64,000 bases of DNA from Escherichia phage Ecwhy_1. The notes beneath the pieces are model-generated. The model did not search any database and was not told where the DNA came from. It saw only the letters and a program-made list of their open reading frames with translations. Both the position numbers and the translations under genes were made by a program. Positions 1 through 64,000 of the stretch are shown here, piece after piece (within the stretch, counting starts at the first letter, position 1; each line of letters opens with the position of its first letter). The stretch is from sequence record MH791411.1; one strand, given 5' to 3'.

Positions 1-495
1 TTCTGAATCTATTTTACTATACAAATCGAACATGTCAAGTAGATATTGATATGTATATGACTCCGATGACACACATGATTCTTGAAATAGACGTTCTTCC
101 ATATCATTTACTACTTCATCATTTGCGTCTCGAATCACACCATCTTTGTATGTGTAGTAAATCTCATCCCATTCATCTGATAAGCGGAATAGTAAAGGTT
201 TACCATTAAACATCTCAAGGTCATATGCATTGACTTCACTCAATAACATATCATCAGGATCAGGTGTGAAATCGAATTGAGCGAGTGAAGAACCATCATA
301 ATCCTTAAGGAATACACCAATAGCATTCAATTTAACTTCGCCATAATTGCCATTCTTGAACTTTACACGAATATTAATATCAATGTTTTGAACAGTATCA
401 TCATCTTGGAATTGATAATCAATTTTATACTTTTCCCAAAGTTTTTTAATATCTTTAAAGTACTTAATTTTACTTTCTATTTCTTTAAAGTTCAT
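1..495 (-). CDS. Fam-A paralog, partial (3' end beyond window)
   Basis: ATG at 495-493 on minus strand, open to position 1; contains EERLFQES core. Confidence 0.5.
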   Translation of the reverse strand, partial: MNFKEIESKIKYFKDIKKLWEKYKIDYQFQDDDTVQNIDINIRVKFKNGNYGEVKLNAIGVFLKDYDGSSLAQFDFTPDPDDMLLSEVNAYDLEMFNGKPLLFRLSDEWDEIYYTYKDGVIRDANDEVVNDMEERLFQESCVSSESYTYQYLLDMFDLYSKIDSE

Positions 496-1087
496 CTGGA
501 ACCGCCATCTCTTGTATGTTCTTGCATTTTATCATTGCACAATTAGTATGTAAAATGATAGCGTACTTGTGTAATGATTTAATTTTATAACACTCATTAA
601 GTACTGAAATGATGCCCCATAACTCTTCTACATCAATAGTGATAGGTTCACTAGTACTAAGTTGCATTAGTGCTGCTTCCACATCATCTTTGTTATTGAT
701 TTTGAACTGCATACCACGTTTCAGTATTTTGGTTTTTGGGTTATACTCTGCCATTACATCACCTTCAGGGTAACCCTCGTGTAATAATAATGTAGTCTCA
801 TAATCTCCACAATTGAAATTAATTTCATCATAGTCAGGAACACAAATCATTCCTTCACCATATTGATTATCTACTGATTCGATTGTTAAAATACGCTGAT
901 GTTCATTACTCAGGATAATAGAATCATGCCAGTACTGCGTAGTGAATTTACTACGTTTCTTTTGACAGCACATACTTGACATGGGACCATACTTTTTATA
1001 TAGGGACTTCTTGAATGCTATCGCATCAGGAGCCACCTTAATAACTTCTCGAATTAGGTCAATAGCTTCTTGATAACTTTTTCTCAT
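485..1087 (-). CDS. hypothetical protein, divergent Fam-A
   Basis: track ORF 485..1123 trimmed to internal ATG overlapping upstream stop (ATGA); C-terminal LMQLSTSEP resembles Fam-A core. Confidence 0.5.
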   Translation of the reverse strand: MRKSYQEAIDLIREVIKVAPDAIAFKKSLYKKYGPMSSMCCQKKRSKFTTQYWHDSIILSNEHQRILTIESVDNQYGEGMICVPDYDEINFNCGDYETTLLLHEGYPEGDVMAEYNPKTKILKRGMQFKINNKDDVEAALMQLSTSEPITIDVEELWGIISVLNECYKIKSLHKYAIILHTNCAMIKCKNIQEMAVPDEL

Positions 1088-1635
1088 TTGTCGTACCCAT
1101 ATAAAATATGATCTAGTGTGCATTGTACTTCTTCATGGAAGAACAGTGGGTAAATTTGTATCAATTTTTCTTTAAGTTCAAGTGAATGGCATAATTCTAA
1201 TGCTTTGATACAATCTTCATATTGAACTAAGCTATGTATTGTACTTAACTGGAAATGTTGTTCTTCAGAGTAAGCTAAATCATATACCAAATTATCATCT
1301 AAAAGGTTTGATTTCTTTGAAGGATCAAGTACTGTGTTGCTATGACCTACCCAGAAAAAAGCATTGGTGTTCATATTATTACAACCCCAACCTGCCCCCA
1401 TTTTCTGGTGAATAGCAAAGACACAACTATCATAGAGATTAATACCAAGACGTTCTTCGTTGACATAAATCGTAACACCATCGATTGTCATGGTTATTTG
1501 GAAACGCATTGAACCTTCACTTCGTGAACGTGCACAGAAGCCAAGATAACGGTTAATAATTGTATTGATTTTATCTGCCCATCCTTCCACATCTTTGGAT
1601 GCACATAATTTAAAAAGATCATGACTTTGATTCAT
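1084..1635 (-). CDS. Fam-A paralog
   Basis: core EEQHFQLSTIH; tightly coupled to neighbours. Confidence 0.6.
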   Translation of the reverse strand: MNQSHDLFKLCASKDVEGWADKINTIINRYLGFCARSRSEGSMRFQITMTIDGVTIYVNEERLGINLYDSCVFAIHQKMGAGWGCNNMNTNAFFWVGHSNTVLDPSKKSNLLDDNLVYDLAYSEEQHFQLSTIHSLVQYEDCIKALELCHSLELKEKLIQIYPLFFHEEVQCTLDHILYGYDK

Positions 1636-1646
1636 GTAGTTCTCCG

Positions 1647-2228
1647 TTAATCAAGCATAAGTGGCATCATCGCCCATATCTTTTTCATAATCATATCTTC
1701 AGTAAAAACAAACGTTTTAGGTGCAGTATATGATATTGACAACCCAAATGGAAGTACGATTGCATCATCAATTATATTATGAATATCAAACCATGTTTTT
1801 ACACAATCATATGGTGGAAGTTCATGTATTGTACTTAACTGAAAGTATTGTTCTTCACCAAATGTACTGCAATCAATATCACAAATTTTAGTGAATTGAT
1901 GATTCCATTTAGATATAATACTGTTTTTATTATTGAACATATTAGTTCTATGCATGAAACCATTTCTGCTAATATGATTTGATATTGCGTTTTCTTCAAT
2001 ATCATTGCTTATTTTAAAATTCATGTCAAAGTTGTAGTGCGAACTCGACGATTCTTTGAATTTTAAATGAAAATAACGATTGTTATTAATTTCCATTTCA
2101 ATACAAAACACATCCGAATCAAAACGATTAAACTTGTAATCGTTGTCTTCAGGTAGAGTCTGTAGTTTTTTCATAACACCAAGCATAGGGTGCACTAAGC
2201 TTCTAATAAAATCATTAGTTATTTTCAT
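1647..2228 (-). CDS. Fam-A paralog
   Basis: core EEQYFQLSTIH. Confidence 0.6.
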   Translation of the reverse strand: MKITNDFIRSLVHPMLGVMKKLQTLPEDNDYKFNRFDSDVFCIEMEINNNRYFHLKFKESSSSHYNFDMNFKISNDIEENAISNHISRNGFMHRTNMFNNKNSIISKWNHQFTKICDIDCSTFGEEQYFQLSTIHELPPYDCVKTWFDIHNIIDDAIVLPFGLSISYTAPKTFVFTEDMIMKKIWAMMPLMLD

Positions 2229-2721
2229 AGTATTCCTTTAGAACTTTAAATGATTCAACAATACAATCTTGTGTGTAATTAGAACTATATACAATTGCAT
2301 TTGATTTGATTGACCACAGATATGACATAAAGGTTATAACACTACTACATGAACTTAATGTATTGTTTTGGAATTCATTTTCTTCAATGTTATCAGTACT
2401 GGTATTGATGAATTGGATAGTATCTTGTTTCTGATTAGACATTGAAACTAAAGTACAATCAGTATAAGGAGTGTACAAAAACGTCTCATTACTAATTGAA
2501 CTATCATTAGTATATGATGGTTTGGTAATATAAATCAAACGCATGATATCACGCTCAATACCCGATTTACGACTTTCCACTAAAGAAATCATATCTATAT
2601 TTTTCATATGATCAACATTGACATGGAACTTTTTGTTTAGAATTACATCTTTTGGGGAATTTTTATATGAAGATAAGATCTCATACATCTCAACTAATTC
2701 TCGTGCATTTAATAAACTCAT
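2215..2721 (-). CDS. hypothetical protein, divergent Fam-A
   Basis: EENEFQNN motif; start uncertain. Confidence 0.45.
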   Translation of the reverse strand: MSLLNARELVEMYEILSSYKNSPKDVILNKKFHVNVDHMKNIDMISLVESRKSGIERDIMRLIYITKPSYTNDSSISNETFLYTPYTDCTLVSMSNQKQDTIQFINTSTDNIEENEFQNNTLSSCSSVITFMSYLWSIKSNAIVYSSNYTQDCIVESFKVLKEYYENN

Positions 2722-3146
2722 GTTTTGTCTCTTAATGAAAGAATATCCTTAGTATAAACTGAAACTGAAATATGATTATATTTCATCATTAATTTATACA
2801 CATAAGAAGCTAGTACTAAATCGTAAATTAATTTAGTATCATACAGTACTCCGTATTGTAAAGCAAGTGAATCAATATCATCTTTACTTTCAATATCCAG
2901 AAATGTGCCGAAATATGTAGTACCGTAGAGATGAAAATTGGAATTAATGCAATCAATGCATTCATTGTCCAACAGAGTAGATGATGATGCCCTCGGTGAA
3001 TCCCAAATAGTCACTGCGTGTATGCCCTCAACGAACAAATCTATCCATATTTTGTGTCGTTGTCTTTTTTTTGTTTTATAATTTTCTGGATTTGAAAGTG
3101 TAGTTTCAATTATATCCCATATGTATAAGCATTCATCTCTTGTCAT
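2718..3146 (-). CDS. hypothetical protein
   Basis: long ORF in co-oriented gene train; no clear family motif. Confidence 0.4.
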   Translation of the reverse strand: MTRDECLYIWDIIETTLSNPENYKTKKRQRHKIWIDLFVEGIHAVTIWDSPRASSSTLLDNECIDCINSNFHLYGTTYFGTFLDIESKDDIDSLALQYGVLYDTKLIYDLVLASYVYKLMMKYNHISVSVYTKDILSLRDKT

Positions 3147-3724
3147 TATAGCACCTTATCCATTGCTGCATTTAATGCTTTTAAACGATCAACATTCAAA
3201 GTATTGAAGATGTACGTTCCTAAAATGTGGAAATCGAACTGGTACTTTTTGTATGTGTGATAAATTAAACTACAAAAAATAACAGTACTAAGAACCTCTT
3301 CAGGTATAACGGTGCTCATCTGAAACAGTTCTTCATCAACTGTACTTGATTCTGGATTGATAGCTTTTAACTCATACTCTTTATCACCGAATAGTACTTT
3401 AATATTATATAAAACACCAACAGTACTAATATGAAATGGATGGTGTGAAAAACTTCCATCATCATTAATTTGGATATCGGATCTAATCTCGCACTCTTCA
3501 TTACTTTTACTATTATTTTTTACAATACAAATATTCCTGGCACCAGAAATAGTAAGAATACCGTGATCGTAATATTCTTTGGACATACATTTAGATGAAA
3601 ATGACACATCACGAATGAGGTAATGTTTGTTAATTTCTTTGGCACTACCAACAATGTGTAGCATCTTTGTACTGATATCATATAGCTGTTGGTGTCGGGC
3701 TGTCATATAACTATAAGCGTTCAT
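3146..3724 (-). CDS. Fam-A paralog
   Basis: core EELFQMSTV. Confidence 0.55.
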   Translation of the reverse strand: MNAYSYMTARHQQLYDISTKMLHIVGSAKEINKHYLIRDVSFSSKCMSKEYYDHGILTISGARNICIVKNNSKSNEECEIRSDIQINDDGSFSHHPFHISTVGVLYNIKVLFGDKEYELKAINPESSTVDEELFQMSTVIPEEVLSTVIFCSLIYHTYKKYQFDFHILGTYIFNTLNVDRLKALNAAMDKVL

Positions 3725-4295
3725 ATGTATCCTTGATGTTTTTGATTGCCGTGTGTAGCTCTTTTAATGTATCGGATTCACAGTTAATGAACTTACTATA
3801 CATTACCAATTCACCAGTGTCAATAGCTTTTGCAGTTTCATAGCAAAGCATCATGTACTCAAACTCCTTGAAGTTGTCAAGTACTGATCTCTGGAAAATG
3901 TATGCTTCACGAATGTCTTCACTTTGATCTAGTTCTGGTGGAATTTCCAAATATGTATCATTCTCTACGTCATCAAAATTAGATTCAACAATTCGATTAA
4001 TATCTTCGTGTAAAGCATTGACAAATATCATGTTTGGAGTAATGGAACCAATTCGCTCACTATGCCTTGATGTACGGATATACATTGCCATAGTATCCCA
4101 TGAACCTTTTTTTGTCGTTCCATAATCGTAAACTTTATAAGACTCCAGTACTACTGAACCAAAACGATATGGTGATTTGCATTCAACTTTAAGACGATAA
4201 TTTCCAATAGGCTCATGTTCAGTAATGTTGTGCTTTTCAGATAGTTCTGCAATGTCATGCATCAATTTCATAATTTGAATGTGTTCAGCTTGCAT
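3711..4295 (-). CDS. Fam-A paralog
   Basis: core EAYIFQRSVL. Confidence 0.55.
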   Translation of the reverse strand: MQAEHIQIMKLMHDIAELSEKHNITEHEPIGNYRLKVECKSPYRFGSVVLESYKVYDYGTTKKGSWDTMAMYIRTSRHSERIGSITPNMIFVNALHEDINRIVESNFDDVENDTYLEIPPELDQSEDIREAYIFQRSVLDNFKEFEYMMLCYETAKAIDTGELVMYSKFINCESDTLKELHTAIKNIKDTYERL

Positions 4296-4858
4296 TATAA
4301 GTCCTCTAATTTAACAGGTACATGTTCATTGATGAACGTCTTAAGAGCCAGTACTAGATCTTCTAATTCTTCTGTACTGAATTTTAATATAGTTTTAAAG
4401 ATTATCAATTCATTTCTTTCTATAATCTTTGGAATTTCATATGCTAACATAAGATTGCGAACAGTACCAGCGTTGTGTATGAGGTTCGCATTGAATAAAA
4501 GTACATCGTACTCGTCTTTTTTAATTTTATAATTGTACTCTTCAATTACTTCATGTGTGTATGTATTCTTATAAGCAATTTTATTTTTATGAAATTTATA
4601 ACCAACAGTAACACTATCATCATAAAATGTAGAACGATAATCTTGTTTTCTATCGCCGGACGAAATGATGTGTAATGCGGTGTATTTGTCCTCAACATCT
4701 AACTCAATGTTTGCATAACTGTTAACAGTTTCATTCTTTAGGACATTAATGTTATATTTCTCATTAACTTTAATGTACTGGCGTGCACCATTATCATCAA
4801 TGAACTTAAAACAATGCTTTATCAACAATGTGATTTCTTTAATTAATTCAGTGCTCAT
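4295..4858 (-). CDS. hypothetical protein, possible divergent Fam-A
   Basis: ORF preceded by TTTACA-N17-TATAAT promoter (4886-4914) and AGGAGA SD. Confidence 0.5.
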   Translation of the reverse strand: MSTELIKEITLLIKHCFKFIDDNGARQYIKVNEKYNINVLKNETVNSYANIELDVEDKYTALHIISSGDRKQDYRSTFYDDSVTVGYKFHKNKIAYKNTYTHEVIEEYNYKIKKDEYDVLLFNANLIHNAGTVRNLMLAYEIPKIIERNELIIFKTILKFSTEELEDLVLALKTFINEHVPVKLEDL

Positions 4859-4945
4859 ATCTTCTCCTGTACTCTGTTAAAAGCGATTATAACACACCTG
4901 AATGCTCATGTAAAGCACTAAACACAAAAAGACCCATAAGGGTCT

Positions 4946-5464
4946 TTATTTTGGTAAAACGCTGTCAATGTACGCTAGAGCCTCATCTCGGAGGTACGTT
5001 CCATCTATTGTTATGTAATAATTCTTAGGGATATCACTCCCAATCTTCTCGTAAATTTTCATACATGATATCACATCTTCATCACAAATGGTACTCAATT
5101 GAAACTGTACTTCATCAGTTAAAGGTACGATATCATGTTTAGATGGGGGGTTGGTATTTTCATTCAAAACAATATCAAACAAATTAGGAGTATTCTTTGA
5201 CGAAATGTAACGATGTTTACTACGAATTACCATTCTCGACAGAGAAATACTGGAACTCCATCTTTGGTCCACATCTTCGTATGTTAACGCAATTAACATT
5301 TCATAATAATCTTGGAATTTCATTGATGCATAATATGTTTTGTCCTCACCGTACATTCCAAATGATTTGAATTCAATGTCACCTACATTGTGTGTATCGC
5401 TATCACTATTCACGAATTTTAAAAGACTGTTGATTAGTCTGATTAGAATATCATCTTTATTCAT
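4946..5464 (-). CDS. Fam-A paralog
   Basis: core EVQFQLSTI; start trimmed to ATG 5464-5462 just after upstream stop; terminator hairpin directly downstream. Confidence 0.55.
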   Translation of the reverse strand: MNKDDILIRLINSLLKFVNSDSDTHNVGDIEFKSFGMYGEDKTYYASMKFQDYYEMLIALTYEDVDQRWSSSISLSRMVIRSKHRYISSKNTPNLFDIVLNENTNPPSKHDIVPLTDEVQFQLSTICDEDVISCMKIYEKIGSDIPKNYYITIDGTYLRDEALAYIDSVLPK

Positions 5465-6023
5465 TATCAGATAACTCCCTGTGCATGTTGTATAAATCTC
5501 TAAAGTCCTGATAGAAATCTTTTTCTTCAAGAATATCTTTTAAACTAGGAATCTCATCCATAATCTCATCGATATCAGTTTCAATAGTAAAACCTGATTT
5601 ATAATTTTGTAAGAGATAACTAAAAGCAACAAGATAAAGAATTTCATTTGGTTTATGAATTAACATGTGTTGGAACATAACTGATTCTAAATCAGATTCA
5701 GTACTAAGGTCAGCATAACATGTATCGTTGGTGTCAATTCGTACTGTACTTGAATTTGGATTCCATGTAAAGCAATGTGTTCCAACTGTTCCCAAACATC
5801 CTACTCTTGTACTATCATTTGTTCCCAAAAAGATATAAAAATACGTTTCATCTGTATAATCGTATTTTTGTACTTTACCTTTTTTAAGGCATAAATCATT
5901 ATCCTTTCGAAAAGTTTTAGATGATAGTGTATCAATGATGCACATTAATGTTTTTGCAAATGCAATACAATGACGTAATTCAAGTCTATGGAAATTATAA
6001 TTAGTAAAATTCATAAAATTCAT
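5457..6023 (-). CDS. hypothetical protein, divergent Fam-A
   Basis: motif ESVMFQHML; ATGA overlap with upstream gene. Confidence 0.5.
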   Translation of the reverse strand: MNFMNFTNYNFHRLELRHCIAFAKTLMCIIDTLSSKTFRKDNDLCLKKGKVQKYDYTDETYFYIFLGTNDSTRVGCLGTVGTHCFTWNPNSSTVRIDTNDTCYADLSTESDLESVMFQHMLIHKPNEILYLVAFSYLLQNYKSGFTIETDIDEIMDEIPSLKDILEEKDFYQDFRDLYNMHRELSDNE

Positions 6024-6562
6024 AATTGTACCTTCAATATTTTATCAGCAATTGATATAACCTTATCACTGAATACATTACCAATCTCAATTCTTATATA
6101 CATCGCAGGTGGAATCTTTCCCTGAAGTGCATAATATGTTTGTATACCTAAGTACTCATTATTTGATAATGAAAATTTGATTCTCTCCATATCTATGTCT
6201 GATGTTGGTAAATCTAGTAGTTCATGGTTGTAGTCAACATTTTCAGTGTATATCTGTTCGACGTAATTTGAATGATCACTACTAATGTAGATACTATCAT
6301 CACGAATAATTACTTTATAATCAGAAGGTTCAAACTTATCTTTAGGAGAAAAGAAGACATCATCTATCTTCTCTTCTCGGACACCGAATAACAATTTACC
6401 ATCGTACTTTACATCAAGCATACTACCTAGAATAGTAATTACACAATGATCATCAATATTATGACGTAAAGAACGAGTCTTGTATTTTGGGTTAATGAAA
6501 ATTTTCATTAATTTTATACAAATGTCGGCAATGCATTTTACATTATCATTTTCTATGTACAT
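6020..6562 (-). CDS. hypothetical protein
   Basis: ORF in coupled gene train; start uncertain. Confidence 0.45.
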   Translation of the reverse strand: MYIENDNVKCIADICIKLMKIFINPKYKTRSLRHNIDDHCVITILGSMLDVKYDGKLLFGVREEKIDDVFFSPKDKFEPSDYKVIIRDDSIYISSDHSNYVEQIYTENVDYNHELLDLPTSDIDMERIKFSLSNNEYLGIQTYYALQGKIPPAMYIRIEIGNVFSDKVISIADKILKVQL

Positions 6563-7040
6563 CGTAAATCCTCTTTAATTCTTTTACATTTTTAATGAAT
6601 ACTTTCATTGCAGAGATCTCAAAAGCTAATGATTTAAATTTGCAGTACTTTTTAAAGTACGACATAATGAATAGCATTTTGAGTTCTTTTTCTGTGTAAA
6701 TTAAACTATTTTGAAAGTAACTTTCTTCTGATAAATCATCAAGAAAAGGATATACAACTCCATTTGGAGTCAAGAACATGACACGTTCACTCCAAGATCT
6801 AAATGAAATGTAATCAGTCTTACCACATTCATATAAGGAGTTTATCATGCCATCAATCATTAAGGAGAACTCAATACTGTATCCTAATCGTTGACACTTG
6901 TATCTCTTATCTTCTTTCTTTGTAATTACAAAGTGACGACCCAATGCGTCTTTGTTATCGAAAATGAAATCAACTGTCTCTAAACACTCCTTAGCGAACT
7001 TCATAGTTTCTCTGTACTTTCGGTTCATTAGTCTCTCCAA
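6546..7040 (-). CDS. Fam-A paralog
   Basis: core EESYFQNSLIY. Confidence 0.6.
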   Translation of the reverse strand: MERLMNRKYRETMKFAKECLETVDFIFDNKDALGRHFVITKKEDKRYKCQRLGYSIEFSLMIDGMINSLYECGKTDYISFRSWSERVMFLTPNGVVYPFLDDLSEESYFQNSLIYTEKELKMLFIMSYFKKYCKFKSLAFEISAMKVFIKNVKELKRIYDVHRK

Positions 7041-7441
7041 ACTTTACCAGGGAAGTGTTTCTCGTAGAACTCATCATCACTTAACATATAATCAGGTGTT
7101 TCTACTTCTATGGGTTTGTAGAATGTTTCTGGAATGTGTGTAATTTTATTGGGTAGTACTTTATGTTCGCGTAAAACCTTCTGTATAGCTCCTAGACGTT
7201 GTAAATCAATACAGCCCGGCAGAACTAAGCTGTACTGAAATAGCTCATCAGGGGTCATTATAGATACATCCTTGGCTTGTTTGATTTTATTGTTGGCATC
7301 AATGAATATATCAAATCCAAGTACTGCATTATAGCTTACATATGTTGTTTTGTTTTTGTCAATAGCTGCACTTAAACTATATCCATATATTCCATGTTGG
7401 TCAACAATGCATCGTTGCATAATTTTAATCATTTCGAACAT
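7028..7441 (-). CDS. Fam-A paralog
   Basis: core DELFQYSLVL. Confidence 0.55.
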   Translation of the reverse strand: MFEMIKIMQRCIVDQHGIYGYSLSAAIDKNKTTYVSYNAVLGFDIFIDANNKIKQAKDVSIMTPDELFQYSLVLPGCIDLQRLGAIQKVLREHKVLPNKITHIPETFYKPIEVETPDYMLSDDEFYEKHFPGKVWRD

Positions 7442-7784
7442 AATTTACCTCGTATGTGTTATAATTCCACGTTTTAACACTATCCATTTGTATATCCTGA
7501 ACTTCATGGAAATATTTAAGTACCTTCTGGTATTCCATTAGTTCGTACACATCTTCAGTATTGACAGTGCTCTCCTGAAACAATTCCTCTTCTGATAAAG
7601 TACTATAATCAGGGATTTTTATTTCAGAATATATCTCATTCATATATGAATCATTTTGGTAAATCTGTAGATAAAACTGATTATATTCAGGGATATAGGT
7701 TACGAAATGGTTCTTGATGAATTCATATCTTGAAGCAAAGCAATCATTGCCATCCGTCATGTACTGAATTGTTGTATTATGCAT
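7425..7784 (-). CDS. Fam-A paralog
   Basis: core EEELFQESTV. Confidence 0.6.
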   Translation of the reverse strand: MHNTTIQYMTDGNDCFASRYEFIKNHFVTYIPEYNQFYLQIYQNDSYMNEIYSEIKIPDYSTLSEEELFQESTVNTEDVYELMEYQKVLKYFHEVQDIQMDSVKTWNYNTYEVNYVRND

Positions 7785-8259
7785 TCAAATAATCCACACA
7801 TTTATAGTATACTGCTAAATCTAAAAAGAATCGTTGTTTGTATTTGTAATGATGAAGTAGTGCACCATAAAGTAATATAGCATTAAGTACTTTTGCATCA
7901 TGAATACAAGACCCTTGGAAGTACATTTCTTCTGTCATGAAAACTAACTCATTGTACGGGATAAGCACTGAATCTCTAAATGTATCAATGTTAATCTTCA
8001 AATCGGACCCTTGGCAATATGAAATATATTCACCTCGGTAATGAAAGTCATTATCGTCAAAGTACTCAGCATATACTTGATTGTCCCTATTATTTTTAAA
8101 GGCAAGTCTTCCTTTGGTTGAACTGAATTGGTCATATTGGAACATTCCACCAAAAGGCATTCCACCGAAAGGTTGGGGACTTCTGAACTCCTTTGCAATG
8201 CGATGAATGTTAGATGCAAATTCTAAAACACCATCGTAATCATATTCTGTTGTAATCAT
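7777..8259 (-). CDS. Fam-A paralog
   Basis: core EEMYFQGSCI. Confidence 0.6.
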   Translation of the reverse strand: MITTEYDYDGVLEFASNIHRIAKEFRSPQPFGGMPFGGMFQYDQFSSTKGRLAFKNNRDNQVYAEYFDDNDFHYRGEYISYCQGSDLKINIDTFRDSVLIPYNELVFMTEEMYFQGSCIHDAKVLNAILLYGALLHHYKYKQRFFLDLAVYYKCVDYLNA

Positions 8260-8738
8260 AGACCATTTTTCTCCATGTACTCAATGATTTCATCTACGAA
8301 GTTTAAATCCATATAGAATCTATCATCTGCGTCATTGAGTTCATCTTTAAGTACTGTAAAAATTGTAGAACTAAACACGATTCTCTCATTGTACAAAGTA
8401 CTGTACTGGAAGAATTCTTCTTCTGATCTAACATTAAATGTGTCATATTCATATTCATCATCATTAAATCTAGGATGATAGTACTTAAAACTATCAGATG
8501 TATGGAAACAATATGAGATAAAATCCCCTGATGGTGCATCGTCAAGTACACGAATACCACAGAAATTCTCATCTGTAGTATGCAACAAATTGCTATTCAT
8601 TGACAAATAATTTTTGTACGCATAAAGTGTGCATCGTGGGAGAATTATATTCTCTTTAACTGTTACAAAGAACTTATGAAGTTTAATGATATTTTGTGCG
8701 ATTTTTTGTGCATTGCTAAATGATAGGTCTTTGGACAT
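8256..8738 (-). CDS. Fam-A paralog
   Basis: core EEEFFQYSTLY; own promoter TTGACA-N18-TGaTATAAT upstream. Confidence 0.6.
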   Translation of the reverse strand: MSKDLSFSNAQKIAQNIIKLHKFFVTVKENIILPRCTLYAYKNYLSMNSNLLHTTDENFCGIRVLDDAPSGDFISYCFHTSDSFKYYHPRFNDDEYEYDTFNVRSEEEFFQYSTLYNERIVFSSTIFTVLKDELNDADDRFYMDLNFVDEIIEYMEKNGL

Positions 8739-8771
8739 TGTGATATAACCCTTTACAATTAATATAAAGAG

Positions 8772-8801
8772 ATTATATCACAAAGATTTGGAGGGTGTCA
8801 A
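8772..8801 (-). promoter_or_regulatory. sigma70-type promoter with extended -10 (TTGACA ... TGaTATAAT)
   Basis: read on minus strand; 10-bp inverted repeat TGTGATATAA/TTATATCACA (8739-8782) spans -10 and leader. Confidence 0.5.
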
Positions 8802-9331
8802 GAGTTCTCACGAAGTTCTACCATTTCTTTCCATACTAAATGGTAATCTTCTAAGTCCAGATAGAAGTCTTCATTTAAGTGCTCATATAAGTACTTGTAC
8901 ATGAATAGTACACCTAAATTGTATTCAGTATTAAGTAATGATTGTTGGAAGTAGTTTTCTTCATTTAGTTCTATATCCATGAACTCAAATCTACCTAGAC
9001 CTTTTAATGTACGTATCTCAACATGTGAAGTATCTGTTTTACTGAAGCACATGAATCCACCTCTAAATTCGGGATCATATTCACATTCATACTGTCCACT
9101 GTTATTATAGAAATCTCTATTACCATCCTTATCTTTTGGCTTAACAACTGATACGTGAAGGTCGTCATCTTTGTACATTGTACGTTCTGGCGTTTTCACA
9201 CATTTTAACTTATTTTCTTTAATGTACTTGATAATATCAATTATATCTTGTGCAGTACTGATTGCTGCCTCGAACGTATCCAACTTAAGATGATTGTATT
9301 GTGTACCCTTGTTCTTTATTTTATCTAACAT
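8798..9331 (-). CDS. Fam-A paralog
   Basis: core EENYFQQSLL; track start is GTG at 9388, trimmed to ATG 9331-9329 with GAGG SD 8 nt after upstream stop. Confidence 0.55.
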   Translation of the reverse strand: MLDKIKNKGTQYNHLKLDTFEAAISTAQDIIDIIKYIKENKLKCVKTPERTMYKDDDLHVSVVKPKDKDGNRDFYNNSGQYECEYDPEFRGGFMCFSKTDTSHVEIRTLKGLGRFEFMDIELNEENYFQQSLLNTEYNLGVLFMYKYLYEHLNEDFYLDLEDYHLVWKEMVELRENS

Positions 9332-9338
9332 ACTAACC

Positions 9339-9677
9339 TCATAATTCATACATCTTTGATTTGAATTGCATTGGTCCACCAACTTCACATGGATAATTTT
9401 CCATAATACGATTCAAAAGTATCTGGTACTGTTGTAGTACTTCAATTTCCAAATGTATACTACTATCCAGTACTAATGACTCCTGGAACAATTCACCTGT
9501 ATCTAAACATGAAAAATCATTTATAGTTAGCATTGGCTTATCATTGGTACGCAATGTAAATGATTCCTCATTTCGGATTAATGTACAGAATTCATTATGT
9601 TTTCTGTTATAATCCATTTTAACCAATAATAACTTAGTGTGAGTTGCGTACATTATTTTTACTAATTCAGTCTTCAT
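9339..9677 (-). CDS. Fam-A paralog
   Basis: core GELFQESLVL. Confidence 0.6.
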   Translation of the reverse strand: MKTELVKIMYATHTKLLLVKMDYNRKHNEFCTLIRNEESFTLRTNDKPMLTINDFSCLDTGELFQESLVLDSSIHLEIEVLQQYQILLNRIMENYPCEVGGPMQFKSKMYEL

Positions 9678-10026
9678 AACGGAATAAAATTCTCCTGTAC
9701 TGCTCCGGCTTAGTACTCAATCTCTTCACCGGATAATTGTCGAAGATCCTTTTCATTTCTTTCTGGATTAAACAAAGAAAATCAAAATCACAATAGTATT
9801 TTTTATCCCATACTAAACTTTCTTGAAATAACTCATCTTCTTGCATTAGCGTAGTATCAATTGTATCTTCACGTGTATTTGAGTACGCTTCATGACATTG
9901 AAAACCATCTTCTGATAATTCTAATGTATATGCCGCCATTTCAAACATATCATCATTTGTCTTTAACGAAAGTAAACAACAAACGTATTTTTTCGTTGTG
10001 TAGTACGTAATACTAATGGTATTCAT
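9667..10026 (-). CDS. Fam-A paralog
   Basis: core EDELFQESLVW. Confidence 0.6.
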   Translation of the reverse strand: MNTISITYYTTKKYVCCLLSLKTNDDMFEMAAYTLELSEDGFQCHEAYSNTREDTIDTTLMQEDELFQESLVWDKKYYCDFDFLCLIQKEMKRIFDNYPVKRLSTKPEQYRRILFRYED

Positions 10027-10031
10027 GGCAT

Positions 10032-10634
10032 TTAAACCTCAGTATAAAGCTTACAATAGCTTTCATCGAAATCAAAAATACTTCTCAAGAACTGACAAAG
10101 GTCAGTAAAAATATTTACATTTGCTATATACACATTATCAAATTCTGTTCTTTCGAAGAATGTATGCATAGAATTTGTAATATATCTCATTGCAGATTCA
10201 CGCTGCATTGTTATATCATTTGTGAACATTGCATCTTCATCAGTACTGACTAATTCAATATCAAATGATTGCATATATGGGATACTCTTCCCTAGTGCAA
10301 AGCTATCACCGTATGATGCTTCAACTGCACCTTTAGAATACACCAATTGATATAAGTCCGAAATAGGGTTATAAAAAGTACGACATATTGATGAACATAA
10401 TTTATTATCTATCCAAAAGAAAACCCTATTTGTATTACCGTCAAATGCTATACGCAATCCATCACCATCTAACGATATATCACCATCGAGATTAAAAGAG
10501 AACTGAACTAATGCTTTTTCTAAGTCCATTCTTTTGTGATAAATGATTTCTTGCATATAGATAATATCATTTACTAATTTCTTAAAATACAAATGAACCT
10601 CAGTACTACAACATTTATTTGCATTTAATAACAT
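10032..10634 (-). CDS. hypothetical protein, degenerate Fam-A
   Basis: ORF in gene train; motif degenerate (DEDAMFTND). Confidence 0.45.
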   Translation of the reverse strand: MLLNANKCCSTEVHLYFKKLVNDIIYMQEIIYHKRMDLEKALVQFSFNLDGDISLDGDGLRIAFDGNTNRVFFWIDNKLCSSICRTFYNPISDLYQLVYSKGAVEASYGDSFALGKSIPYMQSFDIELVSTDEDAMFTNDITMQRESAMRYITNSMHTFFERTEFDNVYIANVNIFTDLCQFLRSIFDFDESYCKLYTEV

Positions 10635-11221
10635 AGTAGATCCTTATACATTGCATGTATTCTTACAATGTCTCTGTAATAACTCATATCTTCACGATTA
10701 TCATTAAAAACAGTAACACTGAATACAGCAGTACTAATTGAACTATCAACAATGTACTCTTTTAATTTATTATAAAGATATATGCACTTAGTAGATGTAT
10801 CATCCCACATAAGACTATTTTGAAAGATGTTTTCTTCTGTGTTAGGATATAAGTACTGCTCAATCTTGTACTCCAATGAACTATCACAGTTTTTATATAC
10901 AGAAATAGATGGGACATTCATATTGCACATAATACTAATAACATTATCATTGTATGTAGAAATTAAACTGGTACTGGATGCTACACTTTCATCATAATTC
11001 AGTACTGAAATTCTTGCATTATCTGTGCAGTACAGATGTTTCATTCCACCTCTCATAGCCATAGTAAGAAATTTATCAGTGAACCATATTCCTTTTGTTT
11101 TCAGTATAGTTTCATGCATAAGATAAGTTTCAATGAAGATTTTTACACGCTCAAATGCCAAGTCAAGTTCATTGTACATAACGGATATCCTTCTGTAAAG
11201 AATCAATATATTCTTTAACAA
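10625..11221 (-). CDS. Fam-A paralog
   Basis: core EENIFQNSLMW. Confidence 0.6.
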   Translation of the reverse strand: MLKNILILYRRISVMYNELDLAFERVKIFIETYLMHETILKTKGIWFTDKFLTMAMRGGMKHLYCTDNARISVLNYDESVASSTSLISTYNDNVISIMCNMNVPSISVYKNCDSSLEYKIEQYLYPNTEENIFQNSLMWDDTSTKCIYLYNKLKEYIVDSSISTAVFSVTVFNDNREDMSYYRDIVRIHAMYKDLLCY

Positions 11222-11360
11222 CTTGTTCCTGATACTGTGTGCCCAAATACATCAGTACTTTTAATTCTTTGAATTCAGTACTATATGAGTCAATTTGCAT
11301 CATTTTAGAAGAATATATATTGAATAGTTTAGCAATATCATCTTGGTCTATTATTTTCAT
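11169..11360 (-). CDS. Fam-B minigene (outlier copy)
   Basis: LGTQYQEQ core. Confidence 0.5.
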   Translation of the reverse strand: MKIIDQDDIAKLFNIYSSKMMQIDSYSTEFKELKVLMYLGTQYQEQVVKEYIDSLQKDIRYVQ

Positions 11361-11556
11361 ATATTCTCTTCTGGATTAGTTCCTGTAAGTGCTGAATATA
11401 ACCCTTCATTGCAACATCCTGTTTGTTAGAGCCAACGAAGAACAATAGCTTAAAGTCATGGTAATCCATTTTTGGTTTAGTAGTGAACCATATGTCCCAC
11501 ACTGCACTCACAGTTCTCATGTATTCAATTCGATTAAATGTTTTTGAATACTTCAT
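11338..11556 (-). CDS. Fam-B minigene (divergent outlier)
   Basis: VGSNKQDV core with conserved C-terminal helix pattern. Confidence 0.45.
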   Translation of the reverse strand: MKYSKTFNRIEYMRTVSAVWDIWFTTKPKMDYHDFKLLFFVGSNKQDVAMKGYIQHLQELIQKRIYENNRPR

Positions 11557-12070
11557 CGATGTTCATCGCCAATAAGTTAATATACAAATTACTGTTAAAT
11601 GCAATCTGCAATTCCATATAGAACTGAATGATAGCATAGTCAGGGTCAGTACACGATAGTTGAAAACACTGTTCGTCAAATGCATTGTAACTGTACTTAG
11701 GGATGTGAATTTCACGCTTCAAATCAGGTTGACCCCACTTCATCGCATACACACCAATGTTATTGTTCTTTTTCCTTTTCTTAAATGTTAATTGTTGAAT
11801 ATTTCCAGCGTTGTCTAGGAAAATAGTATTATTCGACACAGGTGCACCAATAGAAAACAATGATGTATCAATGACGTGTTTCTCACGTATCTCACACTTC
11901 TGGAATGCACCATTCCCTTGTAACAGTTTATGGAAATCGTACTTCTCATTAACAACAGTACTAGGATCAATTAATCCAGTACTGCATTTTTTCAGTACTG
12001 GTACGATAGTGCGAATCTTTTTTGATAAATCTTGTAATGCATCATAATCATTAATGTTAATTTTTCTCAA
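11534..12070 (-). CDS. Fam-A paralog
   Basis: core DEQCFQLSCT. Confidence 0.55.
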   Translation of the reverse strand: MRKININDYDALQDLSKKIRTIVPVLKKCSTGLIDPSTVVNEKYDFHKLLQGNGAFQKCEIREKHVIDTSLFSIGAPVSNNTIFLDNAGNIQQLTFKKRKKNNNIGVYAMKWGQPDLKREIHIPKYSYNAFDEQCFQLSCTDPDYAIIQFYMELQIAFNSNLYINLLAMNIDEVFKNI

Positions 12071-12513
12071 AAGGATGCCTCTTCTATAGTAACGAAATCA
12101 ACTAACCTATCAAGTTTTTCAGTGTCTAGATAAAATATATCCAGTACTGACTTCTGATATAGTACACTAAATGTACATAGATTGTCAAGTGTTCCTTCAT
12201 TATAAACAGTACTTCCCTGGAAGTACCCTTCTTCTGTACTCAGAGATAAAATATCAGAAATTTTAAAAGATTCTTCATTCTCATGACGCTCTATCGTAAC
12301 TTCATCATATTTTCTGTTCAATGAAATATAATCGTATGCTAATTCAATAGTACTACAGTTGTTGTTGCTAGTGTCAAATAAAGAATCAATTGTAATCTTC
12401 GTACCATTAGAAACTTCTCTGCGTTCATCATCTACGTATTCAGGATTTTCTTTGAAGAACTTAACAACTTTTAGAATATCATTTGCTTTCTTGATTGCAC
12501 TTTCATAACTCAT
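12067..12513 (-). CDS. Fam-A paralog (MSxxSA subfamily)
   Basis: core EEGYFQGSTVY. Confidence 0.65.
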   Translation of the reverse strand: MSYESAIKKANDILKVVKFFKENPEYVDDERREVSNGTKITIDSLFDTSNNNCSTIELAYDYISLNRKYDEVTIERHENEESFKISDILSLSTEEGYFQGSTVYNEGTLDNLCTFSVLYQKSVLDIFYLDTEKLDRLVDFVTIEEASF

Positions 12514-12952
12514 TTTTTCTGGACTCCATATATATCACCTGATTTAGTTCATATACATAATCTAAATCAATGAATATAGAATTATTAAAGTTCTCTTTCA
12601 GGAATGCATTAAAAACTACTAAAGCTCTTAACGCCCCATTTGGGTATATAGTACTGTACTGGAAGTAAGCATCTTCTGAATTTAAAAATAGTACTTCTTC
12701 TTCTGTGAATTCAAAATATTTGCCATCTTCCTCTATAGAATAGAAAGTTCCAGAATCCCATACGAAGTACTTGAATTCCAAATCATAATCATGGGACTCG
12801 TACTTATATTCATTACCTAATCCTAGTATATCTGTACCAACACTTATAGTACTAATATATGCCCCTTTATAGTCTAAGTACTTTACATTATTTTGAAAGA
12901 ACTTTACTATATTAACTAATTCTTCAGCGTGCTTAAGATCACTTTCGTACAT
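12503..12952 (-). CDS. Fam-A paralog
   Basis: core EDAYFQYSTIY. Confidence 0.65.
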   Translation of the reverse strand: MYESDLKHAEELVNIVKFFQNNVKYLDYKGAYISTISVGTDILGLGNEYKYESHDYDLEFKYFVWDSGTFYSIEEDGKYFEFTEEEVLFLNSEDAYFQYSTIYPNGALRALVVFNAFLKENFNNSIFIDLDYVYELNQVIYMESRKNEL

Positions 12953-13266
12953 TATATTTCAATCTCTATATATTTTTGGGTAATTAAGTAATCCCAGTAG
13001 TACTTCACTTGTTTTTGTATCTCAAGTAAAGCATAAAAATTAATTCTCTTATCCCATACAAGTGATTCCTGAAAAAGAAATGTTTCATGATCATCTCTGT
13101 AATCACATTCAAGGAAGTCAGGAATATAATCACAATCGTGAAGATATTCAATCATTAAAGATTCATTACATCTTCTAACGGCAAGGTGCTGGAAATTATC
13201 ATGATCGAAGAAATACATTAAACTAATTGTACCTGGAATGTACTGAATACTGTATAATAATTTCAT
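12952..13266 (-). CDS. Fam-A paralog
   Basis: core ETFLFQESLVW. Confidence 0.6.
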   Translation of the reverse strand: MKLLYSIQYIPGTISLMYFFDHDNFQHLAVRRCNESLMIEYLHDCDYIPDFLECDYRDDHETFLFQESLVWDKRINFYALLEIQKQVKYYWDYLITQKYIEIEI

Positions 13267-13706
13267 CGTTTACCCTTATGTGCTGCACGTACATATTCAT
13301 AATCCAAATAAAATCTTGTGCTATCAATACTTTTAAAGTACCACATAATAACTAAAGTATCTAGTACTTCATCATCATACAAAGTACTATTCTGAAAGTA
13401 ATACTCTTCACTATCCCACGGACCTTTCAGTACTTCAAAGTTCAATTTTAAAGGTCTGCTGCGATTATAAAAACGGATTTCACCACCATAAGCATAACTG
13501 ATAAATTCTGCATCTGGATTGTATTGTGAAAAATCTGCGGGACTTTTGGAATTCAGCCCAAGAATAACTGTAGTTGTGGTAAAATCACTATCCTTGTAGT
13601 AGTTACCATTCTCGGCTTTGTATACTTCTTCGAACTTCCCAGCCTTGATATCTTCAATATATACCTGTAGTTCTTTTGCTTTATCCAGAGCACTTTGTAA
13701 TGACAT
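13263..13706 (-). CDS. Fam-A paralog (MSLxSAL subfamily)
   Basis: GPWDSEEYYFQNSTLY ... WYFK; near-identical module in next four genes. Confidence 0.7.
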   Translation of the reverse strand: MSLQSALDKAKELQVYIEDIKAGKFEEVYKAENGNYYKDSDFTTTTVILGLNSKSPADFSQYNPDAEFISYAYGGEIRFYNRSRPLKLNFEVLKGPWDSEEYYFQNSTLYDDEVLDTLVIMWYFKSIDSTRFYLDYEYVRAAHKGKR

Positions 13707-14172
13707 TATCTTCCCCTACAGTATTCTCTACGTATTCATAATCGAAATAGAAACTATCAGAACCAATACTTTTAAAGTACCACATAATTACAATAACATC
13801 TAATTCTTCTTCATTGTACACAGTACTGTTCTGGAAGTAATATTCTTCACTATCCCACGGACCTTCCAGTACTGAATACGGAATGATTGTGTCATAATCA
13901 TCGTAATCAGGACTGTAAATTATAATATCTTCATCTCTACAATAACTAATGTACTGATTGTACATATGATATTCACAGTCATCAGTATCACCCGTATCAG
14001 TGTGTAGTACTAACGTTTCTGCACATATCTCTGACTCATCATAATCGTCGCGGTCTTTTACAAAAAATTCAGTATCAGATGTTTTATACACACCAGGCAC
14101 TGAACCTTCTTGTACCATAATCATGTACTCATGAATCTTCTTTGCTTCTTTCAATGCACTTTCTAATGACAT
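13681..14172 (-). CDS. Fam-A paralog (MSLxSAL subfamily)
   Basis: GPWDSEEYYFQNSTVY ... WYFK. Confidence 0.7.
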   Translation of the reverse strand: MSLESALKEAKKIHEYMIMVQEGSVPGVYKTSDTEFFVKDRDDYDESEICAETLVLHTDTGDTDDCEYHMYNQYISYCRDEDIIIYSPDYDDYDTIIPYSVLEGPWDSEEYYFQNSTVYNEEELDVIVIMWYFKSIGSDSFYFDYEYVENTVGEDNVITKCSG

Positions 14173-14174
14173 TA

Positions 14175-14615
14175 CTAATCCCCTGTACTTAAATATTCAC
14201 ATGCTCCCCAGTCAAGGAAGAAGGGTTCAAAATTCAATTCCTTAAAGTACCACAAAACAACCAAGGAATCAAGCATTTCTTGGTTAAAAATAAGACTCTG
14301 TTGGAAGTAATACTCTTCAGTACCCCACGGCCCATCAAGTACCCCGAAGTCAACAGGTGTATTTGATGTGTCAAAAGTAATCTTAGTACCTGGAATATAT
14401 ACAAAAAAACTAGTATATTGACTACATGAAGAGTACTGTATAGTATTGTCTTTATCATGGCCCATAAGTAAAATATCATCAGAGTATGTCTTTATACCTG
14501 ATAGATAATACTCATTACCAAATGCACTTACTTTATCACCATAGAAACCACTTTTTATGTTATCGTGGAAGTGATGTATTTTGTGTGCCAGTTTAAGTGC
14601 ACTTGCTAAACTCAT
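14175..14615 (-). CDS. Fam-A paralog (MSLxSAL subfamily)
   Basis: GPWGTEEYYFQQSLIF ... WYFK. Confidence 0.7.
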   Translation of the reverse strand: MSLASALKLAHKIHHFHDNIKSGFYGDKVSAFGNEYYLSGIKTYSDDILLMGHDKDNTIQYSSCSQYTSFFVYIPGTKITFDTSNTPVDFGVLDGPWGTEEYYFQQSLIFNQEMLDSLVVLWYFKELNFEPFFLDWGACEYLSTGD

Positions 14616-15082
14616 ATATCCTCTTTAATAACTCGTAGTAGATCCAAGTCCAAATAGAAGCTAGGACAATCTGTATTATTAAAGTACCACAGAATGACAA
14701 GCTTGTCAAGCACATATTCCTCGTAGATAGTATTCTGCTGGAAGTAGAACTCTTCACTTCCCCAGTCATTATCCAGTACTGAATACGGAAGATGTTTCTC
14801 TGCTGCACCAGTTATAATGTCAGTATATTGTATTAAAATATCAGCATCACGACAGAAGTACATGTAATTATCTTCCAGATTAACATCACACCCAGTGAGT
14901 GTTGTTTCAGAAGAATCTAAGTTTTCTTCGTACATGTGAATGTACTCACTACTGTCATCGTATATCATTCGACAATAAGCTTTACCTTCCTTGAATAGAT
15001 ACCCATTGAGTTGATTGAGTACTATTTCCTTTTTACATAAATCAATTAACTTAGCAATTTCTAATGCTCTTTCTAAACTCAT
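14612..15082 (-). CDS. Fam-A paralog (MSLxSAL subfamily)
   Basis: DWGSEEFYFQQNTIY ... WYF. Confidence 0.7.
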   Translation of the reverse strand: MSLERALEIAKLIDLCKKEIVLNQLNGYLFKEGKAYCRMIYDDSSEYIHMYEENLDSSETTLTGCDVNLEDNYMYFCRDADILIQYTDIITGAAEKHLPYSVLDNDWGSEEFYFQQNTIYEEYVLDKLVILWYFNNTDCPSFYLDLDLLRVIKEDI

Positions 15083-15083
15083 T

Positions 15084-15575
15084 TTAACCCCTGTTAATAC
15101 CGTTATCTACAGTTTTCTTTACGTATTTGTAATCGAAATAGAAGTTCCCAGAACCAATACTTTTAAAGTACCACATAATTATAATAACATCAAGTACTTC
15201 ATCATCGTAAACAGTACTTTGTTGGAAGTAATACTCTTCACTATCCCACGGACCTTCCAGTACTTCACTCGGAATTATAATGTCATCGGAATCGCTATCA
15301 GTACTGTAGATGGTATCTGTATCATTAATATAGACCATGTACTCATTATGCATATTAATGAAGCATTCATAATCATTAGGGTCGGTATCCAGTACACACG
15401 TTTCTGTATCCAGTACGCACGTTTCTGTATCTGAGTCGTCATTATTAAGGAGGTTATCCGGTACATAATATTGAGTACTTGTGTCTTTGAAAACACCGTA
15501 AACTGAACCTTCTTTTGCCATATTCATGTACTCATGAATCTTCTTTGCTTTTTCCAATGAACTCTGTAATGTCAT
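15084..15575 (-). CDS. Fam-A paralog (MSLxSAL subfamily)
   Basis: GPWDSEEYYFQQSTVY ... WYFK. Confidence 0.7.
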   Translation of the reverse strand: MTLQSSLEKAKKIHEYMNMAKEGSVYGVFKDTSTQYYVPDNLLNNDDSDTETCVLDTETCVLDTDPNDYECFINMHNEYMVYINDTDTIYSTDSDSDDIIIPSEVLEGPWDSEEYYFQQSTVYDDEVLDVIIIMWYFKSIGSGNFYFDYKYVKKTVDNGINRG

Positions 15576-15584
15576 TTTATAATC

Positions 15585-15944
15585 TCATATATTGAAATAA
15601 TAATTACTTGTTGTTGGTGTAGATGTATCAAAGGTGTTTTCTTTAACATATCTCTTCATTTCATTTTGTATAAAAATCATATCTTCTATTGTACATGAGT
15701 ACTTATTCTTGTCAAACACCAAAGAAGCTTGAAATAGTTCAACATCATCCAGTACTGTATAATCTGTAATACTTTCAGAGTTATAGTCGAAGTCATCATG
15801 CAATACATCAATGAAATTAAAACACAAATCCGAGTACTGAATATATAAACTCAACTCATGTTCCGAGTCACCCTTGACAAGATTACAGCACAAATCCCAC
15901 CCCGTTCTGGACTTGCAAACGTACATCGAATAATCAAATGTCAT
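15585..15944 (-). CDS. Fam-A paralog (DYTVLD-ELFQ subfamily)
   Basis: DYTVLDDVELFQASLVFDK. Confidence 0.65.
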   Translation of the reverse strand: MTFDYSMYVCKSRTGWDLCCNLVKGDSEHELSLYIQYSDLCFNFIDVLHDDFDYNSESITDYTVLDDVELFQASLVFDKNKYSCTIEDMIFIQNEMKRYVKENTFDTSTPTTSNYYFNI

Positions 15945-16300
15945 TCTGGAATTCCTATATTGAATTTGTATTCTTGATTAATACTGACATTGCCTTTATT
16001 CAAAGCAGCATACTCTTTCATTTCATTTTGTATTGCAATAACTTCTTCAAATGTACACAAGTACTTCTTATCAAATACTAATGACTCCTGAAATAGTTCA
16101 GCCTCATCAAGTACTGTATAATCCGGCATATCCTGATGCGGATACTGTAATGAATTGTAATCAATGAATGTAAATTTACCCTGAGTGAAATGAATATACT
16201 CATTTGCACTGTGCATTAAATCACCTTTGTTTAAATTACAAAAGTACTGAAAACTGTTCTTAAAAGAATGTACTGATATTACAAAATCAAATTCCATCAC
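15941..16300 (-). CDS. Fam-A paralog (DYTVLD-ELFQ subfamily)
   Basis: DYTVLDEAELFQESLVFDKKY. Confidence 0.65.
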   Translation of the reverse strand: MMEFDFVISVHSFKNSFQYFCNLNKGDLMHSANEYIHFTQGKFTFIDYNSLQYPHQDMPDYTVLDEAELFQESLVFDKKYLCTFEEVIAIQNEMKEYAALNKGNVSINQEYKFNIGIPE

Positions 16301-16710
16301 TCTTCCCCTAGATTGAAATGATTACAAAAATCAACTTCACCAGTACTGCACCAGATATCTATACATTCCCTGTGAATACATTTAATTCTACGCTGTAATT
16401 CAATCATCTCTTCTAATGTACAGATGTACTTCTTATCAAATACTAATGCCTCCTGAAACAGTGCAGCATCATCAAGTACTGTATAGTCCAACATCTCGGT
16501 TGCTTTACCCCTAAACCCAGTATTAAAATCCATCAAATAAAAGTCAGCATTTTCGTATTTTATAAGCTTGTCCCTTGTGTAGTTTAAATCACCCTTGTAT
16601 AAGTTAGAGTGCGTAACTAACTCACCAGTGTACATCCATGTCCTTGCACAAAATTCATTATATTTTATTTCCATCTTAATCTCTACTATAATTAATAAGG
16701 TAAACTCCAA
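16297..16710 (-). CDS. Fam-A paralog (DYTVLD-ELFQ subfamily)
   Basis: DYTVLDDAALFQEALVFDKKY. Confidence 0.65.
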   Translation of the reverse strand: MEFTLLIIVEIKMEIKYNEFCARTWMYTGELVTHSNLYKGDLNYTRDKLIKYENADFYLMDFNTGFRGKATEMLDYTVLDDAALFQEALVFDKKYICTLEEMIELQRRIKCIHRECIDIWCSTGEVDFCNHFNLGEE

Positions 16711-16868
16711 TATAAGGAGAACGTTCGCGGCGGGGTATTTTTTGTTTCAGGAAACATGAACTGTACTCTGAAAACACATTTTAAAACTTTATATTAAACA
16801 TATACCTTAACATGTTTTTCAGCGAAAATTTTTTTGACCCCCCAGCGGCCTGTGAAAATGAAACGTCT

Positions 16869-17084
16869 CTATTTATTCAGCCTAGAAAGCTTGATTTCTT
16901 CAATCCTTTTCATCGCACAAAGCCTTCGACTCGTCTTCTCGTATATATTCAATACTCGTTGTACTGCATCATCTGCAACTGCAATCTGAACCAAATATGT
17001 ATCCTTCAAAATCGAATCCATCATGTATTCAAAACCTTTCACACTATAACAATATACCACTTCCGGCTCTTCAAACGTAATCAT
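16869..17084 (-). CDS. hypothetical protein
   Basis: co-oriented ORF overlapping next gene start; preferred over plus-strand ORF 16812..17117. Confidence 0.4.
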   Translation of the reverse strand: MITFEEPEVVYCYSVKGFEYMMDSILKDTYLVQIAVADDAVQRVLNIYEKTSRRLCAMKRIEEIKLSRLNK

Positions 17085-17274
17085 AACTCCAATCCCCTAT
17101 TCCATCTAACCTTCTAAGATATCTTGCGTAAATTATTTCGAAATATCTGTGCAACGAAATTACGGATTGCTCATAATCATCATTCCTGTACATTGTGCAT
17201 GTAAGAAAATCATTTAAACCGTAATCTAAACTGCACTTGAACTTCTCCTTTGCAACATCTCTAAAATTATCCAT
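17071..17274 (-). CDS. hypothetical protein
   Basis: co-oriented ORF, ATG start. Confidence 0.4.
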   Translation of the reverse strand: MDNFRDVAKEKFKCSLDYGLNDFLTCTMYRNDDYEQSVISLHRYFEIIYARYLRRLDGIGDWSYDYV

Positions 17275-17428
17275 AATATGTCCTCTGCACAGCGTAGGTG
17301 TACTGTGAACTCAGCACCGTTAATAGGTAATCTATGTTGTAAGCACGATTTCCTCGTTGACTAGCACGACTAGAATAAAGAATATTATCCACATATGTAT
17401 CGAACTGTTCTTCAAATAACTCTTTCAT
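17267..17428 (-). CDS. hypothetical small protein (53 aa)
   Basis: hand-translated ATG..TAA ORF not in track (<60 aa); overlaps downstream start by 8 nt. Confidence 0.3.
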   Translation of the reverse strand: MKELFEEQFDTYVDNILYSSRASQRGNRAYNIDYLLTVLSSQYTYAVQRTYYG

Positions 17429-17437
17429 CAGCACCCT

Positions 17438-18064
17438 TTAGCACCCTTTAACAACTTTTGAAATGTAATCTTCTAATGCACCAATGTTCTTTGTATTCGT
17501 TCGAACTAAAAGATAACTTAAATTCTCGAACTCCTGAACATAATGCTTAACAGCGTACATGCATCGTAATTCAAAATCTGTATGAACCGTTTTGTACTGA
17601 AATAACATCTCTTCTGAAGCCTCTAAAAGCTCTGTAGCTTGTTCTGTACTGAACTTAAAGGGATTCTGTACTCCTGAACTAAAACACTTTTGTTCGTTCG
17701 TCTGGACACCCTGTGATAGATATAATCCTGTACTACCATCTTGTGTTGATATCGAATTGAAACCATTACTTGCAACCATTAAATCTGAACTCAATACAAA
17801 TAATAATTTATCTTCCTTATGAATTAATAAATCTGACTTCAGGGATTTTATTCCTGTACTGGTTATATCACCTATACTAAGATTGTCACTGAACTTCTCA
17901 GCGTTGTTCGCAATGCTCTGGACAAGATTTTTTAATCTCTTAATGGCACTTCTGTCTTTTTCTAATGTATCTAATAAACTCATTGAACTCATTGTACTTT
18001 CCTTACATATTTGTACCGAACAAAACGGAACTTTGAATGCCATTAATCGACACTTCATGTACAT
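17438..18064 (-). CDS. Fam-A paralog
   Basis: core EEMLFQYKTV; start uncertain. Confidence 0.55.
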   Translation of the reverse strand: MYMKCRLMAFKVPFCSVQICKESTMSSMSLLDTLEKDRSAIKRLKNLVQSIANNAEKFSDNLSIGDITSTGIKSLKSDLLIHKEDKLLFVLSSDLMVASNGFNSISTQDGSTGLYLSQGVQTNEQKCFSSGVQNPFKFSTEQATELLEASEEMLFQYKTVHTDFELRCMYAVKHYVQEFENLSYLLVRTNTKNIGALEDYISKVVKGC

Positions 18065-18347
18065 ATATATTTTGTCTGAATACCTGAAGCAATTGAACTA
18101 AACTCTGTTGCATAATAATATGCATCGCTAAATTATCAAAGGCCGTTTCGTGTTGGAATCGTGCAGCTTCATCTTCTATGAAATTCGGAACTTGGACTGG
18201 ATTCTCAAAATTTGTCCTTGTACTGAACTGTACATCATTGTCCTGTACCTTAATACCATATGAATTATCATTGTTATCAACTACATCAAATTCAATTAAA
18301 CTACCATCTTTACTGACGTTTACTATATAAACTGAAAATCTACTCAT
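18003..18347 (-). CDS. hypothetical protein, divergent Fam-A
   Basis: DEAARFQHE motif. Confidence 0.5.
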   Translation of the reverse strand: MSRFSVYIVNVSKDGSLIEFDVVDNNDNSYGIKVQDNDVQFSTRTNFENPVQVPNFIEDEAARFQHETAFDNLAMHIIMQQSLVQLLQVFRQNIYVHEVSINGIQSSVLFGTNM

Positions 18348-18982
18348 AATCCTATTTCCTTTAAATCTTCCAAAAATGTTTCATAATCACTTAAGGAAAA
18401 AAAGATATCCGTATCGATGTTCGCATCTAATACATTATACAAATTCTGCATCTGTAACACATCAGGAGCATCAATCAATGATTGCTGGAAATATGCAGCT
18501 TCATCTTCTAAAATATCCCTGAATGTTCTCTCTCGTACTCTGTGGTGTACTGAATTGAATATTGATTTCTCATCCTTAAGCATTGGTAGGTATCGAATGT
18601 ACATGTGTTCTCTTAGCTCAGGACTGATGGAACCCCTGAACTGTAACACGTATTCGAAGCACATAGCAACATCCTGAAGGTAATTGGCACTGTAATTATT
18701 GCTGTAAACAATCTTATGACTTCTGAACTCATCATCATTTCTGAACCAATTGTCACCTACTTTGGTGTACTTATGACTAAGCAATCCACCCTCTAACGCT
18801 TTGATGATCTTCAAAATGTTGTGTGCAAATGCATATGATGTATTGTACTTGGCCTGATACATGTGTGCCTCAACCTTATCTTGTGTTAAAATATTCACTG
18901 AAATGATTATAACACAAAAGCACCACGATGTTAAGCACTCTGTTGTCAAAATCATCTTGTGATGTAGGATGCAATGACGCAT
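18344..18982 (-). CDS. Fam-A paralog
   Basis: core DEAAYFQQSLI; true start may be internal (about 18862). Confidence 0.55.
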   Translation of the reverse strand: MRHCILHHKMILTTECLTSWCFCVIIISVNILTQDKVEAHMYQAKYNTSYAFAHNILKIIKALEGGLLSHKYTKVGDNWFRNDDEFRSHKIVYSNNYSANYLQDVAMCFEYVLQFRGSISPELREHMYIRYLPMLKDEKSIFNSVHHRVRERTFRDILEDEAAYFQQSLIDAPDVLQMQNLYNVLDANIDTDIFFSLSDYETFLEDLKEIGL

Positions 18983-19070
18983 TGATGTTAAAATTCACTA
19001 TATCATTGTGGAATTGGTATGTGAACAAATCAAACTTCGTATGCCTTTGTTTGATATCATAGGCGGTCAT
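18876..19070 (-). CDS. hypothetical small protein
   Basis: 64-aa ORF between two Fam-A genes; real only if 18344..18982 starts at internal Met. Confidence 0.3.
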   Translation of the reverse strand: MTAYDIKQRHTKFDLFTYQFHNDIVNFNINASLHPTSQDDFDNRVLNIVVLLCYNHFSEYFNTR

Positions 19071-19071
19071 A

Positions 19072-19680
19072 TTATATATTCAACCCTTTAACAATGGAAA
19101 TAAATTCTTTGTAAACATTTTCAGGTAAAGCTCTACTACCATAAAGAACACTAAATTCAGGTAACATATCCGAAATCTCTTTCGCTAAATTTATTTCATC
19201 CCTGAACATTTGCACAGGCATGATATCCTGTACCAATGATAACTGAAAGAAAAATGATTCAATATCTTCATGCACCTCTGAATTTAAATAAATCTCTTCT
19301 GGAAACTGGGCTGTACTGTAATAATAAAATACGTCAATTCTTTTTTCATTATTTTGTACAAGAGGTAAATTTCTTTCGTCTCTCTTATTAATATTTGTTT
19401 TCCATGACTCAATGTTATTCGGAACCCAAAACTCATAAGGTGTCTTCTCTCCTGAAATATTATCCAGCTTCAATCCATAATATTCACTTTCGCCGTACTT
19501 TTGCTTCAAAACAATACCTGTACTACTAATGTTTACAATGTACGTATCAACAATCCCTTCTGTGGTAAAAGGAATATTTAACTCTGAACCTTCAGGGTAC
19601 TTAGCATTGAATGCATCTAATGCTTTACTTAGCACTGGAATTGCACTTGCACTGTACTTCATTAATTGGTCTATGTTCAT
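19072..19680 (-). CDS. Fam-A paralog
   Basis: core ESFFFQLSLV. Confidence 0.55.
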   Translation of the reverse strand: MNIDQLMKYSASAIPVLSKALDAFNAKYPEGSELNIPFTTEGIVDTYIVNISSTGIVLKQKYGESEYYGLKLDNISGEKTPYEFWVPNNIESWKTNINKRDERNLPLVQNNEKRIDVFYYYSTAQFPEEIYLNSEVHEDIESFFFQLSLVQDIMPVQMFRDEINLAKEISDMLPEFSVLYGSRALPENVYKEFISIVKGLNI

Positions 19681-20321
19681 TTTAATTCCCCTGTAATCAC
19701 TGCATTTACTGCACTTGATGCAAATAAACTGATATTTGAACGATACATATCGTACACTGTACTTTCTTTCTTGTGCACAATGAAATCATAAAGATCAACA
19801 AATGCAGGAATAATAATCTTGAATGATTTATTTGGGTACGTCCCAAAATCAACTGTACTCAATTTTGCAACGAGCATAACAACAAAGATTTCTTCTGGAC
19901 TATACACTGTACTGTACTGAAAATAATCCTCTGCACTCATGGCACTCATTGCATTTATATCTTGTGTTTGTAATGTAATATTAAGACAATCAAAAATATA
20001 ATAAAACTCTGATTTGTTTTGTATTTTGTATTTGTCAATTGGGGTATCTCTCATGAACCATAAACGATCTTGTCCATAAAAAGGAATGATTGAATTTGGG
20101 GAAGCCAGAAATACTTCTTCTCTATCAATATCCTTTAACTCAATTTGCATACCGGATGAATTGGCAATAATTAATTCATTAAAAATATAATGAACCTTGT
20201 GTACAATCTCTTGTACTGAATTGAAATCATCTGGTATTTTAAAATTTTCCATAGGTATCTCCTTAAAATGATTACACATTGTACCATGCATTTGTACTCG
20301 TGTCAAACAAAAAAAGCCCAT
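19677..20321 (-). CDS. Fam-A paralog
   Basis: core AEDYFQYSTVY. Confidence 0.6.
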   Translation of the reverse strand: MGFFCLTRVQMHGTMCNHFKEIPMENFKIPDDFNSVQEIVHKVHYIFNELIIANSSGMQIELKDIDREEVFLASPNSIIPFYGQDRLWFMRDTPIDKYKIQNKSEFYYIFDCLNITLQTQDINAMSAMSAEDYFQYSTVYSPEEIFVVMLVAKLSTVDFGTYPNKSFKIIIPAFVDLYDFIVHKKESTVYDMYRSNISLFASSAVNAVITGELK

Positions 20322-20324
20322 ATC

Positions 20325-20822
20325 TTACGATACAGGCATGTTTATTTGAATTTCATTGTACAAATCATCAATATATAGACATGAAAACGATAAACTTTCT
20401 TTAACTATATTGTTGTGATAAAGCATTTTAAATGCAATATAGAAAAATAAATCAATATCATCATGTACTAAATTCTGCTGGAACCACCACTCTTCTGTTA
20501 AATCTTGTGCATTAAAATCATCAGGAACTACAATTGACGACATATCAGCATCTTCTTTGTACTCAAACCACATGTCGTCATTTGGATAACGTTCATGCTT
20601 CTCTGGGTAACAATTGCTGGGATTAAATGCTAAAATATAAAATGCCGTCGCAGAATGTTCTTTATTATAAAATGAATTATTCCACACCTGATACCTTTCA
20701 CCAACATCAAACTCTTTTGATACTGATGTTATTGCACATAATGTACGATATATTGTTTCTATTTTGTGAACAAATTTAAAGGCTGCATCTAAACTGAACT
20801 CTAAATCAGACATGCGGTGCAT
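20325..20822 (-). CDS. Fam-A paralog
   Basis: core EEWWFQQNLV. Confidence 0.55.
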   Translation of the reverse strand: MHRMSDLEFSLDAAFKFVHKIETIYRTLCAITSVSKEFDVGERYQVWNNSFYNKEHSATAFYILAFNPSNCYPEKHERYPNDDMWFEYKEDADMSSIVVPDDFNAQDLTEEWWFQQNLVHDDIDLFFYIAFKMLYHNNIVKESLSFSCLYIDDLYNEIQINMPVS

Positions 20823-21142
20823 AAAATTACCTCAACTAAAATAAGAACGGTATTGAATTCGATGCAACCTTTGATACCTTGATTGTACATGTACTTTGCT
20901 ACTACATATTTCTGTACTAAATTATAATTATTAAATTCCTCAAAATTGTAATTTAGAATGAAATTTGTACTCAAAAATAACTTATGCATCTCTAATGCAC
21001 TCTGATAATATTTGTACAACTCTCTGATATCAATACTTTGTAAATCACTTTGTTCATATCTATGATAAGGAATGGCTTCAATTTCAATACTATAAAACCA
21101 TTCTCTTAACTTCTTAATATCAAATGTATTATTCAGCTTCAT
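20801..21142 (-). CDS. hypothetical protein
   Basis: ORF in gene train, no family motif. Confidence 0.4.
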   Translation of the reverse strand: MKLNNTFDIKKLREWFYSIEIEAIPYHRYEQSDLQSIDIRELYKYYQSALEMHKLFLSTNFILNYNFEEFNNYNLVQKYVVAKYMYNQGIKGCIEFNTVLILVEVILCTACLI

Positions 21143-21698
21143 AACTCAATACCTCCATTAAGCACTCATAAACACCATCAATCGCATAAGCACAAAAACT
21201 GAAATTAATTTTGTTATTCTTGTGTAATGGACTATTGTATACTGTACTCAACATAACACTATAAAACAAAGAACGTTCATGTGTAAATAATGATTCCTGA
21301 AAAAATGCTTCCTCTGATTTAATTTTATTATATTCAATCGATTGATCATTAGAATAAAATGAATCTTGATTTGAATTGTACCATGTGTAATCCAAATCAT
21401 TCTTTGATATAACTGGTGTTGGATTAAACTGTAAAAGACTAATAACACTACGGGCATTTGGGGTATCAGGTGTATTGAATCGTTTGTCAAAATAACTTGT
21501 GCACGCAATATGTGAATCAAAATCAGATGGTTTAAACCCCATGAATGCGTTAATGATTCTTGTATATGGTTTTTTATTATGTGCTGCTTTCTGTACATTA
21601 TATAAGGCTGCAACAATACAAGCTAACTTTTGTCCCATTAGGATTGCATTAGCGTAGGTGTACTGAATTTCATTGCTGGTACGGTACTTCGAGATCAT
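21129..21698 (-). CDS. Fam-A paralog
   Basis: core EEAFFQESLF. Confidence 0.6.
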   Translation of the reverse strand: MISKYRTSNEIQYTYANAILMGQKLACIVAALYNVQKAAHNKKPYTRIINAFMGFKPSDFDSHIACTSYFDKRFNTPDTPNARSVISLLQFNPTPVISKNDLDYTWYNSNQDSFYSNDQSIEYNKIKSEEAFFQESLFTHERSLFYSVMLSTVYNSPLHKNNKINFSFCAYAIDGVYECLMEVLSYEAE

Positions 21699-22020
21699 GG
21701 AACAGCCTCACTTTGCCTAACTCGTCATTGGATATTAATTCGTTAACAGCTTTCTGTATATTCTTTAATAATAGCACATCAAATCCTTTTGTGTCAAGCA
21801 CACATTGCATTTGGAAGAATTCTTCTTCTGATAATGTATTAAAATCCACAAAATTGTCTAATATTACGTCATTATCCAAATGTGCCATGTACCATGTATT
21901 TCTTTCGGAGCGTTTGATAAAATTCCATCCATCTGGATAATCGGGTTCTAATTCTACATATATCCCTGATAATGTATAAAGCATTTTATACTTCATAACT
22001 ATTGTACTCATTGCTTTCAC
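21670..22020 (-). CDS. Fam-A paralog
   Basis: core EEEFFQMQCV; close paralog of next gene. Confidence 0.65.
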   Translation of the reverse strand: MKAMSTIVMKYKMLYTLSGIYVELEPDYPDGWNFIKRSERNTWYMAHLDNDVILDNFVDFNTLSEEEFFQMQCVLDTKGFDVLLLKNIQKAVNELISNDELGKVRLFHDLEVPYQQ

Positions 22021-22328
22021 TGTACGTCGATGTCATAATACGCTCCTACCTCATAATCTTTCTTGCTTTGGAATTCATTAACGGCTTTCTGTATATTTCT
22101 TAATGTTACCATGTCATGTCCGTACATGTCAACCACCAATTGCATTTGGAAAAATTCTTCTTCAGATAATGTATTAAAATCTATAAAATAATCCGTAACA
22201 ACCTGTGCGTCTAAATTTGCCATGTACCATTGATTGGTATCGACCTCTTTAACCAAATTCCATGCATCTGAATCGGATTCTAATTCTACATATATTAATG
22301 TTAATGTATACAGCATTTTATACTTCAT
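22017..22328 (-). CDS. Fam-A paralog
   Basis: core EEEFFQMQLV. Confidence 0.65.
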   Translation of the reverse strand: MKYKMLYTLTLIYVELESDSDAWNLVKEVDTNQWYMANLDAQVVTDYFIDFNTLSEEEFFQMQLVVDMYGHDMVTLRNIQKAVNEFQSKKDYEVGAYYDIDVQ

Positions 22329-22878
22329 AACTATATCCTTGCATTAAAAGATCATAAGCAATATCAACTAATTCTAAACGAATGAAAAATTTTAAATTAT
22401 CTTTCAATGGATTCAAATGCATTGTACTAAACAACATAAGATACTTCATTTGATTTGTATTGTATATTAGGGATGTCTGAAATACTTCTGCTTCATTGTA
22501 AGGATCAATGAATTTTATACCTTCTTCACTATAATCCGTTTTGGAATTCTGATATATAAAATAATCATCACCATAATTGTACCACAAATAACCTTCAAAA
22601 CTGGAATCAAATTCTGAATTTTCATTTCGCATTAAAGGTGATACTGAAATTGGATTTGAACCAACTGTTGCACAAACCTCAATGAAAGCATCTTCATTTC
22701 CCTTAACTTCTTCTTTGATTTTATCATTGTACTGTCCTGCAAAACCAGCTTTTACTTCCAAATATAAACTACTCCCAACTTTATTAATTCTTAAAAGGGA
22801 ACTCTGTACTGTATTCGCATTGTCCAGCACTAACGATATTGTGCAAATCTTATGTACCAATAACTCAATATCATTCAT
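22318..22878 (-). CDS. Fam-A paralog
   Basis: core EAEVFQTSLIY. Confidence 0.55.
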   Translation of the reverse strand: MNDIELLVHKICTISLVLDNANTVQSSLLRINKVGSSLYLEVKAGFAGQYNDKIKEEVKGNEDAFIEVCATVGSNPISVSPLMRNENSEFDSSFEGYLWYNYGDDYFIYQNSKTDYSEEGIKFIDPYNEAEVFQTSLIYNTNQMKYLMLFSTMHLNPLKDNLKFFIRLELVDIAYDLLMQGYSYEV

Positions 22879-22889
22879 ATTGGTATTCC

Positions 22890-23072
22890 TTAATTTGGTG
22901 GATTTGGATGTAATAACTGATCTATATAATTTAAATGTTCTATTGTAACTAATGAAAGATAATAATTGTAATTATCTATACCACCCTTTAAATGTATATT
23001 GTAATACATCTTGATACTTACTAATAAAGAATCATTTAAATCATTTATTGCTTTTGTATTAACGGTTTTCAT
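22890..23072 (-). CDS. hypothetical small protein
   Basis: 60-aa co-oriented ORF. Confidence 0.3.
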   Translation of the reverse strand: MKTVNTKAINDLNDSLLVSIKMYYNIHLKGGIDNYNYYLSLVTIEHLNYIDQLLHPNPPN

Positions 23073-23211
23073 TAATGTTCTTCTCTTAAAAAACGCTTAA
23101 TGGCACAATCTAAATAAAAATCATAATACATCATATCTCTATTCTTAACCCATACACAATAATCTGCATTAATATTTCTTAATAATATATTCATATTATA
23201 ATCTTCACACC

Positions 23212-23622
23212 CTAATCGTGCCATTTAATAGGATACTCCGTTCCATTTATTGTATAAGATATAATCCATCCGTAATGAATAGGATGATTTTTGTCTGAAA
23301 CAGGAATAAAATATAAAGATGTACTGGGGTTATAACTGAATAAATCGTTGTTACCAATTGTAAAATGTGATAACTCAATCTTCCTTGTACCTGTACTTGG
23401 ACGAAGAACATTCTTAACACCGAAGACTGTACCTTGATATTTCTCGGAAAATTCAAACAATGCATCTGCAATTAAATCACGAAACTCCGCATGTATGGTT
23501 TCAAAAAAATCTATATTACACGATGTTTTAATATCCTTGAACTCCTTATATAAAGAGCTTCTTGTATTCAAAAGAAATATTACTTTTTTAAGATCCTGAA
23601 CTATTTCTGGATTCATATTCAT
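23212..23622 (-). CDS. hypothetical protein
   Basis: 136-aa ORF, no family motif. Confidence 0.45.
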   Translation of the reverse strand: MNMNPEIVQDLKKVIFLLNTRSSLYKEFKDIKTSCNIDFFETIHAEFRDLIADALFEFSEKYQGTVFGVKNVLRPSTGTRKIELSHFTIGNNDLFSYNPSTSLYFIPVSDKNHPIHYGWIISYTINGTEYPIKWHD

Positions 23623-23872
23623 TTATCTCATTCTGTAACTTAAGCATCAAAATTTGCATATTAATTTTTTGTACAAGATGATTGAGAAATTTCTGTACTG
23701 TATCTTCTTGTTCTTTTGTACCAAGATAAAATAACATATTAAATTCAGATAATCTCAGAGCGAAATCTTCCTCTCCCCCTCGTAAACAAAAATCCCTGTA
23801 CTTTGAAGCATACAAATAAGCATCTATCTTTTTATACCTTTGGGTCTGCATTGTATCTCCTTTTTCATGCAC
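23588..23872 (-). CDS. Fam-B minigene (outlier)
   Basis: LGTKEQED core. Confidence 0.45.
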   Translation of the reverse strand: MHEKGDTMQTQRYKKIDAYLYASKYRDFCLRGGEEDFALRLSEFNMLFYLGTKEQEDTVQKFLNHLVQKINMQILMLKLQNEINEYESRNSSGS

Positions 23873-24036
23873 CTTATTAGATTATCAACGTATTGATCCT
23901 GTACTATTGTCCCTAGATAAAATGATACTTCGAACTCTGATAATTTTATATTGAAAGGATCTACATATACATCTTTAATAAACTCTTTGTACTTCAACAT
24001 ATATGCATTAGGTATATTCTTATATATCGATTTCAA
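23824..24036 (-). CDS. Fam-B minigene (outlier)
   Basis: LGTIVQDQ core. Confidence 0.45.
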   Translation of the reverse strand: MKSIYKNIPNAYMLKYKEFIKDVYVDPFNIKLSEFEVSFYLGTIVQDQYVDNLIRCMKKEIQCRPKGIKR

Positions 24037-24331
24037 TGATCCTCCCTGACATACCTTGTATTAGCTTATCATACATATCGAGCATCACTTTTTGAATACT
24101 AATTAATACTGGCATCGTGCAAATATCAATGTCGTATATTAAGCTGTACTGGAATAATTCCTCTTCCTGCATGTGTACTAAATTAGGTAAAAGATAATTG
24201 TCTGCCTCTTCATCCTGGTACTTGAAATGCATAACACCATCCTTTTTGTACAAAAGAATGTCAATATCACCTAACTCTTCTGCATAACCAAAAATACATA
24301 TACTCGATGTTTTTGCTATATTAAATTTCAT
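24020..24331 (-). CDS. Fam-A paralog
   Basis: core EEELFQYSLIY. Confidence 0.6.
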   Translation of the reverse strand: MKFNIAKTSSICIFGYAEELGDIDILLYKKDGVMHFKYQDEEADNYLLPNLVHMQEEELFQYSLIYDIDICTMPVLISIQKVMLDMYDKLIQGMSGRIIEIDI

Positions 24332-24340
24332 ATTCTTCTC

Positions 24341-24691
24341 TTATATGTAGAATTCACATACGCGTTGAACAAAATTCTTTGGAAGATGACAATGTGCAAT
24401 CATCTGCTTTTGTACTTCCTTCATGTCTTCGAATGTAAATCCTAAAGAATCATCATGTACTAACAAGTACTGAAACTCTTCTTCTTCAGAGATAGAACAT
24501 AAATTCGGTACTGAAATTGTTTTTGCTTTTCTTGCACCCAATTTCCAATGAAAAGAATTATTGCATTTTCTGTACTCAAATATCTTCAACCCAGAACCTG
24601 TATTAAAATCAGCTACTACAATGTAACATGAATTCTTACGTACAATACAATTGAACTTACGCATTATCTCCACCTCTCTCCGTCTGTACAA
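24341..24691 (-). CDS. Fam-A paralog
   Basis: core EEEEFQYLLV; likely starts at MRKFN (about 24664). Confidence 0.55.
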   Translation of the reverse strand: MYRRREVEIMRKFNCIVRKNSCYIVVADFNTGSGLKIFEYRKCNNSFHWKLGARKAKTISVPNLCSISEEEEFQYLLVHDDSLGFTFEDMKEVQKQMIAHCHLPKNFVQRVCEFYI

Positions 24692-24909
24692 GAGTACTGG
24701 TACGTTGTCGTTAGGGTAGGGACCATGTTGGTAATGGGCATATTATTAACAATAACGGTAACAGGCATAAGTATCGTCTCTACTCTACTCTGTCCTGTCC
24801 TTGTGCAATTCATCTTTTGCATTTCATCGGACTCCATGAAATACAATACAAATGGTGCAATCCCAAGAACAATACACAAGACGATAAGGAAATTTAAAAA
24901 ATTCAACAT
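24664..24909 (-). CDS. small membrane protein (N-terminal TM helix)
   Basis: hydrophobic MLNFLNFLIVLCIVLGIAPFVLYF; TTGACA-N17-TATAGT promoter upstream; stop overlaps downstream ATG. Confidence 0.45.
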   Translation of the reverse strand: MLNFLNFLIVLCIVLGIAPFVLYFMESDEMQKMNCTRTGQSRVETILMPVTVIVNNMPITNMVPTLTTTYQYSCTDGERWR

Positions 24910-24970
24910 AATTTTCTACCCTAATGATTAACGTACAGGTACTATATCAGTAATGAAAAGTACTGTCAAG

Positions 24971-25345
24971 CTAGTATTGCACTGTTCTAATGAAAGTACC
25001 TTTACTCATGGATTTAAGCTTATGAACCTCTTCCTGTATACCCTTGATTAACCCTAAAGGTATAGGTACATCATGTACTAAGCTGTACTGAAAGTATTCT
25101 TCTTCAGATAAAGTACTAACATCTGGAATACCAATTTTAGTTATATAATCTTGATGTGTTGACCAATAAATTATATCTTCAGTACTATTGTACTCCCCAT
25201 ATACTGAACAATATTGATGAATATCTTTCATGTATCCTTGAGCAATAAAGAACTTATCTACTGCATTACCAGCATTAATAGAATTCACTTCGATTGTCAC
25301 AGTACTTGAGCTTGTTTTTCCTTTACTATGCATATTAATCCCCAA
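24971..25345 (-). CDS. Fam-A paralog
   Basis: core EEEYFQYSLV. Confidence 0.6.
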   Translation of the reverse strand: MGINMHSKGKTSSSTVTIEVNSINAGNAVDKFFIAQGYMKDIHQYCSVYGEYNSTEDIIYWSTHQDYITKIGIPDVSTLSEEEYFQYSLVHDVPIPLGLIKGIQEEVHKLKSMSKGTFIRTVQY

Positions 25346-25521
25346 ATTAGATATCGAACACTATCAGCTTGATAGTTAGTTCCTACTGTGTGTTTTAATA
25401 TTAACTCATCTTTCAGTACTGAACATTCTGCATTAGATATAGGAAGAGAATTAATTCTTTGAATTTCTGGTCGCAAAATACCGCGAAGCTTGCGGTAATC
25501 TTCGTATGATAATATTTTCAT
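25297..25521 (-). CDS. Fam-B minigene
   Basis: VGTNYQAD core. Confidence 0.5.
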   Translation of the reverse strand: MKILSYEDYRKLRGILRPEIQRINSLPISNAECSVLKDELILKHTVGTNYQADSVRYLIWGLICIVKEKQAQVL

Positions 25522-25524
25522 TGT

Positions 25525-25866
25525 TTAGTACTCAACGATGTGTTCTTCATAACCATTAAACTCCGGTTTAGTTTCTTTCATTAGGACTACCATTTTATGT
25601 ACTAATGGCATAGGAAATTCTAAATCCCATACTAATGATTCTTGAAAGTATTCTTCTTCAGATAAAGTACTTAAATCTTTAATATCAACGTGCTTGTATA
25701 TTTTATTTTCGTAATTAAGAAATGATATATATAAATCATTAACATCAGAATCATAAGTAATTGTGAATGGCTTACCCTTGTAGTCCATTACATCTTTACA
25801 TAGACTGCATTTGATATATGTATGTTCTTCTGAACTGTATACATTGAGTTGTATATTAGTTTTCAT
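25525..25866 (-). CDS. Fam-A paralog
   Basis: core EEEYFQESLVW. Confidence 0.6.
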   Translation of the reverse strand: MKTNIQLNVYSSEEHTYIKCSLCKDVMDYKGKPFTITYDSDVNDLYISFLNYENKIYKHVDIKDLSTLSEEEYFQESLVWDLEFPMPLVHKMVVLMKETKPEFNGYEEHIVEY

Positions 25867-26140
25867 ATTTCTCTTTATTAGCTTGTTTAGATTGTGTGGT
25901 TTTATAGTGAATTAAATCTATTAATGTAATCAAGTACAACGTCAAATAGTACTCTTGTTGATCTGTACCTAATGATACAAAGAACTTGTGCTCATAGATT
26001 AAAACCTGTTTCTCATAACAAGAACACTTAATCCTATGTATAGGTTTCAGTAAATGTGAGTACTTATTAAATCTCATACCCATTTCTATTTCAGATAGTA
26101 CTTTCATATTAAACATGTACTCCATTAGCTGTAGCATCAC
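25856..26140 (-). CDS. Fam-B minigene
   Basis: array member, LGTDQQEY. Confidence 0.5.
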   Translation of the reverse strand: MMLQLMEYMFNMKVLSEIEMGMRFNKYSHLLKPIHRIKCSCYEKQVLIYEHKFFVSLGTDQQEYYLTLYLITLIDLIHYKTTQSKQANKEKYEN

Positions 26141-26330
26141 GTAAAGCTCTCAAATACTTCTGTACTGCTTGCTCTTGATGATCTGTACCTAAAAGTATAT
26201 ACATCCATAATTCACTGTAATGTACATCTTGTGTATAAGGGTTGTTGTAACTTTTTGATAATATAGCATCAAATTCAGATGCATGAACCCTTGCGAACTT
26301 AAGCATATCTTGTTGTGTTATGATTCTCAT
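26109..26330 (-). CDS. Fam-B minigene
   Basis: array member, LGTDHQEQ. Confidence 0.55.
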   Translation of the reverse strand: MRIITQQDMLKFARVHASEFDAILSKSYNNPYTQDVHYSELWMYILLGTDHQEQAVQKYLRALRDATANGVHV

Positions 26331-26542
26331 ATCTTTTCCTGTACTATCTGCATAAGAATCTCTATGTGTGAATTAACAGTTCTCTCTTGATGCTGTGTTC
26401 CTAAGAGTGTCAGTACTATCATATCTGAACGCAAAAGATTTTTTTCAAGTTCACTTATATCAGTTCTTGAATCAAGTGCCATATATTTGTGATTATTCTT
26501 CCTGAATAGTGCCAAGTACTCTTGATTTGATATTTCCTTCAT
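26327..26542 (-). CDS. Fam-B minigene
   Basis: array member, LGTQHQER. Confidence 0.55.
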   Translation of the reverse strand: MKEISNQEYLALFRKNNHKYMALDSRTDISELEKNLLRSDMIVLTLLGTQHQERTVNSHIEILMQIVQEKI

Positions 26543-26778
26543 AGTTTATCCCTGATGCCATTTAAAAGTGCTCTAATATGCTCCTGTACGAATTTGTACT
26601 GACTGTCTGTTCCTAGAGTGAGTAGTAATCTTAAATCTGAACTTTTGATATGATATTCTAAATCATTATTTGATTCTTGCATCAGTTTCTTAAAGGATGA
26701 GAAGTTTGCAGCCATTAGTTCAATGTATTCTGCTGTTCCTAGGGGTTTGTGTATTGGCTGTTTGTGCTGTCTGTGCAT
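26539..26778 (-). CDS. Fam-B minigene
   Basis: array member, LGTDSQYK. Confidence 0.55.
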   Translation of the reverse strand: MHRQHKQPIHKPLGTAEYIELMAANFSSFKKLMQESNNDLEYHIKSSDLRLLLTLGTDSQYKFVQEHIRALLNGIRDKL

Positions 26779-26990
26779 TTTAATTTTATTACCCTTTTGA
26801 GTGTATTAATGTAATTATACACATTGGCTTCTTGATAGTTTGTTCCTAGAGTAGCTTGAACGTAGATTTCATTTAACTTAATAATTTTATCAGTATCTGG
26901 AAGTTTTGATGTGTTAATGGCAAATAACTTCGAAAACAGTCCATTTATGATTGTTAGGTATTCTTCGTCGGTAATGATTCGCATTTGCAT
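26739..26990 (-). CDS. Fam-B minigene
   Basis: array member, LGTNYQEA; start likely internal. Confidence 0.55.
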   Translation of the reverse strand: MQMRIITDEEYLTIINGLFSKLFAINTSKLPDTDKIIKLNEIYVQATLGTNYQEANVYNYINTLKRVIKLKCTDSTNSQYTNP

Positions 26991-27196
26991 TGGATAAACC
27001 TTTTTAGTTCTTTGATGTAATCATTAATATTACATTCTTGATAGTTAGTCCCTAGGGTAGAATTAACATAGATTTCACTCATTAGAATATTTTTTTCTTC
27101 ATCAGGTAAATCTGTGGTCTTTGCTATATACAATTTTAGAATTAAACTACTTAATAGTTCGTGGTATTCACTTGGTGAAAGGATTTTCATTTGCAT
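26954..27196 (-). CDS. Fam-B minigene
   Basis: array member, LGTNYQEC. Confidence 0.55.
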   Translation of the reverse strand: MQMKILSPSEYHELLSSLILKLYIAKTTDLPDEEKNILMSEIYVNSTLGTNYQECNINDYIKELKRFIQCKCESLPTKNT

Positions 27197-27402
27197 GTTC
27201 TCAGTACAGATTCTTTAAGTTCATCGATGTAGTCCTCAACGAATTGCTCTTGGAAGTTAGTTCCAACATATAAAAGAACTCTTAAATCTGCTCTAAGTAA
27301 CTCTTTTTCATCCTCATCTATATCAGACAATGTTATGTTTAAGAATTTACTTGTATTAAAGATTAACAATTCTGTTTGTTCACTGTGGCTTAAAATTTTC
27401 AT
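27187..27402 (-). CDS. Fam-B minigene
   Basis: array member, VGTNFQEQ. Confidence 0.55.
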   Translation of the reverse strand: MKILSHSEQTELLIFNTSKFLNITLSDIDEDEKELLRADLRVLLYVGTNFQEQFVEDYIDELKESVLRTCK

Positions 27403-27610
27403 AATCTCTTTTTGCTTTCCTCGACAGTAGGTACAAATACGATTCTTCGTATTGTGCTTGGAAGTTTGTGTTTAAGAGTCGAAACAACTTCTGTTCTGCT
27501 AGAACGAGTTGCTTATCTTCATAACAACGGTAGCGTATCAACTTTTTGTATTCGATGTTGATTACATCCATTACTATAAGCCCATGTTCATCATCTGTCA
27601 AGTGCTTCAT
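27380..27610 (-). CDS. Fam-B minigene
   Basis: array member, LNTNFQAQ. Confidence 0.5.
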   Translation of the reverse strand: MKHLTDDEHGLIVMDVINIEYKKLIRYRCYEDKQLVLAEQKLFRLLNTNFQAQYEESYLYLLSRKAKRDYENFKPQ

Positions 27611-27848
27611 GCTTTTTTCTTTTCCTGATGTGTTTAGTTAAAAGGTATATTAGTTTTCTGATGTATTCTTCTTGATAGTTTGTTCCTAGGAGTGCCAGAA
27701 GTTTTGCTTCAACTAAAGCTAATTGACGTTCTTCAAATGTGTGTTCCAGTATGTACTTTGGGTTTGATTTTTTAGATATTGCACTATTAGTTTTCATTAC
27801 AATCTTATGATATTCATTAACTGTTAGGATTTTTAAATTCTTGAGCAT
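27591..27848 (-). CDS. Fam-B minigene
   Basis: array member, LGTNYQEE. Confidence 0.55.
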   Translation of the reverse strand: MLKNLKILTVNEYHKIVMKTNSAISKKSNPKYILEHTFEERQLALVEAKLLALLGTNYQEEYIRKLIYLLTKHIRKRKKHEALDR

Positions 27849-28074
27849 GTACCTTTTCCTTTATAGAGAATTTAAGATATCGAAGCATACTTTCAATGTA
27901 ATACTCTTGTCTGTCAGTGCCAAGAAAGTACATGAGTTGAATGTATAAAACTTCTGCACTCCTTTCGGCATGTGACTTGTTTGTGTCGTTTGGAAGTTGA
28001 TTTGTAAGTTTTCTGGATTTAATTAGTCGTTCTTTTAACTCATCGTCTGTTAAGTATTTCATTTCATTTTGCAT
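27817..28074 (-). CDS. Fam-B minigene
   Basis: array member, LGTDRQEY. Confidence 0.55.
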   Translation of the reverse strand: MQNEMKYLTDDELKERLIKSRKLTNQLPNDTNKSHAERSAEVLYIQLMYFLGTDRQEYYIESMLRYLKFSIKEKVHAQEFKNPNS

Positions 28075-28294
28075 TTACTTTTTCCTTAATACTCATTACA
28101 AGATGTTCAATCATATTTTGAACCATAAATTCTTGTTTATCAGTTCCAAGAACGTATGGTAGCTTCTGAAACAATACATTCGCAGACATTTCATATATTG
28201 ATTGATTTGGAACGAACTTAAGAGTAATGTTATTGGCTTTTAACATCTTCTCTTGAAATTCTTCATTCGTTAAGTATATCATTTCACTTTGCAT
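28064..28294 (-). CDS. Fam-B minigene
   Basis: array member, LGTDKQEF. Confidence 0.55.
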   Translation of the reverse strand: MQSEMIYLTNEEFQEKMLKANNITLKFVPNQSIYEMSANVLFQKLPYVLGTDKQEFMVQNMIEHLVMSIKEKVNAK

Positions 28295-28520
28295 TTACTT
28301 TTTCCATAATAGTAATTTTGAGATATTTAATTATACGTTCAATGTGATACTCTTGCCTATCAGTTCCAAGAATGTATGGTAATCTTTGGAATAAAACTTC
28401 TGCACTCCTTTCCGCTGGGGTTTGGTTTGGGTTGTGTGGAAGATATTTTGTAAGTTTTTTGGATTTATCTAGTCTTTCTGTTAACTCATCATGTGTTAAG
28501 TATATCATTTCATTTTGCAT
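28284..28520 (-). CDS. Fam-B minigene
   Basis: array member, LGTDRQEY. Confidence 0.55.
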   Translation of the reverse strand: MQNEMIYLTHDELTERLDKSKKLTKYLPHNPNQTPAERSAEVLFQRLPYILGTDRQEYHIERIIKYLKITIMEKVNAK

Positions 28521-28756
28521 TTAATGTTCCTTACGTAAATTGTCTGGATTAAACAATCAATCCAAGTTTGAATATATTGGTTTTGATACTGTGTGCCTAA
28601 GAGACTCTGCATTTTAAACTCTGCTTCAAGTTCATATCTCTTTTCTATAGAAAAGCTCAAATGACCATATTCTTTATCGTATCTTCTCAGTGCTTCCCCA
28701 ATTCTATCAAATCTTTCTGCTAATCTGATGTTATTCACAATATTCATCGCATTCAT
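28505..28756 (-). CDS. Fam-B minigene
   Basis: array member, LGTQYQNQ. Confidence 0.55.
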   Translation of the reverse strand: MNAMNIVNNIRLAERFDRIGEALRRYDKEYGHLSFSIEKRYELEAEFKMQSLLGTQYQNQYIQTWIDCLIQTIYVRNIKCKMK

Positions 28757-29031
28757 CGATCAGTACACCTCAGTGGTTGGGTCATTTGATGAAAGTACAG
28801 CTTACCTCTGATTTCCAGTAGTAACTCAGCAATTAAGCGATTTACTTCTGGCTCTTGATAGTTTGTTCCTAAGAATACACCCATCTTTAACTCACGCATC
28901 ATAATCATTTTCTTACTGTGTTGAATTTCTGGGTTGTGATAGATTGTATTACGTTTGTGCGTAATTTTTGTCATACGCTCGGTATATTCATCTTTACTTA
29001 AATTGATCATTTGCATGTTCATCAACCTCAC
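28753..29031 (-). CDS. Fam-B minigene
   Basis: array member, LGTNYQEP. Confidence 0.55.
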   Translation of the reverse strand: MRLMNMQMINLSKDEYTERMTKITHKRNTIYHNPEIQHSKKMIMMRELKMGVFLGTNYQEPEVNRLIAELLLEIRGKLYFHQMTQPLRCTDR

Positions 29032-29242
29032 ATTTATTTTCGATACAAATCATGAGTTCTCTAAGATAGTTTTTTACCTTACCTGCCTGATAGTTCGTCC
29101 CCAGGAAGTTGCATAACTCTGCTTCTATCATTTTGATTCTTCTGTTATCAGGTTTCAATTTTTTGTTATTGAAGATTTGAATCCTTATATCCCTTGATGC
29201 ATTTAAACGTTTTTGATATTCATGGAAAGATAAATTAATCAT
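28994..29242 (-). CDS. Fam-B minigene
   Basis: array member, LGTNYQAG. Confidence 0.55.
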   Translation of the reverse strand: MINLSFHEYQKRLNASRDIRIQIFNNKKLKPDNRRIKMIEAELCNFLGTNYQAGKVKNYLRELMICIENKCEVDEHANDQFK

Positions 29243-29457
29243 TTACTTTGTATCTCTCTCTTGAGGGCATCAATTAACAACAGTACAGCATTCTCTTGAT
29301 AGTTTGTTCCTAAGACTGAAAGCATCTTAATCTCATTTACTACGATCAACTTCTTTGAGCGTTCAATAATGTTACTATTATAAACGGCGTTACGTGCTGG
29401 ATAAGTTTTTGCAAGACGTTCATAATATTCATCTTTACTTAAATTAATCATTTGCAT
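29239..29457 (-). CDS. Fam-B minigene
   Basis: array member, LGTNYQEN. Confidence 0.55.
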   Translation of the reverse strand: MQMINLSKDEYYERLAKTYPARNAVYNSNIIERSKKLIVVNEIKMLSVLGTNYQENAVLLLIDALKREIQSK

Positions 29458-29666
29458 TTACTTTTGACCTCCTTGACTAATGCATCAACCCACATGTCTA
29501 TATACATTTGTTGATAGTTTGTCCCTATGAGTGCCCCTGCATAGAGTTCAGCTATCAATGCATGTTTTAGGTTGGCAGGGATGCTCTTATCAGATTGAAT
29601 CTTTACTCTTCTGTTGGCACATGTTTTCAGGAGTCTGATGTATTCAAAGCCTTGTAATTTTCTCAT
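29448..29666 (-). CDS. Fam-B minigene
   Basis: array member, IGTNYQQM. Confidence 0.55.
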   Translation of the reverse strand: MRKLQGFEYIRLLKTCANRRVKIQSDKSIPANLKHALIAELYAGALIGTNYQQMYIDMWVDALVKEVKSKCK

Positions 29667-29878
29667 TCTTTTGATATCACCTTGTTACGTAAGGCACTTA
29701 ACAATACGTCAGTGTAGATGTTTTGATAGTTTGTTCCTACGAATACACCCAACTTCATTTCAGCTATTATAACACATTTGTCCTCTTGTGCAATAGACTT
29801 GTCTAAAGAAATACTAACAACTTTCCTTCTTATAGCTTGTAACCTCCAATGATACTGAAACTCATTTAGGGTTATCAT
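29663..29878 (-). CDS. Fam-B minigene
   Basis: array member, VGTNYQNI. Confidence 0.55.
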   Translation of the reverse strand: MITLNEFQYHWRLQAIRRKVVSISLDKSIAQEDKCVIIAEMKLGVFVGTNYQNIYTDVLLSALRNKVISKE

Positions 29879-30113
29879 TCTCTCGCCTCCATATCTCGGT
29901 TCTAATGTGTTGACATTGTGCTTCGATGAACATATCTATTGATTTGGCAATTGCTTTTTTATCAGTGCCTGTCATCAGTACAAGCATCTCGGCCTCACAG
30001 TGAAGTAAACGCATGATATCATAGGGTAATATTCCAGATACCGTGTCATAGTGTTTCTGTGCCAGTGTCTGTAATAGTTTACAATACATTTTGTGATTTA
30101 GTCTTTGTCGCAT
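29862..30113 (-). CDS. Fam-B minigene (divergent)
   Basis: array member, TGTDKKAI. Confidence 0.45.
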   Translation of the reverse strand: MRQRLNHKMYCKLLQTLAQKHYDTVSGILPYDIMRLLHCEAEMLVLMTGTDKKAIAKSIDMFIEAQCQHIRTEIWRRENDNPK

Positions 30114-30370
30114 TGTCTATTCCATTCTTTTTTGGCCTTGATGGTTTTATATTGGATTTGGTTTCTTAATGCTGATAAGTATCGTTGAATGAACAGATCT
30201 TGATAGTTTGTTCCAATGAATTTCATAAGATAAAGTTCACCGTTGATAACATCCACTTCAGGTGCACCATATAAGGCATTGTTTTTTCTAAGGGCATGGA
30301 TTAAAGAGAATAGGGCAGTTTGATACTCAACTCCTGATAAAGTCTTCATGTTTTGTGAGCCAATAATCAT
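30098..30370 (-). CDS. Fam-B minigene
   Basis: array member, IGTNYQDL. Confidence 0.55.
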   Translation of the reverse strand: MIIGSQNMKTLSGVEYQTALFSLIHALRKNNALYGAPEVDVINGELYLMKFIGTNYQDLFIQRYLSALRNQIQYKTIKAKKEWNRQCDKD

Positions 30371-30590
30371 CTAGTTTATCCTGTATAACATTCATTAATT
30401 GTTCGACATATTCTGTGCAAAACTTATCTTGATATTGAGTCCCCATAAAGTACAGCAACCATAGCTCATTAACTTTAGCTCGCATTTGGTTCCATGTAAG
30501 GCTGGGGTCATCGTAGACTATCCTTGCTATAGGGGTTAGTTTACGGACTATAGTTTCATATTCATCTAGTGTTAAGTGTTTCATTTGCAT
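30327..30590 (-). CDS. Fam-B minigene
   Basis: array member, MGTQYQDK. Confidence 0.55.
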   Translation of the reverse strand: MQMKHLTLDEYETIVRKLTPIARIVYDDPSLTWNQMRAKVNELWLLYFMGTQYQDKFCTEYVEQLMNVIQDKLDDYWLTKHEDFIRS

Positions 30591-30799
30591 TTGTCCCTTA
30601 TTAAATCAGTGAGGGCAACTATGTGTGCAACAACATACTCTTCCTGAAAGTTCGTCCCCAGTACAGCCATCATGCGTATATCGGTGGTGTTTATTCTGTG
30701 TTCCCTTACACATAAACCTTCTGTGTGAGGAAGTGTAAAATATTTGTTTATTGCAGCAACGATAATTTTATTCTTCTCGTAATTACTTAAATGTTTCAT
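30581..30799 (-). CDS. Fam-B minigene
   Basis: array member, LGTNFQEE. Confidence 0.55.
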   Translation of the reverse strand: MKHLSNYEKNKIIVAAINKYFTLPHTEGLCVREHRINTTDIRMMAVLGTNFQEEYVVAHIVALTDLIRDKCK

Positions 30800-31008
30800 A
30801 GTTTGCTCTTAATGTATTTCTGGAGTGCAATTATATACTCATTCAAGAAGTGCTCCTGATAATCTGTGCCGAGGAATGCACCCAATAGTATATCATTTTC
30901 CAATACTAATGCTAAGTTTAAATCATCAGTCTCTTCATATACTATGAGAATTTCAAGTTGTCTGGCAGCGACGCGTTCGGTATATAGATTTGAGTTAATG
31001 CTATTCAT
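30796..31008 (-). CDS. Fam-B minigene
   Basis: array member, LGTDYQEH; near-duplicate of next gene. Confidence 0.6.
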   Translation of the reverse strand: MNSINSNLYTERVAARQLEILIVYEETDDLNLALVLENDILLGAFLGTDYQEHFLNEYIIALQKYIKSKL

Positions 31009-31217
31009 AGTTTACTCTTAATGTAATTCTGGAGTGCAATTAAGTATTCCCCTACATAATACACCTGAAAGTCTGTATCCAAAAATGCACCCATAAGTAA
31101 ATCTTTTTCTAATACCCTTGATAAGTTAAGGTCTGCATTTGAATTGTATATAATTAAGATTTTATTCTGGACAGAAACAAAACGTATCTTATATTCTTCT
31201 GGTGTTAAAAAAATCAT
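31005..31217 (-). CDS. Fam-B minigene
   Basis: array member, LDTDFQVY. Confidence 0.55.
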   Translation of the reverse strand: MIFLTPEEYKIRFVSVQNKILIIYNSNADLNLSRVLEKDLLMGAFLDTDFQVYYVGEYLIALQNYIKSKL

Positions 31218-31423
31218 AGTTTACTCTTAATATCTTCTATTAAAAAATGAATCCAATCATCAACATACTCTTCCTGATGGTTTGTGTTCAGTACAGCCAA
31301 CATGCGGATCTCTGCTCTTGCAACTTGGATTTCAGTTTTAGAAAGGTCTTTGCTGATATCAAACATTAAGTCCATGTATTTCAAGATAAGACCGAATGAT
31401 TGGGTTCGTGTTATAGTTTTCAT
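31214..31423 (-). CDS. Fam-B minigene
   Basis: array member, LNTNHQEE. Confidence 0.55.
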   Translation of the reverse strand: MKTITRTQSFGLILKYMDLMFDISKDLSKTEIQVARAEIRMLAVLNTNHQEEYVDDWIHFLIEDIKSKL

Positions 31424-31620
31424 TGTTTCCTCGTGGACAATATTTCATTTTTCAATGCATCCATATATTGAATCACCCATCTTCCCTGATAGCTTGTACC
31501 CAATGTAATCAAAAGGTATAACTCAATTCGTTCTAAGTTTGTGTCTGTGTTATAAATCTTTACCATGTTTTTACGTAACAGTTCTTGATAATCTTCTTTA
31601 TTTAAAATACGCATTTTCAT
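31420..31620 (-). CDS. Fam-B minigene
   Basis: array member, LGTSYQGR. Confidence 0.55.
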   Translation of the reverse strand: MKMRILNKEDYQELLRKNMVKIYNTDTNLERIELYLLITLGTSYQGRWVIQYMDALKNEILSTRKQ

Positions 31621-31814
31621 AGTCTACCTTTTATGTCCCTTCGTAATTCTTGTAAGTATAGTTCGATATACTTTTCTTGATAGTTAGTTCCTATGAAAAG
31701 TTTCATAACCAATTCACGCTTATATGCAATACCACGGATATGTGACATATGTAAGATATATGCCATGTTGGATATGAGTGTGTGGTTGTGCTCTTCTTGA
31801 GTTAAAATACGCAT
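31617..31814 (-). CDS. Fam-B minigene (first of array)
   Basis: IGTNYQEK; TTGACT ... TATTAT promoter about 31840-31875 upstream. Confidence 0.55.
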   Translation of the reverse strand: MRILTQEEHNHTLISNMAYILHMSHIRGIAYKRELVMKLFIGTNYQEKYIELYLQELRRDIKGRL

Positions 31815-32063
31815 AGGGACTCCATTAAAAATAATATCAATCCAATAATATACGATTCATATAAAAAGTCAATAACATTTTATAAGTAATACCCCTTTAT
31901 CGAAGTCGCTAAGGTTACCCGCCCTTTAGCCCCCTACGCATTTTGCCATAGTCCAATCCCTTTTTATTCATAAAAGTCAAGGGATTACCTATGCATTTTT
32001 TTAACGCTGAAGTTTAAAAATGCCTTGACTTTTTTATGATTCAGTACTAAATCCTTTTACGCA

Positions 32064-32273
32064 TTAATCCTTCGTTACGCTTACGATTATCTGTGTATCC
32101 CCATAGTCCTGCCATACTTCCACGCCAGCCGTCGCCTTGGTTAGTCGTGCTGTCATCTGCTTAATGGTCTTAGGCTTTAGTGGAACCTGTTGCAGTACTG
32201 TACGCATAGCACTATCGACGTTATCATGTACGCCTGCAATAGTGCCTAGAACGCTATATACTGTATAGATCAT
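32064..32273 (-). CDS. hypothetical small protein
   Basis: 69-aa ORF at start of cassette region. Confidence 0.4.
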   Translation of the reverse strand: MIYTVYSVLGTIAGVHDNVDSAMRTVLQQVPLKPKTIKQMTARLTKATAGVEVWQDYGDTQIIVSVTKD

Positions 32274-32341
32274 GTGTATGTACTCCTGATATAGTTAAGG
32301 CCGCTAGAGAGCGGCCTATGATGTTTGATGATGTGTAACGC

Positions 32342-32743
32342 TTACAGTCCTAAGATAGTGCGTGCTTCGTTACGTTCCGTACACAGCTGCATGATGTGAG
32401 CAAGTAAGTCCTTGCTAATGTATCCGGTGTTCATAGCTTCACGAATAGATACATCATAAGCACCGAACCCAGTGCGAACGATACGCACATCATTCAGGTT
32501 AGTATTATAGATACCGCCGAGATCAACGGCTTCGAATACTACATCAACAGAATATTCATTGTTGCCATCGTGGAAGTTTTCCAGTGCAATAGTATTGGAA
32601 ACCGCCCAACGTTTGCAGTTTCCAATGATGCGGCACTGTTCCGGTTGGATAGTGCCATTACTTACAGCGTACTCCAGTGCATCTTTACCAAAAGTCCGAG
32701 CCAGTACTAAAACGTCAGCGAAGGAAGTGATTGAGAAGGTCAT
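32342..32743 (-). CDS. hypothetical protein
   Basis: track ORF trimmed to ATG after TAAGGAG SD; N-terminal extension MYNVLHREGE is translated promoter/hairpin. Confidence 0.5.
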   Translation of the reverse strand: MTFSITSFADVLVLARTFGKDALEYAVSNGTIQPEQCRIIGNCKRWAVSNTIALENFHDGNNEYSVDVVFEAVDLGGIYNTNLNDVRIVRTGFGAYDVSIREAMNTGYISKDLLAHIMQLCTERNEARTILGL

Positions 32744-32828
32744 GATAAAACTCCTTAATTTAGGAGGGAGAACCATTTCCCCCTCTCTATGTAAAACATT
32801 ATACATGAATCTAAGTACTATGCAAGTA

Positions 32829-33164
32829 CTATTTCATTTTAATACCTGGATTCAGGTAGCGGTGAGATCCATATTCTGGATCGGTTTCGGTCCAGTACTG
32901 TAAATCTATAGTACCTTTAGCGTTAATCTTATCTACCAGCTTATTCATCTTAGCGTATACTACATCAGCATCGATGCGTTTAAAGCCAGTGGCTTTAGTG
33001 AAGTAGTAGTGATTTGCTTCACTATCATTCAGGATGTACCGAGAACCGTCAGCCGTTTGTGCGACAATGAATGAGAATGATACTTTACGATCAAGGCCGT
33101 CGCAGTATACAGATGAATCATTGGTACGGATGAAAGCTTTAACGATAGCGATTGAAGTAGTCAT
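32829..33164 (-). CDS. hypothetical protein
   Basis: 111-aa ORF with promoter cassette upstream. Confidence 0.5.
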   Translation of the reverse strand: MTTSIAIVKAFIRTNDSSVYCDGLDRKVSFSFIVAQTADGSRYILNDSEANHYYFTKATGFKRIDADVVYAKMNKLVDKINAKGTIDLQYWTETDPEYGSHRYLNPGIKMK

Positions 33165-33409
33165 TTTGAATCTCCTAACTTTGTGGGCCGTCGCACCATT
33201 GCCGCCCTACGAGATACATTATTGCAGTACTGATATACTTTGTCAATACTTTTTTATTAATAGTTTTAGTTCCACCAGCAGATAGTTACTCACCGTTATT
33301 AACTATATATTTTGGATACACTTATGCACCCTGTGGGCTAGTTTTTGTCTATGCGTATATAATAGCAAAGGGACTGACCTGAGTCAATCCCTTTTTTTAT
33401 TCTTTTTTG

Positions 33410-33610
33410 TTAGATGATTCTCCAATCATCAACGATCATGGTAAGATACCGAACCAGTGATTCGAGTGATTCGTGTTCTCGATAGTCTGACGCACCGCCA
33501 GCGGTACAAGTACAGCCGATTAAGCCGTTTTGCAATTCCTTAATCTGTACATCGATAAGGTTGGCTTTAGCTTCTTTCAGTACTTCAACCAGGGCGATAG
33601 CGATAGACAT
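33410..33610 (-). CDS. hypothetical small protein
   Basis: 66-aa ORF, cassette upstream. Confidence 0.45.
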   Translation of the reverse strand: MSIAIALVEVLKEAKANLIDVQIKELQNGLIGCTCTAGGASDYREHESLESLVRYLTMIVDDWRII

Positions 33611-33700
33611 AATGTTTTACTCCAAACTATTGGCGGGAGAACTATTCCCCCGCTCTATGTAAAACATTATACATTACTGGTTAGTACTGTCAAATAGTTT

Positions 33701-33958
33701 TTATGAAATATCTTCGATGTAGTCGGCCCATTTCATTTTTTCAGTACTGTCAATGGCTACCGGATTATTTGGATCAAACCATTCACCATTACCGCAATAC
33801 ATACCAACGGCTACGGTTTTATAGCCATCCTGGGCCGTACACCACGACATTGCACGATAGATATGGCCTTTAACTGGTTGTAGTACTGGTAACGTTTTAT
33901 GGTCTTCTACGTAGGCCATCGCTTGATGATTTACCCGATATTGTGTGAACTGTTCCAT
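33701..33958 (-). CDS. hypothetical protein
   Basis: 85-aa ORF, cassette upstream. Confidence 0.45.
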   Translation of the reverse strand: MEQFTQYRVNHQAMAYVEDHKTLPVLQPVKGHIYRAMSWCTAQDGYKTVAVGMYCGNGEWFDPNNPVAIDSTEKMKWADYIEDIS

Positions 33959-34034
33959 TATGTTTCCCCTTGTAGTTAGTAAAGTTATTACATCAGTACT
34001 ATCAAGCTATGTCAATAGTACTGAAATAAAACTT

Positions 34035-34259
34035 TTAGATTAGATTATTGAGGCCGTCAATGGTAGACTCACTTTCTTCTTTCTCCCATTGTCGGTAGTA
34101 CTTCCATGCTTCATGATAGGTGGCGATTAGTTCATCTTTTTGATCCTGGTTACATGCCAGTACTGAATCACGGTGAGCGGTGTTATAGATAGAATCGAAT
34201 GATTTCTTCTCTTCTGCCAGGTTAGCTACTTCCCGCATCAGTTCATCAAAGTTAGCCAT
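34035..34259 (-). CDS. hypothetical small protein
   Basis: 74-aa ORF; AAAGGAG SD 7 nt before ATG; promoter plus hairpin upstream. Confidence 0.5.
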   Translation of the reverse strand: MANFDELMREVANLAEEKKSFDSIYNTAHRDSVLACNQDQKDELIATYHEAWKYYRQWEKEESESTIDGLNNLI

Positions 34260-34326
34260 TTTATTACTCCTTTTAGTGGGGGAGGATATCTCCCCCTATG
34301 CAAAACATTATACTTTGTTTTAGTTA

Positions 34327-34590
34327 TTATGCAAGTACTTTTTTCATATAAACATTAAATTCTACACCGCCGTAACCTTCCACGATGATATGTTTTGCGT
34401 TATCACGTTTGCACATAGTGAAACCATCGTTTACGTGTTTTGCATTTTCCAGGGCGACATCACCGATAGCGGCACATACGGCACTAATAACAGTATTCCG
34501 CAAAGTACTGGTATCATTGGCGGTCATAGTAGTTTGCAGTACTACGTTGTCGTATACGTGTGCATTGATAGTGATTTCGATAGTGTTCAT
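34327..34590 (-). CDS. hypothetical protein
   Basis: trimmed to MNTIEITINAHV; track N-terminus MFYIERGKWF is translated leader. Confidence 0.45.
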   Translation of the reverse strand: MNTIEITINAHVYDNVVLQTTMTANDTSTLRNTVISAVCAAIGDVALENAKHVNDGFTMCKRDNAKHIIVEGYGGVEFNVYMKKVLA

Positions 34591-34677
34591 GGTGTATCTC
34601 CTGGACTTGAGGGGAAACCATTTCCCCCTCTCGATATAAAACATTATACGTTAATCTAACTACAATGCAAGTACTTT

Positions 34678-34869
34678 TTAAATTTTATTTCCGATATAGT
34701 CCGGCATGTTCTTTTCAGTCATACGCTTTGCTAATGTCTGCATATGGCTTATAGCGTTCAAGGTGTCTTCCTCCAGGGATGAATCGAGATAATCAGGATC
34801 ATTCTTCACCTTGCAATGATTATGATAGCGTAGTACTGCCAGTACTTTTTTAACTTCTTCTACTGTCAT
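34678..34869 (-). CDS. hypothetical small protein
   Basis: 63-aa ORF coupled to upstream gene. Confidence 0.4.
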   Translation of the reverse strand: MTVEEVKKVLAVLRYHNHCKVKNDPDYLDSSLEEDTLNAISHMQTLAKRMTEKNMPDYIGNKI

Positions 34870-35138
34870 AATAAGTACCCCACTTCGTTAGCTTTCAGGT
34901 TAGTATCAATCATCAGTGGATTTTTGTAGTTCACAAAACGAGTAGTTTTCTCGATAGCGAATCCCATATAATCCAGCTTACTAACAGTACATTCATTCTT
35001 AAAAACTTCTTTCGCTGCATCGATGGCTGATTGCATGGATAACCGACCATCTAAATTAATGTTTCCAAATGATCCACCAGCAGAAGTAGGATTACCGTTC
35101 ATATCTTTAATGATCATAGTAGCGGAGTAGCTGGACAT
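34866..35138 (-). CDS. hypothetical protein
   Basis: 90-aa ORF, cassette upstream. Confidence 0.45.
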   Translation of the reverse strand: MSSYSATMIIKDMNGNPTSAGGSFGNINLDGRLSMQSAIDAAKEVFKNECTVSKLDYMGFAIEKTTRFVNYKNPLMIDTNLKANEVGYLL

Positions 35139-35227
35139 AATTTTGTTTCCTTTTATTGGTGTGGGGAGAACTATTCTCCCCTTGATGTAAACTATTATAC
35201 AGTACTAAAATACTTTGTCAAATACTT

Positions 35228-35635
35228 TTATTCGCCCATATAGATTAGATTATCATCGCCTACATAGGGATCGCAAACGTTGATTTCTTCACAGTACTTC
35301 GTGAATACATCGCCATAGTGACCTAAACCACGATCCCAAAAACCAGTTCCGTGACCTTCGCGGGTAAGGAACAGATCATGACCAGCTTGCTCATAACCGT
35401 AATCAATAAACATACCGCGAACTACTTCCAGATCATTACCGTGTTTCTCAATGAAGCGAGAACATGCAATCACCGCCGCTTGACGTGCTTCATCAGATAA
35501 CTCATAATCTTCCAGGTAATCGCCGTTATCATTATGTACAGTACTGAATTGCATAGCTTCAATGTAAGCTACAACCATTGCAGCATGATTTTTATCGTTA
35601 GTGATGTTCCGAGCGAGATTAGTAGTAGTAGACAT
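35228..35635 (-). CDS. hypothetical protein
   Basis: 135-aa ORF; promoter (35688-35715), leader hairpin (35657-35675) and AAGGAA SD upstream. Confidence 0.55.
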   Translation of the reverse strand: MSTTTNLARNITNDKNHAAMVVAYIEAMQFSTVHNDNGDYLEDYELSDEARQAAVIACSRFIEKHGNDLEVVRGMFIDYGYEQAGHDLFLTREGHGTGFWDRGLGHYGDVFTKYCEEINVCDPYVGDDNLIYMGE

Positions 35636-35656
35636 GATTTTATTCCTTATTGTATT

Positions 35657-35675
35657 GGGGAGAACTATTCTCCCC
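35657..35675 (-). promoter_or_regulatory. 5' leader stem-loop GGGGAGAAtagTTCTCCCC (representative)
   Basis: perfect GC-rich palindrome between promoter and SD; same design upstream of most cassette genes. Confidence 0.6.
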
Positions 35676-35687
35676 TTGATGTAAACT

Positions 35688-35715
35688 ATTATACAGTACT
35701 GATATACTTTGTCAA
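35688..35715 (-). promoter_or_regulatory. sigma70-type promoter TTGACA-N16-TATAAT with CAGTACTG in spacer (representative)
   Basis: read on minus strand: TTGACAaagtatatcagtactgTATAAT. Confidence 0.65.
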
Positions 35716-35718
35716 TAC

Positions 35719-35940
35719 TTAATTACGTTTAAAATGATATGTGCCTTTATCATCCTGTACGCCCCATACTGATTTACCATCAACACCAGTGAAGCCGGAT
35801 TGTAATTCAATATGGAAACCATTATTATCAACTACAAAAACTTTTTTATTTTCATCCCGATAACATTGATATTCTGAATCAACATTAAAGGCCGCATCAT
35901 TCAGACGATTGGAAGCGTAAATGCAAGTCATTGTAGTCAT
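35719..35940 (-). CDS. hypothetical small protein
   Basis: trimmed to MTTMTCIYAS after leader. Confidence 0.4.
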   Translation of the reverse strand: MTTMTCIYASNRLNDAAFNVDSEYQCYRDENKKVFVVDNNGFHIELQSGFTGVDGKSVWGVQDDKGTYHFKRN

Positions 35941-36164
35941 GATTTTATTCCTTAATATACCAGGGAGAACCATTCCCCCTCTCGATATAAAACATTATAC
36001 TTGATTCTAAGTACAATGCAAGTACTTTTTTAAAAATAGTTTTCAGTACTGAATACTTATATAATAGATACACTTCCGCACCCTATGGGTCAGTGAGTTA
36101 TCTCTCAATGGATATATAATAGCAAAGGGACTGACCGGAGTCAATCCCTTTTTTTAATCTTTTT

Positions 36165-36749
36165 TTATCGTGTTACCTTACTTGCTGCCACATCACGCTT
36201 TTTATAGTACTGATTCCAGATATTGCTGGTTAAACCGTAATCAAGTACTTTAATAAGTCCATTACGATCCTGGCCGATATTCTGTTTTCTGATATCTCTT
36301 ATCGTTAGTGTTGATAATGTATCATCAACGTGTTGTAGTGCATCAGCAAAGCGGTGCTGGCGTTCGATTGCATTACGTTTAATATTGTACTTTAATTCAT
36401 TGCACGCGTTTACGTGCTTCACACTGCCTTTGCTTGCAGTACTCAACCGATCCATAACGATAAACATATTATCAGGATCGCATAAATGCATATGCACCTT
36501 TGCAAAGTACTGTTTCAATTGAGGGCGGTCATAGTCTAAAAAATTCCATACCTTACATTCAGTTTCATTTTGTTCTACACCCGCATCACAATTCGCGACC
36601 TTAATCACTAACCGATCATTTAAAGCGAAAACTATACGGGAAGAACCAGCACCGATGATCTCCAGGCCAGCTAACCGACAAGCTGAAAGGATCTCTTTGT
36701 TGGTTTCCATTTCTGACAGTGTACGGATGAATTTAGTATAATTACGCAT
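36165..36749 (-). CDS. protein-kinase-like protein (putative Ser/Thr kinase)
   Basis: G-loop IGAGSSRIVF, VIKV lysine, catalytic-loop-like IRDIRKQN, DFG-like LDYG; trimmed to ATG after AAGGAG SD. Confidence 0.55.
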   Translation of the reverse strand: MRNYTKFIRTLSEMETNKEILSACRLAGLEIIGAGSSRIVFALNDRLVIKVANCDAGVEQNETECKVWNFLDYDRPQLKQYFAKVHMHLCDPDNMFIVMDRLSTASKGSVKHVNACNELKYNIKRNAIERQHRFADALQHVDDTLSTLTIRDIRKQNIGQDRNGLIKVLDYGLTSNIWNQYYKKRDVAASKVTR

Positions 36750-36780
36750 TGCATGTTCTCCTTGAGTTAATGAAACTATA

Positions 36781-37023
36781 TTACAGTACTTTACTATCAA
36801 TGGCAACTACTTTTTTAACATTAACGGCGTGGATCACTTCCTTCGTGTTTTTAGTACTGAATACTTTCGCCGCTCCTTGTTCGACCGTGATACGATAGCG
36901 ACCATTAACATCAACCATATTAATAAAGTCCGGCGTGCTGAATGGTGTTGTTTTACATTTGAGTACTGTTAACAGTTCCACCAGCGATGTAGTTTCTTTG
37001 ATACGTTTTTCTAAAGTAATCAT
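36781..37023 (-). CDS. hypothetical protein
   Basis: trimmed to MITLEKRIKE; track N-terminus is translated leader. Confidence 0.45.
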   Translation of the reverse strand: MITLEKRIKETTSLVELLTVLKCKTTPFSTPDFINMVDVNGRYRITVEQGAAKVFSTKNTKEVIHAVNVKKVVAIDSKVL

Positions 37024-37080
37024 TTTGTTTCCCCCGTGTTGGTATGTACATATAGTACTAAAACATTTGAGTACTGTCAA

Positions 37081-37299
37081 TTAGATAATATTATATTTCT
37101 TAAAATAAAATGCGTCCTGTGTTGGTTGATACTCGATACCGTTACCGTTATTGACTTCAACTAATAAACCTTTGTCAATTAGTTTTTTAATAGTACGATA
37201 CCCTTGTTGAAAATTGGTAAAATGTGAATCATTACGAAAGGTATAACCGTGCTTAACTGCTTCATCAATAGTTTTCTTTTCGATTTTAGATAATTTCAT
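37081..37299 (-). CDS. hypothetical protein
   Basis: trimmed to MKLSKIEKK; same leader as previous gene. Confidence 0.45.
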   Translation of the reverse strand: MKLSKIEKKTIDEAVKHGYTFRNDSHFTNFQQGYRTIKKLIDKGLLVEVNNGNGIEYQPTQDAFYFKKYNII

Positions 37300-37352
37300 T
37301 TTGTTTCTCCCGTGTTGGTATGTGTACATAGTACTAAAACAATTGAGTACTG

Positions 37353-37607
37353 TCAACGTGATATTAGTTTTATTTTCTTATTGTATTGTTGATGCTCATA
37401 AAGGTTTATCTTTCCTGTGTTCTCGATTACTATCCTGTTGTTAGTGTCCACGTCGATTACACGCAGTTTCCCGTTGCTTAACTTCCTAGGTAATAGGTTA
37501 CCATTAATAAACTCATTAGCAAGCTGTACGGCCTTTGTGATGATTCTCTGAGGTGCTTTATAGTGTACCCGTAAGATGTTATCTTTATATAGTTGAACCT
37601 TAATCAT
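37353..37607 (-). CDS. hypothetical protein
   Basis: 84-aa ORF. Confidence 0.4.
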   Translation of the reverse strand: MIKVQLYKDNILRVHYKAPQRIITKAVQLANEFINGNLLPRKLSNGKLRVIDVDTNNRIVIENTGKINLYEHQQYNKKIKLISR

Positions 37608-37625
37608 TTTGTTTGTCCTATAAAA

Positions 37626-37648
37626 AAGGCGGGAACTGATCCCGCCGT
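37626..37648 (-). terminator. rho-independent terminator
   Basis: minus-strand hairpin GGCGGGAtcagtTCCCGCC followed by T-run. Confidence 0.6.
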
Positions 37649-37668
37649 GTTGTTAGTACTGCAAGTTA

Positions 37669-38073
37669 TTAGATAACCTGGCGGCGTTTACTGTATACTG
37701 TTACACGATTACCCTTACGATCATGTCGGATCTCTTTCTGGTTGCGAATCAGTTCACTTGGACGCTTAAGGTTTGCCAGGTGATCCGCGTGAGTCCATGC
37801 GGTGTGGTTTACCTGTACTTTGATATCAGAATCAGCGATAAACTCATCTTGTGCGTCAAGTATTGCCGCCAGCATATCCGCTCGTTTTAGTTCTGCTGCT
37901 GTCAGTACTGGCTCAGGTGAATTCACAATATCAGAGATTTCTTTGAACTGTACGGCCCAGCGTTGACCTTTCGTTGCATCTTTGCCCATGTCTTTAAATG
38001 CTGCTCCTTCCTCGCGTGCAACAATACGGGCAGCTTCACGGGTAGCGTAGAATTTAGTAATCATGGTATACAT
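37669..38073 (-). CDS. hypothetical protein (paralog of 51079..51342)
   Basis: shared KFYATREAARI ... FKDMG ... RWA ... DRKGNRVTVY; start may be M4. Confidence 0.55.
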   Translation of the reverse strand: MYTMITKFYATREAARIVAREEGAAFKDMGKDATKGQRWAVQFKEISDIVNSPEPVLTAAELKRADMLAAILDAQDEFIADSDIKVQVNHTAWTHADHLANLKRPSELIRNQKEIRHDRKGNRVTVYSKRRQVI

Positions 38074-38159
38074 CCTATTAGTTGAGTTAGTACTACAAGT
38101 TAGAGTCTATTATAAAGTACTATCTGGGCAATGTCAAATAGTACTTTAAATGGATTCTA

Positions 38160-38483
38160 TTACATGTCTTTCTTACGTTTTACATCGTGGTAGCGAACTG
38201 TTATTTCTTTGTTGATCTCTTCCTCGATGCGATGAATAACTTTTTCTTTCGGGTTGAAACCTATAACGGTTTCTTTAATGATCTCCAAGCCCGTGTATTC
38301 GCCTTGTGTACCGTAACCGTATGTAAAGGTTTCGTGTCCCAGGTCTTCCCAGCGGTCGCCAATTAACGCAGACACGTAGCAAGAGTGGTAAGTATTGCCG
38401 TGTGAATCAGTCCACCGATTAACGTTAATGTCAAAGGAGGTTACAATTTTCAATTCTACTTTCTGGGCAAGGATCATAGCCAT
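38160..38483 (-). CDS. hypothetical protein (paralog of 45003..45326)
   Basis: shared RWTDSxGNTYHSC ... FTYGY ... VKRKKD. Confidence 0.55.
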   Translation of the reverse strand: MAMILAQKVELKIVTSFDINVNRWTDSHGNTYHSCYVSALIGDRWEDLGHETFTYGYGTQGEYTGLEIIKETVIGFNPKEKVIHRIEEEINKEITVRYHDVKRKKDM

Positions 38484-38570
38484 TTTTATTTCTCTCTCTT
38501 TGTTAGGAGGGGAACCATTCCCCTCGCTTGATGTAAACTATTATACAGTACTAAGATACTTTGTCAATAC

Positions 38571-38753
38571 TTATTTTTTGGAAAGTTTACGCATTAATTC
38601 TACGCTTTCTTGTGAACGTTTTGCTACCTGGCAAGCTGTATGGGCAGTAAACATTTTTGTATAGTCTGACGCTTTGCCACCGAACCGAGCGGCACGTTCA
38701 CGGGCACTTGGAACTAATACTATTTCTTTATTACAGATAGTGCACTTAGCCAT
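38571..38753 (-). CDS. small Cys-rich protein (possible zinc ribbon)
   Basis: trimmed to MAKCTICNK; CxxC ... HTAC spacing. Confidence 0.4.
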   Translation of the reverse strand: MAKCTICNKEIVLVPSARERAARFGGKASDYTKMFTAHTACQVAKRSQESVELMRKLSKK

Positions 38754-38841
38754 TTTTATTTCTCTCTCTTTGTTAGGAGGGGAACCGTTTCCCCTCACTT
38801 GATGTAAACTATTATACAGTACTAAGATACTTTGTCAATAC

Positions 38842-39117
38842 TTAAGTATTGTAAATGTCGTGAATAGTGATAAAGTTTTTACGACCGTAAACATGTAAAT
38901 CAGTATCAATGTAGTGCTTATCAAGTACATCCTCGACGCTTAAAGACGTGTCGTGAATATCTTCATAAAATTGTGGATCAACAATCGTGCTTAAGTCATC
39001 TGGCGTTAACTTATCGTTAAGGCATTGAACCGCCTGGATATCTGCTTCACGTTTCCATTGTTCCAGATTAGTAGTCAGTACTTGCTCGATTTCGTTAGCT
39101 GTAAGTAAAGTCCGCAT
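38842..39117 (-). CDS. hypothetical protein
   Basis: 91-aa ORF preceded by duplicated tandem-promoter leader. Confidence 0.45.
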   Translation of the reverse strand: MRTLLTANEIEQVLTTNLEQWKREADIQAVQCLNDKLTPDDLSTIVDPQFYEDIHDTSLSVEDVLDKHYIDTDLHVYGRKNFITIHDIYNT

Positions 39118-39578
39118 TTTAATGTTTCCTTATCAGTGGTTGATGTAAGTATTATACTCGTTTACTTTCTATTGTCAAACTATTTTATCAGGGGAGTTTT
39201 TCGTATGTCTTACTCCTGGACTACTTAACGGGGTTACTTATTTCGTTCCCCGTCCTGATGTAAAACATTATACTTGATTCTAAGTACAATGCAAGTACTT
39301 TTTTAAAAATAGTTTTCAGTACTAGCCACCAGCAAACAATAGATACATTTATGCACCCTGTGGGCTAATTTGTTTCTATGCGTATATAATAGCAAAGGGA
39401 CTGACCGGAGTCAATCCCTTTTTCAAATATTTTTAAACTTCTTTCGGGTTGCGATATGTGATAGCGTTCGGGTACATTTGTTTAATGTTATTCCATGCCT
39501 GGTTAACATTATAACCACTTGATCGAATCAGTTGGTTATTACCGACACCTTGAAACACTACTTCAAATAAGAATTCTT

Positions 39579-39752
39579 TCATGCTTTCACCTCTCGATCT
39601 GCTTTGCCTTTACGCCAGGCCGTTGCTAATTGTTCGCGTTGCCATAAGTCGAGTGATACGTAAAGTTTTGCATTATCACCCTTCGGATATTCGCCAGTAG
39701 TACCAATCCGATAAAACAGATCTTTCAGTACTGTTAATTCTACCTGGACCAT
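39579..39752 (-). CDS. hypothetical small protein
   Basis: trimmed to MVQVELTVLK. Confidence 0.4.
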   Translation of the reverse strand: MVQVELTVLKDLFYRIGTTGEYPKGDNAKLYVSLDLWQREQLATAWRKGKADREVKA

Positions 39753-39839
39753 TATACTTTCCTCTTTGTTAGGAGGGGAACTATTCCCCTTCCGATATAA
39801 AACATTATACACTTTATTCAGTACTGTGCAAGTACTTTT

Positions 39840-40052
39840 TTAATCTTTCAGCCAATGATCCTGAATGAATTTTTCACCGGAACCTTGCTGCATTGATTGT
39901 AACAGACGTTCGCGATGAGCGGCGGCGAATTGCTCAGTACTATGCGTTACACCTGGTTGATATCTGGATTCACCATTTGGGGCGATGTATTGTACATCCC
40001 ACGGTTTTTCGTTAGTATCAGACCATTTACGAACGATTAGTTGACCTTGCAT
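39840..40052 (-). CDS. hypothetical small protein
   Basis: 70-aa ORF, cassette upstream. Confidence 0.45.
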   Translation of the reverse strand: MQGQLIVRKWSDTNEKPWDVQYIAPNGESRYQPGVTHSTEQFAAAHRERLLQSMQQGSGEKFIQDHWLKD

Positions 40053-40135
40053 TTTTCTTTCCTCTTAGTGGGGAGAATCATTTCTCCCCTTCATGTAAAC
40101 TATTATACAGTACTGGATTGCATTGTCAATAGTTT

Positions 40136-40459
40136 TTATTCACCTTGTTTGAATATAGTTTTCTCCATTGATTCCATGATTGCAACCAATACAGCATGGA
40201 TCTCACTTAACGCGGCATCACTAAAAGCATTAATGAATAGGCAATCATTCTCGCGAATATTTTTAATGTACTTATCAGCAGTGGTTGCGAATTCATTCAA
40301 CGGCAGATCAAATGCTTTATCCCATAATGGATGGCGTAACTGTAACAGTACTGGATTATCACGATCACCAGGGGAAAACGTACCAGTGATGAAACATACG
40401 CCCGGAATACTTTCGAACTGGCAACGGACTTCCTTTGTGATAGTAGTATGAATGTACAT
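40136..40459 (-). CDS. hypothetical protein
   Basis: 107-aa ORF. Confidence 0.45.
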   Translation of the reverse strand: MYIHTTITKEVRCQFESIPGVCFITGTFSPGDRDNPVLLQLRHPLWDKAFDLPLNEFATTADKYIKNIRENDCLFINAFSDAALSEIHAVLVAIMESMEKTIFKQGE

Positions 40460-40486
40460 TTATTGTTATCCTCTATTAAATTAATA

Positions 40487-40675
40487 TTACAGTTTATGAA
40501 TTAATTCTTTATCTAAGCGATAGCGTACATTATTAATGGTAACAGCATTATTTTTAATGCTACGCTGTACGGGTCCACCAGCAATAACAAACGTTGCTTT
40601 ATTGCCCCGAACAATGATAGCACTTCCAGGATTACCGAAATCATCTTGTACTAAAATACTTGATAAGTTTTCCAT
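40487..40675 (-). CDS. hypothetical small protein
   Basis: 62-aa ORF, cassette upstream. Confidence 0.4.
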   Translation of the reverse strand: MENLSSILVQDDFGNPGSAIIVRGNKATFVIAGGPVQRSIKNNAVTINNVRYRLDKELIHKL

Positions 40676-40753
40676 TTTTATTTCCTCTTAGTAGGGGAAG
40701 ATGTTTCCCCTTGATGCAAGTACTATAACAGTACTGAAAACTAAATGCAAGTA

Positions 40754-41110
40754 CTATGATAAAATCATGATAGGATATTCACTATCTATCAATACCTCGA
40801 ATCCGAAACCTTCGTACCATTCTTTAAGATTAAAGGCGTTATCTTCTCCCGTATCGCATTCTAAGATGATACAATCTGAATCATCGGCGGCATCAATAAA
40901 GGCATTCATTAATTCGTTACCTTCACCATTGCCCCGACTATCAGGATCAACATAAAGAGAATCAATAAACGCTACACGGTCATAATCAAGATCCGGTGCA
41001 ATGATTCCACGTTTAACAAACCAGTACTGCAATTGTGCTACTTTGCCCTGTACTTGATAGCCAGTGATCTCGCCATTGTCAGTAGTACGCGTGATATGTT
41101 GTATTCCCAT
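40754..41110 (-). CDS. GNAT-family N-acetyltransferase-like protein
   Basis: motif-A-like VDPDSRGNGEGNELM and motif-B-like WYEGFGFE; short (118 aa). Confidence 0.45.
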   Translation of the reverse strand: MGIQHITRTTDNGEITGYQVQGKVAQLQYWFVKRGIIAPDLDYDRVAFIDSLYVDPDSRGNGEGNELMNAFIDAADDSDCIILECDTGEDNAFNLKEWYEGFGFEVLIDSEYPIMILS

Positions 41111-41173
41111 GATTACTATCCTCAGTTAAGATATAAAACATTATACACTATCTTTCAGTACTGTCAATACTTT

Positions 41174-41431
41174 TTATCTCATAGATCTATGCCAACAATT
41201 ACGCGGATCTCTTTTAAAAGTACTATCATGATCCTCCTGGCAAGTAATACAATACATGCACCCTATAACGGCCTGGCGTCGATTCTCAGGGATTTTATCG
41301 CCGCAGTCGAGGCAATGTACAAGTGATTCTCTTTGTGCGTTAATTTGCTTTCTAGCGTGGTTAACGGCGGCCTGAATCACTGCATGAATCTCGTCTTGTT
41401 CGGCCCCGTCTTTCGCGTATCCTACTGCCAT
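41174..41431 (-). CDS. TraR/DksA-family C4 zinc-finger protein
   Basis: CLDCGDKIPENRRQAV ... CITCQ matches CxxC ... IP..RR ... CxxC signature. Confidence 0.6.
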   Translation of the reverse strand: MAVGYAKDGAEQDEIHAVIQAAVNHARKQINAQRESLVHCLDCGDKIPENRRQAVIGCMYCITCQEDHDSTFKRDPRNCWHRSMR

Positions 41432-41594
41432 TATTTTAACCTCATTATAAAAATACTATAGTACTGTAATGCTACAATAATACTACTAGTGTTTATCTTA
41501 TTCAAACCATATGATACTACATATCCACCAGCATTACCACGAATAGTAACGCCTTTGTACTGTCTATATAAATTCAACTGCGTATATTGCCTTT

Positions 41595-41665
41595 GATCAA
41601 GAATTGATCAGAATTATACGCCTTATGCTAAATTGATCCAGTACTTTTTTGATCATTTATTGATC
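41595..41665. repeat. cluster of five TTGATC(A) repeats (5 GATC sites in 71 bp)
   Basis: GATC at 41595, 41606, 41635, 41651, 41662; in long leader upstream of TraR-like gene. Confidence 0.5.
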
Positions 41666-41760
41666 GATATTATATAGTTACATTTGTGCACCCTATGGGT
41701 TAGTGACGTTCTCGTCTTGATGTAAGTATTATGCCAGTACTGGAGGATATTGTCAATAGA

Positions 41761-41964
41761 TTATTTTAATTTTTTTCTGTCATTGATTAATGCTTTCAGT
41801 ACTATACTAATAACTTGCAATGATTCATCAATGACAATGAAATTATTCTCTTTCATTAGATGATAGTTACCATTGATTGTATATTCTAACGAGTACTGTT
41901 TACGTTTAATTTTTGATAATGTTTCTATTTGTTTTTGTACTGATTTCATGCTAATCATTGTCAA
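41761..41964 (-). CDS. hypothetical small protein
   Basis: 67-aa ORF. Confidence 0.4.
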   Translation of the reverse strand: MTMISMKSVQKQIETLSKIKRKQYSLEYTINGNYHLMKENNFIVIDESLQVISIVLKALINDRKKLK

Positions 41965-42063
41965 ACGTCCTGTAACGCATTCTAACGAGATAAACGGTTT
42001 AGTACTGGCATTGTATAGGGTAAATGATTAAAGCCCACCAGCGTTAACCAGTGGGCTATAATA

Positions 42064-42207
42064 TTACATCTTGCGGATAATCTTAACAGTATCTTTCACC
42101 GATTTACCGTTTTGCTGACATTGCTCGATCATCGCGTATTGTTCTGCGGTCAGATCCTCGCCAGTTTTTGCCAGTACTGCGTCGATGAATGAATCCAGTG
42201 CGATCAT
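42064..42207 (-). CDS. hypothetical small protein (47 aa)
   Basis: hand-translated ATG..TAA ORF; GCCCAC/GTGGGC terminator hairpin directly downstream. Confidence 0.35.
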   Translation of the reverse strand: MIALDSFIDAVLAKTGEDLTAEQYAMIEQCQQNGKSVKDTVKIIRKM

Positions 42208-42297
42208 TTTATTTCTCTCTTAGGTTAAGTTAACTACTGTTTATAAAACTTATTATACAGTACTATCAATCTATGTCAATAGTACTGGTAATATATT

Positions 42298-42477
42298 TTA
42301 GCGGTAGTCGTCGTATGCTTTATTCACCTGGCGAATATAACTTTCAAAGGCTTCGTCTACCGTTTCATACTCCCGAACATAATCACCATATGAAACTACA
42401 TACATACCTTTTTGATCTTCAAACGTCATGATGATAGAATCCAGACCAACGATTTCAGTTTTTGCGATGATAGCCAT
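42298..42477 (-). CDS. hypothetical small protein (59 aa)
   Basis: hand-translated ATG..TAA ORF in cassette-like spacing. Confidence 0.35.
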   Translation of the reverse strand: MAIIAKTEIVGLDSIIMTFEDQKGMYVVSYGDYVREYETVDEAFESYIRQVNKAYDDYR

Positions 42478-42560
42478 TTTTTAATTCCTTAGTAGTGTAG
42501 TTGATAAAAGTTATTATGTCAGTACTATCAAACTATGTCAATAGTACTGTGATAATATTT

Positions 42561-42773
42561 TTAGTTAATGATAGTCAGTGTAAAATTGTAATCACCGCAG
42601 CGATATAGCACGTTATTCCCAAATGTCCCAACTAATCGCACATCACACAAAACGCCGGTTTTTTCTTTTACTTCCTTGATACTTGTAACTCCTGTAATAT
42701 CTTTATTAAAGTATTCATGATCTGAAAATAAAACTTGTTTTGCATTTTTTAATTTCGACCGGATATTAGCCAT
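42561..42773 (-). CDS. hypothetical small protein
   Basis: 70-aa ORF with hairpin leader. Confidence 0.45.
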   Translation of the reverse strand: MANIRSKLKNAKQVLFSDHEYFNKDITGVTSIKEVKEKTGVLCDVRLVGTFGNNVLYRCGDYNFTLTIIN

Positions 42774-42869
42774 TTTGTTTTCTCTCTCTGTTAGTGGGGA
42801 GAAGTTTTTCTCCCCTTGATGTAAACTATTATACAGTACTATAATCTATTGTCAAACTATTTTTTTATA

Positions 42870-43211
42870 TTATTCGAAATCTTCTGGACCGGACTGATAA
42901 TCATCTTCACCGTATGCACTTTCTAACCGCTCGCCAGTGTGATCATCAGTTAGTGAGTCATCCTCATAGTTCACGTCTACGCCAGTGATGTAAAACTGGC
43001 TATCGTCTGGATCATTGAAATTAATTTTCTGTATGTTTACAATAACTGTATTGATGCCCAGGACACCGCCATCAGCCGTTACAAAGTACTGATAGTTTTC
43101 GCAACCGCCTGAATTGAAACCGTAATTAATTTCGGCCCGACCATCATTTAAACGCAGTGCCTGGGCGATGATTTCGTTTTCAAAGTTAGATTGAGCAATT
43201 GAGATAGTCAT
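42870..43211 (-). CDS. hypothetical acidic protein
   Basis: trimmed to MTISIAQSNF; acidic C-terminus. Confidence 0.45.
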   Translation of the reverse strand: MTISIAQSNFENEIIAQALRLNDGRAEINYGFNSGGCENYQYFVTADGGVLGINTVIVNIQKINFNDPDDSQFYITGVDVNYEDDSLTDDHTGERLESAYGEDDYQSGPEDFE

Positions 43212-43420
43212 GATTTGTTTCCTTATTACCAGGGGAAACCGTTTCCCCCTCTCGATGTAAAACATTATACGCTTATTGAGATAGTTTGCAAGTACTTTCT
43301 ACAAATACTTTTAAAATAGTTTTCAGTACTCAATACTCATATAATAGATACACTTATGCACCCTGTGGGCTAGTGAGCTATCTCTCAATGAATATATAAT
43401 AGCAAAATGGCTGACCGGAG

Positions 43421-43576
43421 TCAACCACTTTTTTCATTTATTTTTAGCTTTTAGAATCGCCGCCTTTCGCGTCATGCCTTGCTTGATGTATTCTTGTACT
43501 TTCGCTTTACGTGCATTCGCTTTATTTGCTTTCGTAAATGCCGAACAACTTTTATAGTTTAAACCTGTTGGATTCA
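43421..43576 (-). CDS. small basic protein (about 51 aa)
   Basis: hand-translated; Lys/Arg-rich; directly follows TM-peptide ORF; coordinates +/-1. Confidence 0.3.
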
Positions 43577-43667
43577 TTTAAATCACCATAAAGAATAGAT
43601 AGGTTACTAACAACGCCGCGATCAATGCACCGACCAGGGCCGAACTATAGTAAGCTAATGTTTTCAT
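43577..43667 (-). CDS. small hydrophobic peptide (about 29 aa, single TM helix)
   Basis: MKTLAYYSSALVGALIAALLVTYLFFMVI; ATGA overlap with upstream stop; coordinates +/-1. Confidence 0.3.
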
Positions 43668-43816
43668 TTTTTAGCCTGAAAGTAATGTTTAATTTGAGCG
43701 GCGGTCAGTGCACAATTACGCAGGAAGTTTTCTGTATAACTGCGGCGAGTACTGAAAGAGAATTGACCTTTGCCGTTACCGATAGTAACATCAAACCGAG
43801 CGTTGTATTGTTTCAT
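43664..43816 (-). CDS. hypothetical small protein
   Basis: trimmed to MKQYNARFDV after hairpin leader. Confidence 0.4.
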   Translation of the reverse strand: MKQYNARFDVTIGNGKGQFSFSTRRSYTENFLRNCALTAAQIKHYFQAKK

Positions 43817-43897
43817 TTTGATTCTCCTGTTATTGGGGAGAATCATTTCTCCCCTTCATGTAAAACATTATACAGTACTAAAAACTAATTGCAAGTA

Positions 43898-44044
43898 CTA
43901 TTTTTTAGATTTACGCAAACTTTCTACCATCTCAGGAGTAAGGCCCGGCGGGTAGGAAACTACTTCATCAACGAAACGTAAAGGGAATACCCCAGCGAAA
44001 GGTGAACGTGCTTTCTTAGTATTACTCTTTTTTGATGCTTTCAT
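43898..44044 (-). CDS. small basic protein (47 aa)
   Basis: hand-translated ATG..TAG ORF with promoter and hairpin upstream. Confidence 0.35.
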   Translation of the reverse strand: MKASKKSNTKKARSPFAGVFPLRFVDEVVSYPPGLTPEMVESLRKSKK

Positions 44045-44113
44045 TTCATATTCCTTAATTAGTGGGGAGAATCATTTCTCCCCTTCATGTAAAACATTAT
44101 ACGCGTTTAAAAA

Positions 44114-44323
44114 CTAATTGCAAGTACTATTTGAAAGTAAATGCTCATACGCTGCATTAACTACGTTTTCAATAACCGACTGTACAGAAAGATCCCCCAC
44201 GTCCTGGCTATAGTAGAAATCGCTTACAGTGGTGTCATCGTATGCAAATACTTTACCAGGTACTGCATCAATCACATACATATTAACCTTTAAGATGTCG
44301 ATCTTATCCTGTACAGTAAGCAT
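44114..44323 (-). CDS. hypothetical small protein
   Basis: 69-aa ORF. Confidence 0.45.
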   Translation of the reverse strand: MLTVQDKIDILKVNMYVIDAVPGKVFAYDDTTVSDFYYSQDVGDLSVQSVIENVVNAAYEHLLSNSTCN

Positions 44324-44328
44324 ATTAA

Positions 44329-44601
44329 TTAACCTTTTAAGTACTGGCTTAAGTAGTCTTGTTGATCTTCGGTGATTGCAGCCATCTTCCCTAGTACTGG
44401 ATTAATGATATAATCCCCTGTAACGTCCTGTAACGCATTCTCAGGCGGTTTAACGGCTGGGGTAGCCATAGCCATCGCCTGGACTTGTTCGACGCTATAA
44501 CGCTCATATAGGCGGCATTCTTCCGGTGTTAACATAGCATCAATGCGTTTCATTGGTTTAATGATGCTTTCAACTTCATTCAGTACTTGATTAACGTTCA
44601 T
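44329..44601 (-). CDS. hypothetical protein
   Basis: 90-aa ORF. Confidence 0.45.
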   Translation of the reverse strand: MNVNQVLNEVESIIKPMKRIDAMLTPEECRLYERYSVEQVQAMAMATPAVKPPENALQDVTGDYIINPVLGKMAAITEDQQDYLSQYLKG

Positions 44602-44652
44602 GGTATAATCCCCAATATAAGCGGCCTGAATCGACCGCTAACGATGTTTTGA

Positions 44653-44922
44653 TTAATAGGTGTATGGTTGACGTTCAAACAATGATTGCACGTTGTACGC
44701 CCCACTAATGGGCTTTGCTGGTAAATCAATTTTATATTGCTCACGCTTAAAGATAATAAAACGGCAATTGTTTTTAACATCAAAATTGATTGAACGTTCC
44801 AGTAGTTTACCATCGTGCACAAATACAAGATAACCGCTCGCTACTTGTTTTGTAGTACTGGTTGCAACCATAGACCGCCGAACATGTGTACCTGCGTCGA
44901 TTAAAGTACTGATATTTTTCAT
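44653..44922 (-). CDS. hypothetical protein
   Basis: 89-aa ORF. Confidence 0.45.
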   Translation of the reverse strand: MKNISTLIDAGTHVRRSMVATSTTKQVASGYLVFVHDGKLLERSINFDVKNNCRFIIFKREQYKIDLPAKPISGAYNVQSLFERQPYTY

Positions 44923-45002
44923 TATACGTTCCTCTTAAGTTAATTTAATTTCTTTCCCCTATGCAGACACTATATCAAAGTATCTGCATAAAGTAAAGCT
45001 AA

Positions 45003-45326
45003 TTAAAGATCTTTTTTGCGTTTAACATTCTGTACAGTACAATGCAACGGGATATTAAGATCATTGCACAAACGAGTAAGGGAGGTTTCATCAGTATTAA
45101 GCCCGTCTACTGATTCCTTTAATAGATCTAACGCCGTTTGTTGATATGCATCTTCATAGCCATAAGTAAATGATTCAACCGCCAGATCATTCAAACCGTT
45201 ATCCAGTTCGACGCTTACATGACAAGAATGATAAGTATTGCCATATGAATCAGTCCAACGTTTACCGTCAACATTGATTGCACGGATTGCAGCCAGGGAA
45301 ACGGTGTTAATGATAGTTTTAGCCAT
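45003..45326 (-). CDS. hypothetical protein (paralog of 38160..38483)
   Basis: shared RWTDSYGNTYHSCHV ... FTYGY ... VKRKKD. Confidence 0.55.
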   Translation of the reverse strand: MAKTIINTVSLAAIRAINVDGKRWTDSYGNTYHSCHVSVELDNGLNDLAVESFTYGYEDAYQQTALDLLKESVDGLNTDETSLTRLCNDLNIPLHCTVQNVKRKKDL

Positions 45327-45415
45327 TTTTGTATTCCTTAAATTAATATGTTGTCTTGATAAAATCTATTATGCCAGTACTATCAAACTATGTCAATAGT
45401 ACTGTGATAATATTT

Positions 45416-45628
45416 TTACTTACTTTCTTTCGCTGCTTTGTGCGTTGCCACTGCCATAACCACATCAGCACGAACAAAGTTTTTAACCGTGTCGCTGTAA
45501 TAATTGATCGCTTCATCAATATCTGCGAACATCCGATACATACCGCACCACGATACTTTATAACCTGCTTTCACTTCTTCCAGCTTAACCAGTGATTTGT
45601 TAACTTTGATTTTAGTAATGATAGCCAT
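45416..45628 (-). CDS. hypothetical small protein
   Basis: 70-aa ORF. Confidence 0.45.
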   Translation of the reverse strand: MAIITKIKVNKSLVKLEEVKAGYKVSWCGMYRMFADIDEAINYYSDTVKNFVRADVVMAVATHKAAKESK

Positions 45629-45707
45629 TTTATTTTCCTCAGTTGTCTTGATAAAATCTATTATGCCAGTACTATCAAACTATGTCAATAGCACTGTGAT
45701 AATATTT

Positions 45708-45851
45708 TTACTTACTTTTTGCTTTCTTGATTGCTTCCACCTGGTCGGCCCATTCTTTACCCCATACTTGTAAATTATAATGGTACTGGCAAAGAGCAAC
45801 GCCCCGCTTTAAACCCGTAATAGATTTCTGACCACATTGACAAGTTTTCAT
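45708..45851 (-). CDS. small Cys/His-containing protein (47 aa)
   Basis: hand-translated ATG..TAA ORF; CQCG ... CQYH spacing; hairpin leader upstream. Confidence 0.35.
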   Translation of the reverse strand: MKTCQCGQKSITGLKRGVALCQYHYNLQVWGKEWADQVEAIKKAKSK

Positions 45852-45937
45852 TTTAGTTTCCTTGTAGTGGGGAGAACCATTTTCTCCCCTTGATGTAATG
45901 TATTATACTTTATTCGATTTACTTTGCAAGTACTTTT

Positions 45938-46165
45938 TTAATTTAATTCATCAAGGCAAAGGATACGCTCAACGCCCAAATCAGTTAAACTAATCGACGG
46001 CACTTGATAGGTTTCAATGTATGCTACACTTGCCCACTGACCGAACTCATTAACGGCCCAGGTATTCATTGCATTTTGCAATTCCGCACCTTCCTTGTTG
46101 GTAATGACTGCAACTACTTGTTCGTTGCCAGTAGTACCAGATACGCGAGTAATGATAATAGCCAT
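45938..46165 (-). CDS. hypothetical small protein
   Basis: trimmed to MAIIITRVSG. Confidence 0.4.
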   Translation of the reverse strand: MAIIITRVSGTTGNEQVVAVITNKEGAELQNAMNTWAVNEFGQWASVAYIETYQVPSISLTDLGVERILCLDELN

Positions 46166-46406
46166 TGTTTTGATTCCTTTGATTTGGAAGGAGAACCGTT
46201 TCCCCCTCTCGATGTAAAACATTATACGCTAATCTCTTAATCGTGCAAGTACTTTTTATTACTTTTTGCAAAATACTTTAAACGCTCTCAATCGCGTTCT
46301 TACAGCCTTAACGCCACCAGCTAGGGCAATGCATCAGATAATCAGTTTAATGCGTTAGAATCGTTTCTAGGCGGTGCTGGTGGCATGGTAAACGATAAAC
46401 ACAAAA

Positions 46407-46430
46407 AAGCCCACCGTTTAAGGTGGGCTA
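46407..46430 (-). terminator. rho-independent terminator
   Basis: GCCCACC ... GGTGGGC hairpin followed by T6 on minus strand. Confidence 0.65.
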
Positions 46431-46450
46431 GTGATTCAGTACTTTAATTG

Positions 46451-46933
46451 TTATGCTTCAACTTTGCGATGAGATTCGATCCATTCCTCGCGAGTCATAC
46501 CGCTGGCGTTAATCGCGTCCAGTACTACCGCAATGCAGTTACCACGCACCGGAATCAGATATTCTTCCCCGTTGTCCAGTACTACCGCTACGCGTTCCTG
46601 AATCCATTTTTTGGCTTTTACTTCTGGCTTGTCTTCCCCATACTTAACCGCCAGGGCTTTTTGTGCCATCTCTGTAACTACTTCCAGATCCAATCCAACT
46701 ACTGCCGCCTGAATACTTTCGATTGTTGCTTGTAGTTCTGCTTCACGGGCCGCCTTTGCCGCTTCAATTTCTGCCGCTTTATTTGCTTGTAGTTCTTTCG
46801 CAGTACTGTACGCGATGTTAAAATTATTGCGTACCGCTTTCATGGTATCGTTATCCAGTTCAGCCAGGATCTCAGCCGCGACGTTAGTTTCATTTGCTAC
46901 CAGTGCTTTGATGAATGATTTTACATTAGCCAT
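46451..46933 (-). CDS. hypothetical protein with Ala/Glu-rich helical segment
   Basis: trimmed to MANVKSFIK; terminator directly downstream. Confidence 0.5.
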   Translation of the reverse strand: MANVKSFIKALVANETNVAAEILAELDNDTMKAVRNNFNIAYSTAKELQANKAAEIEAAKAAREAELQATIESIQAAVVGLDLEVVTEMAQKALAVKYGEDKPEVKAKKWIQERVAVVLDNGEEYLIPVRGNCIAVVLDAINASGMTREEWIESHRKVEA

Positions 46934-47142
46934 TTTATAAATCCTCAATTAAAGTTTAGTTTACGTTTATTAGTGTATCAAAGTTTTCTCGACGTGTCCA
47001 GTTTTTCGTTCGACTTACTGGCGGTCTACTTAGTGCTCCCCGTCTTGATGTAATACATTCTACGCTTTTCTGCGGTAATGTCAACTACTTTCTTAAAACT
47101 ATTTTCAAAGTATCTCAGTACTACGATACTACAAAAACAAAA

Positions 47143-47160
47143 AAGCCCACCAGGTGGGCT
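47143..47160 (-). terminator. rho-independent terminator
   Basis: GCCCACC/GGTGGGC hairpin plus T-run on minus strand. Confidence 0.6.
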
Positions 47161-47166
47161 ATGTAC

Positions 47167-47397
47167 TTAATCAGTGAGTAAAATATTAAACACTTTACCA
47201 TTTAACGTTATTGGTGCACTGCTACCAGGCACAAGATCCGTTAGTATACCTGCAATCGCTTTATCATTGGCTACCTTTCCAGTGTCCAACAGTACTACAG
47301 TACTGATAAGATTAACGCTCGTTTCAATATCATAATGCACGGCGTTAAGTAGTTGTGTAGTACTGCTTTCGTTAAGTAAAACAATTCGCTTAGTCAT
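47167..47397 (-). CDS. hypothetical small protein
   Basis: 76-aa ORF with terminator downstream. Confidence 0.45.
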   Translation of the reverse strand: MTKRIVLLNESSTTQLLNAVHYDIETSVNLISTVVLLDTGKVANDKAIAGILTDLVPGSSAPITLNGKVFNILLTD

Positions 47398-47418
47398 GAT
47401 GTTACCCCGTAGTATCTA

Positions 47419-47718
47419 TCAACGGCAATTAATAACGCCGGTATGAGTTACTTTCTCGGTATCCATTACAGTGACCGAACCGCGTTTAGCACTGGCATCA
47501 TAATAAATTGTCGTGCTACCGTTTTCGTCTTCTTCATGGAACGGGCCGTTTTTAAATGCTTCCGGCTGGATCTCTAAATCCTTTAATACAATCTCGCCAG
47601 TTCTTTCATCGGTCATTGCAACAGTGCACTGAATGAATTTTTCACTACTTACATCTAATGACGCATTAACAGCGAAAGAGGAAACAGATAAAGCCAGGGC
47701 GATGATTGCAATTTTCAT
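47419..47718 (-). CDS. secreted/periplasmic small protein (signal peptide)
   Basis: N-terminus MKIAIIALALSVSSFAVNA: charged-hydrophobic-AxA pattern. Confidence 0.5.
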   Translation of the reverse strand: MKIAIIALALSVSSFAVNASLDVSSEKFIQCTVAMTDERTGEIVLKDLEIQPEAFKNGPFHEEDENGSTTIYYDASAKRGSVTVMDTEKVTHTGVINCR

Positions 47719-47802
47719 TTGATTATCCTTAGTTACCAGGGGAAACCGTTTCCCCTTGCGATGTAAAATATTATACAGTACTAAAAACTAATTGCAAGTA
47801 CT

Positions 47803-48039
47803 TTATGATTTTTTATAAAACATTTCAGCAGTGATATTTTTACCCGTTGGCTGTACTTTATCCAGAATTTTTTGATGCCCTGGTCGTCCAAAGGAATATG
47901 ATCCGTAAACAGTAAACCAGTAGTTACCCTCAGTGTTTACATGTACAGCACAATAAGGAACACCACGCGATTCATCACTAGTAAAGTGTGATACCGTTCC
48001 CGTTACATTCGCAGACGTTGATTTGATTTGTTCGACCAT
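47803..48039 (-). CDS. hypothetical small protein
   Basis: 78-aa ORF, cassette upstream. Confidence 0.45.
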   Translation of the reverse strand: MVEQIKSTSANVTGTVSHFTSDESRGVPYCAVHVNTEGNYWFTVYGSYSFGRPGHQKILDKVQPTGKNITAEMFYKKS

Positions 48040-48147
48040 TTTCTTATTCCTTAGTTACCAGGGGAACCGCTCCCCCTATGCAAAACATTATACGCGTTTA
48101 AAAACTAATTGCAAGTATTTTAATAAAAAGTATTTGAAAAATAGTTG

Positions 48148-48290
48148 TTGACAAGTGCATCCAGTACTGGCATAATTACTACATCAAGACGAAACAGTCA
48201 CTAACCCACCGGGTGCCGAGATCCGTCTATTAAATGATTCAGTACTGAAAAAGTAACGGGGAGTTATTATCTCCCCGTGTTGTTATTTTG
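48148..48290 (+). ncRNA. candidate small RNA / orphan plus-strand transcription unit
   Basis: TTGACA-N17-CATAAT promoter (48148-48176), no ORF, ends at bidirectional terminator hairpin CGGGGAGttattatCTCCCCG plus T-run. Confidence 0.3.
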
Positions 48291-48504
48291 TAAGGTATAA
48301 ACAGAAGTCGCCTTTATTTGCTACGCCGCCAGTGTAACGCGAGGAATAGTTAGAAACGTCCTGGACTTCTGCTATTACCAGGGTATCATCATTCAATTCG
48401 TCGCAGAAGCAAACGGCTGGATCTTGTACGCCGATTTTGTCGGCATGTTCCCGCATAGATTTAACCAGTGCTTCCAGTTGGGAAAGAGTAGTGATATTAG
48501 CCAT
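48283..48504 (-). CDS. hypothetical small protein
   Basis: trimmed to MANITTLSQL. Confidence 0.45.
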   Translation of the reverse strand: MANITTLSQLEALVKSMREHADKIGVQDPAVCFCDELNDDTLVIAEVQDVSNYSSRYTGGVANKGDFCLYLTK

Positions 48505-48588
48505 TTTATTTTCCTCATTACCAGGGAGAACCATTTCTCCCTTTGATGTAAACCATTATACAGTACTGAAAACTAATTGCAAGTACTT

Positions 48589-48777
48589 TTAATTAAATTC
48601 CATAAAATCATTTTCAACGTGCACAACAATCTGATTATTTTTAAAGGACGCAGAAAACTCTATACAATCATAAACCGCTTTTTCTGTTACCAGACTATGA
48701 GCACCAATCGGATTAATTGGGGATTGAATTGTTTCAATCTCGTTACCTTGTTCATTAACGATTAAAATATTAAACAT
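48589..48777 (-). CDS. hypothetical small protein
   Basis: 62-aa ORF, ATG verified. Confidence 0.45.
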   Translation of the reverse strand: MFNILIVNEQGNEIETIQSPINPIGAHSLVTEKAVYDCIEFSASFKNNQIVVHVENDFMEFN

Positions 48778-48816
48778 TGCCGTTACTCCTGGATAGTGTT
48801 AACTCGATATAAAGTA

Positions 48817-48999
48817 TTATACGCCTTTATTGCTTAGTGTCCAGTGATCACGCATCATACGCCCCGCACGATCCCAGCTAGTAGGCATGGGTATGCCTTG
48901 CAATTCGTTAGGGGAGATCTCGACCTCGATCCCTACATCAATAACAGTCATTCCAGCTTTCGCAGCTTGCTCGCGGATAACCTCAGATAATGTTGTCAT
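48817..48999 (-). CDS. hypothetical small protein
   Basis: 60-aa ORF. Confidence 0.4.
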   Translation of the reverse strand: MTTLSEVIREQAAKAGMTVIDVGIEVEISPNELQGIPMPTSWDRAGRMMRDHWTLSNKGV

Positions 49000-49073
49000 G
49001 ATTAAAGCTCCTGGATAGTGTTAACTCGATATAAAGTATTATACAGTACTGAAAACTAATTGCAAGTACTTTT

Positions 49074-49334
49074 TTAATATTGTTTGTCGTCGTCTTCCTC
49101 GATGAATTGACCGACGAAATGATCTACTTTCGCTTTGAGGCTTTTATAATCTTCTTCTACTTCCGTTAAACGTTCCTGGTAGTATTCCAATGCTTCAAGA
49201 TACGCCGCCTCAGCAGTTTTTGCACGCATAGCTAAATTCATTCCACGCGTTTCATCAAATAGCCAATAACCATCGGTGCACTGGCTAATAGATAATGACT
49301 TGCTTAGTACTGTATAGCTAATTACTTTACTCAT
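49074..49334 (-). CDS. hypothetical protein
   Basis: 86-aa ORF with terminator-like hairpin downstream. Confidence 0.45.
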   Translation of the reverse strand: MSKVISYTVLSKSLSISQCTDGYWLFDETRGMNLAMRAKTAEAAYLEALEYYQERLTEVEEDYKSLKAKVDHFVGQFIEEDDDKQY

Positions 49335-49391
49335 TAGATAACCCTCAGTAAAGGCGGGAACTATTACCCGCCATTATCTCAGTACTGAATA

Positions 49392-49631
49392 TTACATTCC
49401 AACCATTGCAGCACGGATCGCAGTAGTGCTATACTTAAAGCCGTCCGGCGTTGTAGTAGTACCGTTGGCTTTTAATCTGCGGTACATACATTCCGCAGCA
49501 ATATCTTTAGTTCTACTTTGTGCGATGCAACTTTGAGCAAGCCGATACAATGACTCACCGTTATTAATCCAAAGGCTTACATTCCAATGAGTTTTGTTTT
49601 TGTGTCCGTTGTAAGTTTTAGTACTAGCCAT
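49392..49631 (-). CDS. hypothetical protein (paralog of 51432..51671)
   Basis: shared GHKNKTHWNVSLWINN ... TPDGFKYSTTAIRAAMVGM. Confidence 0.55.
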   Translation of the reverse strand: MASTKTYNGHKNKTHWNVSLWINNGESLYRLAQSCIAQSRTKDIAAECMYRRLKANGTTTTPDGFKYSTTAIRAAMVGM

Positions 49632-49721
49632 TTTTAAATCCTCGTTTGAGCGGGGAACCACTCCCCGCCTCGATATAAAGTATTATACGCTTTTAAACTT
49701 AGTTTGCAAGTACTTTTTAAA

Positions 49722-50333
49722 TTAATATTCGATTGATTCCACTACGCCATCAATAACATTGAATTGATACTCGTTACCCTCAATCAGTGCCGTAATGTTT
49801 TCAGTAGTGAATTGATCCTCATATGCATTCTCTAAATCACGGTACAACTTGCGGGACAATTCACGAATAGTTTCAGTGAGTAGTTCCTCAAGCTCATTAA
49901 CTAACGTTTCTTGTTTTGCGGTTAAATCAGTGTAAGCCGATTCAATGTACCCGCTTACAGTATTCTCATGCGAGTAGTGGGAGTGCGAACGTTTTACACT
50001 CATCGCCAAATCATCTTCATTCAGCAAGTGACGGATTGAGCGATACTTAGTTAATGCTCTTACCTTGCGTAAAAACTTCACTGCGTCAACGTGGTCAGTA
50101 CTGATTGATGCACCGTCACCCTGGGACCAAAAACCACTGAATTGTATTTCAGCGTCATTAATGCCATATTCCGGTAGTACTGTTTCTTTATAGTATTCAA
50201 TTTCACTTTCAGAAAAATAATTGTCGTTTGAGTTTTTTTCACGTTCCCGAACCAGTTCGATAGCTGACGTTTGTTGTTCTGCGTTCAATTCAGAAAAAGC
50301 CATAACATAAGTAGTAGTAGTGATAGTTTTCAT
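49722..50333 (-). CDS. hypothetical protein
   Basis: 203-aa ORF; FSGFWSQGDGASI motif of unknown affiliation; tandem promoters upstream. Confidence 0.5.
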   Translation of the reverse strand: MKTITTTTYVMAFSELNAEQQTSAIELVREREKNSNDNYFSESEIEYYKETVLPEYGINDAEIQFSGFWSQGDGASISTDHVDAVKFLRKVRALTKYRSIRHLLNEDDLAMSVKRSHSHYSHENTVSGYIESAYTDLTAKQETLVNELEELLTETIRELSRKLYRDLENAYEDQFTTENITALIEGNEYQFNVIDGVVESIEY

Positions 50334-50557
50334 TTTGTAACCCTCATTCAGTAGTTGATGTAAGTATTATACGCTTTTAAAAACATTTGTCAAACTATTT
50401 TATCAGGGGAGTTTTTCGTGTGCCTTACTCCTGGGCTACTTAACGGGAAGTTACTTATTTCGTTCCCCGTCCTGATGTAAAACATTATACGCCTTTAAAC
50501 ATAGTTTGCAAGTACTTTTTAAAAATAGTTTTCAGTACTGAATAGTAAAAAAAAGTA

Positions 50558-50586
50558 TTGACAGCATTATCAAGTACTGGTATAAT
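50558..50586 (+). promoter_or_regulatory. orphan sigma70-type promoter TTGACA-N17-TATAAT
   Basis: plus strand, no ORF downstream; faces minus-strand promoter at 50702-50730. Confidence 0.5.
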
Positions 50587-50701
50587 ATACCCCATGACAA
50601 CAGCTAACCCACCGGGTGCACAATTGTAACTATACTAAACTAATTTTTCTATAGATACACTCCCGCACCCTATGGGCTACGGCTTATCTGCCAATGAATA
50701 C

Positions 50702-50730
50702 ATTATGCCAGTACTGACAAAATAAGTCAA
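50702..50730 (-). promoter_or_regulatory. sigma70-type promoter TTGACT-N17-CATAAT (convergent partner)
   Basis: read on minus strand; leader contains AGCCCATAGGGTGC. Confidence 0.5.
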
Positions 50731-50760
50731 TACCGGCAATTGTAAAGATTTGTAAACTGC

Positions 50761-50997
50761 TTATACTGCAATCGCGTCCAGGCTATAATAATAATAAGTG
50801 CCGTATTGGTGTACTTTATTACCTTTTATTTCAGTACTGAATGAATCCGAACGGTTTGCATATGATGTTAATTTAAAGTACTTTGATTTGCTGATACGTT
50901 GCCATACACCACAGATCCGCTGTAAGTAAGTAGTTTTATTCGTGGTAGTATCTTTTACGGTTTTAACTTCAGTCATATACATATTAGTCATTTTCAT
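50761..50997 (-). CDS. hypothetical small protein
   Basis: 78-aa ORF. Confidence 0.4.
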   Translation of the reverse strand: MKMTNMYMTEVKTVKDTTTNKTTYLQRICGVWQRISKSKYFKLTSYANRSDSFSTEIKGNKVHQYGTYYYYSLDAIAV

Positions 50998-51078
50998 TAC
51001 TCCAGGTTATAGGCGGGAAGAGTTCCCGCTCTCGATGTAAAACATTATACGCCATTAAACATAGTTTGCAAGTACTTT

Positions 51079-51342
51079 TTATTCAAGTACTGCAATCTTT
51101 TTAGTACGGTACACGGTCACGCGGTTGCCCTTTCGGTCGAGCTTTATTTCTACCACTCGACGCGATACACTATCGGGACTTTTTAAGGCCGCTAACCAGT
51201 ACTGTAATGATCTGGCGGTACTACGCTTTACAATGGCCCAACGTTTACCACGTTCCGATTGTACGCCCATATCTTTAAACGTTGCCCCGTCCTGGCGTGC
51301 GGCGATCCGAGCTTGTTCACGCGTCGCAAAATACTTAATTTT
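51079..51342 (-). CDS. hypothetical protein (paralog of 37669..38073)
   Basis: trimmed to MKIKYFATREQ; shared motifs with 37669..38073. Confidence 0.5.
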   Translation of the reverse strand, partial: KIKYFATREQARIAARQDGATFKDMGVQSERGKRWAIVKRSTARSLQYWLAALKSPDSVSRRVVEIKLDRKGNRVTVYRTKKIAVLE

Positions 51343-51431
51343 CATGCTGTTGCCCTTATCGTTGGTGTATGAATAAAACACTATTATAAAGTACTATCGC
51401 AAAAAAATGATAGTACTTTAAATAAATTCTA

Positions 51432-51671
51432 TTACATTCCAACCATCGCCGCACGGATCGCAGTAGTGCTATATTTGAATCCGTCCGGTGTTTTATCTTG
51501 TCCAGTCTGTTCTAAAAATAACATCATATGACGGGCCGCATCATTGCGATTAGTGCTATCGTTAATAAAGTCCTGGGCCAACCGATACAATCCCTCATCG
51601 TTATTAATCCAAAGGCTTACATTCCAATGAGTTTTGTTTTTGTGACCTAAGAACATTTTTGATTTAGCCAT
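51432..51671 (-). CDS. hypothetical protein (paralog of 49392..49631)
   Basis: trimmed to MAKSKMF; C-terminus identical to paralog. Confidence 0.55.
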   Translation of the reverse strand: MAKSKMFLGHKNKTHWNVSLWINNDEGLYRLAQDFINDSTNRNDAARHMMLFLEQTGQDKTPDGFKYSTTAIRAAMVGM

Positions 51672-51764
51672 TTTTTTAATCCTCTTATATAGTGGGGAAC
51701 TATTCCCCACCTGATGTAAAACATTATACGCCATTAAACATAGTTTGCAAGTACTTTATTAAAC

Positions 51765-52127
51765 TTATTTGTAAATTTTGCCACTGTCAGCCCATACCAG
51801 GAAACGAGGCATATTATCCCATGCATCTTGTTTTAAGTTTAAGCCGTGCAATTCCTCAGTTGTTGCCATCCCTGGTACTGGCTTACTACACACCGCGAAA
51901 TTTTCGCCCATATACTGATAAACCATCGTCAAATCATTTGAGATCATTATATGGATCATTGAATCCAGCATCAAAGTAGCGGCGTATTGTTCACGCTTAA
52001 GCGGCAACATTGCAATAAGTTCCCGATAAGCTGCAATGTGAATTTTTACAGTTTCAGCCGGAAGACCTTTCATCTCATCGCGGAAGTTTACCAGGTTAAG
52101 CATGATTTTATTGATTTGAGTCGCCAT
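51765..52127 (-). CDS. hypothetical protein
   Basis: trimmed to MATQINKIML. Confidence 0.45.
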   Translation of the reverse strand: MATQINKIMLNLVNFRDEMKGLPAETVKIHIAAYRELIAMLPLKREQYAATLMLDSMIHIMISNDLTMVYQYMGENFAVCSKPVPGMATTEELHGLNLKQDAWDNMPRFLVWADSGKIYK

Positions 52128-52490
52128 CGTTTTAATCTCTCTTAATGTGTAGCGGGAAGTGTTCCCGCTCTCGATGTAAAACATTATACGCTTTTATCAG
52201 TACGGTGCAAGTACTTTCTACAAATACTTTTAAAATAGTTTTCTTTCTATATAGGAGTACTATTATTCAGTACTGCAATCATCCAGGGGAACTATCTTTC
52301 TATATAGGAGTACTATTATTCAGTACTGAATCAATCCACTAAATCATCCCTATACCCCGTAAAACGTCCTCAGACGCATTCTAACGCATTAATACACATA
52401 AGCTATACATTTGCACCATTCCAATCATTCCAGGGCTTTACAGGCCGTTTAAACGCGTTAAATTATTTTCAATTATTTTGTTTTTAGGTA

Positions 52491-52518
52491 TTGACTTGAT
52501 CCTGAAAAAGCGTATAAT
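52491..52518 (+). promoter_or_regulatory. orphan sigma70-type promoter TTGACT-N16-TATAAT
   Basis: plus strand in ORF-poor region. Confidence 0.45.
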
Positions 52519-52716
52519 TACTACATAGACGCGAGAAAGCGGATACCCCAGGGGGTGGGAAGATCCGTCCAAAATTCAAGATATAAAAAAAGGATACACT
52601 CCCGCACCCTAGCAGGTAAACGCACTTTCTCAGTACTGAAATATAGTACCATAGTCCGGCCCAGGATAGCAAGCAAATTAATTAAAACTTTTTTGCTTCC
52701 AGGGTATTGCTTTATT

Positions 52717-52744
52717 TTTCCAGTACTGTATAATAGTTCCATCA
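52717..52744 (+). promoter_or_regulatory. orphan promoter (TTGCTT ... CAGTACTG-TATAAT)
   Basis: plus strand; leader contains AGCCCACCGGGTGC. Confidence 0.4.
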
Positions 52745-52956
52745 AGTCGAGAAAGACTCAAGCCCACCGGGTGCATAGTTACGCCCAAAATTCAGTACTG
52801 AAAAAATTTTTAAAAATATCCGGCCAGGCCGTTGACATTGCCCCCAGTTTATAAGATAATGATTCCAGATTCAGAAAAATCTAACACCAGATACTGCGGG
52901 GAAACTATCCCCACGCGGTAGGGGAACTATTGGAAAAAACAAAATAAAATTTTGAT

Positions 52957-53100
52957 TTAGCCGTCTATACTTCCAGACGTGTAACCATCTAGCCGTTTAG
53001 CCGTCCAAACGTCTAGCCATCCAGCCATCCAGAAATCTAGCCGTTTAGCCGTCTAGATGGATAGCCATCTTTACTTCCAGACTTCTGGAGGGCTAGACAT
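52957..53100. repeat. 8-bp periodic tandem repeat array (about 18 units, consensus TAGCCGTC)
   Basis: in-register 8-mers tagccgtc/tagccgtt/tagccatc/cagccatc ...; flanked by TACTTCCAGAC repeats and CCAGAcTTCTGG palindrome. Confidence 0.7.
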
Positions 53101-54166
53101 ATCTACGCCCAAAATCCATCCAGGGTAACTACGCCCAAAATCCGTCAGTACTATACCATAGATCTATCTTTTGAAAGGGAGTATTCAGTACTGCCATCAT
53201 AGCCCTCACTATGTTACCCTAGGAGGATGAAGACCATCATGTAGTACTGAATACTGTTAGAGGGAATCCACCAGCTTGTGCTGGTGGCATAATGCTTTAG
53301 ATTAAAATCAGTACTGACACCATTCTGTTAATATCAGTACTGTTATTACGATTTTCATATGAGGTTCAAAAAGATGTACCACCACAGGAGGAACTATCTT
53401 TTCTGTACTGTCTCACGACAGGAGGTAGAGTAAATGAATTGTTCGCAGCAACTCATCACCCTATGTAGAACATTATACAGTACTGAATCATAAAGTCAAT
53501 AACTTTCTTTCATCTTTCAGTACTGATATTCTTGAGAACTACCCGACTACAAACATCATTATATCCCACAAATCATAAACGTCCCAACGTAAATTTCAAC
53601 TTTCGAAGATCCAACTTTTATTTCATAGGTACTCCAAAATTTTTAGGATCGAGATTTAGGATGGAGTACTAACCAACTTTTTGCTGGAGCCTCAAGGGGT
53701 AATGGAATTTTACCCCGAAGGGTAAAGGGGTAATTGAAATTAAGGTGAAAGTAATAATTCAGTACTAATCATTGCGTGATTACTTTTGATTACATTTGAT
53801 GTAATTTGCAAAATGGAAAAGGAGCTTGGAAACTACAAAGTACGGCAGACTTCCTCTGCCTACTTAGTGGGATATCGCCACCTTCAGTACTGAATACTTT
53901 TAGGGCAGTACTGAATCCTTCCCTAGCATTCTTGAGTAATCTTGTCTATAATAATCAGTACTGAATCATATATAATCATTCTGTGATTCTACGGTGCTCA
54001 TATAAATGTTTATATATGATTACTTATGACTACATATGATTACGGGGTTTAGCCTGGGGAGAATCCTAGTGATCGCATTTGTCCAGGCTGAATTTTAACA
54101 ATTCTTCTAATTGTTAAAGCCTGTCCAATGCTTTCCCTGCGGAGCTTCCCCTGTCTATATGTTGAA

Positions 54167-54373
54167 TTACTTCCTATATATAAGCATTAACATATAGTAG
54201 TACTGATTATGCTGTACATTCTCTTTAATATTATAAGGGTCTATAGCAATCTCGGTACATCTGTTAAATGCATATCTATTAAATGCCAGTACTATTATAG
54301 ATCTAATCCATGCTTGGTCAGTCGGTGGTAGTTTACTTATATAGTACTCTTTATAGTTTTTTATGTTCTGCAT
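54167..54373 (-). CDS. Fam-C minigene
   Basis: KEYY N-terminus, LIYRK C-terminus. Confidence 0.5.
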   Translation of the reverse strand: MQNIKNYKEYYISKLPPTDQAWIRSIIVLAFNRYAFNRCTEIAIDPYNIKENVQHNQYYYMLMLIYRK

Positions 54374-54384
54374 AGTATACCTTA

Positions 54385-54576
54385 TTATTTCAAAGTACCA
54401 TATAGTACTCTTAATAGGAAGTAGTACGTATTAGAGATATCATTAGTAGTTAAAACAATCTTTGTACACATATTAAATTCGTATTGAGTCATTGCCAGGG
54501 GGATTAAATTGTTAACCCATGCTTGTTCGTTTTCTTTTAGTTTACTTATATAGAAATCTTTATGTTCTTTATTCAT
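54385..54576 (-). CDS. Fam-C minigene
   Basis: MNKEHKDFY ... LRVLYG. Confidence 0.5.
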   Translation of the reverse strand: MNKEHKDFYISKLKENEQAWVNNLIPLAMTQYEFNMCTKIVLTTNDISNTYYFLLRVLYGTLK

Positions 54577-54778
54577 ATAGGAATAGTATACCTATGATGC
54601 CGGAGTACATATTAGTACTGTTATTATTGTCGTTTGCGTTTAAAGTCATTTGAATACAATTATTGTAGCATACTCTGCCGAAATAAGTATCAGTACTTAA
54701 AGGTGCTGTAGTCCTTAGAAACATTTGTTCTGTGGGGCTGAGGTGTTTGGAGTAGAATTCTTTATGTTCTTTATTCAT
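54569..54778 (-). CDS. Fam-C minigene
   Basis: MNKEHKEFY; near-duplicate of 55152..55358. Confidence 0.55.
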   Translation of the reverse strand: MNKEHKEFYSKHLSPTEQMFLRTTAPLSTDTYFGRVCYNNCIQMTLNANDNNNSTNMYSGIIGILFLYE

Positions 54779-54783
54779 ATTAG

Positions 54784-54969
54784 TTAGTGTCTGTATATAA
54801 GTAATAGTAAGAATACGTACTGCACCTGTTCATCTTTAGTATTGAGTACTGTACGTATTGCGTCATGGAACAAGAATATAGTACTTGGGTCATTAGAATT
54901 TAAGGGGTTTACGGGGACGGCGTGTTTGTAGTTCCCTTTAACAAATTGTGTGTAGTATTCTCTATGCAT
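54784..54969 (-). CDS. Fam-C minigene
   Basis: MHREYY ... LLLIYRH. Confidence 0.5.
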   Translation of the reverse strand: MHREYYTQFVKGNYKHAVPVNPLNSNDPSTIFLFHDAIRTVLNTKDEQVQYVFLLLLIYRH

Positions 54970-54970
54970 A

Positions 54971-55159
54971 TCAGTACCTATATATTAGGGCGAGAATGTA
55001 GTACAGTTTATATGTATTATAATCTGGGTTGATAGCACATAGTGTGTGGTAGTGGAATTGTTTGGTATTTTTCTTATCCTTGATATCTATTGGGTTTAGT
55101 GGTATAAGCATTTGGGAGTTTAGTTCCAGATGGTTTAAGTAGAATTCTTTGTTATTCAT
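54971..55159 (-). CDS. Fam-C minigene
   Basis: MNNKEFY ... LALIYRY. Confidence 0.5.
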   Translation of the reverse strand: MNNKEFYLNHLELNSQMLIPLNPIDIKDKKNTKQFHYHTLCAINPDYNTYKLYYILALIYRY

Positions 55160-55358
55160 AGAAGAATATTAGTCCCATTACGCCTGAGTACTGAATATTT
55201 TTGTTATTGTTTTCTAAAGCTTCTAGAGTAATACGTATACAATTATTAAAGCAATCTCTGGCGTGTGGTGTATCTAAACTTAAAGGTGATACACTCCTTA
55301 GAAACATTTGTTCTGATGCACTGAGGTGTTTGGTGTAAAATTCTTTCTGTTCGTTCAT
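55152..55358 (-). CDS. Fam-C minigene
   Basis: MNEQKEFYTKHLSASEQMFLR. Confidence 0.55.
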   Translation of the reverse strand: MNEQKEFYTKHLSASEQMFLRSVSPLSLDTPHARDCFNNCIRITLEALENNNKNIQYSGVMGLIFFYE

Positions 55359-55368
55359 ATTGGCCTCT

Positions 55369-55557
55369 TTAGTACACGAAAGCTAGGTACAGGGTATGAT
55401 ACAGTACTCGATGATAGCTATCAAAATCTAGTATACATGCTTTAGTGCACATAGTAAAGTACACTTTATCGTTTTGAGCATTGATACCGCGAGGTTTATC
55501 TAATAGATTAGTACTGAGGTACATTGGGAAATATTTTGTGTAGTATTCTTTATGCAT
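55369..55557 (-). CDS. Fam-C minigene
   Basis: trimmed to MHKEYYTKYF. Confidence 0.45.
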   Translation of the reverse strand: MHKEYYTKYFPMYLSTNLLDKPRGINAQNDKVYFTMCTKACILDFDSYHRVLYHTLYLAFVY

Positions 55558-55558
55558 A

Positions 55559-55747
55559 TTAGTACCTGAATATAAGTAGGATAGTGTTATATAATTGGTC
55601 ATAGCTACTACTATTTTCTATACTGCGTTCTATGCAATTATTGAATCCCAGTACTGCCAAATCGTTATCCAGGGGGACTTTATATCTGGCGTAGTGTTCA
55701 AAAATACTGGGGAGAAATTGTGTGTAGTATTCTTTGTGGTTGTTCAT
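55559..55747 (-). CDS. Fam-C minigene
   Basis: MNNHKEYY ... LLIFRY. Confidence 0.5.
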   Translation of the reverse strand: MNNHKEYYTQFLPSIFEHYARYKVPLDNDLAVLGFNNCIERSIENSSSYDQLYNTILLIFRY

Positions 55748-55748
55748 A

Positions 55749-55940
55749 TTAGTACTTATATATTAGTAAAAGGATGTGATACAGTACTCTATTATAGTCC
55801 TCAATATCTATCGAGGATTTAGTGCACTTAATGAAATAGTCTTTTTCGTAGTCTTTTTCTATACTCAATTGTTTTGTTGGTACAAGGTGTTGGAGATACA
55901 TTGGGAGTTTCTCTATGTAGTATTCTTTGTGGTTATTCAT
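55749..55940 (-). CDS. Fam-C minigene
   Basis: MNNHKEYY ... LLLIYKY. Confidence 0.5.
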   Translation of the reverse strand: MNNHKEYYIEKLPMYLQHLVPTKQLSIEKDYEKDYFIKCTKSSIDIEDYNRVLYHILLLIYKY

Positions 55941-55948
55941 ATTATGTG

Positions 55949-56122
55949 TTATTTCGTGAAAACAAGGGTTAGTACTGCATAGTACAAGTCATACGTATCT
56001 TTAGGGTTAATAGCACCTTTAATACATTCTTTCATTACTTCATTATAGATAATTTTAGTACTGAATGTATTGGATGTTACTATATCGGAATTAAGGTACG
56101 AGAGGTAGAATTCTTTATACAT
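55949..56122 (-). CDS. Fam-C minigene
   Basis: trimmed to MYKEFYLSYL. Confidence 0.45.
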   Translation of the reverse strand: MYKEFYLSYLNSDIVTSNTFSTKIIYNEVMKECIKGAINPKDTYDLYYAVLTLVFTK

Positions 56123-56774
56123 AGTTTGTAATATACGTAATGAGGTGATGAAATTTCTTATCAGTACTGATAAGTTCCTGTACATGTTTTGTTAGTTTGT
56201 ACGCGTTTTTATAGAGTCCTGGATTATCGATTACAGTACTGTACATGAATTCTTCTTCCTCGGATAATTCTTTGTGTTCTAGTTCTTTGAGGAATTGCAG
56301 TACTGTATCAGTTTCGTTAGTACGTTGCTTTTGGAAGAAGTGCATGTTATCGTGTATTTTTTCTGAACCCATGCAGTACATATCGCCGATTTGGAATTGT
56401 GCAGTACTGATATCATGGGTGCTATTACAATTCCCGAAGAAGTATACATTCCCGAAAGATAGAATTATAGTGCACGGGATATTATCCATGTGTATATAGA
56501 TAGATGCATTCTTTAGTGCTTTTGTGCTGGTATTAGTACTCAATACTTTTAAATCAGTATTATAGATATTAATAAAAGCAAGAGCTATATTATTTTTCTT
56601 CAAGTACGATTTGAGGTTCTTAGATACGAGAACATTTCTGGATTTTTTCTTTTTATTTCGTTTCTTTAGTACATTTGGGTCGTAAGTATATACTGGTGTA
56701 AAAGATTCTGCTTGAATACTGTTGAGGTATTTAAAGTGCTTAAGGTATTGTTTACTGTGTGCATTAAGTTTCAT
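56115..56774 (-). CDS. Fam-A-like protein (outlying copy)
   Basis: core SEEEEFMYSTV near C-terminus. Confidence 0.5.
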   Translation of the reverse strand: MKLNAHSKQYLKHFKYLNSIQAESFTPVYTYDPNVLKKRNKKKKSRNVLVSKNLKSYLKKNNIALAFINIYNTDLKVLSTNTSTKALKNASIYIHMDNIPCTIILSFGNVYFFGNCNSTHDISTAQFQIGDMYCMGSEKIHDNMHFFQKQRTNETDTVLQFLKELEHKELSEEEEFMYSTVIDNPGLYKNAYKLTKHVQELISTDKKFHHLITYITNYV

Positions 56775-56785
56775 TTGGTTTTCCT

Positions 56786-56965
56786 TTATACAGATGCGAG
56801 AGCGAGGATTTCCCTGAAGGGATTATCTTTTGTTAGTGCGTGATGAATGCAGCTATTGAGATTAATATTTTTAGTACTGTTAGTTGCCAGGTTGTAGTAC
56901 TTCACGAAGGTGTCGTACATGAAACGGTCTTTAATGCTTATGTGTTCTATATAGTATTCTTGCAT
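56786..56965 (-). CDS. Fam-C minigene (59 aa)
   Basis: hand-translated MQEYYIEHI ... ILALASV; below track size cutoff. Confidence 0.4.
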   Translation of the reverse strand: MQEYYIEHISIKDRFMYDTFVKYYNLATNSTKNINLNSCIHHALTKDNPFREILALASV

Positions 56966-56973
56966 ATTATTCC

Positions 56974-57162
56974 TTACATAGAGATGAGTTTCAGTACATC
57001 AATATACATATAACGTTCAGATGACATTACACGGGTAGTGATAATCTCAATCGATATATTTTTAATTCCATGTGCAGATGATTGATGGTGCTGAATAAAT
57101 GAGTTGTGCATACTTTGTTCTATGTGGTTTAGTTTATTGAAGTAGTACTCAAAAGTGTTCAT
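56974..57162 (-). CDS. Fam-C minigene
   Basis: MNTFEYYFNKL ... VLKLISM. Confidence 0.5.
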   Translation of the reverse strand: MNTFEYYFNKLNHIEQSMHNSFIQHHQSSAHGIKNISIEIITTRVMSSERYMYIDVLKLISM

Positions 57163-57168
57163 GTCTAC

Positions 57169-57348
57169 CTTAGATTGAGATTAGTTTAAGTACTTCTCTG
57201 TACGTGTACTTTTCGTTTTGTGCTTCTACTGTACATGATAGTAGGTATCGTTTTTTATCTCTTTTGTTCCCGACTGTGTAGTACCTTTGGAATTTATTAT
57301 AGTTGTATCTATCTTTGTGCTGGAGGTTATAGATATAGAATTCTTGCA
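57169..57348 (-). CDS. Fam-C minigene (59 aa)
   Basis: hand-translated MQEFYIYNL ... YTYREVLKLISI; coordinates approximate. Confidence 0.4.
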
Positions 57349-57357
57349 TAGAGTACC

Positions 57358-57543
57358 TTATATTGCTATCAGTTTGAGTACTTCAATATATGTGCGGTAC
57401 TCTGCTTTAATTAAATTTGTACACACTGTAAGGGAATTTCTTTGTATAAGTTTATTGCCGCTTTTATACGCATTTCTCCACACATAGAGATGAGATCTTT
57501 CAGGCATAGATAGTTTATTTGTATAGTACTCAAATGTATTCAT
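57358..57543 (-). CDS. Fam-C minigene
   Basis: MNTFEYYTNKL ... VLKLIAI. Confidence 0.5.
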   Translation of the reverse strand: MNTFEYYTNKLSMPERSHLYVWRNAYKSGNKLIQRNSLTVCTNLIKAEYRTYIEVLKLIAI

Positions 57544-57551
57544 ATATTACC

Positions 57552-57734
57552 TCAAATAGAGATTAGTTTAAGTACTTCTCTGTATGTGTACTTTTCGTTT
57601 TGTGCATCTCTTGTGCTTGTATATAGGTATCCTCGACGATATTTGTTGCTCCCGTTCTTGTAGTTGAATTCGAACTTATTGTAGATGAATCTATCGCCAG
57701 GCTGTAATTTACTTAAGTACAATTCAATGCTCAT
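57552..57734 (-). CDS. Fam-C minigene
   Basis: trimmed to MSIELYLSKL; C-terminus YTYREVLKLISI. Confidence 0.5.
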   Translation of the reverse strand: MSIELYLSKLQPGDRFIYNKFEFNYKNGSNKYRRGYLYTSTRDAQNEKYTYREVLKLISI

Positions 57735-57744
57735 AGTATTCTCT

Positions 57745-57930
57745 TTACATATCAATAAGTTTCAGTACTGCTCTGTACGTGTACTTAGTTGTTAGTGCTT
57801 CTTTTATAGCAATACAGAAGTAATGTTGTTTGTCTCTTATACTACCGCGTTTGTAGTACCATACATTGGAGTTGTGGGTGTACTTGTCCCTGTCGGATAG
57901 ATTTAGGTAATAGTATAATATATGATTCAT
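57745..57930 (-). CDS. Fam-C minigene
   Basis: MNHILYYYLNL ... VLKLIDM. Confidence 0.5.
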   Translation of the reverse strand: MNHILYYYLNLSDRDKYTHNSNVWYYKRGSIRDKQHYFCIAIKEALTTKYTYRAVLKLIDM

Positions 57931-58139
57931 GGTAATGTAATTAGCCTTATTATGTTAAAGTACTCGGTCCCTGGTACACCTTGTAGAATATTATCAACTA
58001 CATTTTCTTGGTGCAGGATTAATACATTCGGTGCGGTTCTTTTAAGGTTTTTTAAAGTACTGTATTCTTGTTTAAGGATGAACTGTACATCTTTAGGGAG
58101 AATATCTAAGTAGTACTGGTGTATGTTCATAGTTTTCAT
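57927..58139 (-). CDS. Fam-C minigene
   Basis: QYYLDILP ... IIRLITLP. Confidence 0.5.
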   Translation of the reverse strand: MKTMNIHQYYLDILPKDVQFILKQEYSTLKNLKRTAPNVLILHQENVVDNILQGVPGTEYFNIIRLITLP

Positions 58140-58150
58140 ATAGTACTCTT

Positions 58151-58336
58151 TTAGAACTTAAAGATGAGGTTCATGATAGATAAGTACTTAGTTTCAGGAA
58201 ATTGATGTTCTATTGCATAACGTGTCTCCAGTCTGAAGTCAAATTTATAAAAGGGACTATTCATATCCATAGGTTCATTGGGAAATGAATCTCTGTATTG
58301 TTTGTGCAGCTTACTACAGTAGAATTCTTTATACAT
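58151..58336 (-). CDS. Fam-C minigene
   Basis: MYKEFYCSKL ... MNLIFKF. Confidence 0.5.
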   Translation of the reverse strand: MYKEFYCSKLHKQYRDSFPNEPMDMNSPFYKFDFRLETRYAIEHQFPETKYLSIMNLIFKF

Positions 58337-58337
58337 A

Positions 58338-58550
58338 TTAGTGCTCGATTAAAAGGGTTAGGATGTAATAGTATTGCATACTTTCTACCCCTTGTACAGC
58401 ATTTCTTATTTTATTATTCCTGTACGAGTTCAAGAGTTTAGGACAATGTTTGAAGTTTATATAATTATTTTGTGTATACAGTAGGCTTTCTCGTAGACCT
58501 TTTGTTGGTAGTGCATCGATGTAGTACTGTTCAATGTTCATAGTGTTCAT
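58338..58550 (-). CDS. Fam-C minigene
   Basis: EQYYIDALP ... LTLLIEH. Confidence 0.5.
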   Translation of the reverse strand: MNTMNIEQYYIDALPTKGLRESLLYTQNNYINFKHCPKLLNSYRNNKIRNAVQGVESMQYYYILTLLIEH

Positions 58551-58774
58551 AGAGCTACCAGTACTAAGATTTTTGATAATTGTTTGTTTCTATCCCCGCA
58601 GATGTTGTTGTGTAAAATGCTCACTACAAGGGTATCAAGTGCATTGTTCAGCATAAGGTTACATCCAGTACTGTTATATTTTTTTAGCTCAATTAGCCAC
58701 GAACAATCCGCGAGAAATTTCCCGTACTCTAGTTCATTTAGCGTATTAATGTAGTACTTAAGTGTAGTTGTCAT
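58547..58774 (-). CDS. Fam-C-like minigene (first of minus-strand block)
   Basis: LKYYINTL ... ILVLVAL; upstream region is divergent with plus-strand block. Confidence 0.45.
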   Translation of the reverse strand: MTTTLKYYINTLNELEYGKFLADCSWLIELKKYNSTGCNLMLNNALDTLVVSILHNNICGDRNKQLSKILVLVAL

Positions 58775-58845
58775 GTGTAGTTCTCCTTATATTCCTTCTA
58801 TAGTACACCAGTACTGAAAGGATGTCAAGGGTTTTGTTTATGGGG

Positions 58846-58853
58846 TATAAATA
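58846..58853 (+). promoter_or_regulatory. TATAAATA box (T4-late-promoter-like) upstream of first RCC1-like gene
   Basis: TATAAATA about 28 nt before ATG, followed by AAAGGAG SD; no -35 hexamer. Confidence 0.35.
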
Positions 58854-58880
58854 TGATATAATGAATAAAGGAGAAGAAAT

Positions 58881-60029
58881 ATGTTACCTTTTGTTAGAAT
58901 GTTTGATTATGGGAATGAAGCACCTACCAACTCTGGGCGTTTTAAAATATATTCCAGTGATTCTATGTATCTTCATGATACTTATACTGACAAGTTGTAT
59001 GCATCTTCTGCGACGAATTGGGGTACTGGTACAGGTGTAGCATCGAGTAAATTTATTCTTTGTGCGGAGAATGTTAAACGAGTTCTATTGGAAGATAACA
59101 GTAGTGATTGTCAATTGTATGAAGAGAAAGGTACTGGAAAAGTTTTTATCACTGGTAACACGAAGGCATTCACTGGTGTAACTGATAGAAAAACTTTGTG
59201 GACGGACTGTACTACGTGGATAACATCAAGTGGTATTAATGTTTCTGATATAAAATACATGAGTAGTTTTTATGATATGAAGGTGAATTTGATAACAAAC
59301 GATGGTACATTGTATTGTTGTGGAGCTAACAATATATCGAACATATCATCATTTGGTGATGGCACAAACATTAATTCTTTTAACACATTCAAAAGAGTAG
59401 ATACTATAACTTCGGTTAAAAAGGCAGTTGGTAACATTTATTTGCGAGAAGATAATACTTTATGGGGTTGTGGTTTTAACTATTACTACCAGTTGGGCAC
59501 GGGTAATCAAACTTCTATTACTGGGGTGACGATGATTTCTTCGGATGTTATAGATTTTAATGTAAGTTATCAGAGTACATTTTTTATCAAATCGGATAAT
59601 AATTTGTACGCTTGTGGTAAACAGTTCGGTGCACAATATGGGAACGAATTTGGTACAGGTGGTACTTCTACATCTACAGATATACAATATAAAACTCCCA
59701 CATTATTGAGTGCAGGTGTTTATAGTTTATATACTTGTGTTGGTAACATGGCATCACATATAGTTAAAGGTGATGAAGTACTTTATGCATCTGGAAGCAA
59801 CTCGTCTGGTCAATTAGGTGTTGGTAATAATAATAATCAGTACTCCTATACTCCTTCATATACTTCGTTTAATACCTCTTGTAATTTGGTACGCACCCCA
59901 TCTGGTTCACTTATACTTACTGATACTGGAAAATTATATTATTGTGGCCTTGCAATAGTAGTAATGGGTGGTATTTCTGGACAGAACGTTCTTAATTATA
60001 CAGAAGTCGATATGTCATTTTTGCAGTAA
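58881..60029 (+). CDS. RCC1-like repeat (beta-propeller) protein
   Basis: seven or so GxNxxGQLGxG-type repeats; N-terminus MLPFVRMFDYGN shared with downstream paralogs. Confidence 0.7.
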   Translation: MLPFVRMFDYGNEAPTNSGRFKIYSSDSMYLHDTYTDKLYASSATNWGTGTGVASSKFILCAENVKRVLLEDNSSDCQLYEEKGTGKVFITGNTKAFTGVTDRKTLWTDCTTWITSSGINVSDIKYMSSFYDMKVNLITNDGTLYCCGANNISNISSFGDGTNINSFNTFKRVDTITSVKKAVGNIYLREDNTLWGCGFNYYYQLGTGNQTSITGVTMISSDVIDFNVSYQSTFFIKSDNNLYACGKQFGAQYGNEFGTGGTSTSTDIQYKTPTLLSAGVYSLYTCVGNMASHIVKGDEVLYASGSNSSGQLGVGNNNNQYSYTPSYTSFNTSCNLVRTPSGSLILTDTGKLYYCGLAIVVMGGISGQNVLNYTEVDMSFLQ

Positions 60030-60037
60030 ATTAATAT

Positions 60038-60062
60038 GCCAGTACTTGATACTGGCTTTTTT
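60038..60062 (+). terminator. rho-independent terminator
   Basis: GCCAGTActtgaTACTGGC hairpin plus T6. Confidence 0.65.
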
Positions 60063-60096
60063 GATTAAATATAGTATAATGAATAAAGGAGGAAAT

Positions 60097-61206
60097 ATGT
60101 TACCTTTTGTAAGAATGGTTAAGTACGGGAATATTGCACCAGTACCGAAAAAAATAAAGAAAGTTATAGCAGGATATGATAATTTATATGTACTATATGG
60201 TGATGGTTCGCTATATGGTTGTGGAATCAATAACTATCAACAGTTAAATATTGATGGAACTGCTACACAAAATAATTGGGTACTAATTACCAATGGTGTT
60301 AGTAATGCATGGGCTGGTGGATACAATATTTTATATTTGAAAGAAGATAAATTTATAATGCACGGAACTAATGTCTCATTAGGTTTAGGAAATACTACAA
60401 TTCCATTAGGTGGAGTAGATGTAACTTCTTCATTCCCAGATATCTCTAATATTAAAATGATATCCATTGGTTTTGATTCAATGCACTATGTTAGTGCTGA
60501 TGGTACAACTGTATATGGAAGAGGTATGAACACAAATGGTTCTGTTGGTTCAGGTAGTACTTACTCACAGAGTACTTTCACTTCAGTACTGAATAATGGA
60601 ACTAATCAGGTTATTGATATATTTGGTAACGTTAATAATACAGTGCTTCTAACATCGAATGGTGAGCTTCGAGCATGTGGGACAAGTGCTTATGGTTCTA
60701 TAGGAAATGAAACTGGTAAGTGGACATCGTTTGGTTTAAAATTATCTGGCACTAAAATAATGGGTGGTAATGGGTATAGTACGCTTGCATATACAAATTC
60801 GGGAATGTACCACTCAGGGTGGCAGTTAAATGGGGAACTAGGAAATGGTTTAGATACTAACGTACAGGTATATCCATTTCAATTTAACTCTAAAACGATA
60901 GATAGCAAGATAGATAAAATTGCCAAATCATCATCTGGGTCATATGTTAACATGTACTCAACAACAGAAGGAAAGATATATACGACAGGTTCGTTTGGTA
61001 AAAACGGGTCAACTACTGCATTGAATTTGTTCACCAATACATTAACACTTATAAATTACAATCCAGATACCGCCTCGTTGTATACGTGCACAAACTTCAG
61101 TGTTGTGTATGATGGTAATGAAACTATTGCTGTAAGTGGTAGTCCTACATATGTACCAGGGGGCGTTGCCGCTAATAGATGGACTACAATTCCATTACCC
61201 AAGTAA
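60097..61206 (+). CDS. RCC1-like repeat protein
   Basis: track ORF 59968..61206 trimmed to ATG after AAAGGAGG SD; N-terminus MLPFVRMVKYGN. Confidence 0.7.
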   Translation: MLPFVRMVKYGNIAPVPKKIKKVIAGYDNLYVLYGDGSLYGCGINNYQQLNIDGTATQNNWVLITNGVSNAWAGGYNILYLKEDKFIMHGTNVSLGLGNTTIPLGGVDVTSSFPDISNIKMISIGFDSMHYVSADGTTVYGRGMNTNGSVGSGSTYSQSTFTSVLNNGTNQVIDIFGNVNNTVLLTSNGELRACGTSAYGSIGNETGKWTSFGLKLSGTKIMGGNGYSTLAYTNSGMYHSGWQLNGELGNGLDTNVQVYPFQFNSKTIDSKIDKIAKSSSGSYVNMYSTTEGKIYTTGSFGKNGSTTALNLFTNTLTLINYNPDTASLYTCTNFSVVYDGNETIAVSGSPTYVPGGVAANRWTTIPLPK

Positions 61207-61212
61207 TACTAT

Positions 61213-61245
61213 GCCAGTACTTGAGTACTGGCTTTTCTTTTTGAT
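61213..61245 (+). terminator. rho-independent terminator
   Basis: GCCAGTACttgaGTACTGGC hairpin plus T-run. Confidence 0.65.
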
Positions 61246-61277
61246 TAAATATAGTATAATGAATAAAGGAGGGAAAT

Positions 61278-62459
61278 ATGTTACCTTTTGTTAGAATGTT
61301 TGATTATGGGAACGTCGTTGAGCCACCTGTGGGTACACGTTATACCTGTAGTGACTATAGTGCGACTTATAGTTTAATAAAGGATGGTGTGTTATATGTA
61401 TCTGGGATGAATAACTATTATCAGTTAGGTAATAACACTAACGTAACACGTTACAACGAGTGGTTAAAAGTTCCAGAGACTGATAGTGTTAAGTTTTGTA
61501 GTACTGGTTATAGTCAGACAATGTATCTGACTAACAATGGTAGGATAATGATAGCAGGTGAAGATCCTACTTCCAGTGCGACGGCGGTAAGTGTAAAGGT
61601 TTGGACGGATATAACTTCTAGATTTAGTGCAGTTGATACTAAAAAGATTGTTTATATTTCAATAGAACGTTATGGTGTAATGATGATCATGGAAGATGGT
61701 TCAGTATGGGCGTGTGGTGTTGATAATACTGGTTGGAGTGGACAAGGGAGTAAGACTGTTGGTTTCTTTACTTTCAGACAAATATACACCGGAAGTGCAG
61801 GAAGTGCAGTTGCTTGTACTGCTGGTACTGGCACTTCGAGGATTCTATTAGTTGATGGTACAATATTGTCCTCTGGTACTAATACATATCATCAATGTAA
61901 TGCTAGTACTGATCTGGCTGTTCTAACATACACTGAATCATTCCCTGGGGTTGATCCTTCATTGATATATCAAGTCAAGATGTGTAATAACAACTGTATT
62001 ATATTCTTGAGTGATAAGAGATATTATGGTACTGGTTGGGGGAGTTTTGGTGCTTTGGGTGATGGTGATATTTCGGGTTCGAATAATAAATTCTATGCTG
62101 GTACATTGTCAGTTGCTCCTAAAAACATGCGTGCTTATATGTCGTATCTATGTAGTTCTGCTGGGGATTCTAGTATGTACATAGGCGATGATAATTTCAT
62201 ATACACCTGCGGTTATCGTGGGAGGAACTTAATAAATGCCACTACAGATATTGGGACGTTCACGAAATGCATTCAAAGTGCACAAGGATACAAGAATGGA
62301 CTTATATATAGTGGGAATTATTGTGCTGTAGTTTTTGATCCAGATTTGGGTTCAGGAATGACATATGCGGTTTCATCACCAAAAGTGAATGCACCAGCAC
62401 CACAGGCGAGTGTTCCAACATTGGGTATGAGTTCGTTACAAGCTATTATTTTACCATAA
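61278..62459 (+). CDS. RCC1-like repeat protein
   Basis: N-terminus MLPFVRMFDYGN; RCC1-type Gly-rich repeats; AAAGGAGGG SD. Confidence 0.7.
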   Translation: MLPFVRMFDYGNVVEPPVGTRYTCSDYSATYSLIKDGVLYVSGMNNYYQLGNNTNVTRYNEWLKVPETDSVKFCSTGYSQTMYLTNNGRIMIAGEDPTSSATAVSVKVWTDITSRFSAVDTKKIVYISIERYGVMMIMEDGSVWACGVDNTGWSGQGSKTVGFFTFRQIYTGSAGSAVACTAGTGTSRILLVDGTILSSGTNTYHQCNASTDLAVLTYTESFPGVDPSLIYQVKMCNNNCIIFLSDKRYYGTGWGSFGALGDGDISGSNNKFYAGTLSVAPKNMRAYMSYLCSSAGDSSMYIGDDNFIYTCGYRGRNLINATTDIGTFTKCIQSAQGYKNGLIYSGNYCAVVFDPDLGSGMTYAVSSPKVNAPAPQASVPTLGMSSLQAIILP

Positions 62460-62466
62460 CATTATA

Positions 62467-62500
62467 CCAGTACTGAAATACGTACTGGTATTTTTTTTGT
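62467..62500 (+). terminator. rho-independent terminator
   Basis: CCAGTACtgaaatacGTACTGG hairpin plus T8. Confidence 0.6.
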
Positions 62501-62535
62501 AAATACATTATAATTATTATATGGAGATTTTAGTT

Positions 62536-63729
62536 ATGTTACCTTTTGCAAGAATGGTTAAGTACGGGAATAAACTGCCTATTCCTGAACCAGTTGAGTT
62601 CACTGATGTTTTACAGCAACATTATACTAATGCTATGTATCTACATAAGCCCACGAATACACTATACGGTTATGGTGGTAATAACTTGAGCCAATTAGGT
62701 CTAGGGAATCAATCGGCAGTTTCAACTTTTACAGTACTGGCAACGCACTGTGCAGCCTTTTGGTTAGGCGTTCATGGATCATTGATGATTGACTTGGATA
62801 ATAGAATATATTTCACAGGGAATACAGTAGCATTCCCCGATTATGGAGATGCAACTCCAGTTAATGGTTATTTTAGAACATGGACTGATGTTACTGCCGC
62901 ATTTAACAAAATAAATATACACGCTAATTTAATCAAGAGTGTACATATAGGTGAAAGTACTAGAATATTACTACACGATGGAAGAGTCGTTGTTTGTGGT
63001 AAAAATGCAAATGCCGAATGTGGAACAGGTAACCAAAATCCCATTCCAGTACTAACAGTTGTTACTGGTATGGGTGAAGTTTCTCAATTGGCGTGTTCAT
63101 TACAGGGTACGCACTATCTCAAAACAAATAAAGAAGCATGGTTTTGTGGTAAGGATAACTTTGGTGAAAGTGGTGGTGGGACTAGCTCATACGTTTTTAC
63201 TAATAAATTAATACGAACCAACGTCGATTATATAAGTACTACTTATGATGTTACCTGGTGGTTTACTGCCGGTAGGGTGTACTGGAGTGGTAGAAACAAT
63301 TCTGGACAAGCTGGGAATGGTACTACTTCAACTACAAACCAATTAACTACAGTTCAGAATTCACAGGTTATAGTGAATATTAGTGATGGTTTCCTGTGTC
63401 CTAGTAATATGGGTAACTCAACAATTGGTGCACCTATGGCTCAATACCCATCATATGTCAGGAGTGCAGGCATCAATACATATGGTCAAGAAGGGACGGG
63501 AAATACAACAATAATTACTTCGTGGGGGGCGTTTTCTTTAAGTGCGATACAGGGTGGATATGACAATGTTCTTATGGCATCCAAAGACTGGTCCAGAACA
63601 ATAATTATAACTAAAGATTATAAATTATATGCATGTGGGGGCTTTAACGGTTCAGGTAGTAAATTACCGGATGGTACTTACTTAATTAAAACATTAACAT
63701 TAATGCCAACGCAGTTATGGCAACAATAG
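62536..63729 (+). CDS. RCC1-like repeat protein
   Basis: track ORF 62521..63729 trimmed to MLPFARMVKYGN; RCC1-type repeats. Confidence 0.65.
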   Translation: MLPFARMVKYGNKLPIPEPVEFTDVLQQHYTNAMYLHKPTNTLYGYGGNNLSQLGLGNQSAVSTFTVLATHCAAFWLGVHGSLMIDLDNRIYFTGNTVAFPDYGDATPVNGYFRTWTDVTAAFNKINIHANLIKSVHIGESTRILLHDGRVVVCGKNANAECGTGNQNPIPVLTVVTGMGEVSQLACSLQGTHYLKTNKEAWFCGKDNFGESGGGTSSYVFTNKLIRTNVDYISTTYDVTWWFTAGRVYWSGRNNSGQAGNGTTSTTNQLTTVQNSQVIVNISDGFLCPSNMGNSTIGAPMAQYPSYVRSAGINTYGQEGTGNTTIITSWGAFSLSAIQGGYDNVLMASKDWSRTIIITKDYKLYACGGFNGSGSKLPDGTYLIKTLTLMPTQLWQQ

Positions 63730-63737
63730 GAGGAATT

Positions 63738-64000
63738 ATGTTACCTTTTGTAAGACTATTTGATTATGGGAATATTACACCTGGTCCTAAAAATATAATA
63801 AAAGTTGGTGCTTCTACACAAGGTCAATTCGTATTGACTGATTCACATGAATTATATTACATAGGCAGAAATCAAGGTGGTGAATCTGGAAATGGTAATA
63901 AAAACACGGTATCTTCTTGGACATTAGTAAGTGCAGATGTTTCTAATTTTTTCACTGGAGGACGAACACTTGTTATTATTAAAAATGACAATACGATATG
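63738..64000 (+). CDS. RCC1-like repeat protein, partial (continues past window end)
   Basis: AGGAGG SD then ATG; N-terminus MLPFVRLFDYGN; coupled to previous gene. Confidence 0.6.
   Translation, partial: MLPFVRLFDYGNITPGPKNIIKVGASTQGQFVLTDSHELYYIGRNQGGESGNGNKNTVSSWTLVSADVSNFFTGGRTLVIIKNDNTI

What the first reader, a model, noticed from the sequence alone, without database searches (positions are those of the whole stretch)
52200..54160. About 2 kb ORF-poor hub with orphan promoters, hairpins and repeats; candidate origin or sRNA cluster
Between the cassette block and the Fam-C arrays there is no convincing ORF on either strand (track ORFs here lack ATG and SD and read through promoter-like sequence). 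The region holds at least three plus-strand promoters, many CAGTACTG copies, the 8-bp array, duplicated 40-bp blocks (52240-52330) and perfect hairpins such as GGGGTAAtggaattTTACCCC (about 53697-53717) and TTAACAATTcttctAATTGTTAA (about 54090-54112). Gene-free, repeat-dense regions at this density are typical of replication origins, packaging signals or regulatory RNA loci.
Basis: partly seen in the sequence, partly recalled or inferred. Interest (0 to 1): 0.55.

Follow-up and report, generated by a model that had tools for sequence, protein, structure and literature searches.

The report
Untranslated end region of jumbo-phage terminal repeat
The gene-free 2 kb stretch is the non-coding region that holds the physical end of a 350-kb jumbo coliphage chromosome, at the boundary of its 22-kb terminal repeat; it also carries host-type early promoters that start a previously undescribed family of small two-hairpin RNA units.

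Summary
Window 52200-54160 has no credible gene and is dense in repeats, hairpins and sigma-70 promoters.

The window comes from an Asteriusvirus (PBECO4/121Q group) and is 99% identical to phage fEgEco12. That phage's 21-kb direct terminal repeat (DTR) was mapped by PhageTerm and restriction digests. Six deposited genomes start at the same base, which is window 53864. The hub is therefore the outermost 1.66 kb of the DTR (window 31912-53864) plus about 300 bp of adjoining unique DNA.

- Both DTR boundaries carry inverted copies of (G/C)CTA^AG, in two genera.
- The DTR part of the hub is 97-100% identical across 11 phages. Neighbouring genes are about 93% identical, and identity collapses just outside the end.
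- The 8-bp array is unique in the window. It recurs about 0.7-0.9 kb from the end in two other genera, and in a T5-like Aeromonas phage.
- Promoters P1, P2 and an antisense promoter each start a covariation-supported two-hairpin unit. The window holds 11 copies, all in the DTR. The unit has no Rfam match.

The closest analogue is the untranslated repeat region of the T5 terminal repeat, but there are no DnaA boxes here. The origin reading rests only on a local GC-skew flip.

The parts
31912..53864 (.). Direct terminal repeat (DTR), single collapsed copy in this window. The hub is its outermost 1.66 kb.
   Evidence: fEgEco12 record positions 1 and 20993 map to window 53864 and 31912. The DTR was mapped by PhageTerm and restriction digests in PMC13070987.
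53863..53867 (-). Physical left end of virion DNA, the cut site. On the minus strand it reads ...CCCACTA^AGTAGGC. The first base of the genome is window 53864.
   Evidence: Six deposited Asteriusvirus genomes start at this base. The motif (G/C)CTA^AG is found inverted at the right DTR boundary, and at both boundaries of Klebsiella phage Muenster.
53844..53860 (-). Hairpin GGCAGAGGAAGTCTGCC, starting 5 nt inside the end. It contains GAAGTC at positions +12 to +17.
   Evidence: Fold z-score -3.9. RAAGTC sits at +12 to +17 from the record start in four genera. It was also flagged as terminator-like.
53777..53810 (+). 10-bp tandem repeats TGATTACWTT just inside the end. A second set lies outside the end at 54006-54043.
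   Evidence: (family D3)
54006..54043 (+). 10-bp tandem repeats ATGATTACAT, 3.8 copies, in unique DNA outside the end.
53885..53967 (.). Three CAGTACTGAAT copies in the poorly conserved unique DNA just outside the end.
   Evidence: Similar tandem TTCAGTACT copies precede the cut site in Muenster. Identity across phages is 0.57-0.78 here.
53623..53689 (.). End-proximal conserved island: inverted repeat AGTACTCC...GGAGTAC enclosing two ATCCTAAA repeats. Candidate recognition site for end formation.
   Evidence: 82-93% identical to sequence 54-192 nt from the record start in XbC2 (Mimasvirus) and Munch. TRF reports period 13. 99-100% identical across Asteriusviruses.
53472..53499 (-). Sigma-70 promoter TTGACT-16-TATAAT pointing into the repeat. 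It is the strongest of three inward-pointing promoter-like sites within ~400 nt of the end (two weaker 10/12 sites lie closer, at 53558-53599).
   Evidence: 11/12 match
53309..53342 (-). Terminator-like hairpin made of two CAGTACTG copies followed by a T-run, about 130 nt downstream of the 53499 promoter.
53100..53146 (+). Two tandem copies of CTACGCCCAAAATCC. Related copies end the P1 and P2 units.
   Evidence: family D7. Four of the five CCAAAATYC copies in the window lie in the hub.
52958..53070 (.). 8-bp periodic array, about 12-14 copies, consensus TAGCCGTC.
   Evidence: The same unit lies ~670-770 nt from the record start in XbC2 and pEa_SNUABM_12. A T5-like phage, AhSzq-1, has a ~30-copy array of it.
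52832..52960 (+). Promoter P3 (52832-52860) and its leader. The leader has a 5' hairpin AGAUU-CAGAAA-AAUCU, then the hairpin GGGGAAACUAUCCCC. No ORF follows.
   Evidence: Fold z-score -3.0.
52707..52786 (+). Promoter P2 (52707-52734) and two-hairpin unit (52739-52786).
   Evidence: Covariance-model hit of 38.7 bits. Promoter and unit are conserved in Klebsiella RaK2-type phages.
52592..52672 (-). Antisense promoter TTGCTA-18-TACTAT (52643-52672) and two-hairpin unit (52592-52639), convergent with P1.
   Evidence: The same convergent pairing is seen in five genera.
52491..52570 (+). Promoter P1 (52491-52518) and two-hairpin unit (52523-52570). Together with the 52592-52639 unit it forms a convergent dyad with a 21-nt gap.
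   Evidence: 49.5 bits. 87-92% identical in Munch, XbC2 and SNUABM_12, where the flanks are unalignable.
52242..52338 (+). Two 44-nt direct repeats, each carrying AGTACT and CAGTACTG.
   Evidence: family D6
52183..52210 (-). Promoter of the first early gene of the repeat (gene 51765-52184). It marks the inner edge of the hub.
   Evidence: The sequence reads TTGCAC-16-TATAAT, followed by a hairpin, a Shine-Dalgarno site and ATG. The gene is annotated g01 in fEgEco12.
54095..54117 (.). AT-rich perfect hairpin in a variable block of unique DNA, about 50 nt past the stop codon of the last Fam-C gene.
   Evidence: Identity is 0.57 here.

Best explanation
The hub is the untranslated control region at one boundary of the phage's ~22-kb direct terminal repeat. 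Three things are superimposed in it.

(1) The chromosome end itself (shown). Virion DNA begins at window 53864.

Inferred: in replicating concatemers the packaging nuclease cuts or nicks at (G/C)CTA^AG. This motif sits in opposite orientation at the two repeat boundaries, 22 kb apart. Strand-displacement synthesis between staggered nicks would then give each packaged genome two copies of the repeat. The end-proximal hairpin, the ATCCTAAA island, the 10-bp repeats and the 8-bp array are the candidate cis-acting sites. They would serve recognition, packaging, or DNA exit and entry.

(2) An early-transcription start zone (shown by sequence and conservation only). Sigma-70 promoters read inward into the early genes of the repeat (53499, 52672, 52210). 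Others read outward toward the end (P1, P2, P3).

(3) Three members of a repeat-wide family of promoter-proximal RNA units. Each has a 5' hairpin with a purine-rich GAGAAA-type loop. A second hairpin, RCCC-N3-4-GGGU, follows. Two of the three face each other as a convergent dyad.

Inferred: the units act on their own transcripts, for example as a nut/put-like signal to RNA polymerase or as a stabilising 5' structure. Dyad transcripts fold into a long hairpin or pair with each other.
For: Terminus
- The window is 99.2% identical to fEgEco12. That phage's 20,993-bp DTR was found by PhageTerm and confirmed by restriction digests (PMC13070987).
- Record position 1 maps to window 53864.
- fEgEco12, vB_Ec-M-J (annotated DTR), BF17, CRJP21, E9.1 and ELP-22 all start at that base.
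- Left and right junctions in Asteriusvirus and in Muenster, whose DTR was mapped by PhageTerm in another laboratory, share (G/C)CTA|AG in inverted orientation.

Constraint
- 52860-53860 is 97-100% identical among 11 phages. Flanking genes are ~93% identical, and identity falls to 0.57-0.78 immediately outside the end.

Conserved layout
- Munch, XbC2, pEa_SNUABM_12 and Muenster also have a 1.3-1.8 kb ORF-free leader at the record start.
- They share islands at similar distances from the start: the end-proximal island, the 8-bp array and the P1 dyad.

RNA units
- Covariance model R1 finds 11 units in the window, all inside the DTR, and 66 in 16 loci. It also finds new members in loci not used to build it.
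- Hairpin 1 shows 18 different stems around the same loop. 96% of units have a stem of 3 bp or more, against 60% of shuffles.
- Hairpin 2 shows compensated variants: ACUC/GAGU, ACCU/AGGU and ACGC/GCGU.
- The covariation score exceeds all 500 shuffles and every slid control.
- In 48 of 58 units a -10 element ends 1-4 nt before the unit. 74% score 9/12 or better as promoters, against 8% of random sites.

Background from relatives
- In the related phage CBB, RpoD-type promoters cluster in the early short-ORF region, which includes the DTR (PMC5259590).
- The distant relative PA5oct uses host RNA polymerase, transcribes its DTR early, and has two abundant RNA-seq-defined ncRNAs in the DTR (PMC7318152).
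Against: - The end was mapped in close relatives, not in this isolate.
- Some of the six records may simply have been re-opened to match an earlier one.
- The cut-site motif is only 5-6 nt and was noticed after the fact.
- XbC2, Munch and SNUABM_12 records start with TATCT rather than AG, so the motif is not universal, or their starts are not true ends.
- No experiment links the array or the island to packaging.
- No transcription data exist for this phage group.
- The outward promoters have no evident product or terminator.
- The model-fitted alignment pairs only 50% of hairpin-1 cells, because the loop position shifts between units. The stronger hairpin-1 evidence comes from my own per-sequence scan.
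- A palindromic DNA site would also keep hairpin-2 symmetry.
Confidence: 0.7

Rival explanations
1. Replication origin. Transcripts from P1-P3, or proteins bound to the repeats, open the DNA here and prime bidirectional replication. This would resemble the promoter-plus-unwinding-element origins of T4 or the primary origin of T7.
For: - The plus-strand GC skew changes from negative to positive at about 54 kb. The cumulative minimum falls at the hub.
- The skew flips here although gene orientation flips only at about 58.8 kb.
- The hub has strong orphan promoters and repeat arrays.
- The non-coding DNA is very highly conserved.
Against: - There are no DnaA boxes, even allowing one mismatch.
- GC content (0.39) equals that of neighbouring DNA, so composition does not mark an AT-rich unwinding region.
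- The skew was examined only within this 64-kb window. The anomaly could reflect the odd composition of the Fam-C genes.
- The conservation break sits exactly at the mapped end, which fits an end function better.
- In T5, the comparable repeat region is not an origin (bioRxiv 10.1101/866236).
Confidence: 0.12
2. T5-like injection stop signal. If the opposite chromosome end enters first, the hub lies 22 kb in (about 6% of the genome). It would then sit at the inner boundary of the entering repeat. There it would halt DNA transfer until the early genes of the repeat are expressed.
For: The architecture matches T5 Repeat Region 3, as described in bioRxiv 10.1101/866236:
- a ~1.2-kb untranslated region full of repeats and palindromes;
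- a position at a DTR boundary, overrunning it by 270 bp (here 296 bp);
- better conservation than the DTR genes, also seen here.

In addition:
- the early genes of the repeat point away from the hub toward the far end;
- the same 8-bp array occurs in an ORF-free gap of a T5-like Aeromonas phage, next to a DnaA box.
Against: - The paired DnaA boxes that characterise the T5 region are absent.
- There is no significant sequence similarity to T5 RR3, and T5 has no 8-bp array.
- Two-step transfer has never been reported for these phages.
- It is unknown which end enters first.
- A1/A2 homologues were not looked for.
Confidence: 0.1
3. Decayed gene cassettes. The hub would be a graveyard of promoter-plus-hairpin cassettes that lost their ORFs through recombination between repeated promoters. 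It would have no function of its own beyond containing the end.
For: - P3 has the cassette-type hairpin GGGGAAACUAUCCCC but no ORF.
- The promoter-hairpin-gene cassettes next door vary in number between phages.
- The motifs GGGGAACTAT and CAGTACTG are scattered through the hub.
Against: - Identity of 97-100% across 11 phages, higher than in adjacent genes, is the opposite of decay.
- Specific islands are conserved across five genera at matching distances from the end.
Confidence: 0.05

Closest known systems
Untranslated Repeat Region 3 (the 'iss' region) of the phage T5 left terminal repeat
   Same: - A kilobase-scale region without ORFs inside a long DTR that carries early genes.
- Packed with direct repeats, inverted repeats and palindromes.
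- Straddles a DTR boundary by about 270-300 bp.
- More conserved among relatives than the neighbouring DTR genes.
(bioRxiv 10.1101/866236; here)
   Different: - No DnaA boxes here.
- No meaningful sequence similarity, different repeat families, and no 8-bp array in T5.
- The host-range group and virion type differ.
- Here the region also holds convergent promoters with structured RNA units.
- Two-step injection is not known for this group.
Phage T7 concatemer junction (terminal repeat flanked by short-repeat arrays SRL/SRR, with promoters reading toward the junction). This comparison is from my own knowledge of Dunn & Studier 1983 and Chung & Hinkle 1990; I did not check it in the library.
   Same: - Defined ends with a direct terminal repeat.
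- An array of short (7-8 bp) imperfect repeats near the repeat boundary.
- Promoters that transcribe toward the end.
- A model of staggered cuts followed by fill-in synthesis that duplicates the repeat.
   Different: - The repeat is 22 kb rather than 160 bp.
- The array lies about 800-900 bp from the end.
- The promoters are host sigma-70 type, not phage RNA polymerase type.
- No function has been tested here.
Promoter-proximal RNA signals of lambdoid phages (lambda nut boxB, HK022 put). This comparison is from my own knowledge.
   Same: - Small stem-loops with purine-rich loops.
- Placed a few nucleotides to tens of nucleotides downstream of early sigma-70 promoters.
- The stem sequence is free to vary while the loop is conserved.
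   Different: - Hexaloop GAGAAA or GCGAAA rather than a GAAAA-type pentaloop.
- A second invariant CCC/GGG hairpin.
- No boxA was identified and no N-like protein is known.
- Eleven copies per repeat, several of them antisense to genes or arranged face to face.
Abundant ncRNAs in the DTR of jumbo phage PA5oct (PMC7318152)
   Same: A related jumbo phage that depends on host RNA polymerase. Its long DTR is transcribed early and encodes highly expressed ORF-less RNAs.
   Different: Model R1 finds no unit in the first 23 kb of the PA5oct DTR, which includes both ncRNAs. There is no sequence relationship.

Membership tests
Physical genome end / DTR boundary of a terminally repeated phage | The position coincides with an experimentally mapped end. 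| tested here: met
   fEgEco12 (99% identical) was mapped by PhageTerm and restriction digests. Its base 1 maps to window 53864.
Physical genome end / DTR boundary of a terminally repeated phage | The same boundary is found in independent isolates. | tested here: met
   Six records start at the identical base. Conservation breaks exactly there.
Physical genome end / DTR boundary of a terminally repeated phage | Doubled read depth or read-start pile-up in this isolate's own data. | not testable with these tools
   No reads are available for the window's source.
T5-type untranslated repeat region / injection stop signal | A large ORF-free, repeat-rich region at a boundary of a long DTR, conserved more than the DTR genes. 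| tested here: met
   compared.
T5-type untranslated repeat region / injection stop signal | Paired DnaA boxes within large inverted repeats. | tested here: not met
   No TTWTNCACA site, and no 9-mer within one mismatch of TTATCCACA, in 52100-54300.
T5-type untranslated repeat region / injection stop signal | Two-step DNA transfer that depends on pre-early proteins. | not testable with these tools
   This needs infection experiments.
Replication origin | Initiator boxes plus an AT-rich unwinding element. | tested here: not met
   No DnaA boxes. GC content is 0.39, the same as the flanks. The repeat arrays could still bind an unknown phage initiator.
Replication origin | Strand-composition switch. 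| tested here: inconclusive
   The skew sign changes at about 54 kb. Only 64 kb was examined, and the result is confounded by the Fam-C genes.
Known RNA families (Rfam 15, tRNA, tmRNA) | A score at or above the family threshold. | tested here: not met
   No hits at gathering scores. At E<=10 only sub-threshold matches appear, the best being SCARNA7 at E=0.028 and 20 bits against a cutoff of 65, all to eukaryotic or unrelated families. No tRNA.
Structured RNA (generic): promoter-coupled two-hairpin unit | Compensatory base changes that preserve the helices. | tested here: met
   18 distinct stems for hairpin 1, three compensated variants for hairpin 2, and 0/500 shuffles reaching the observed covariation score.
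Structured RNA (generic): promoter-coupled two-hairpin unit | The unit is transcribed. | tested here: inconclusive
   A fixed -10 element lies 1-4 nt upstream in 48 of 58 units. No RNA data exist for this phage group.
Lambda nut / HK022 put antitermination signals | A promoter-proximal stem-loop with a conserved purine-rich loop. | tested here: met
Lambda nut / HK022 put antitermination signals | A boxA element or N-type protein, or a demonstrated terminator read-through. | not tested
   No search for boxA or an arginine-rich N-like protein was made. Read-through needs experiments.

The most novel reading that the evidence does not exclude
The promoter-coupled two-hairpin units are a new class of phage regulatory RNA. 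They are confined to the terminal repeats of RaK2-like jumbo phages. They would be made in many copies by host RNA polymerase in the first minutes of infection.

Two roles are possible. As cis-acting signals they could reprogramme the transcribing polymerase, in the manner of nut or put sites. As abundant decoy RNAs they could target a host factor. The convergent dyad in the hub would be a conserved switch or insulator placed next to the chromosome end.
Probability: 0.3. Interest if true: 0.7.

Novelty: new variant of a known kind. Interest (0 to 1): 0.55.

Why it matters
These 350-kb coliphages are being developed for therapy, yet more than 80% of their genes and all of their non-coding DNA are unexplained.

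Placing the chromosome end, a candidate cut-site motif and a ~1-kb ultra-conserved cis-acting region gives concrete targets for three questions: how very long terminal repeats are made, how they are packaged, and how they are delivered.

The two-hairpin units are a testable new RNA element. They are present about 11 times per repeat, so about 22 times per virion genome, and occur in at least five genera. They would be made at the very start of infection.

The shared 8-bp array with a T5-like phage hints that unrelated long-repeat phages use a common end-region component.

Tried and rejected
- tRNA/tmRNA scan: nothing.
- Rfam at gathering and at E<=10: only sub-threshold matches, all to eukaryotic or unrelated families.
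- Pfam and PHROGs on nine hub ORFs: nothing. The 99-aa ORF that fEgEco12 annotates as g614 spans P1, P2 and P3, and is rejected as a gene.
- Muenster gene 001 (50 aa, opposite strand) overlaps only part of the conserved block. Conservation is not bounded by it. It is rejected as the cause of the conservation.
- Metagenome pattern scan: the pattern was too loose. Only L069 and L133 looked genuine by eye, against about 120 chance hits.
- Bacterial and archaeal genome scan: one hit, in a Staphylococcus MAG, which R1 does not recognise. The unit therefore appears not to be host-derived.
- IMG/VR scan with the terminal hairpin sequence: 121Q plus two unrelated chance hits.
- MAFFT and model-fitted alignments place hairpin 1 in the wrong register for many units.
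- PA5oct DTR ncRNAs, T5 RR3 and AhSzq-1: no R1 units.
- T5 RR3: no 8-bp array and no real similarity.
- DnaA boxes: none. IHF sites: one weak match.
- Whole-genome GC skew was considered and not run. It would be costly and would stay confounded by gene orientation.
Full report
**What the window is.** Megablast of 52100-54300 finds 43 phage records. The best is Escherichia phage fEgEco12 (99.2% identity, full length, opposite orientation). PBECO4, 121Q, phAPEC6, SP27 and other Asteriusvirus jumbo coliphages follow. In the curated annotations of phAPEC6, PBECO4 and SP27 the same ~2 kb carries no gene. fEgEco12 has one 99-aa hypothetical gene called there.

**Checking the observation.**
- The ORF list shows only short ORFs with TTG or GTG starts, plus one 65-aa ATG ORF that overlaps a promoter.
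- Nine hub ORFs give no Pfam or PHROGs match, apart from one Pfam hit far below its cutoff.
- There is no tRNA and no credible Rfam match.
- The promoter scan finds P1 (52491-52518) and P3 (52832-52860) at 11/12. It also finds an 11/12 promoter on the other strand at 53499-53472. The overall count of promoter-like sites is not above shuffles.
- P2 (52707-52734) scores 9/12.
- The duplicated 44-nt blocks, the 8-bp array, the 10-bp repeats and both hairpins are present.
- CAGTACTG is enriched in the hub at 6.6 per kb, against 1.8 per kb in the surrounding repeat. It is a window-wide motif, with 69 copies against about 8 expected. AGTACT occurs 282 times.

**The hub contains the chromosome end.**
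- The fEgEco12 paper reports a linear 374,733-bp genome with 20,993-bp direct terminal repeats. These were found by PhageTerm and confirmed by restriction digests (PMC13070987).
- Base 1 of that record aligns to window 53864, and base 20,993 to window 31912.
- The window therefore holds one collapsed copy of the repeat, 31912-53864. This matches the GC step near 32 kb.
- Six deposited genomes begin at exactly this base with AGTAGGCAGAGGAAGTCTGCC. They are fEgEco12, vB_Ec-M-J (annotated 'Direct Terminal Repeats'), BF17, CRJP21, E9.1 and ELP-22.
- The finding thus covers the outermost 1.66 kb of the repeat plus 296 bp of adjoining unique DNA.

**A candidate cut-site motif.** I compared both boundaries in this phage with those of Klebsiella phage Muenster (Alcyoneusvirus). 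Its repeat (1-20,030) was predicted by PhageTerm in a different laboratory.
- The left junctions read CCCACTA|AGTAGG and GCCACTA|AGTCCG.
- The reverse complements of the right junctions read GTCGCTA|AGGTTA and AGTGCTA|AGCCTA.
- All four share (G/C)CTA|AG, so the two boundaries of each repeat carry the motif in inverted orientation.
- This is what a model of staggered nicks on opposite strands, followed by strand-displacement synthesis, would predict. That mechanistic step is my inference.
- A hairpin starts 5 nt inside the end (z-score -3.9).
- RAAGTC lies at +12 to +17 from the record start in Asteriusvirus, Muenster, XbC2 and pEa_SNUABM_12.

**Conservation.** I aligned 11 Asteriusvirus hub sequences, including 121Q.
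- 52860-53860 is 97-100% identical.
- The adjacent early gene is about 93% identical.
- Identity drops to 0.57-0.78 in the 80 nt just outside the end.

Non-coding DNA that is better conserved than its neighbouring genes, with a break exactly at the mapped end, argues for cis-acting function and against decay.

**The layout is shared by the wider RaK2-like clade.**
- Munch, XbC2 (Mimasvirus), pEa_SNUABM_12 (Eneladusvirus) and Muenster each have 1.3-1.8 kb without genes at the record start.
- Most of that DNA cannot be aligned to the window. Three islands can, and they lie at similar distances from the start.
- Island 1 is window 53623-53689. It is an inverted repeat AGTACTCC...GGAGTAC around two ATCCTAAA repeats.
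- Island 2 is the 8-bp array.
- Island 3 is P1 with its downstream ~65 nt, at 87-92% identity.
- The array is the only strong period-8 stretch in the 64 kb. The same unit lies ~670-770 nt from the record start in XbC2 and SNUABM_12.
- Unexpectedly, the T5-like Aeromonas phage AhSzq-1 has a ~30-copy array of the same unit (CTAGCCGT/CTAAACAT). It lies in a 950-bp ORF-free gap, with AGTACT-type promoters and a perfect DnaA box nearby.

**A family of promoter-coupled two-hairpin units.**
- Alignment with the Klebsiella phages shows that P1, P2 and the sequence after each are conserved, while the flanks are not.
- A small opposite-strand ORF annotated in Muenster covers only part of the conserved block.
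- Collecting homologues from IMG/VR and metagenomes showed a common unit.
- The unit starts with a sigma-70 promoter. Hairpin 1 follows within a few nucleotides: a 3-5 bp stem with a loop of GAGAAA, GCGAAA, AGAUAA or AGAACAA. Hairpin 2 comes 3-5 nt later: RCCC-N3-4-GGGU. A semi-conserved tail ends the unit.

The covariance model (R1) and the promoter check gave these results:
- 11 units in the window, all inside the repeat and none in the 42 kb outside it;
- 66 units in 16 loci;
- new members in loci that were not used for training;
- a covariation score above all 500 shuffles and all slid controls, although the fitted alignment mis-registers hairpin 1;
- 18 different stems around the conserved loop in my per-sequence scan, with 96% of units having a stem of 3 bp or more against 60% of shuffles;
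- compensated hairpin-2 variants ACUC/GAGU, ACCU/AGGU and ACGC/GCGU, plus six G-U closing pairs, which favour RNA on the promoter-sense strand;
- in 48 of 58 units the best -10 element ends 1-4 nt before the model start, and 74% score 9/12 or better against 8% of random sites;
- one hit in 596 Gb of bacterial and archaeal genomes, which R1 does not recognise.

**Units in the hub.**
- The three hub units are 52523-52570(+), 52592-52639(-) and 52739-52786(+).
- The first two face each other with 21 nt between their 3' ends.
- The same geometry recurs at 50584/50653 in the window, and it is the usual form in the other genera.
- A transcript crossing a dyad folds into a long hairpin (z-score -3.7 and -2.8).
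- P3 starts a variant leader with a hairpin-1-like stem-loop and the cassette-type hairpin, but no ORF follows it.

**What I conclude.**
- *Shown.* The region is ORF-poor and repeat-dense. It contains the mapped end of closely related genomes. It is under strong constraint. It carries conserved promoters with structured downstream units.
- *Inferred.* The cut mechanism, the packaging role of the array and island, and the action of the units.

**Comparison with known systems.** The closest known system is the untranslated Repeat Region 3 of the T5 terminal repeat. It is 1.2 kb long and full of repeats and palindromes. It overruns the repeat boundary by 270 bp. It is more conserved than the repeat's genes and is thought to hold the injection stop signal (bioRxiv 10.1101/866236). 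Its defining paired DnaA boxes are absent here, and there is no sequence similarity. This hub therefore works like that kind of region at most; it is not a member of it. The T7 concatemer junction and the lambda nut / HK022 put signals are further analogues, drawn from my own knowledge.

**The origin reading.** It rests only on the GC-skew sign change at about 54 kb. That change does coincide with the end rather than with the change of gene orientation at about 58.8 kb. It was seen only within this window, and it may reflect the unusual Fam-C genes.

**Literature.**
- The CBB paper places RpoD-type promoters with UP elements in the early short-ORF region, including the repeat.
- The PA5oct paper shows an early-transcribed 39-kb repeat with two abundant ncRNAs. 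These are not homologous to the units found here.
- No paper found in the library describes this hub, the cut-site motif or the units.

Noticed in passing
whole window; examples at 51750, 52210, 52722, 53479: AGTACT occurs 282 times and CAGTACTG 69 times (about 8 expected). It is absent from 18-24 kb and 28-32 kb. It is fused to the -35 element (AAAGTACTTGCA) or lies directly 5' of the -10 element (CAGTACTGGCATAAT, which supplies a TGn extended -10). It looks like part of the early-promoter architecture, or an operator for a phage regulator.
   Followed up: partly
window 31912|31911: The other boundary of the terminal repeat. In record orientation it reads ...GGGTAACCT|TAGCGACTTCG, with an inverted copy of the CTA^AG motif. 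It coincides with a GC step from 0.32 to 0.42.
   Followed up: partly
window 54167-58800: The tandem ~62-aa Fam-C genes are on the minus strand, yet the plus-strand GC skew is positive here. This is opposite to every other minus-strand gene block in the window. The skew flips at the repeat end, not where gene orientation flips.
   Followed up: no
window 33314-33361, 36066-36113, 39341-39388, 41676-41723, 43346-43393 (all -), 48181-48228 (+), 50584-50631 (+), 50653-50699 (-): Eight further two-hairpin units lie inside the repeat. The five solitary minus-strand units (33314 to 43346) each have their own promoter and are followed 45-110 nt downstream by a second sigma-70 promoter. In four of them that promoter carries the standard hairpin-SD-ATG gene cassette. 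The result is tandem promoters about every 2-3 kb.
   Followed up: partly
L155 (Aeromonas phage AhSzq-1, NC_047949.1) 2931-3175: A T5-like phage carries about 30 copies of the same 8-bp unit (CTAGCCGT/CTAAACAT) in an ORF-free gap. AAGTACTTGACA promoters and a TTATCCACA box lie nearby. It also has a GCGAATGA...TTCGC palindrome like those in the dyad loops of the jumbo phages.
   Followed up: partly
window 53434-53493 (+): A 19-codon mini-ORF (MNCSQQLITLCRTLYSTES) with AGGAGG 8 nt upstream, in the ultra-conserved part of the hub. Conservation is too high to test for coding.
   Followed up: no
window 36140-36172, 39415-39447, 33388-33420 (-): Promoters of several solitary units sit inside a 7-bp inverted repeat (AAAGGGA TTGACT...TCCCTTT). 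The -35 element therefore lies in the loop of a potential hairpin.
   Followed up: no
window DTR interior versus fEgEco12: The repeat is 21,953 bp in this window against 20,993 bp in fEgEco12. Neighbouring phages differ by whole small-gene cassettes next to the hub (PBECO4 and WPEC5 have extra genes).
   Followed up: partly

Follow-up and report, generated by a model that had tools for sequence, protein, structure and literature searches.

The block between positions 54167 and 58774 of the window (the whole analysed stretch of 64,000 nucleotides), which belongs to an Asteriusvirus (PBECO4/121Q-like) jumbo coliphage, comprises 21 tightly coupled genes, all on the minus strand: one of 219 aa and 20 minigenes of 57–75 aa. 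Together, these translationally coupled cistrons make up a single polycistronic operon of 4.6 kb, read leftward from a single promoter, and 19 of the minigenes make up one family, Fam-C, with three sub-families (CI, CII, and CIII).

About 20 Fam-C minigenes in two arrays had been proposed for this region in the initial annotation. The two arrays of a paralogous family and the 20 co-oriented minigenes were recovered; family membership could be demonstrated for only 19, C20 being left out, and array 1 was found to end not at 56185 but at 56122, where C10 has its conserved start. The same ORFs are annotated in WPEC5, JP4, and SHEFM2K. Two starts were also corrected, to 55557 for C07 and to 57734 for C15. 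The features are given below in the direction of transcription.

58800..58828, minus strand: sigma-70-type promoter from a consensus scan (TTGACA, 17-bp spacer with AGTACTG, TACTAT)
58783..58789, minus strand: TAAGGAG, a strong Shine-Dalgarno sequence preceding the first cistron, invariant in 8/8 phages
58547..58774, minus strand: C20, 75 aa, first cistron; family-like N-terminal KYY..L, membership unsupported
58338..58550, minus strand: C19, 70 aa, CIII
58151..58336, minus strand: C18, 61 aa, CI
57927..58139, minus strand: C17, 70 aa, CIII; present in only some phages
57745..57930, minus strand: C16, 61 aa, CII
57552..57734, minus strand: C15, 60 aa, CII; without ortholog of at least 60% identity in phAPEC6, Sharanji, and PBECO4
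57358..57543, minus strand: C14, 61 aa, CII; without ortholog of at least 60% identity in the same three phages
57170..57349, minus strand: C13, 59 aa, CII
56974..57162, minus strand: C12, 62 aa, CII
56786..56965, minus strand: C11, 59 aa, CII
56115..56774, minus strand: 219-aa gene separating the arrays (phrog_29152)
55949..56122, minus strand: C10, 57 aa, CI; 8-nt overlap between its start and the stop of the 219-aa gene
55749..55940, minus strand: C09, 63 aa, CI
55559..55747, minus strand: C08, 62 aa, CI
55369..55557, minus strand: C07, 62 aa, CI
55152..55358, minus strand: C06, 68 aa, CI; closest relatives in other phages sit in array 2
54971..55159, minus strand: C05, 62 aa, CI
54784..54969, minus strand: C04, 61 aa, CI
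54569..54778, minus strand: C03, 69 aa, CI
54385..54576, minus strand: C02, 63 aa, CI; without ortholog of at least 60% identity in six compared phages
54167..54373, minus strand: C01, 68 aa, CI; last cistron, protein modelled with AlphaFold
54037..54101, minus strand: ultra-conserved non-coding block directly downstream of the operon, with a core of ~42 nt identical in 8 phages
53864, no strand: inner boundary of the direct terminal repeat (DTR), mapped from WPEC5, where 1–21662 is identical to 359665–381326

Coding status, family membership, and fold

The Fam-C minigenes are real genes. In 54167–58774, 22 ORFs (55 aa or longer) cover 97.8% of one strand, against a mean of 6% and a maximum of 24% in 300 dinucleotide shuffles. 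The orthologous reading frames are intact in 8/8 phages, JNE01 included, and the ORF boundaries are kept across these eight; a lack of such boundaries, named in the initial annotation as a refutation, was thus not seen. The minigene orthologs are under purifying selection; their pooled pN/pS was 0.43 (0.20–0.26 in neighbouring genes), a value that could reflect relaxed constraint instead of diversifying selection. Most of the minigene ORFs are unannotated in the older records PBECO4, phAPEC6, and Sharanji, as might be expected of non-genic frames, whether relics or products of chance in repetitive DNA, but this reading is ruled out by an ORF packing far above that of shuffled controls, frames intact in all phages, substitutions skewed to synonymous changes, and the confident fold prediction obtained from the family alignment.

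Nineteen of the 20 minigenes were connected by BLASTP at E<0.1. CI and CII were aligned over their full length by hhalign (54 columns, P=1.7e-4), and CIII was tied to the family by the BLASTP match between C01 and C19 (E=1.3e-6). The comparison of C20 with the family gave P from 0.0095 to 0.24 and no HMM match at E up to 10; its membership is not demonstrable at the sequence level, while its own orthologs are 76–79% identical (pN/pS 0.42). The previously described N-terminal (K)E(F/Y)Y..(K/H)L motif and hydrophobic C-terminus are both real, as seen from the conserved alignment positions: E9 is present in 70% of the sequences and Y11 in 98%, position 10 invariably holds an aromatic or hydrophobic residue, and L15, Y58, L62, L64, and I65 are also conserved. 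The pI ranges from 5.5 to 9.6 in Fam-C, with sub-family CII being basic (9.4–9.6).

The family was found in this genus only, and it matched nothing in Pfam or the PDB, nor any informative fold. The same proteins occur in PHROG 11711 ("hypothetical proteins" of PBECO4/121Q-like phages), which is cited by the SHEFM2K annotation. This group differs from Fam-C in that it covers only CI and some others, misses CII, and has no description of function, structure, or genomic context. Its profile HMM matched 11/20 minigenes (best E=1.9e-27), and the other 9/20 had no match to it at E up to 0.01.

The AlphaFold model of C01 has four helices (pLDDT 83.8), and a Fam-C protein is accordingly modelled as a small, probably soluble four-helix domain of ~60 aa. 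A hydrophobic and aromatic core is kept on helices 1, 3, and 4, variation is greatest in helix 2 and the loops, and the net charge varies. The emphasis placed earlier on the hydrophobic C-terminus implied small membrane proteins (holin-like or for superinfection exclusion) anchored by this segment. LLLIYRY and VLKLISI at the C-terminus are indeed hydrophobic motifs, but the run comprises only ~10 residues and belongs to the predicted helix 53–66 (helix 4), which is packed in a compact bundle in the model (pLDDT 86–90). The maximum 19-residue Kyte-Doolittle mean over Fam-C was 1.13, and no segment of ~19 or more hydrophobic residues able to span a membrane was found in the family by this method. 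The transmembrane and helix prediction suggested earlier for the C-terminus thus gave no transmembrane potential and placed the hydrophobic tail as helix 4 of a packed bundle, which makes membrane anchoring highly improbable.

Operon, promoter, and terminal repeat

At each of the 20 junctions, the spacing from one gene to the next is within −8 to +11 nt. The operon promoter is nearly invariant in 8 phages, including the divergent JNE01. The DTR contains 13 sites with the same TTGACA/AGTACTG/-10 architecture, where chance would give 0.02, and the operon promoter is the sole member of the TTGACA/AGTACTG/TATAAT class outside the DTR on the minus strand. Consensus promoters are overall no more numerous than chance predicts for this AT-rich region, and the site therefore draws its weight only from being conserved and from the shared motif class. 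The CAGTACTG palindrome, with 69 occurrences against 0.6 expected, is built into this promoter class.

The DTR of 21.7 kb corresponds to positions 31912–53864 of the window. In fEgEco12, PhageTerm analysis and restriction digests established the terminal repeat (PMC13070987), and its experimentally confirmed DTR-R start at 353,741 maps to the same base, 53864. The operon ends ~300 bp short of this inner boundary and is thus the first unique block beside one copy of the terminal repeat in the packaged linear genome. Since it is transcribed toward the terminus, its location by the repeat alone does not imply early entry. The region of the ultra-conserved non-coding block folds at z=−4.1, with little covariation.

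Age of the paralogs

The Fam-C paralogs are older than the radiation of the phages. Sub-arrays of near-duplicates, and hence recent tandem duplication, had been described in the initial annotation, and neither was upheld. The supposed near-duplicate pairs are just 59% and 39% identical in aa: 54569 and 55152 (C03/C06) share 59–60% aa and 74% nt identity at dS 0.63, and 56974 and 57358 (C12/C14) share 39% aa identity at dS 2.3. The best DNA repeats among the copies are 72–74% identical. Paralog dS (0.54–2.3) exceeds ortholog dS (0.1–0.3), and the paralog groups are common to several phages. Each paralog forms a tight orthogroup across phages, many of them with a sister in JNE01, the Fam-C proteins of which are <40% identical to those of the window. 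A recent "accordion" duplication was also rejected on the same dS comparison and because no near-identical DNA copies were present. Between phages, the copy number varies from 9 to 11 in array 1 and from 6 to 9 in array 2. The family goes back to old tandem duplications and evolves as members are born, lost, or relocated.

Putative function and comparable gene arrays

The chances appear about even that the Fam-C operon is an early-expressed host-takeover or counter-defence set of ~60-aa four-helix proteins. The proteins would be made early by the unmodified host RNA polymerase, alongside the genes of the terminal repeat, and each could act as a small protein binder with its own host or defence target. 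We infer the early timing from the promoter class and from relatives, and the effector role by analogy only. A host sigma-70-type promoter, as looked for in an early host-takeover module, is present upstream of the operon. In the relative PA5oct, transcription of the DTR genes is high early on, and the phage depends on the host RNA polymerase (PMC7318152), and in CBB, a block of small ORFs with RpoD-like promoters is the suspected home of early host-takeover genes (PMC5259590). No homology between Fam-C and known effectors was found.

Terminal early host-takeover modules include the SPO1 terminal-redundancy genes 37–60, the T5 pre-early genes, Kayvirus Tre, and the T4 small early ORFs. Like Fam-C, these modules and the PA5oct DTR genes consist of many small ORFs near a terminus, non-virion and in Fam-C probably so, and they have strong host-sigma-70-type promoters and ribosome-binding sites. 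However, their genes are mostly unrelated and often have a promoter each, whereas Fam-C comprises ~20 paralogs of one predicted fold in one operon just outside the repeat.

Terminal multigene families are also found in large eukaryotic DNA viruses, namely MGF100/110/360/505 of ASFV and the terminal host-range families of poxviruses. Like Fam-C, these are lineage-restricted families of tandem paralogs that flank the terminal repeats, differ in copy number from strain to strain, and evolve faster than core genes. Fam-C has no homology to them, its proteins are far smaller, and its duplications are old, in contrast to accordion-like recent amplification. A tentative and rather doubtful extension is that Fam-C is an unrecognised mini-binder scaffold and a phage counterpart of these families: a modular arsenal for counter-defence or host takeover, in which every paralog would have its own bacterial immune sensor or housekeeping protein to neutralise. 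The composition of the array, which varies even among close phages, would then help to set host range.

It is unlikely that Fam-C instead serves the phage's own machinery, as DNA-binding or regulatory adaptors, possibly recognising CAGTACTG, or as replication, transcription, or packaging chaperones near the terminus. The abundance of this palindrome and its place in the promoter class would fit such a role, as would the basic sub-family CII and an operon adjoining both the terminal-repeat boundary and the ultra-conserved non-coding block; yet ~20 divergent paralogs with variable charge, present or absent between close phages, fit housekeeping poorly, and the fold search gave no helix-turn-helix or other DNA-binding fold.

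Quite unlikely, too, is that the family is mostly dispensable ballast, kept under weak selection in the spare capacity of a jumbo genome and without individual targets. Its pN/pS is ~2x that of neighbouring genes, close relatives gain and lose members, and it is limited to one genus. Against this, pN/pS is clearly <1 and some members are very constrained (C07 0.13, C08 0.08, C13 and C14 0.0), the frames are intact in 8/8 phages, even in JNE01, and the promoter and ribosome-binding site are almost invariant.

Many small proteins are packaged by jumbo phages, and the phAPEC6 virion includes the adjacent RCC1-like gp549 and gp551. That Fam-C proteins are packaged as internal or ejected proteins and delivered with the DNA is nevertheless improbable: the promoter is of the sigma-70 early type, not of the late type (ATAAATA) described for relatives. 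The annotated family members gp540c–548c are absent from the 62 virion proteins listed for phAPEC6, a phage in which only ~8/17 family ORFs are annotated, and small proteins give few peptides.

Rak2-like and Asteriusvirus jumbo phages are in therapy development, with >80% of their genes lacking an assigned function. Here, ~5 kb of "hypothetical proteins", most of which lack annotation in PBECO4, phAPEC6, and Sharanji, becomes a defined unit at the edge of the terminal repeat, with one promoter, one operon, one predicted fold, and ~20 diversified copies. If the proteins are host-directed effectors, the array would offer a 60-aa scaffold in ~20 natural variants, which could be screened for new inhibitors of E. 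coli proteins or defences, and it might help to account for differences in host range among near-identical phages. Otherwise, the gene calls are still corrected, and the repeat boundary and the promoter class are mapped for the genus.

The 219-aa gene is conserved in every phage examined (pN/pS 0.47), and its AlphaFold model was unusable (pLDDT 37). It had been considered Fam-A-like, which was not confirmed: it belongs to phrog_29152, while the Fam-A genes at 1–25 kb belong to phrog_29816, 15629, 13866, 9317, and 12674, with none in common, and the hhalign overlap is limited to a motif of 17 columns (P=3.7e-4), F.YSTV, encoded by the CAGTACTG palindrome. The proposed profile-profile comparison of Fam-C with Fam-A and Fam-B gave hhalign probabilities of at most 0.4% over 1–18 aligned columns, indicating no relationship. 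The Fam-A and Fam-B arrays thus differ from Fam-C in their separate PHROGs and undetectable sequence relationship, but they resemble it as co-oriented, packed paralogs in the same leftward-transcribed block, and the array of Fam-B (phrog_4148) ends ~100 bp from the other DTR boundary.

Gene content and conservation of the Fam-C operon

The analysis showed Fam-C to be a real and old minigene family, confined to one genus, whose small soluble helical proteins are encoded in a single conserved operon of 21 cistrons that lies at the inner edge of the direct terminal repeat (DTR). As described in the initial annotation, co-oriented minigenes filled the region: the ORF list for 54167-58774 (minus strand) comprised 20 minigenes, C01 (54167-54373) to C20 (58547-58774), and one 219-aa gene (56115-56774) between array 1 (C01-C10) and array 2 (C11-C20). 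Twenty-two ORFs starting with ATG and no shorter than 55 aa covered 97.8% of one strand, compared with a mean of 6% and a maximum of 24% in dinucleotide-preserving shuffles (n = 300). At all 20 junctions, consecutive genes overlapped by at most 8 nt or were separated by at most 11 nt, and at many of them a Shine-Dalgarno sequence (AAGG, GAGG or AGGT) was found 5-8 nt upstream. Array 1, previously ended at 56185, was shortened to the conserved internal ATG of C10. Three starts were corrected from the internal ATG of the WPEC5 record and the family alignment:

55557, minus strand, start of C07
56122, minus strand, start of C10 and end of array 1
57734, minus strand, start of C15

Megablast of 54000-59000 matched 35 genomes of jumbo coliphages and Salmonella phages of the PBECO4/121Q/phAPEC6 group (genus Asteriusvirus), with EC.P1 as the top match (99.3% identity). 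Family ORFs were counted by HMM scans of de novo ORF calls, independently of the record annotation, and intact ORFs with conserved boundaries were present in each related phage examined.

Table. Fam-C ORFs per phage (array 1 + array 2)
Window and WPEC5: 10 + 9
phAPEC6: 10 + 7
Sharanji: 9 + 7
PBECO4: 10 + 6
SP27: 9 + 9
JP4 and SHEFM2K: 11 + 9

In the divergent phage JNE01, which had 14 members, the layout was unchanged, with the promoter followed by the leader gene, the short array, a ~220-aa gene, and the long array. Deposited records label the genes under the megablast match uniformly as "hypothetical protein"; RCC1-like "chromosome condensation regulator" genes come next. In the phAPEC6, Sharanji, and PBECO4 records (arrays at approximately 3100-7200), 3-9 of the 17-18 intact ORFs (16-17 Fam-C by HMM, plus the ~220-aa gene) were annotated; proteomic or comparative studies resting on these annotations will overlook Fam-C.

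Family membership, distribution and age

In all-against-all BLASTP, 19 of the 20 minigenes were joined at E<0.1. At E<1e-3, two groups were obtained (C01-C10 with C17-C19, and C11-C16) and C20 was unlinked. Three sub-families were adopted: CI (C01-C10 and C18), CII (C11-C16), and CIII (C17 and C19). The CI and CII profiles aligned over 54 columns (P=1.7e-4). Membership of C20, the first cistron, as a divergent Fam-C protein was unsupported (profile P=0.0095 to 0.24 over only 8-13 columns), and C20 had no HMM match even at E up to 10. No Fam-C member was found elsewhere in the 64-kb window.

The N- and C-terminal motifs noticed at the outset proved real, as conserved positions across 60 family sequences: E9 was present in 70%, Y11 was 98% conserved, position 10 was invariably aromatic or hydrophobic, and L15, F36, C39, L44, Y58, L62, L64, and I65 were also conserved. 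In CI, the C-terminal codons "...AGG TAC TGA/TAA" (R-Y-stop) are the source of AGGT in the ribosome-binding site of the next gene, so conservation of the C-terminus may be partly caused by a translational-coupling constraint.

Profile comparison with the other paralog families of the window, Fam-A (several sub-clusters at 1-25 kb) and Fam-B, gave no similarity (probabilities ≤0.4%). Fam-B comprised 27 overlapping paralogs of 63-92 aa at 25297-31814 (minus strand) and one at 11169-11360, assigned to phrog_4148 (unknown function). The 219-aa gene had been called Fam-A-like, which was unsupported: it belongs to phrog_29152, whereas the members of Fam-A are assigned to five different ones. Its sole link to Fam-A was a 17-column motif (P=3.7e-4), which at the DNA level is the 8-nt palindrome CAGTACTG, read as S-T-V. 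Pfam and PDB sequence searches with this gene were empty, its 23 homologs were all within the same phage group, and its AlphaFold model was unusable (pLDDT 37). The proposal that its C-terminal 65 residues are a fused Fam-C unit was rejected by hhalign (P=0.11). The gene also bears an element at 56234-56241 that resembles the promoter-like one in Fam-A motif DNA described below.

When 5.8 billion proteins were searched through a word index, 46 clusters were returned, and those with a named source were all from Escherichia or Salmonella jumbo phages of the same group. Searching 1.84 billion representatives exhaustively with the HMM gave 32 matches: 31 proteins of 59-69 aa and a spurious hit to a repeat protein of 845 aa. 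The most divergent matches, JNE01 and Turkey5, are both Asteriusvirus, and IMG/VR contained one Fam-C locus. No member matched Pfam or NCBIfam; when all members were scanned against PHROGs, the sole match was phrog_11711 (unknown function), which covered 11 of the 20. The sequences themselves are not new, as the ORFs already have GenBank entries and some are covered by a PHROG. Literature searches yielded no description of Fam-C arrays and no paper on how the family is defined or on its fold, operon, promoter class, duplication age, or position relative to the DTR.

Recent tandem duplication had been proposed from two pairs of near-duplicates. These were found to be distant: the genes at 54569 and 55152 shared 59-60% amino acid identity (dS 0.63), and those at 56974 and 57358 shared 39% (dS 2.3). 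Other close paralog pairs had dS 0.54-1.2, and the top DNA repeats within the region were 72-74% identical. Ortholog dS was ~0.1-0.3 in the sampled phages, and paralog groups were common to different phages. In a neighbour-joining tree of 140 members, the window genes clustered tightly with their own orthologs, internal branches were long, and JNE01 was sister to many ortholog groups. Since paralog dS exceeds ortholog dS and the tree groups orthologs, Fam-C is old and evolves by birth and death, with no recent amplification.

Pooled ortholog pN/pS (Nei-Gojobori) was 0.43, with per-gene values of 0.0 to 0.78, and C12 gave 2.4, resting on just 2 synonymous differences. For the same phage pairs, neighbouring RCC1-like and DTR genes gave 0.20-0.26; the minigenes are thus constrained yet evolve approximately twice as fast as their neighbours. 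C02, C10, C12-C15, and C17 were without orthologs of at least 60% identity in some or all compared phages. C06 (55152-55358) is an array 1 gene in the window, but in six other phages its nearest relatives occupy a place in array 2 flanked by the C18 and C19 orthologs (6743-6952 in phAPEC6, 6920-7129 in locus L005, and others). This placement suggests that the gene has moved, or that an old duplicate has been lost differentially.

Promoter class and terminal repeat

The Fam-C promoter was located upstream of C20, in a divergent intergenic region of 106 bp:

58828-58800, minus strand, TTGACA-17 bp-TACTAT

The same region contains the ribosome-binding site TAAGGAG and was close to invariant across eight phages. 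In JNE01, the -35 element was identical, the spacer had equal length, and the -10 element was TACAAT, although the JNE01 Fam-C proteins were <40% identical to those of the window. AGTACTG occurs inside the Fam-C promoter spacer. Within the DTR, CAGTACTG is part of a stereotyped promoter, TTGACA/TTGCAA-N9-AGTACTG-TATAAT. Strict matches to it were the Fam-C site and 13 sites in the DTR (minus strand), with 0.02 expected; outside the DTR, the Fam-C promoter was the only minus-strand member of this class. General consensus-promoter counts showed no excess over chance in this AT-rich region, and the promoter argument therefore relies on conservation and shared architecture.

The palindrome, which includes a ScaI site, occurred 69 times in the window (0.62 expected), densely in 31912-53990. 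It was located in promoters, in ORF-poor terminus-proximal DNA, and in Fam-A coding sequence. Such strong over-representation of a palindrome is unusual for a phage. Small DTR genes were separated by gaps of ~60-100 bp, and at least 13 had a near-identical copy of the stereotyped promoter upstream. A Fam-A sub-family (6546-15575) carries the motif EEYYFQxSTVYxEE at 12213, 13827, and 15218, the coding DNA of which reads ...AGTACTG-N2-3-TACAAT/TATAAT, like the DTR promoter core; this likeness suggests that the coding sequence may contain embedded internal promoters. Four RCC1-like paralog genes stand in tandem on the plus strand (58881-63729), and the first is preceded at a distance of 18 nt by an extended -10 element, TGATATAAT (58854-58862), which was invariant. 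Their phAPEC6 homologs include gp549 and gp551, both present in the virion.

In WPEC5, bases 1-21,662 were 100% identical to 359,665-381,326 and mapped to window 31,912-53,864, a DTR of 21.7 kb. The DTR of fEgEco12 (98.5% identical to the window in the Fam-C region) is 20,993 bp and was detected with PhageTerm, with restriction digests as confirmation (PMC13070987); its right copy starts at 353,741, which maps to window base 53,864, the same boundary. The window thus represents a collapsed junction, running from Fam-A and Fam-B through the DTR to Fam-C and the divergent RCC1-like genes. Paralog arrays border the terminal repeat at either end: 98 bp separate the end of Fam-B from one DTR boundary, and 303 bp separate the other boundary from the start of Fam-C. 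GC content was 0.36-0.41 in the DTR and 0.29-0.34 in the flanks.

A ~1.3-kb segment poor in ORFs (52854-54167) straddles the DTR boundary. It also holds many CAGTACTG copies and the following elements:

52958-53056, tandem repeat of the 8-nt unit TAGCCGTC, ~12 copies
53472-53499, minus strand, strong promoter
54006-54043, repeat ATGATTACAT, 3.8 copies
54037-54101, minus strand, non-coding block between the last operon stop codon and the DTR boundary

The ~42-nt core of the non-coding block, TTGTTAAAATTCAGCCTGGACAAATGCGATCACTAGGATTCT, did not differ among 8 phages, one of them the divergent JNE01. The 186 nt around it folded with z=-4.1 and little covariation, insufficient to call the 3'-flank an RNA structure. 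The block might act as a signal for packaging or for the terminus, or as an element at the 3' end of the mRNA. An Rfam search of the region gave only a chance hit below threshold. No canonical intrinsic terminator followed the operon; the hairpin at 53844-53860 is without a proper U-tract.

Predicted protein and possible role

The protein of the last cistron, C01, was modelled confidently by AlphaFold2 from the 60-sequence alignment (pLDDT 83.8, pTM 0.71), with predicted helices at residues 4-12, 17-24, 33-44, and 53-66. The hydrophobic C-terminus reported initially corresponds to helix 4 of this model and not to a membrane span: the highest 19-residue Kyte-Doolittle mean across windows was 1.13, so there is no membrane segment. 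Core-type residues occupied conserved positions in helices 1, 3, and 4; helix 2 and the loops were the most variable and the site of indels. Tyrosine content was 10.2%, and pI ranged from 5.5 to 9.6, with CII being basic.

In the relative PA5oct, most DTR genes were highly transcribed early by RNA-seq, with dependence on the host RNA polymerase (PMC7318152), and phage CBB has a block of small ORFs with RpoD-like promoters, a suspected early host-takeover region (PMC5259590). From the promoter class and these relatives, we infer that the operon would be transcribed early by the host RNA polymerase and co-regulated with the DTR genes. Operon transcription runs toward the terminus, and position was therefore not counted as evidence for early entry. 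In the phAPEC6 virion proteome, the annotated family members gp540c-548c were all absent and the adjacent RCC1-like gp549 and gp551 were present (PMC7247149); the annotation searched covered approximately 8 of the 17 family ORFs of this phage. By analogy with early small-gene modules and arrays of phages and with terminal multigene families of large DNA viruses, the paralogs might be small binders, each for a host or defence target of its own. A conserved core with a variable surface, varied charge, faster protein evolution, and gene turnover fit the binder reading but do not prove it.

Plus-strand GC skew switched from approximately -0.1 to +0.17 at ~54 kb, with the genes remaining on the minus strand (54000-58774). 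The flip probably results from Fam-C amino acid composition, which uses few G-starting codons (Gly 1.9%, Ala 3.3%, Val 3.8%).

What the first reader, a model, noticed from the sequence alone, without database searches (positions are those of the whole stretch)
58775..64000. Strand switch to an array of at least five RCC1-like paralogs with an identical N-terminal dodecapeptide
At about 58.8 kb transcription polarity reverses. The plus strand encodes at least five consecutive 370-410 aa proteins built from RCC1-type Gly-rich repeats (for example YASGSNSSGQLGVGNNNN, WGCGFNYYYQLGTGNQTS), each starting with MLPF(V/A)R(M/L)(F/V)(D/K)YGN. The first is preceded by TATAAATA without a -35 element, which matches the T4 late-promoter consensus, and genes 1-3 each end in their own terminator. 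A conserved N-terminus on otherwise diverged paralogs could be a targeting or assembly tag; paralogous propellers could be alternative host-binding or virion-decoration modules.
Basis: partly seen in the sequence, partly recalled or inferred. Interest (0 to 1): 0.65.

Follow-up and report, generated by a model that had tools for sequence, protein, structure and literature searches.

The report
Shared virion tag on phage propellers
A giant E. coli phage carries a row of highly diverged propeller-shaped protein genes that all start with the same 12-residue peptide, and related phages put this peptide on at least ten unrelated protein types, almost all found in virus particles where tested, so it is probably a "load me onto the virion" tag.

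Summary
From 58,881 the plus strand encodes four complete RCC1-type propeller proteins (382, 369, 393 and 397 aa) and a fifth cut by the window end. They are 22-27% identical overall, yet all begin MLPF(V/A)R(M/L)(F/V)(D/K)YGN. The window is an Asteriusvirus jumbo coliphage, 97.8% identical to fEgEco12, whose array has 15 such genes. The array itself is already annotated and mentioned in the literature.

Four points appear to be new:
- AlphaFold places the tag outside the propeller in two paralogs.
- The same N-terminal tag heads at least ten unrelated protein bodies across Rak2-like jumbo phages: RCC1, Kelch, ConA-like/LamG, Gly-rich and unknown.
- Tag-bearing proteins are strongly enriched in published virion proteomes: 9 of 11 in CBB and 8 of 11 in phAPEC6, including the 95% ortholog of paralog 1.
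- The tag-coding DNA plus a terminator/TAAATA-promoter/RBS cassette is a recombination site. The window lost one whole gene by a crossover inside the tag.

Best reading: a modular virion-attachment tag fused to interchangeable ligand-binding heads, probably surface-displayed. Internal packaging, as with the T4 capsid-targeting sequence, is not excluded. The "DNA condensation" label is name transfer only.

The parts
58775..58880 (.). Divergent intergenic region at the strand switch. It contains CAGTACTG (58809), a G-run, TATAAATA and an RBS.
58846..58853 (+). TATAAATA, containing the clade-conserved TAAATA core. Late-promoter-like, with no -35 element.
   Evidence: It is the only copy in the window, against 13.8 expected. 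The TAAATA core lies upstream of 46 of 77 tag genes, against 1 of 158 control ORFs. The CBB paper predicts ATAAATA as the late promoter of Rak2-like phages.
58868..58873 (+). AAGGAG ribosome-binding site of gene 1
58881..60029 (+). RCC1-like paralog 1 (382 aa). It is 95% identical to phAPEC6 gp549, which was detected in virions by mass spectrometry.
58881..58916 (+). Tag-coding segment of gene 1 (MLPFVRMFDYGN)
   Evidence: AF2 gives pLDDT below 50 for residues 1-16.
60038..60062 (+). Terminator hairpin GCCAGTAC-ttga-TACTGGC plus T-run after gene 1
60066..60096 (+). Cassette TAAATAtagTATAATgaatAAAGGAGgaaat (promoter-like element plus RBS) before gene 2
60097..61206 (+). RCC1-like paralog 2 (369 aa). 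It matches fEgEco12 g594 and is 64% identical to phAPEC6 gp009, which was MS-detected.
61213..61242 (+). Terminator hairpin GCCAGTACttgaGTACTGGC plus T-run after gene 2
61246..61277 (+). Cassette (TAAATA, TATAAT, AAAGGAG) before gene 3. It is of the fEgEco12 g593 type.
61278..61309 (+). Recombination junction. This 32-nt tag-coding stretch is identical in fEgEco12 g593 and g592. Upstream of it the window follows g593; downstream it follows g592. The window therefore lacks g593 precisely.
61278..62459 (+). RCC1-like paralog 3 (393 aa), 100% identical to fEgEco12 g592
62464..62499 (+). Terminator hairpin (10-bp stem) plus T-run after gene 3
62500..62505 (+). TAAATA core before gene 4 (GTAAATAC, the same form as in GAP32)
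62536..63729 (+). RCC1-like paralog 4 (397 aa), 72% identical to phAPEC6 gp002
63738..64000 (+). RCC1-like paralog 5, N-terminal 87 aa only (cut by the window end). It lies 8 nt after gene 4 with no terminator, so it is probably co-transcribed.

Best explanation
Each gene encodes a two-part protein.

Residues 1-12 (M-L-P-F-x-R/I/Q-h-x-x-Y-G-N), followed by a short Pro-rich linker, form a flexible N-terminal tag. This tag docks the protein onto a common acceptor in the virion of Rak2-like jumbo phages. Residues from about 17 onward form a seven-bladed RCC1-type propeller that serves as an exchangeable ligand-binding head.

The genes are expressed late, from TAAATA-type promoters. Most are separate terminator-bounded units. 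The paralogs are loaded at low copy number, roughly ten to a few tens each, so one particle would carry a mixture of different heads.

I favour surface display on capsid or tail decoration or 'hair' structures, acting as auxiliary adhesins. This would be Hoc-like or side-fibre-like.

The repeated unit (terminator, promoter, RBS, tag) also works as a portable recombination site, through which heads are gained, lost and swapped between phages.

**Shown:** the fold; the tag lying outside the fold; the tag on many unrelated bodies; virion association of tag proteins in relatives; a crossover inside the tag.

**Inferred:** that the tag itself causes incorporation; the acceptor; the outside location; binding to host or environmental ligands.
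For: 1. **Fold and tag position.** Two AlphaFold models were made. Paralog 1 has pLDDT 92.7 and paralog 4 has 79.4. Both give a confident propeller, but pLDDT is below 50 for residues 1-16 and for most of residues 1-20 respectively. The best fold matches are UVR8, HERC2 and RCC1.

2. **Selection acts on the protein.** In orthologs of only 38-48% identity the motif M[LI]PF..h..YGN persists. Across genera the Pro, Tyr and Gly codons vary synonymously: CCA 34/CCT 30, TAC 44/TAT 24, GGG 35/GGA 20/GGT 9.

3. **Modularity.** A DNA pattern scan of IMG/VR and inspection of relatives put the tag at residue 1 of at least ten body families with no detectable similarity to one another. These are RCC1, Kelch, RCC1+Kelch, ConA-like/Laminin_G_3 (two above Pfam's cut-off), Gly-rich, and several with no Pfam hit. 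A 30-residue tag profile searched against 1.84 billion proteins returned only 39 hits. In almost all of them the match begins at or within a few residues of the N-terminus. One hit is a Kelch protein carrying the Asteriusvirus form of the tag.

4. **Virion association.**
   - CBB has at least 11 tag genes (CBB_144, 247, 536, 537, 548-554). Nine of them are among the 55 of 554 proteins found in virions, hypergeometric P = 2.4e-8.
   - All six virion proteins that CBB has and GAP32 lacks carry the tag. The CBB authors reasoned that the whisker genes should be among morphological genes absent from GAP32.
   - CBB_144 and CBB_247 sit alone among nrd and recombination genes, so the tag predicts virion association better than gene position does.
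   - In phAPEC6 all 8 detected array proteins carry the tag, P = 2.1e-6.
   - GAP32_001 and GAP32_002 ('virion structural protein') carry it.
   - Four RCC1-like proteins are found in DNA-free ghost particles of three Erwinia phages, with peptide counts like those of the portal protein.

5. **Outside-display precedent.** BFVD fold matches include RCC1-type propellers inside proteins annotated as tail fibre or 'T7 tail fibre N-terminal domain' in Pseudomonas phages Littlefix and PollyC.

6. **Late expression.** TAAATA lies 30-60 nt upstream of 46 of 77 tag genes, against 1 of 158 early-strand ORFs. A gp55-like sigma factor and an ATAAATA late motif are reported for the clade.

7. **Recombination.** The window lacks fEgEco12 g593, and the junction falls inside the 32-nt tag-coding identity. 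The array is patchily conserved among 36 relatives.
Against: - No experiment shows that the tag is necessary or sufficient for incorporation. The link is correlative and comes from relatives, not from this phage.
- The location is unknown. phAPEC6 has an inner body, and its authors proposed the RCC1 proteins for it.
- Globular 25-43 kDa heads cannot by themselves be the 119-nm whiskers.
- GAP32, which was not reported as hairy, also has tag proteins.
- The conservation counts for M-L-P-F and Y-G-N are partly circular, because the IMG/VR scan required them.
- Many Asteriusvirus cassettes are near-duplicates, so the 46 of 77 count is not made of independent events.
- Some Yersinia phage paralogs keep MLPF but lack YGN.
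Confidence: 0.58

Rival explanations
1. The tag is a capsid-targeting sequence like that of the T4 internal proteins. It would bind the scaffolding core, so the propellers and other bodies are packaged inside the head. They would then possibly be ejected with the DNA as inhibitors of host defence proteins.
For: - The logic matches T4 IPI-III and Alt (my own knowledge: Mullaney and Black; Repoila et al. 1994): a roughly 10-residue N-terminal leader shared by unrelated proteins in a hyperplastic locus away from the head genes.
- Rak2-like phages have a T4 gp21-type prohead protease.
- phAPEC6 has an inner body.
- Copy number appears low.
- An RCC1-like propeller, BLIP-II, is a known tight protein inhibitor and appears among the PDB hits.
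Against: - No conserved Glu or (L/I)xE cleavage motif follows the tag. Positions 13-30 are variable, and only 2 of the 5 window proteins have any such triplet.
- The tag has no sequence similarity to the T4 CTS.
- The proteins persist in freeze-thaw ghost particles.
- The bodies are lectin-like or propeller binding domains, typical of fibre tips.
- 40-kDa closed propellers would have to unfold to pass through the tail tube.
Confidence: 0.2
2. As the database names say, these are DNA or chromosome condensation proteins that organise the packaged genome, for example as inner-body components.
For: The annotation 'regulator of chromosome condensation / DNA condensation protein' appears in many records. 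The phAPEC6 paper speculates in this direction.
Against: - The name is transferred from eukaryotic RCC1, which is a Ran exchange factor. Nothing here tests DNA binding.
- The window paralogs have net charge -5 to +2 and pI 5.1-8.2, so they are not polycationic.
- The same tag sits on Kelch and ConA-like lectin bodies.
- Divergence is extreme and gene content varies between 97%-ANI phages. This does not fit a housekeeping packaging role.
- CBB lacks RCC1 genes altogether.
Confidence: 0.06
3. The N-terminal identity is a by-product of DNA-level processes. Candidates are gene conversion or selection on a repeated promoter/RBS/translation-start cassette. The peptide itself would have no function.
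For: Within Asteriusvirus the conservation is continuous from the terminator through codon 12. The two tag variants are almost invariant at the DNA level. A crossover lies inside the tag.
Against: - The peptide persists across genera where the upstream DNA and the synonymous sites differ.
- It persists on isolated genes far from any array (CBB_144 and CBB_247).
- The tag predicts virion association.
Confidence: 0.06
4. The proteins are abundant late non-structural proteins that stick to particles during purification. The tag would serve another purpose, such as chaperone or protease recognition.
For: Peptide counts and coverage are low. Virion proteomes of jumbo phages do contain some non-structural proteins, such as ClpP, PhoH and topoisomerase.
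Against: The proteins were detected in four independent studies, in four genera and with different purification methods. Nine of 11 and 8 of 11 tag proteins were detected, which is far above background.
Confidence: 0.08

Closest known systems
'Regulator of chromosome condensation / DNA condensation protein' paralogs of Rak2-like jumbo phages (PHROG 4219; 121Q_234-248, phAPEC6 gp001-010 and gp549-551, GAP32 gp1)
   Same: This is the same gene family and the same locus. Paralog 1 is 95% identical to phAPEC6 gp549 and paralog 3 is 100% identical to fEgEco12 g592. The existence of multiple copies and their detection in virions are published.
   Different: The papers I could read describe the copies only as RCC1-like duplicates. 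They propose DNA condensation or leave the function open. None of the tag strings occurs in the searchable library. The CBB paper lists only pairwise paralogs (536-537, 549-553), not the shared tag.
Eukaryotic RCC1-like domains (UVR8, HERC1/2 RLDs, RPGR, RCC1) and bacterial BLIP-II
   Same: Seven-bladed propeller fold and RCC1 repeat signature.
   Different: There is no Ran, chromatin or UV-B context. Identity is 13-19%. The phage proteins carry an extra N-terminal tag and are virion-associated.
T4 internal proteins and their capsid-targeting sequence (CTS)
   Same: A short N-terminal leader is shared by otherwise unrelated proteins. The genes lie in a hypervariable locus outside the structural module, the leader region is used for recombination, and the products end up in particles.
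   Different: The sequence is different. No conserved protease site follows the tag. The bodies are large binding domains. The location inside the head is unproven.
Conserved N-terminal anchors of phage receptor-binding proteins (T7 gp17 N-terminal domain; short conserved peptides of second tailspikes in KP34-type Klebsiella phages, from my own knowledge)
   Same: A constant N-terminal attachment element is joined to a variable C-terminal binding domain. RCC1-type propellers occur behind a T7-type fibre anchor in Pseudomonas phages.
   Different: Here the anchor is only about 12 residues. The bodies look monomeric and globular rather than trimeric fibres or spikes. The number of proteins sharing one anchor (11-15 per genome) is much larger.
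PeSL regulatory cassettes of T4-type phages (Arbiol, Comeau and Krisch 2010; my own knowledge)
   Same: Repeated intergenic stem-loop plus promoter units flank variable genes and act as recombination sites for modular shuffling.
   Different: The promoter element is late-type (TAAATA), not early. The repeat extends into the coding sequence, so protein function and recombination site coincide.
T4 Hoc and similar capsid decoration adhesins
   Same: A dispensable, low-affinity binding module displayed on the particle. phAPEC6 shows fibre density at hexamer centres and rings on the sheath.
   Different: Hoc is a single Ig-domain protein that binds through its C-terminal domain. There is no evidence yet that tag proteins occupy those positions.

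Membership tests
RCC1-like domain (RLD) beta-propeller superfamily | RCC1 repeat signature above Pfam's curated cut-offs | tested here: met
   PF13540 or PF00415 score above the gathering score in all four complete paralogs. For paralog 1 the scores are 37.6 against 22 and 36.3 against 21.7. PF25390 matches at E 1e-22 to 1e-30 but stays below its 150-bit cut-off.
RCC1-like domain (RLD) beta-propeller superfamily | Seven-bladed propeller fold over the whole domain | tested here: met
   The AF2 model has pLDDT 92.7 and pTM 0.89. Foldseek aligns it full-length to UVR8, HERC2 and RCC1 at E down to 4e-18 with TM 0.73. The profile against PDB sequences gives E 3e-70.
RCC1 proper (Ran guanine-nucleotide exchange / chromatin binding) | Ran GEF activity, nucleosome or DNA binding | not testable with these tools
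   The host has no Ran. Near-neutral net charge gives no support for DNA binding.
Rak2-like phage RCC1 paralog family (PHROG 4219) | Full-length match to the family profile and orthology to annotated members | tested here: met
   E 5.5e-110 to 2.3e-43. Paralogs 1-4 have their closest orthologs at 64-100% identity in fEgEco12 or phAPEC6.
T4-type capsid-targeting-sequence (CTS) internal proteins | Short conserved N-terminal leader on otherwise unrelated proteins | tested here: met
   The tag sits on at least ten unrelated body families.
T4-type capsid-targeting-sequence (CTS) internal proteins | Sequence similarity to the T4 CTS (MKTYQEFIAE) | tested here: not met
   The tag consensus is MLPFxRhxxYGN.
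T4-type capsid-targeting-sequence (CTS) internal proteins | Conserved prohead-protease site ((L/I)-x-E) directly after the leader | tested here: not met
   Positions 13-30 carry under 2 bits of information with no conserved Glu. Only 2 of the 5 window proteins have any [LIV]xE in the first 30 residues. A gp21 homolog does exist in the clade.
T4-type capsid-targeting-sequence (CTS) internal proteins | Location inside the head and ejection with DNA | not testable with these tools
   The only indirect hint is that the proteins remain in ghost particles.
Phage receptor-binding proteins with a conserved N-terminal anchor | Constant N-terminal attachment element plus variable C-terminal binding domain | tested here: met
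Phage receptor-binding proteins with a conserved N-terminal anchor | Attachment to tail or baseplate, and demonstrated receptor binding | not testable with these tools
   Virion association is known only from published MS.
PeSL-type mobile regulatory cassettes | Repeated intergenic stem-loop plus promoter flanking variable ORFs, used as a recombination site | tested here: met
   Cassette alignment, terminator scan, crossover.
PeSL-type mobile regulatory cassettes | Early (sigma-70) promoter in the cassette | tested here: not met
   There is no -35 element. The conserved element is TAAATA.

The most novel reading that the evidence does not exclude
MLPFxRhxxYGN is a portable, self-sufficient virion-loading signal for the whole Rak2-like jumbo-phage clade. 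Any protein that carries it at its N-terminus would be mounted on one common acceptor. The tag-plus-cassette repeats would let these phages shuffle a library of 11-15 lectin-like or propeller heads. Each particle would then display a mixed, rapidly evolving set of adhesins, possibly the heads of the unexplained 'hairs'. If so, the tag could be used to decorate or load jumbo-phage particles with chosen cargo.
Probability: 0.3. Interest if true: 0.8.

Novelty: new variant of a known kind. Interest (0 to 1): 0.6.

Why it matters
The RCC1-like genes of 121Q-type phages have been carried for a decade under a misleading 'DNA condensation' label. The proteins that make up the hair-like decorations of these giant virions are still unidentified.

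A 12-residue tag that picks out 9 of 11 (CBB) and 8 of 11 (phAPEC6) proteins found in particles has three consequences. It includes every CBB virion protein that the CBB authors' reasoning marked as a whisker candidate.
- It gives a concrete and cheap experiment: tag-GFP loading, tag deletion, protease shaving.
- It offers a way to find the acceptor protein.
- It provides a rule for annotating a whole class of 'hypothetical' proteins in these genomes.

If the tag is sufficient for loading, it would be a display or packaging handle for engineering jumbo phages. The coincidence of a functional peptide with a recombination site is also a clear example of how phages keep binding modules exchangeable.

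Tried and rejected
- **Structural role in the propeller.** I considered that the tag might be the N-terminal strand that closes the propeller ('velcro'). Both AF2 models leave residues 1-16/20 at pLDDT below 50 and outside the fold, so I rejected this.
- **T4-like protease site.** I looked for one after the tag and found none conserved.
- **Peptide-level MS data.** I looked for evidence that the N-terminus is retained. The CBB supplements hold no peptides with MLPF, and no phAPEC6 supplements are held.
- **Prior description of the tag.** Six tag strings gave no paper. NCBIfam has no model for these proteins. Pfam has none for the N-terminus.
- **Sigma-70 promoters in the array.** There were fewer than in shuffles, 19 against 26.5, so they are not informative.
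- **IMG/VR pattern scan.** It also returned about 25 short or RBS-less ORFs on small unrelated contigs. One example is a 352-aa protein, MLPFTPLDGYGN..., on GC-rich 39-72 kb contigs. I treated these as chance matches.
- **Other papers.** The Sharanji paper and the Iyer jumbo-phage review contain nothing on these genes.
- **tRNAs.** None are present in the window.
- **Acceptor protein.** I could not test candidates. The structure tool takes single chains only and accepts only sequences from this window, which holds no structural genes.

Full report
**1. What is in the sequence**

Up to 58,774 every ORF in the window lies on the minus strand. From 58,881 onward the ORFs lie on the plus strand. 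The plus-strand genes are:
- 58881-60029 (382 aa)
- 60097-61206 (369 aa)
- 61278-62459 (393 aa)
- 62536-63729 (397 aa)
- a fifth gene starting at 63738, cut by the window end

The mechanical ORF list extends genes 2 and 4 upstream. The real start in each case is the Met of MLPF, which for genes 1-3 follows an AAGGAG-type ribosome-binding site by 6-7 nt; genes 4 and 5 have GGAG/AGGAGG at other spacings. The five proteins are 22-27% identical to paralog 1. M1, L2, P3, F4, R6, Y10, G11 and N12 are invariant.

**2. Identity of the proteins**

All four complete proteins match Pfam RCC1, RCC1_2 and RCC1-like domain models and PHROG 4219. A profile of the family hits HERC2, UVR8, RPGR and RCC1 chains of the PDB, with a best E-value of 3e-70. 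AlphaFold gives a confident propeller for paralog 1 (pLDDT 92.7, pTM 0.89). Its best fold matches are UVR8 and the HERC and RCC1 propellers (E 4e-18, TM 0.73). Paralog 4 gives the same fold at lower confidence.

**3. Where the window comes from and what is already known**

The region is 97.8% identical to Escherichia phage fEgEco12. It matches 35 other jumbo phages of the 121Q/PBECO4/phAPEC6 group (genus Asteriusvirus), but only patchily. In fEgEco12 the array has 15 tag-bearing genes (14 with the full motif, the last ending in LLFDYGN), 14 of them RCC1-like.

The literature already notes multiple RCC1-like copies in 121Q, PBECO4 and phAPEC6. The phAPEC6 authors suggested a role in DNA organisation. 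The array as such is therefore not new. The common product names, 'chromosome condensation regulator' and 'DNA condensation protein', are transferred from eukaryotic RCC1. The window proteins have net charges of -5 to +2, which gives no support to a DNA-condensing role.

**4. The tag is a separate element under protein-level selection**

In both structure models the first 16-20 residues have pLDDT below 50 and no secondary structure, while the propeller starts at about residue 20. A short Pro-rich stretch follows the tag.

Orthologs only 38-48% identical keep M[LI]PF..h..YGN. Across genera the codons for Pro3, Tyr10 and Gly11 vary synonymously. Part of the conservation count is by construction, because the collection scan required M-L-P-F and Y-G-N. 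The independent evidence comes from three sources:
- homologs found by protein search
- tblastn hits whose alignments start at residue 1 in Salmonella, Klebsiella, Yersinia, Erwinia, Cronobacter and Xanthomonas phages, whereas Clostridioides phage RCC1 proteins align only from residue 30
- neighbours of pattern hits that carry YAN or YGD variants

**5. The tag is modular**

In GAP32, XbC2, CBB and several uncultured contigs of 355-371 kb, the same tag heads proteins with quite different bodies. These bodies include:
- Kelch propellers
- an RCC1+Kelch double propeller
- ConA-like/Laminin_G_3 domains (CBB_548 and CBB_551 score 47.8 and 47.9 bits against a cut-off of 27.6)
- a Gly-rich protein (fEgEco12 g586 and CBB_144)
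- several proteins with no Pfam match

After the first 20 residues were removed, blastp clustering gave at least ten unconnected body families.

The strict DNA pattern found credible genes (RBS present, ORF of at least 100 aa) only on jumbo contigs of 348-378 kb. In 121Q all 11 hits lie in the array. A profile of the 30 N-terminal residues, run against 1.84 billion representative proteins, gave only 39 hits. In almost all of them the match begins at or within a few residues of the N-terminus. One is a 301-aa Kelch-type protein carrying the Asteriusvirus form MLPFVRMFDYGN.

**6. Tag-bearing proteins are virion proteins**

- *phAPEC6.* The eight array proteins detected by MS in purified virions (gp003, 005, 006, 007, 009, 010, 549, 551) all start with the tag. 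gp549 is 95% identical to window paralog 1, and gp009 is 64% identical to paralog 2.
- *CBB.* I found at least 11 tag genes: CBB_144, 247, 536, 537 and 548-554. Nine of them are among the 55 of 554 proteins detected in virions, which gives P = 2.4e-8. The six virion proteins that CBB has and GAP32 lacks all carry the tag. The CBB authors reasoned that the whisker genes should be among the morphological genes absent from GAP32. Two of these six, CBB_144 and CBB_247, are isolated genes among nrdD/nrdG and recombination genes. The tag therefore predicts virion association better than genome position does.
- *GAP32.* GAP32_001 is a published virion protein and GAP32_002 is annotated 'virion structural protein'; both carry the tag.
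- *Erwinia Eneladusviruses.* In three phages, four RCC1-like 'DNA condensation proteins' were detected in freeze-thaw ghost particles. They gave 3-25 peptides, similar to the portal protein at 5-30 and far below the capsid protein at 834-1337. I did not check the tag in those three genomes. The five RCC1 paralogs of Yersinia phage fHe-Yen9-04, from the same genus, all start with MLPF.

These numbers suggest roughly ten to a few tens of copies per paralog. That estimate is rough.

**7. Expression signals**

Genes 1-3 are each followed by a hairpin and a T-run. The hairpin arms are GCCAGTAC/GTACTGGC. Between the terminator and the next ATG lies a nearly invariant cassette, ATTAAATATAGTATAATGAATAAAGGAGGnAAT.

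The T4 octamer TATAAATA occurs once in the whole window, before gene 1, where 13.8 copies are expected. That depletion fits a functional late signal that is avoided elsewhere. However, the octamer is not conserved in fEgEco12, which has GGGGTAAATAT.

What is conserved, including in other genera, is TAAATA, often GGGTAAATA after a T-run, 30-60 nt before the ATG. It occurs at 46 of 77 tag genes against 1 of 158 minus-strand ORFs of the window. Tag genes without it follow another tag gene closely. The CBB paper predicts ATAAATA as the late promoter of this clade and reports a gp55-like sigma factor. No transcript data were found.

**8. The tag is also a recombination site**

The window lacks fEgEco12 gene g593. 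Upstream of the ATG of window gene 3, the sequence follows the 3' end of g594 and the cassette upstream of g593. From codon 12 onward it follows g592. The switch lies within a 32-nt stretch of tag-coding DNA that is identical in g593 and g592.

This is one precise gene-sized deletion, or an insertion in fEgEco12, made by homologous recombination inside the tag. Together with the patchy conservation of the array and the published note that two of the most different proteins between fEgEco12 and its 97% relative are RCC1-like, it shows that the array turns over by cassette exchange.

**9. Mechanism proposed**

The protein is a tag, a linker and a head. The tag docks to a common acceptor in the particle, and the head binds a ligand.

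I favour surface display for three reasons. The heads are lectin-like or propeller binding domains. RCC1-type propellers occur in annotated tail fibres of other phages, including one behind a T7-type fibre anchor. The proteins also stay with DNA-free ghost particles. phAPEC6 shows unassigned fibre density at hexamer centres and three rings on the sheath.

The main rival is internal packaging by a CTS-like leader. That would fit the hypervariable locus and the inner body, but no conserved protease site follows the tag, although a gp21 homolog exists in the clade. Neither location is shown.

**10. Novelty and limits**

The genes and their virion association are published. The following appear undescribed in the library I could search:
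- the shared tag
- its position outside the fold
- its spread over unrelated bodies
- its power to predict virion proteins
- its double role as a recombination site

The kind of element, an N-terminal loading or attachment peptide, is known from T4 internal proteins and from receptor-binding protein anchors. I therefore rate this a new variant of a known kind. All functional evidence comes from relatives and is correlative.

**11. Side observation**

The palindrome CAGTACTG occurs 69 times in the window against 0.62 expected, and AGTACT occurs 282 times against about 21. The same excess is seen in loci of other Rak2-like genera and not in unrelated contigs. The terminator arms of the array are built from this motif. 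I found no report of it.

Noticed in passing
whole window, e.g. 930, 41735, 53885, 58809, 62468; also L001, L002, L003, L004, L022, L027, L044, L048: The palindrome CAGTACTG occurs 69 times in 64 kb, against 0.62 +/- 0.78 expected. AGTACT occurs 282 times against about 21, and GCCAGTAC 23 times against 0.76. GTACTG, CAGTAC and AGTACT are the three most over-represented hexamers. 31 of the 69 copies lie in the roughly 16% of non-coding DNA, and there are none in the 20-24 kb and 28-32 kb bins. The same 10-23-fold excess of AGTACT is present in Asteriusvirus, CBB, GAP32, XbC2, Yen9-04 and uncultured Rak2-like loci, but not in unrelated contigs. Several copies follow TTGAT(G/A)-N12-TATTAT. The motif also forms the arms of the RCC1-array terminators. 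No report was found. It could be a protein-binding, modification or transcription signal.
   Followed up: partly
window 54167-58774, minus strand: A tandem array of at least 16 small paralogous genes (61-78 aa) directly abuts the RCC1 array. The proteins share an N-terminal M..(K/H)E(Y/F)Y..L motif and a C-terminal Y..(L/I)L.LI(Y/F). They have no PHROG hit. [quoted passage not shown]
   Followed up: partly
window 1-64000: TATAAATA is almost absent: 1 copy against 13.8 +/- 3.4 expected on both strands. This is what one would expect if the octamer is an active late-promoter signal that is avoided inside early regions.
   Followed up: partly
window 59968 and 62521; phAPEC6 gp002 (L051 3506); P0054, P0007, P0073: Gene callers often start these genes at an upstream in-frame codon, giving false N-terminal extensions such as MEILV-MLPF, MNKEGN-MLPF and a 36-aa extension in phAPEC6 gp002. 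The tag plus the RBS gives the true start.
   Followed up: yes
L048 (CBB 350196-355464), L049, L050: In Pectobacterium phage CBB, 11 proteins annotated only as 'structural protein' or 'kelch-like protein' share the tag. Two of them (CBB_144, CBB_247) are single genes inserted among nucleotide-metabolism and recombination genes.
   Followed up: yes
window 1-58774: The rest of the window consists entirely of minus-strand genes, mostly small and mostly without known function. GC content steps up from about 0.32 to 0.37-0.41 between 32 and 54 kb, and few ORFs of 100 aa or more lie between 25.9 and 32.3 kb. No tRNA genes are present.
   Followed up: no
L002 (Yersinia phage fHe-Yen9-04 g527c-g531c): Three of the five RCC1 paralogs of this phage keep MLPFPIIS but have NTN or NTK in place of YGN. 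The YGN half of the tag is therefore not obligatory in every lineage.
   Followed up: no
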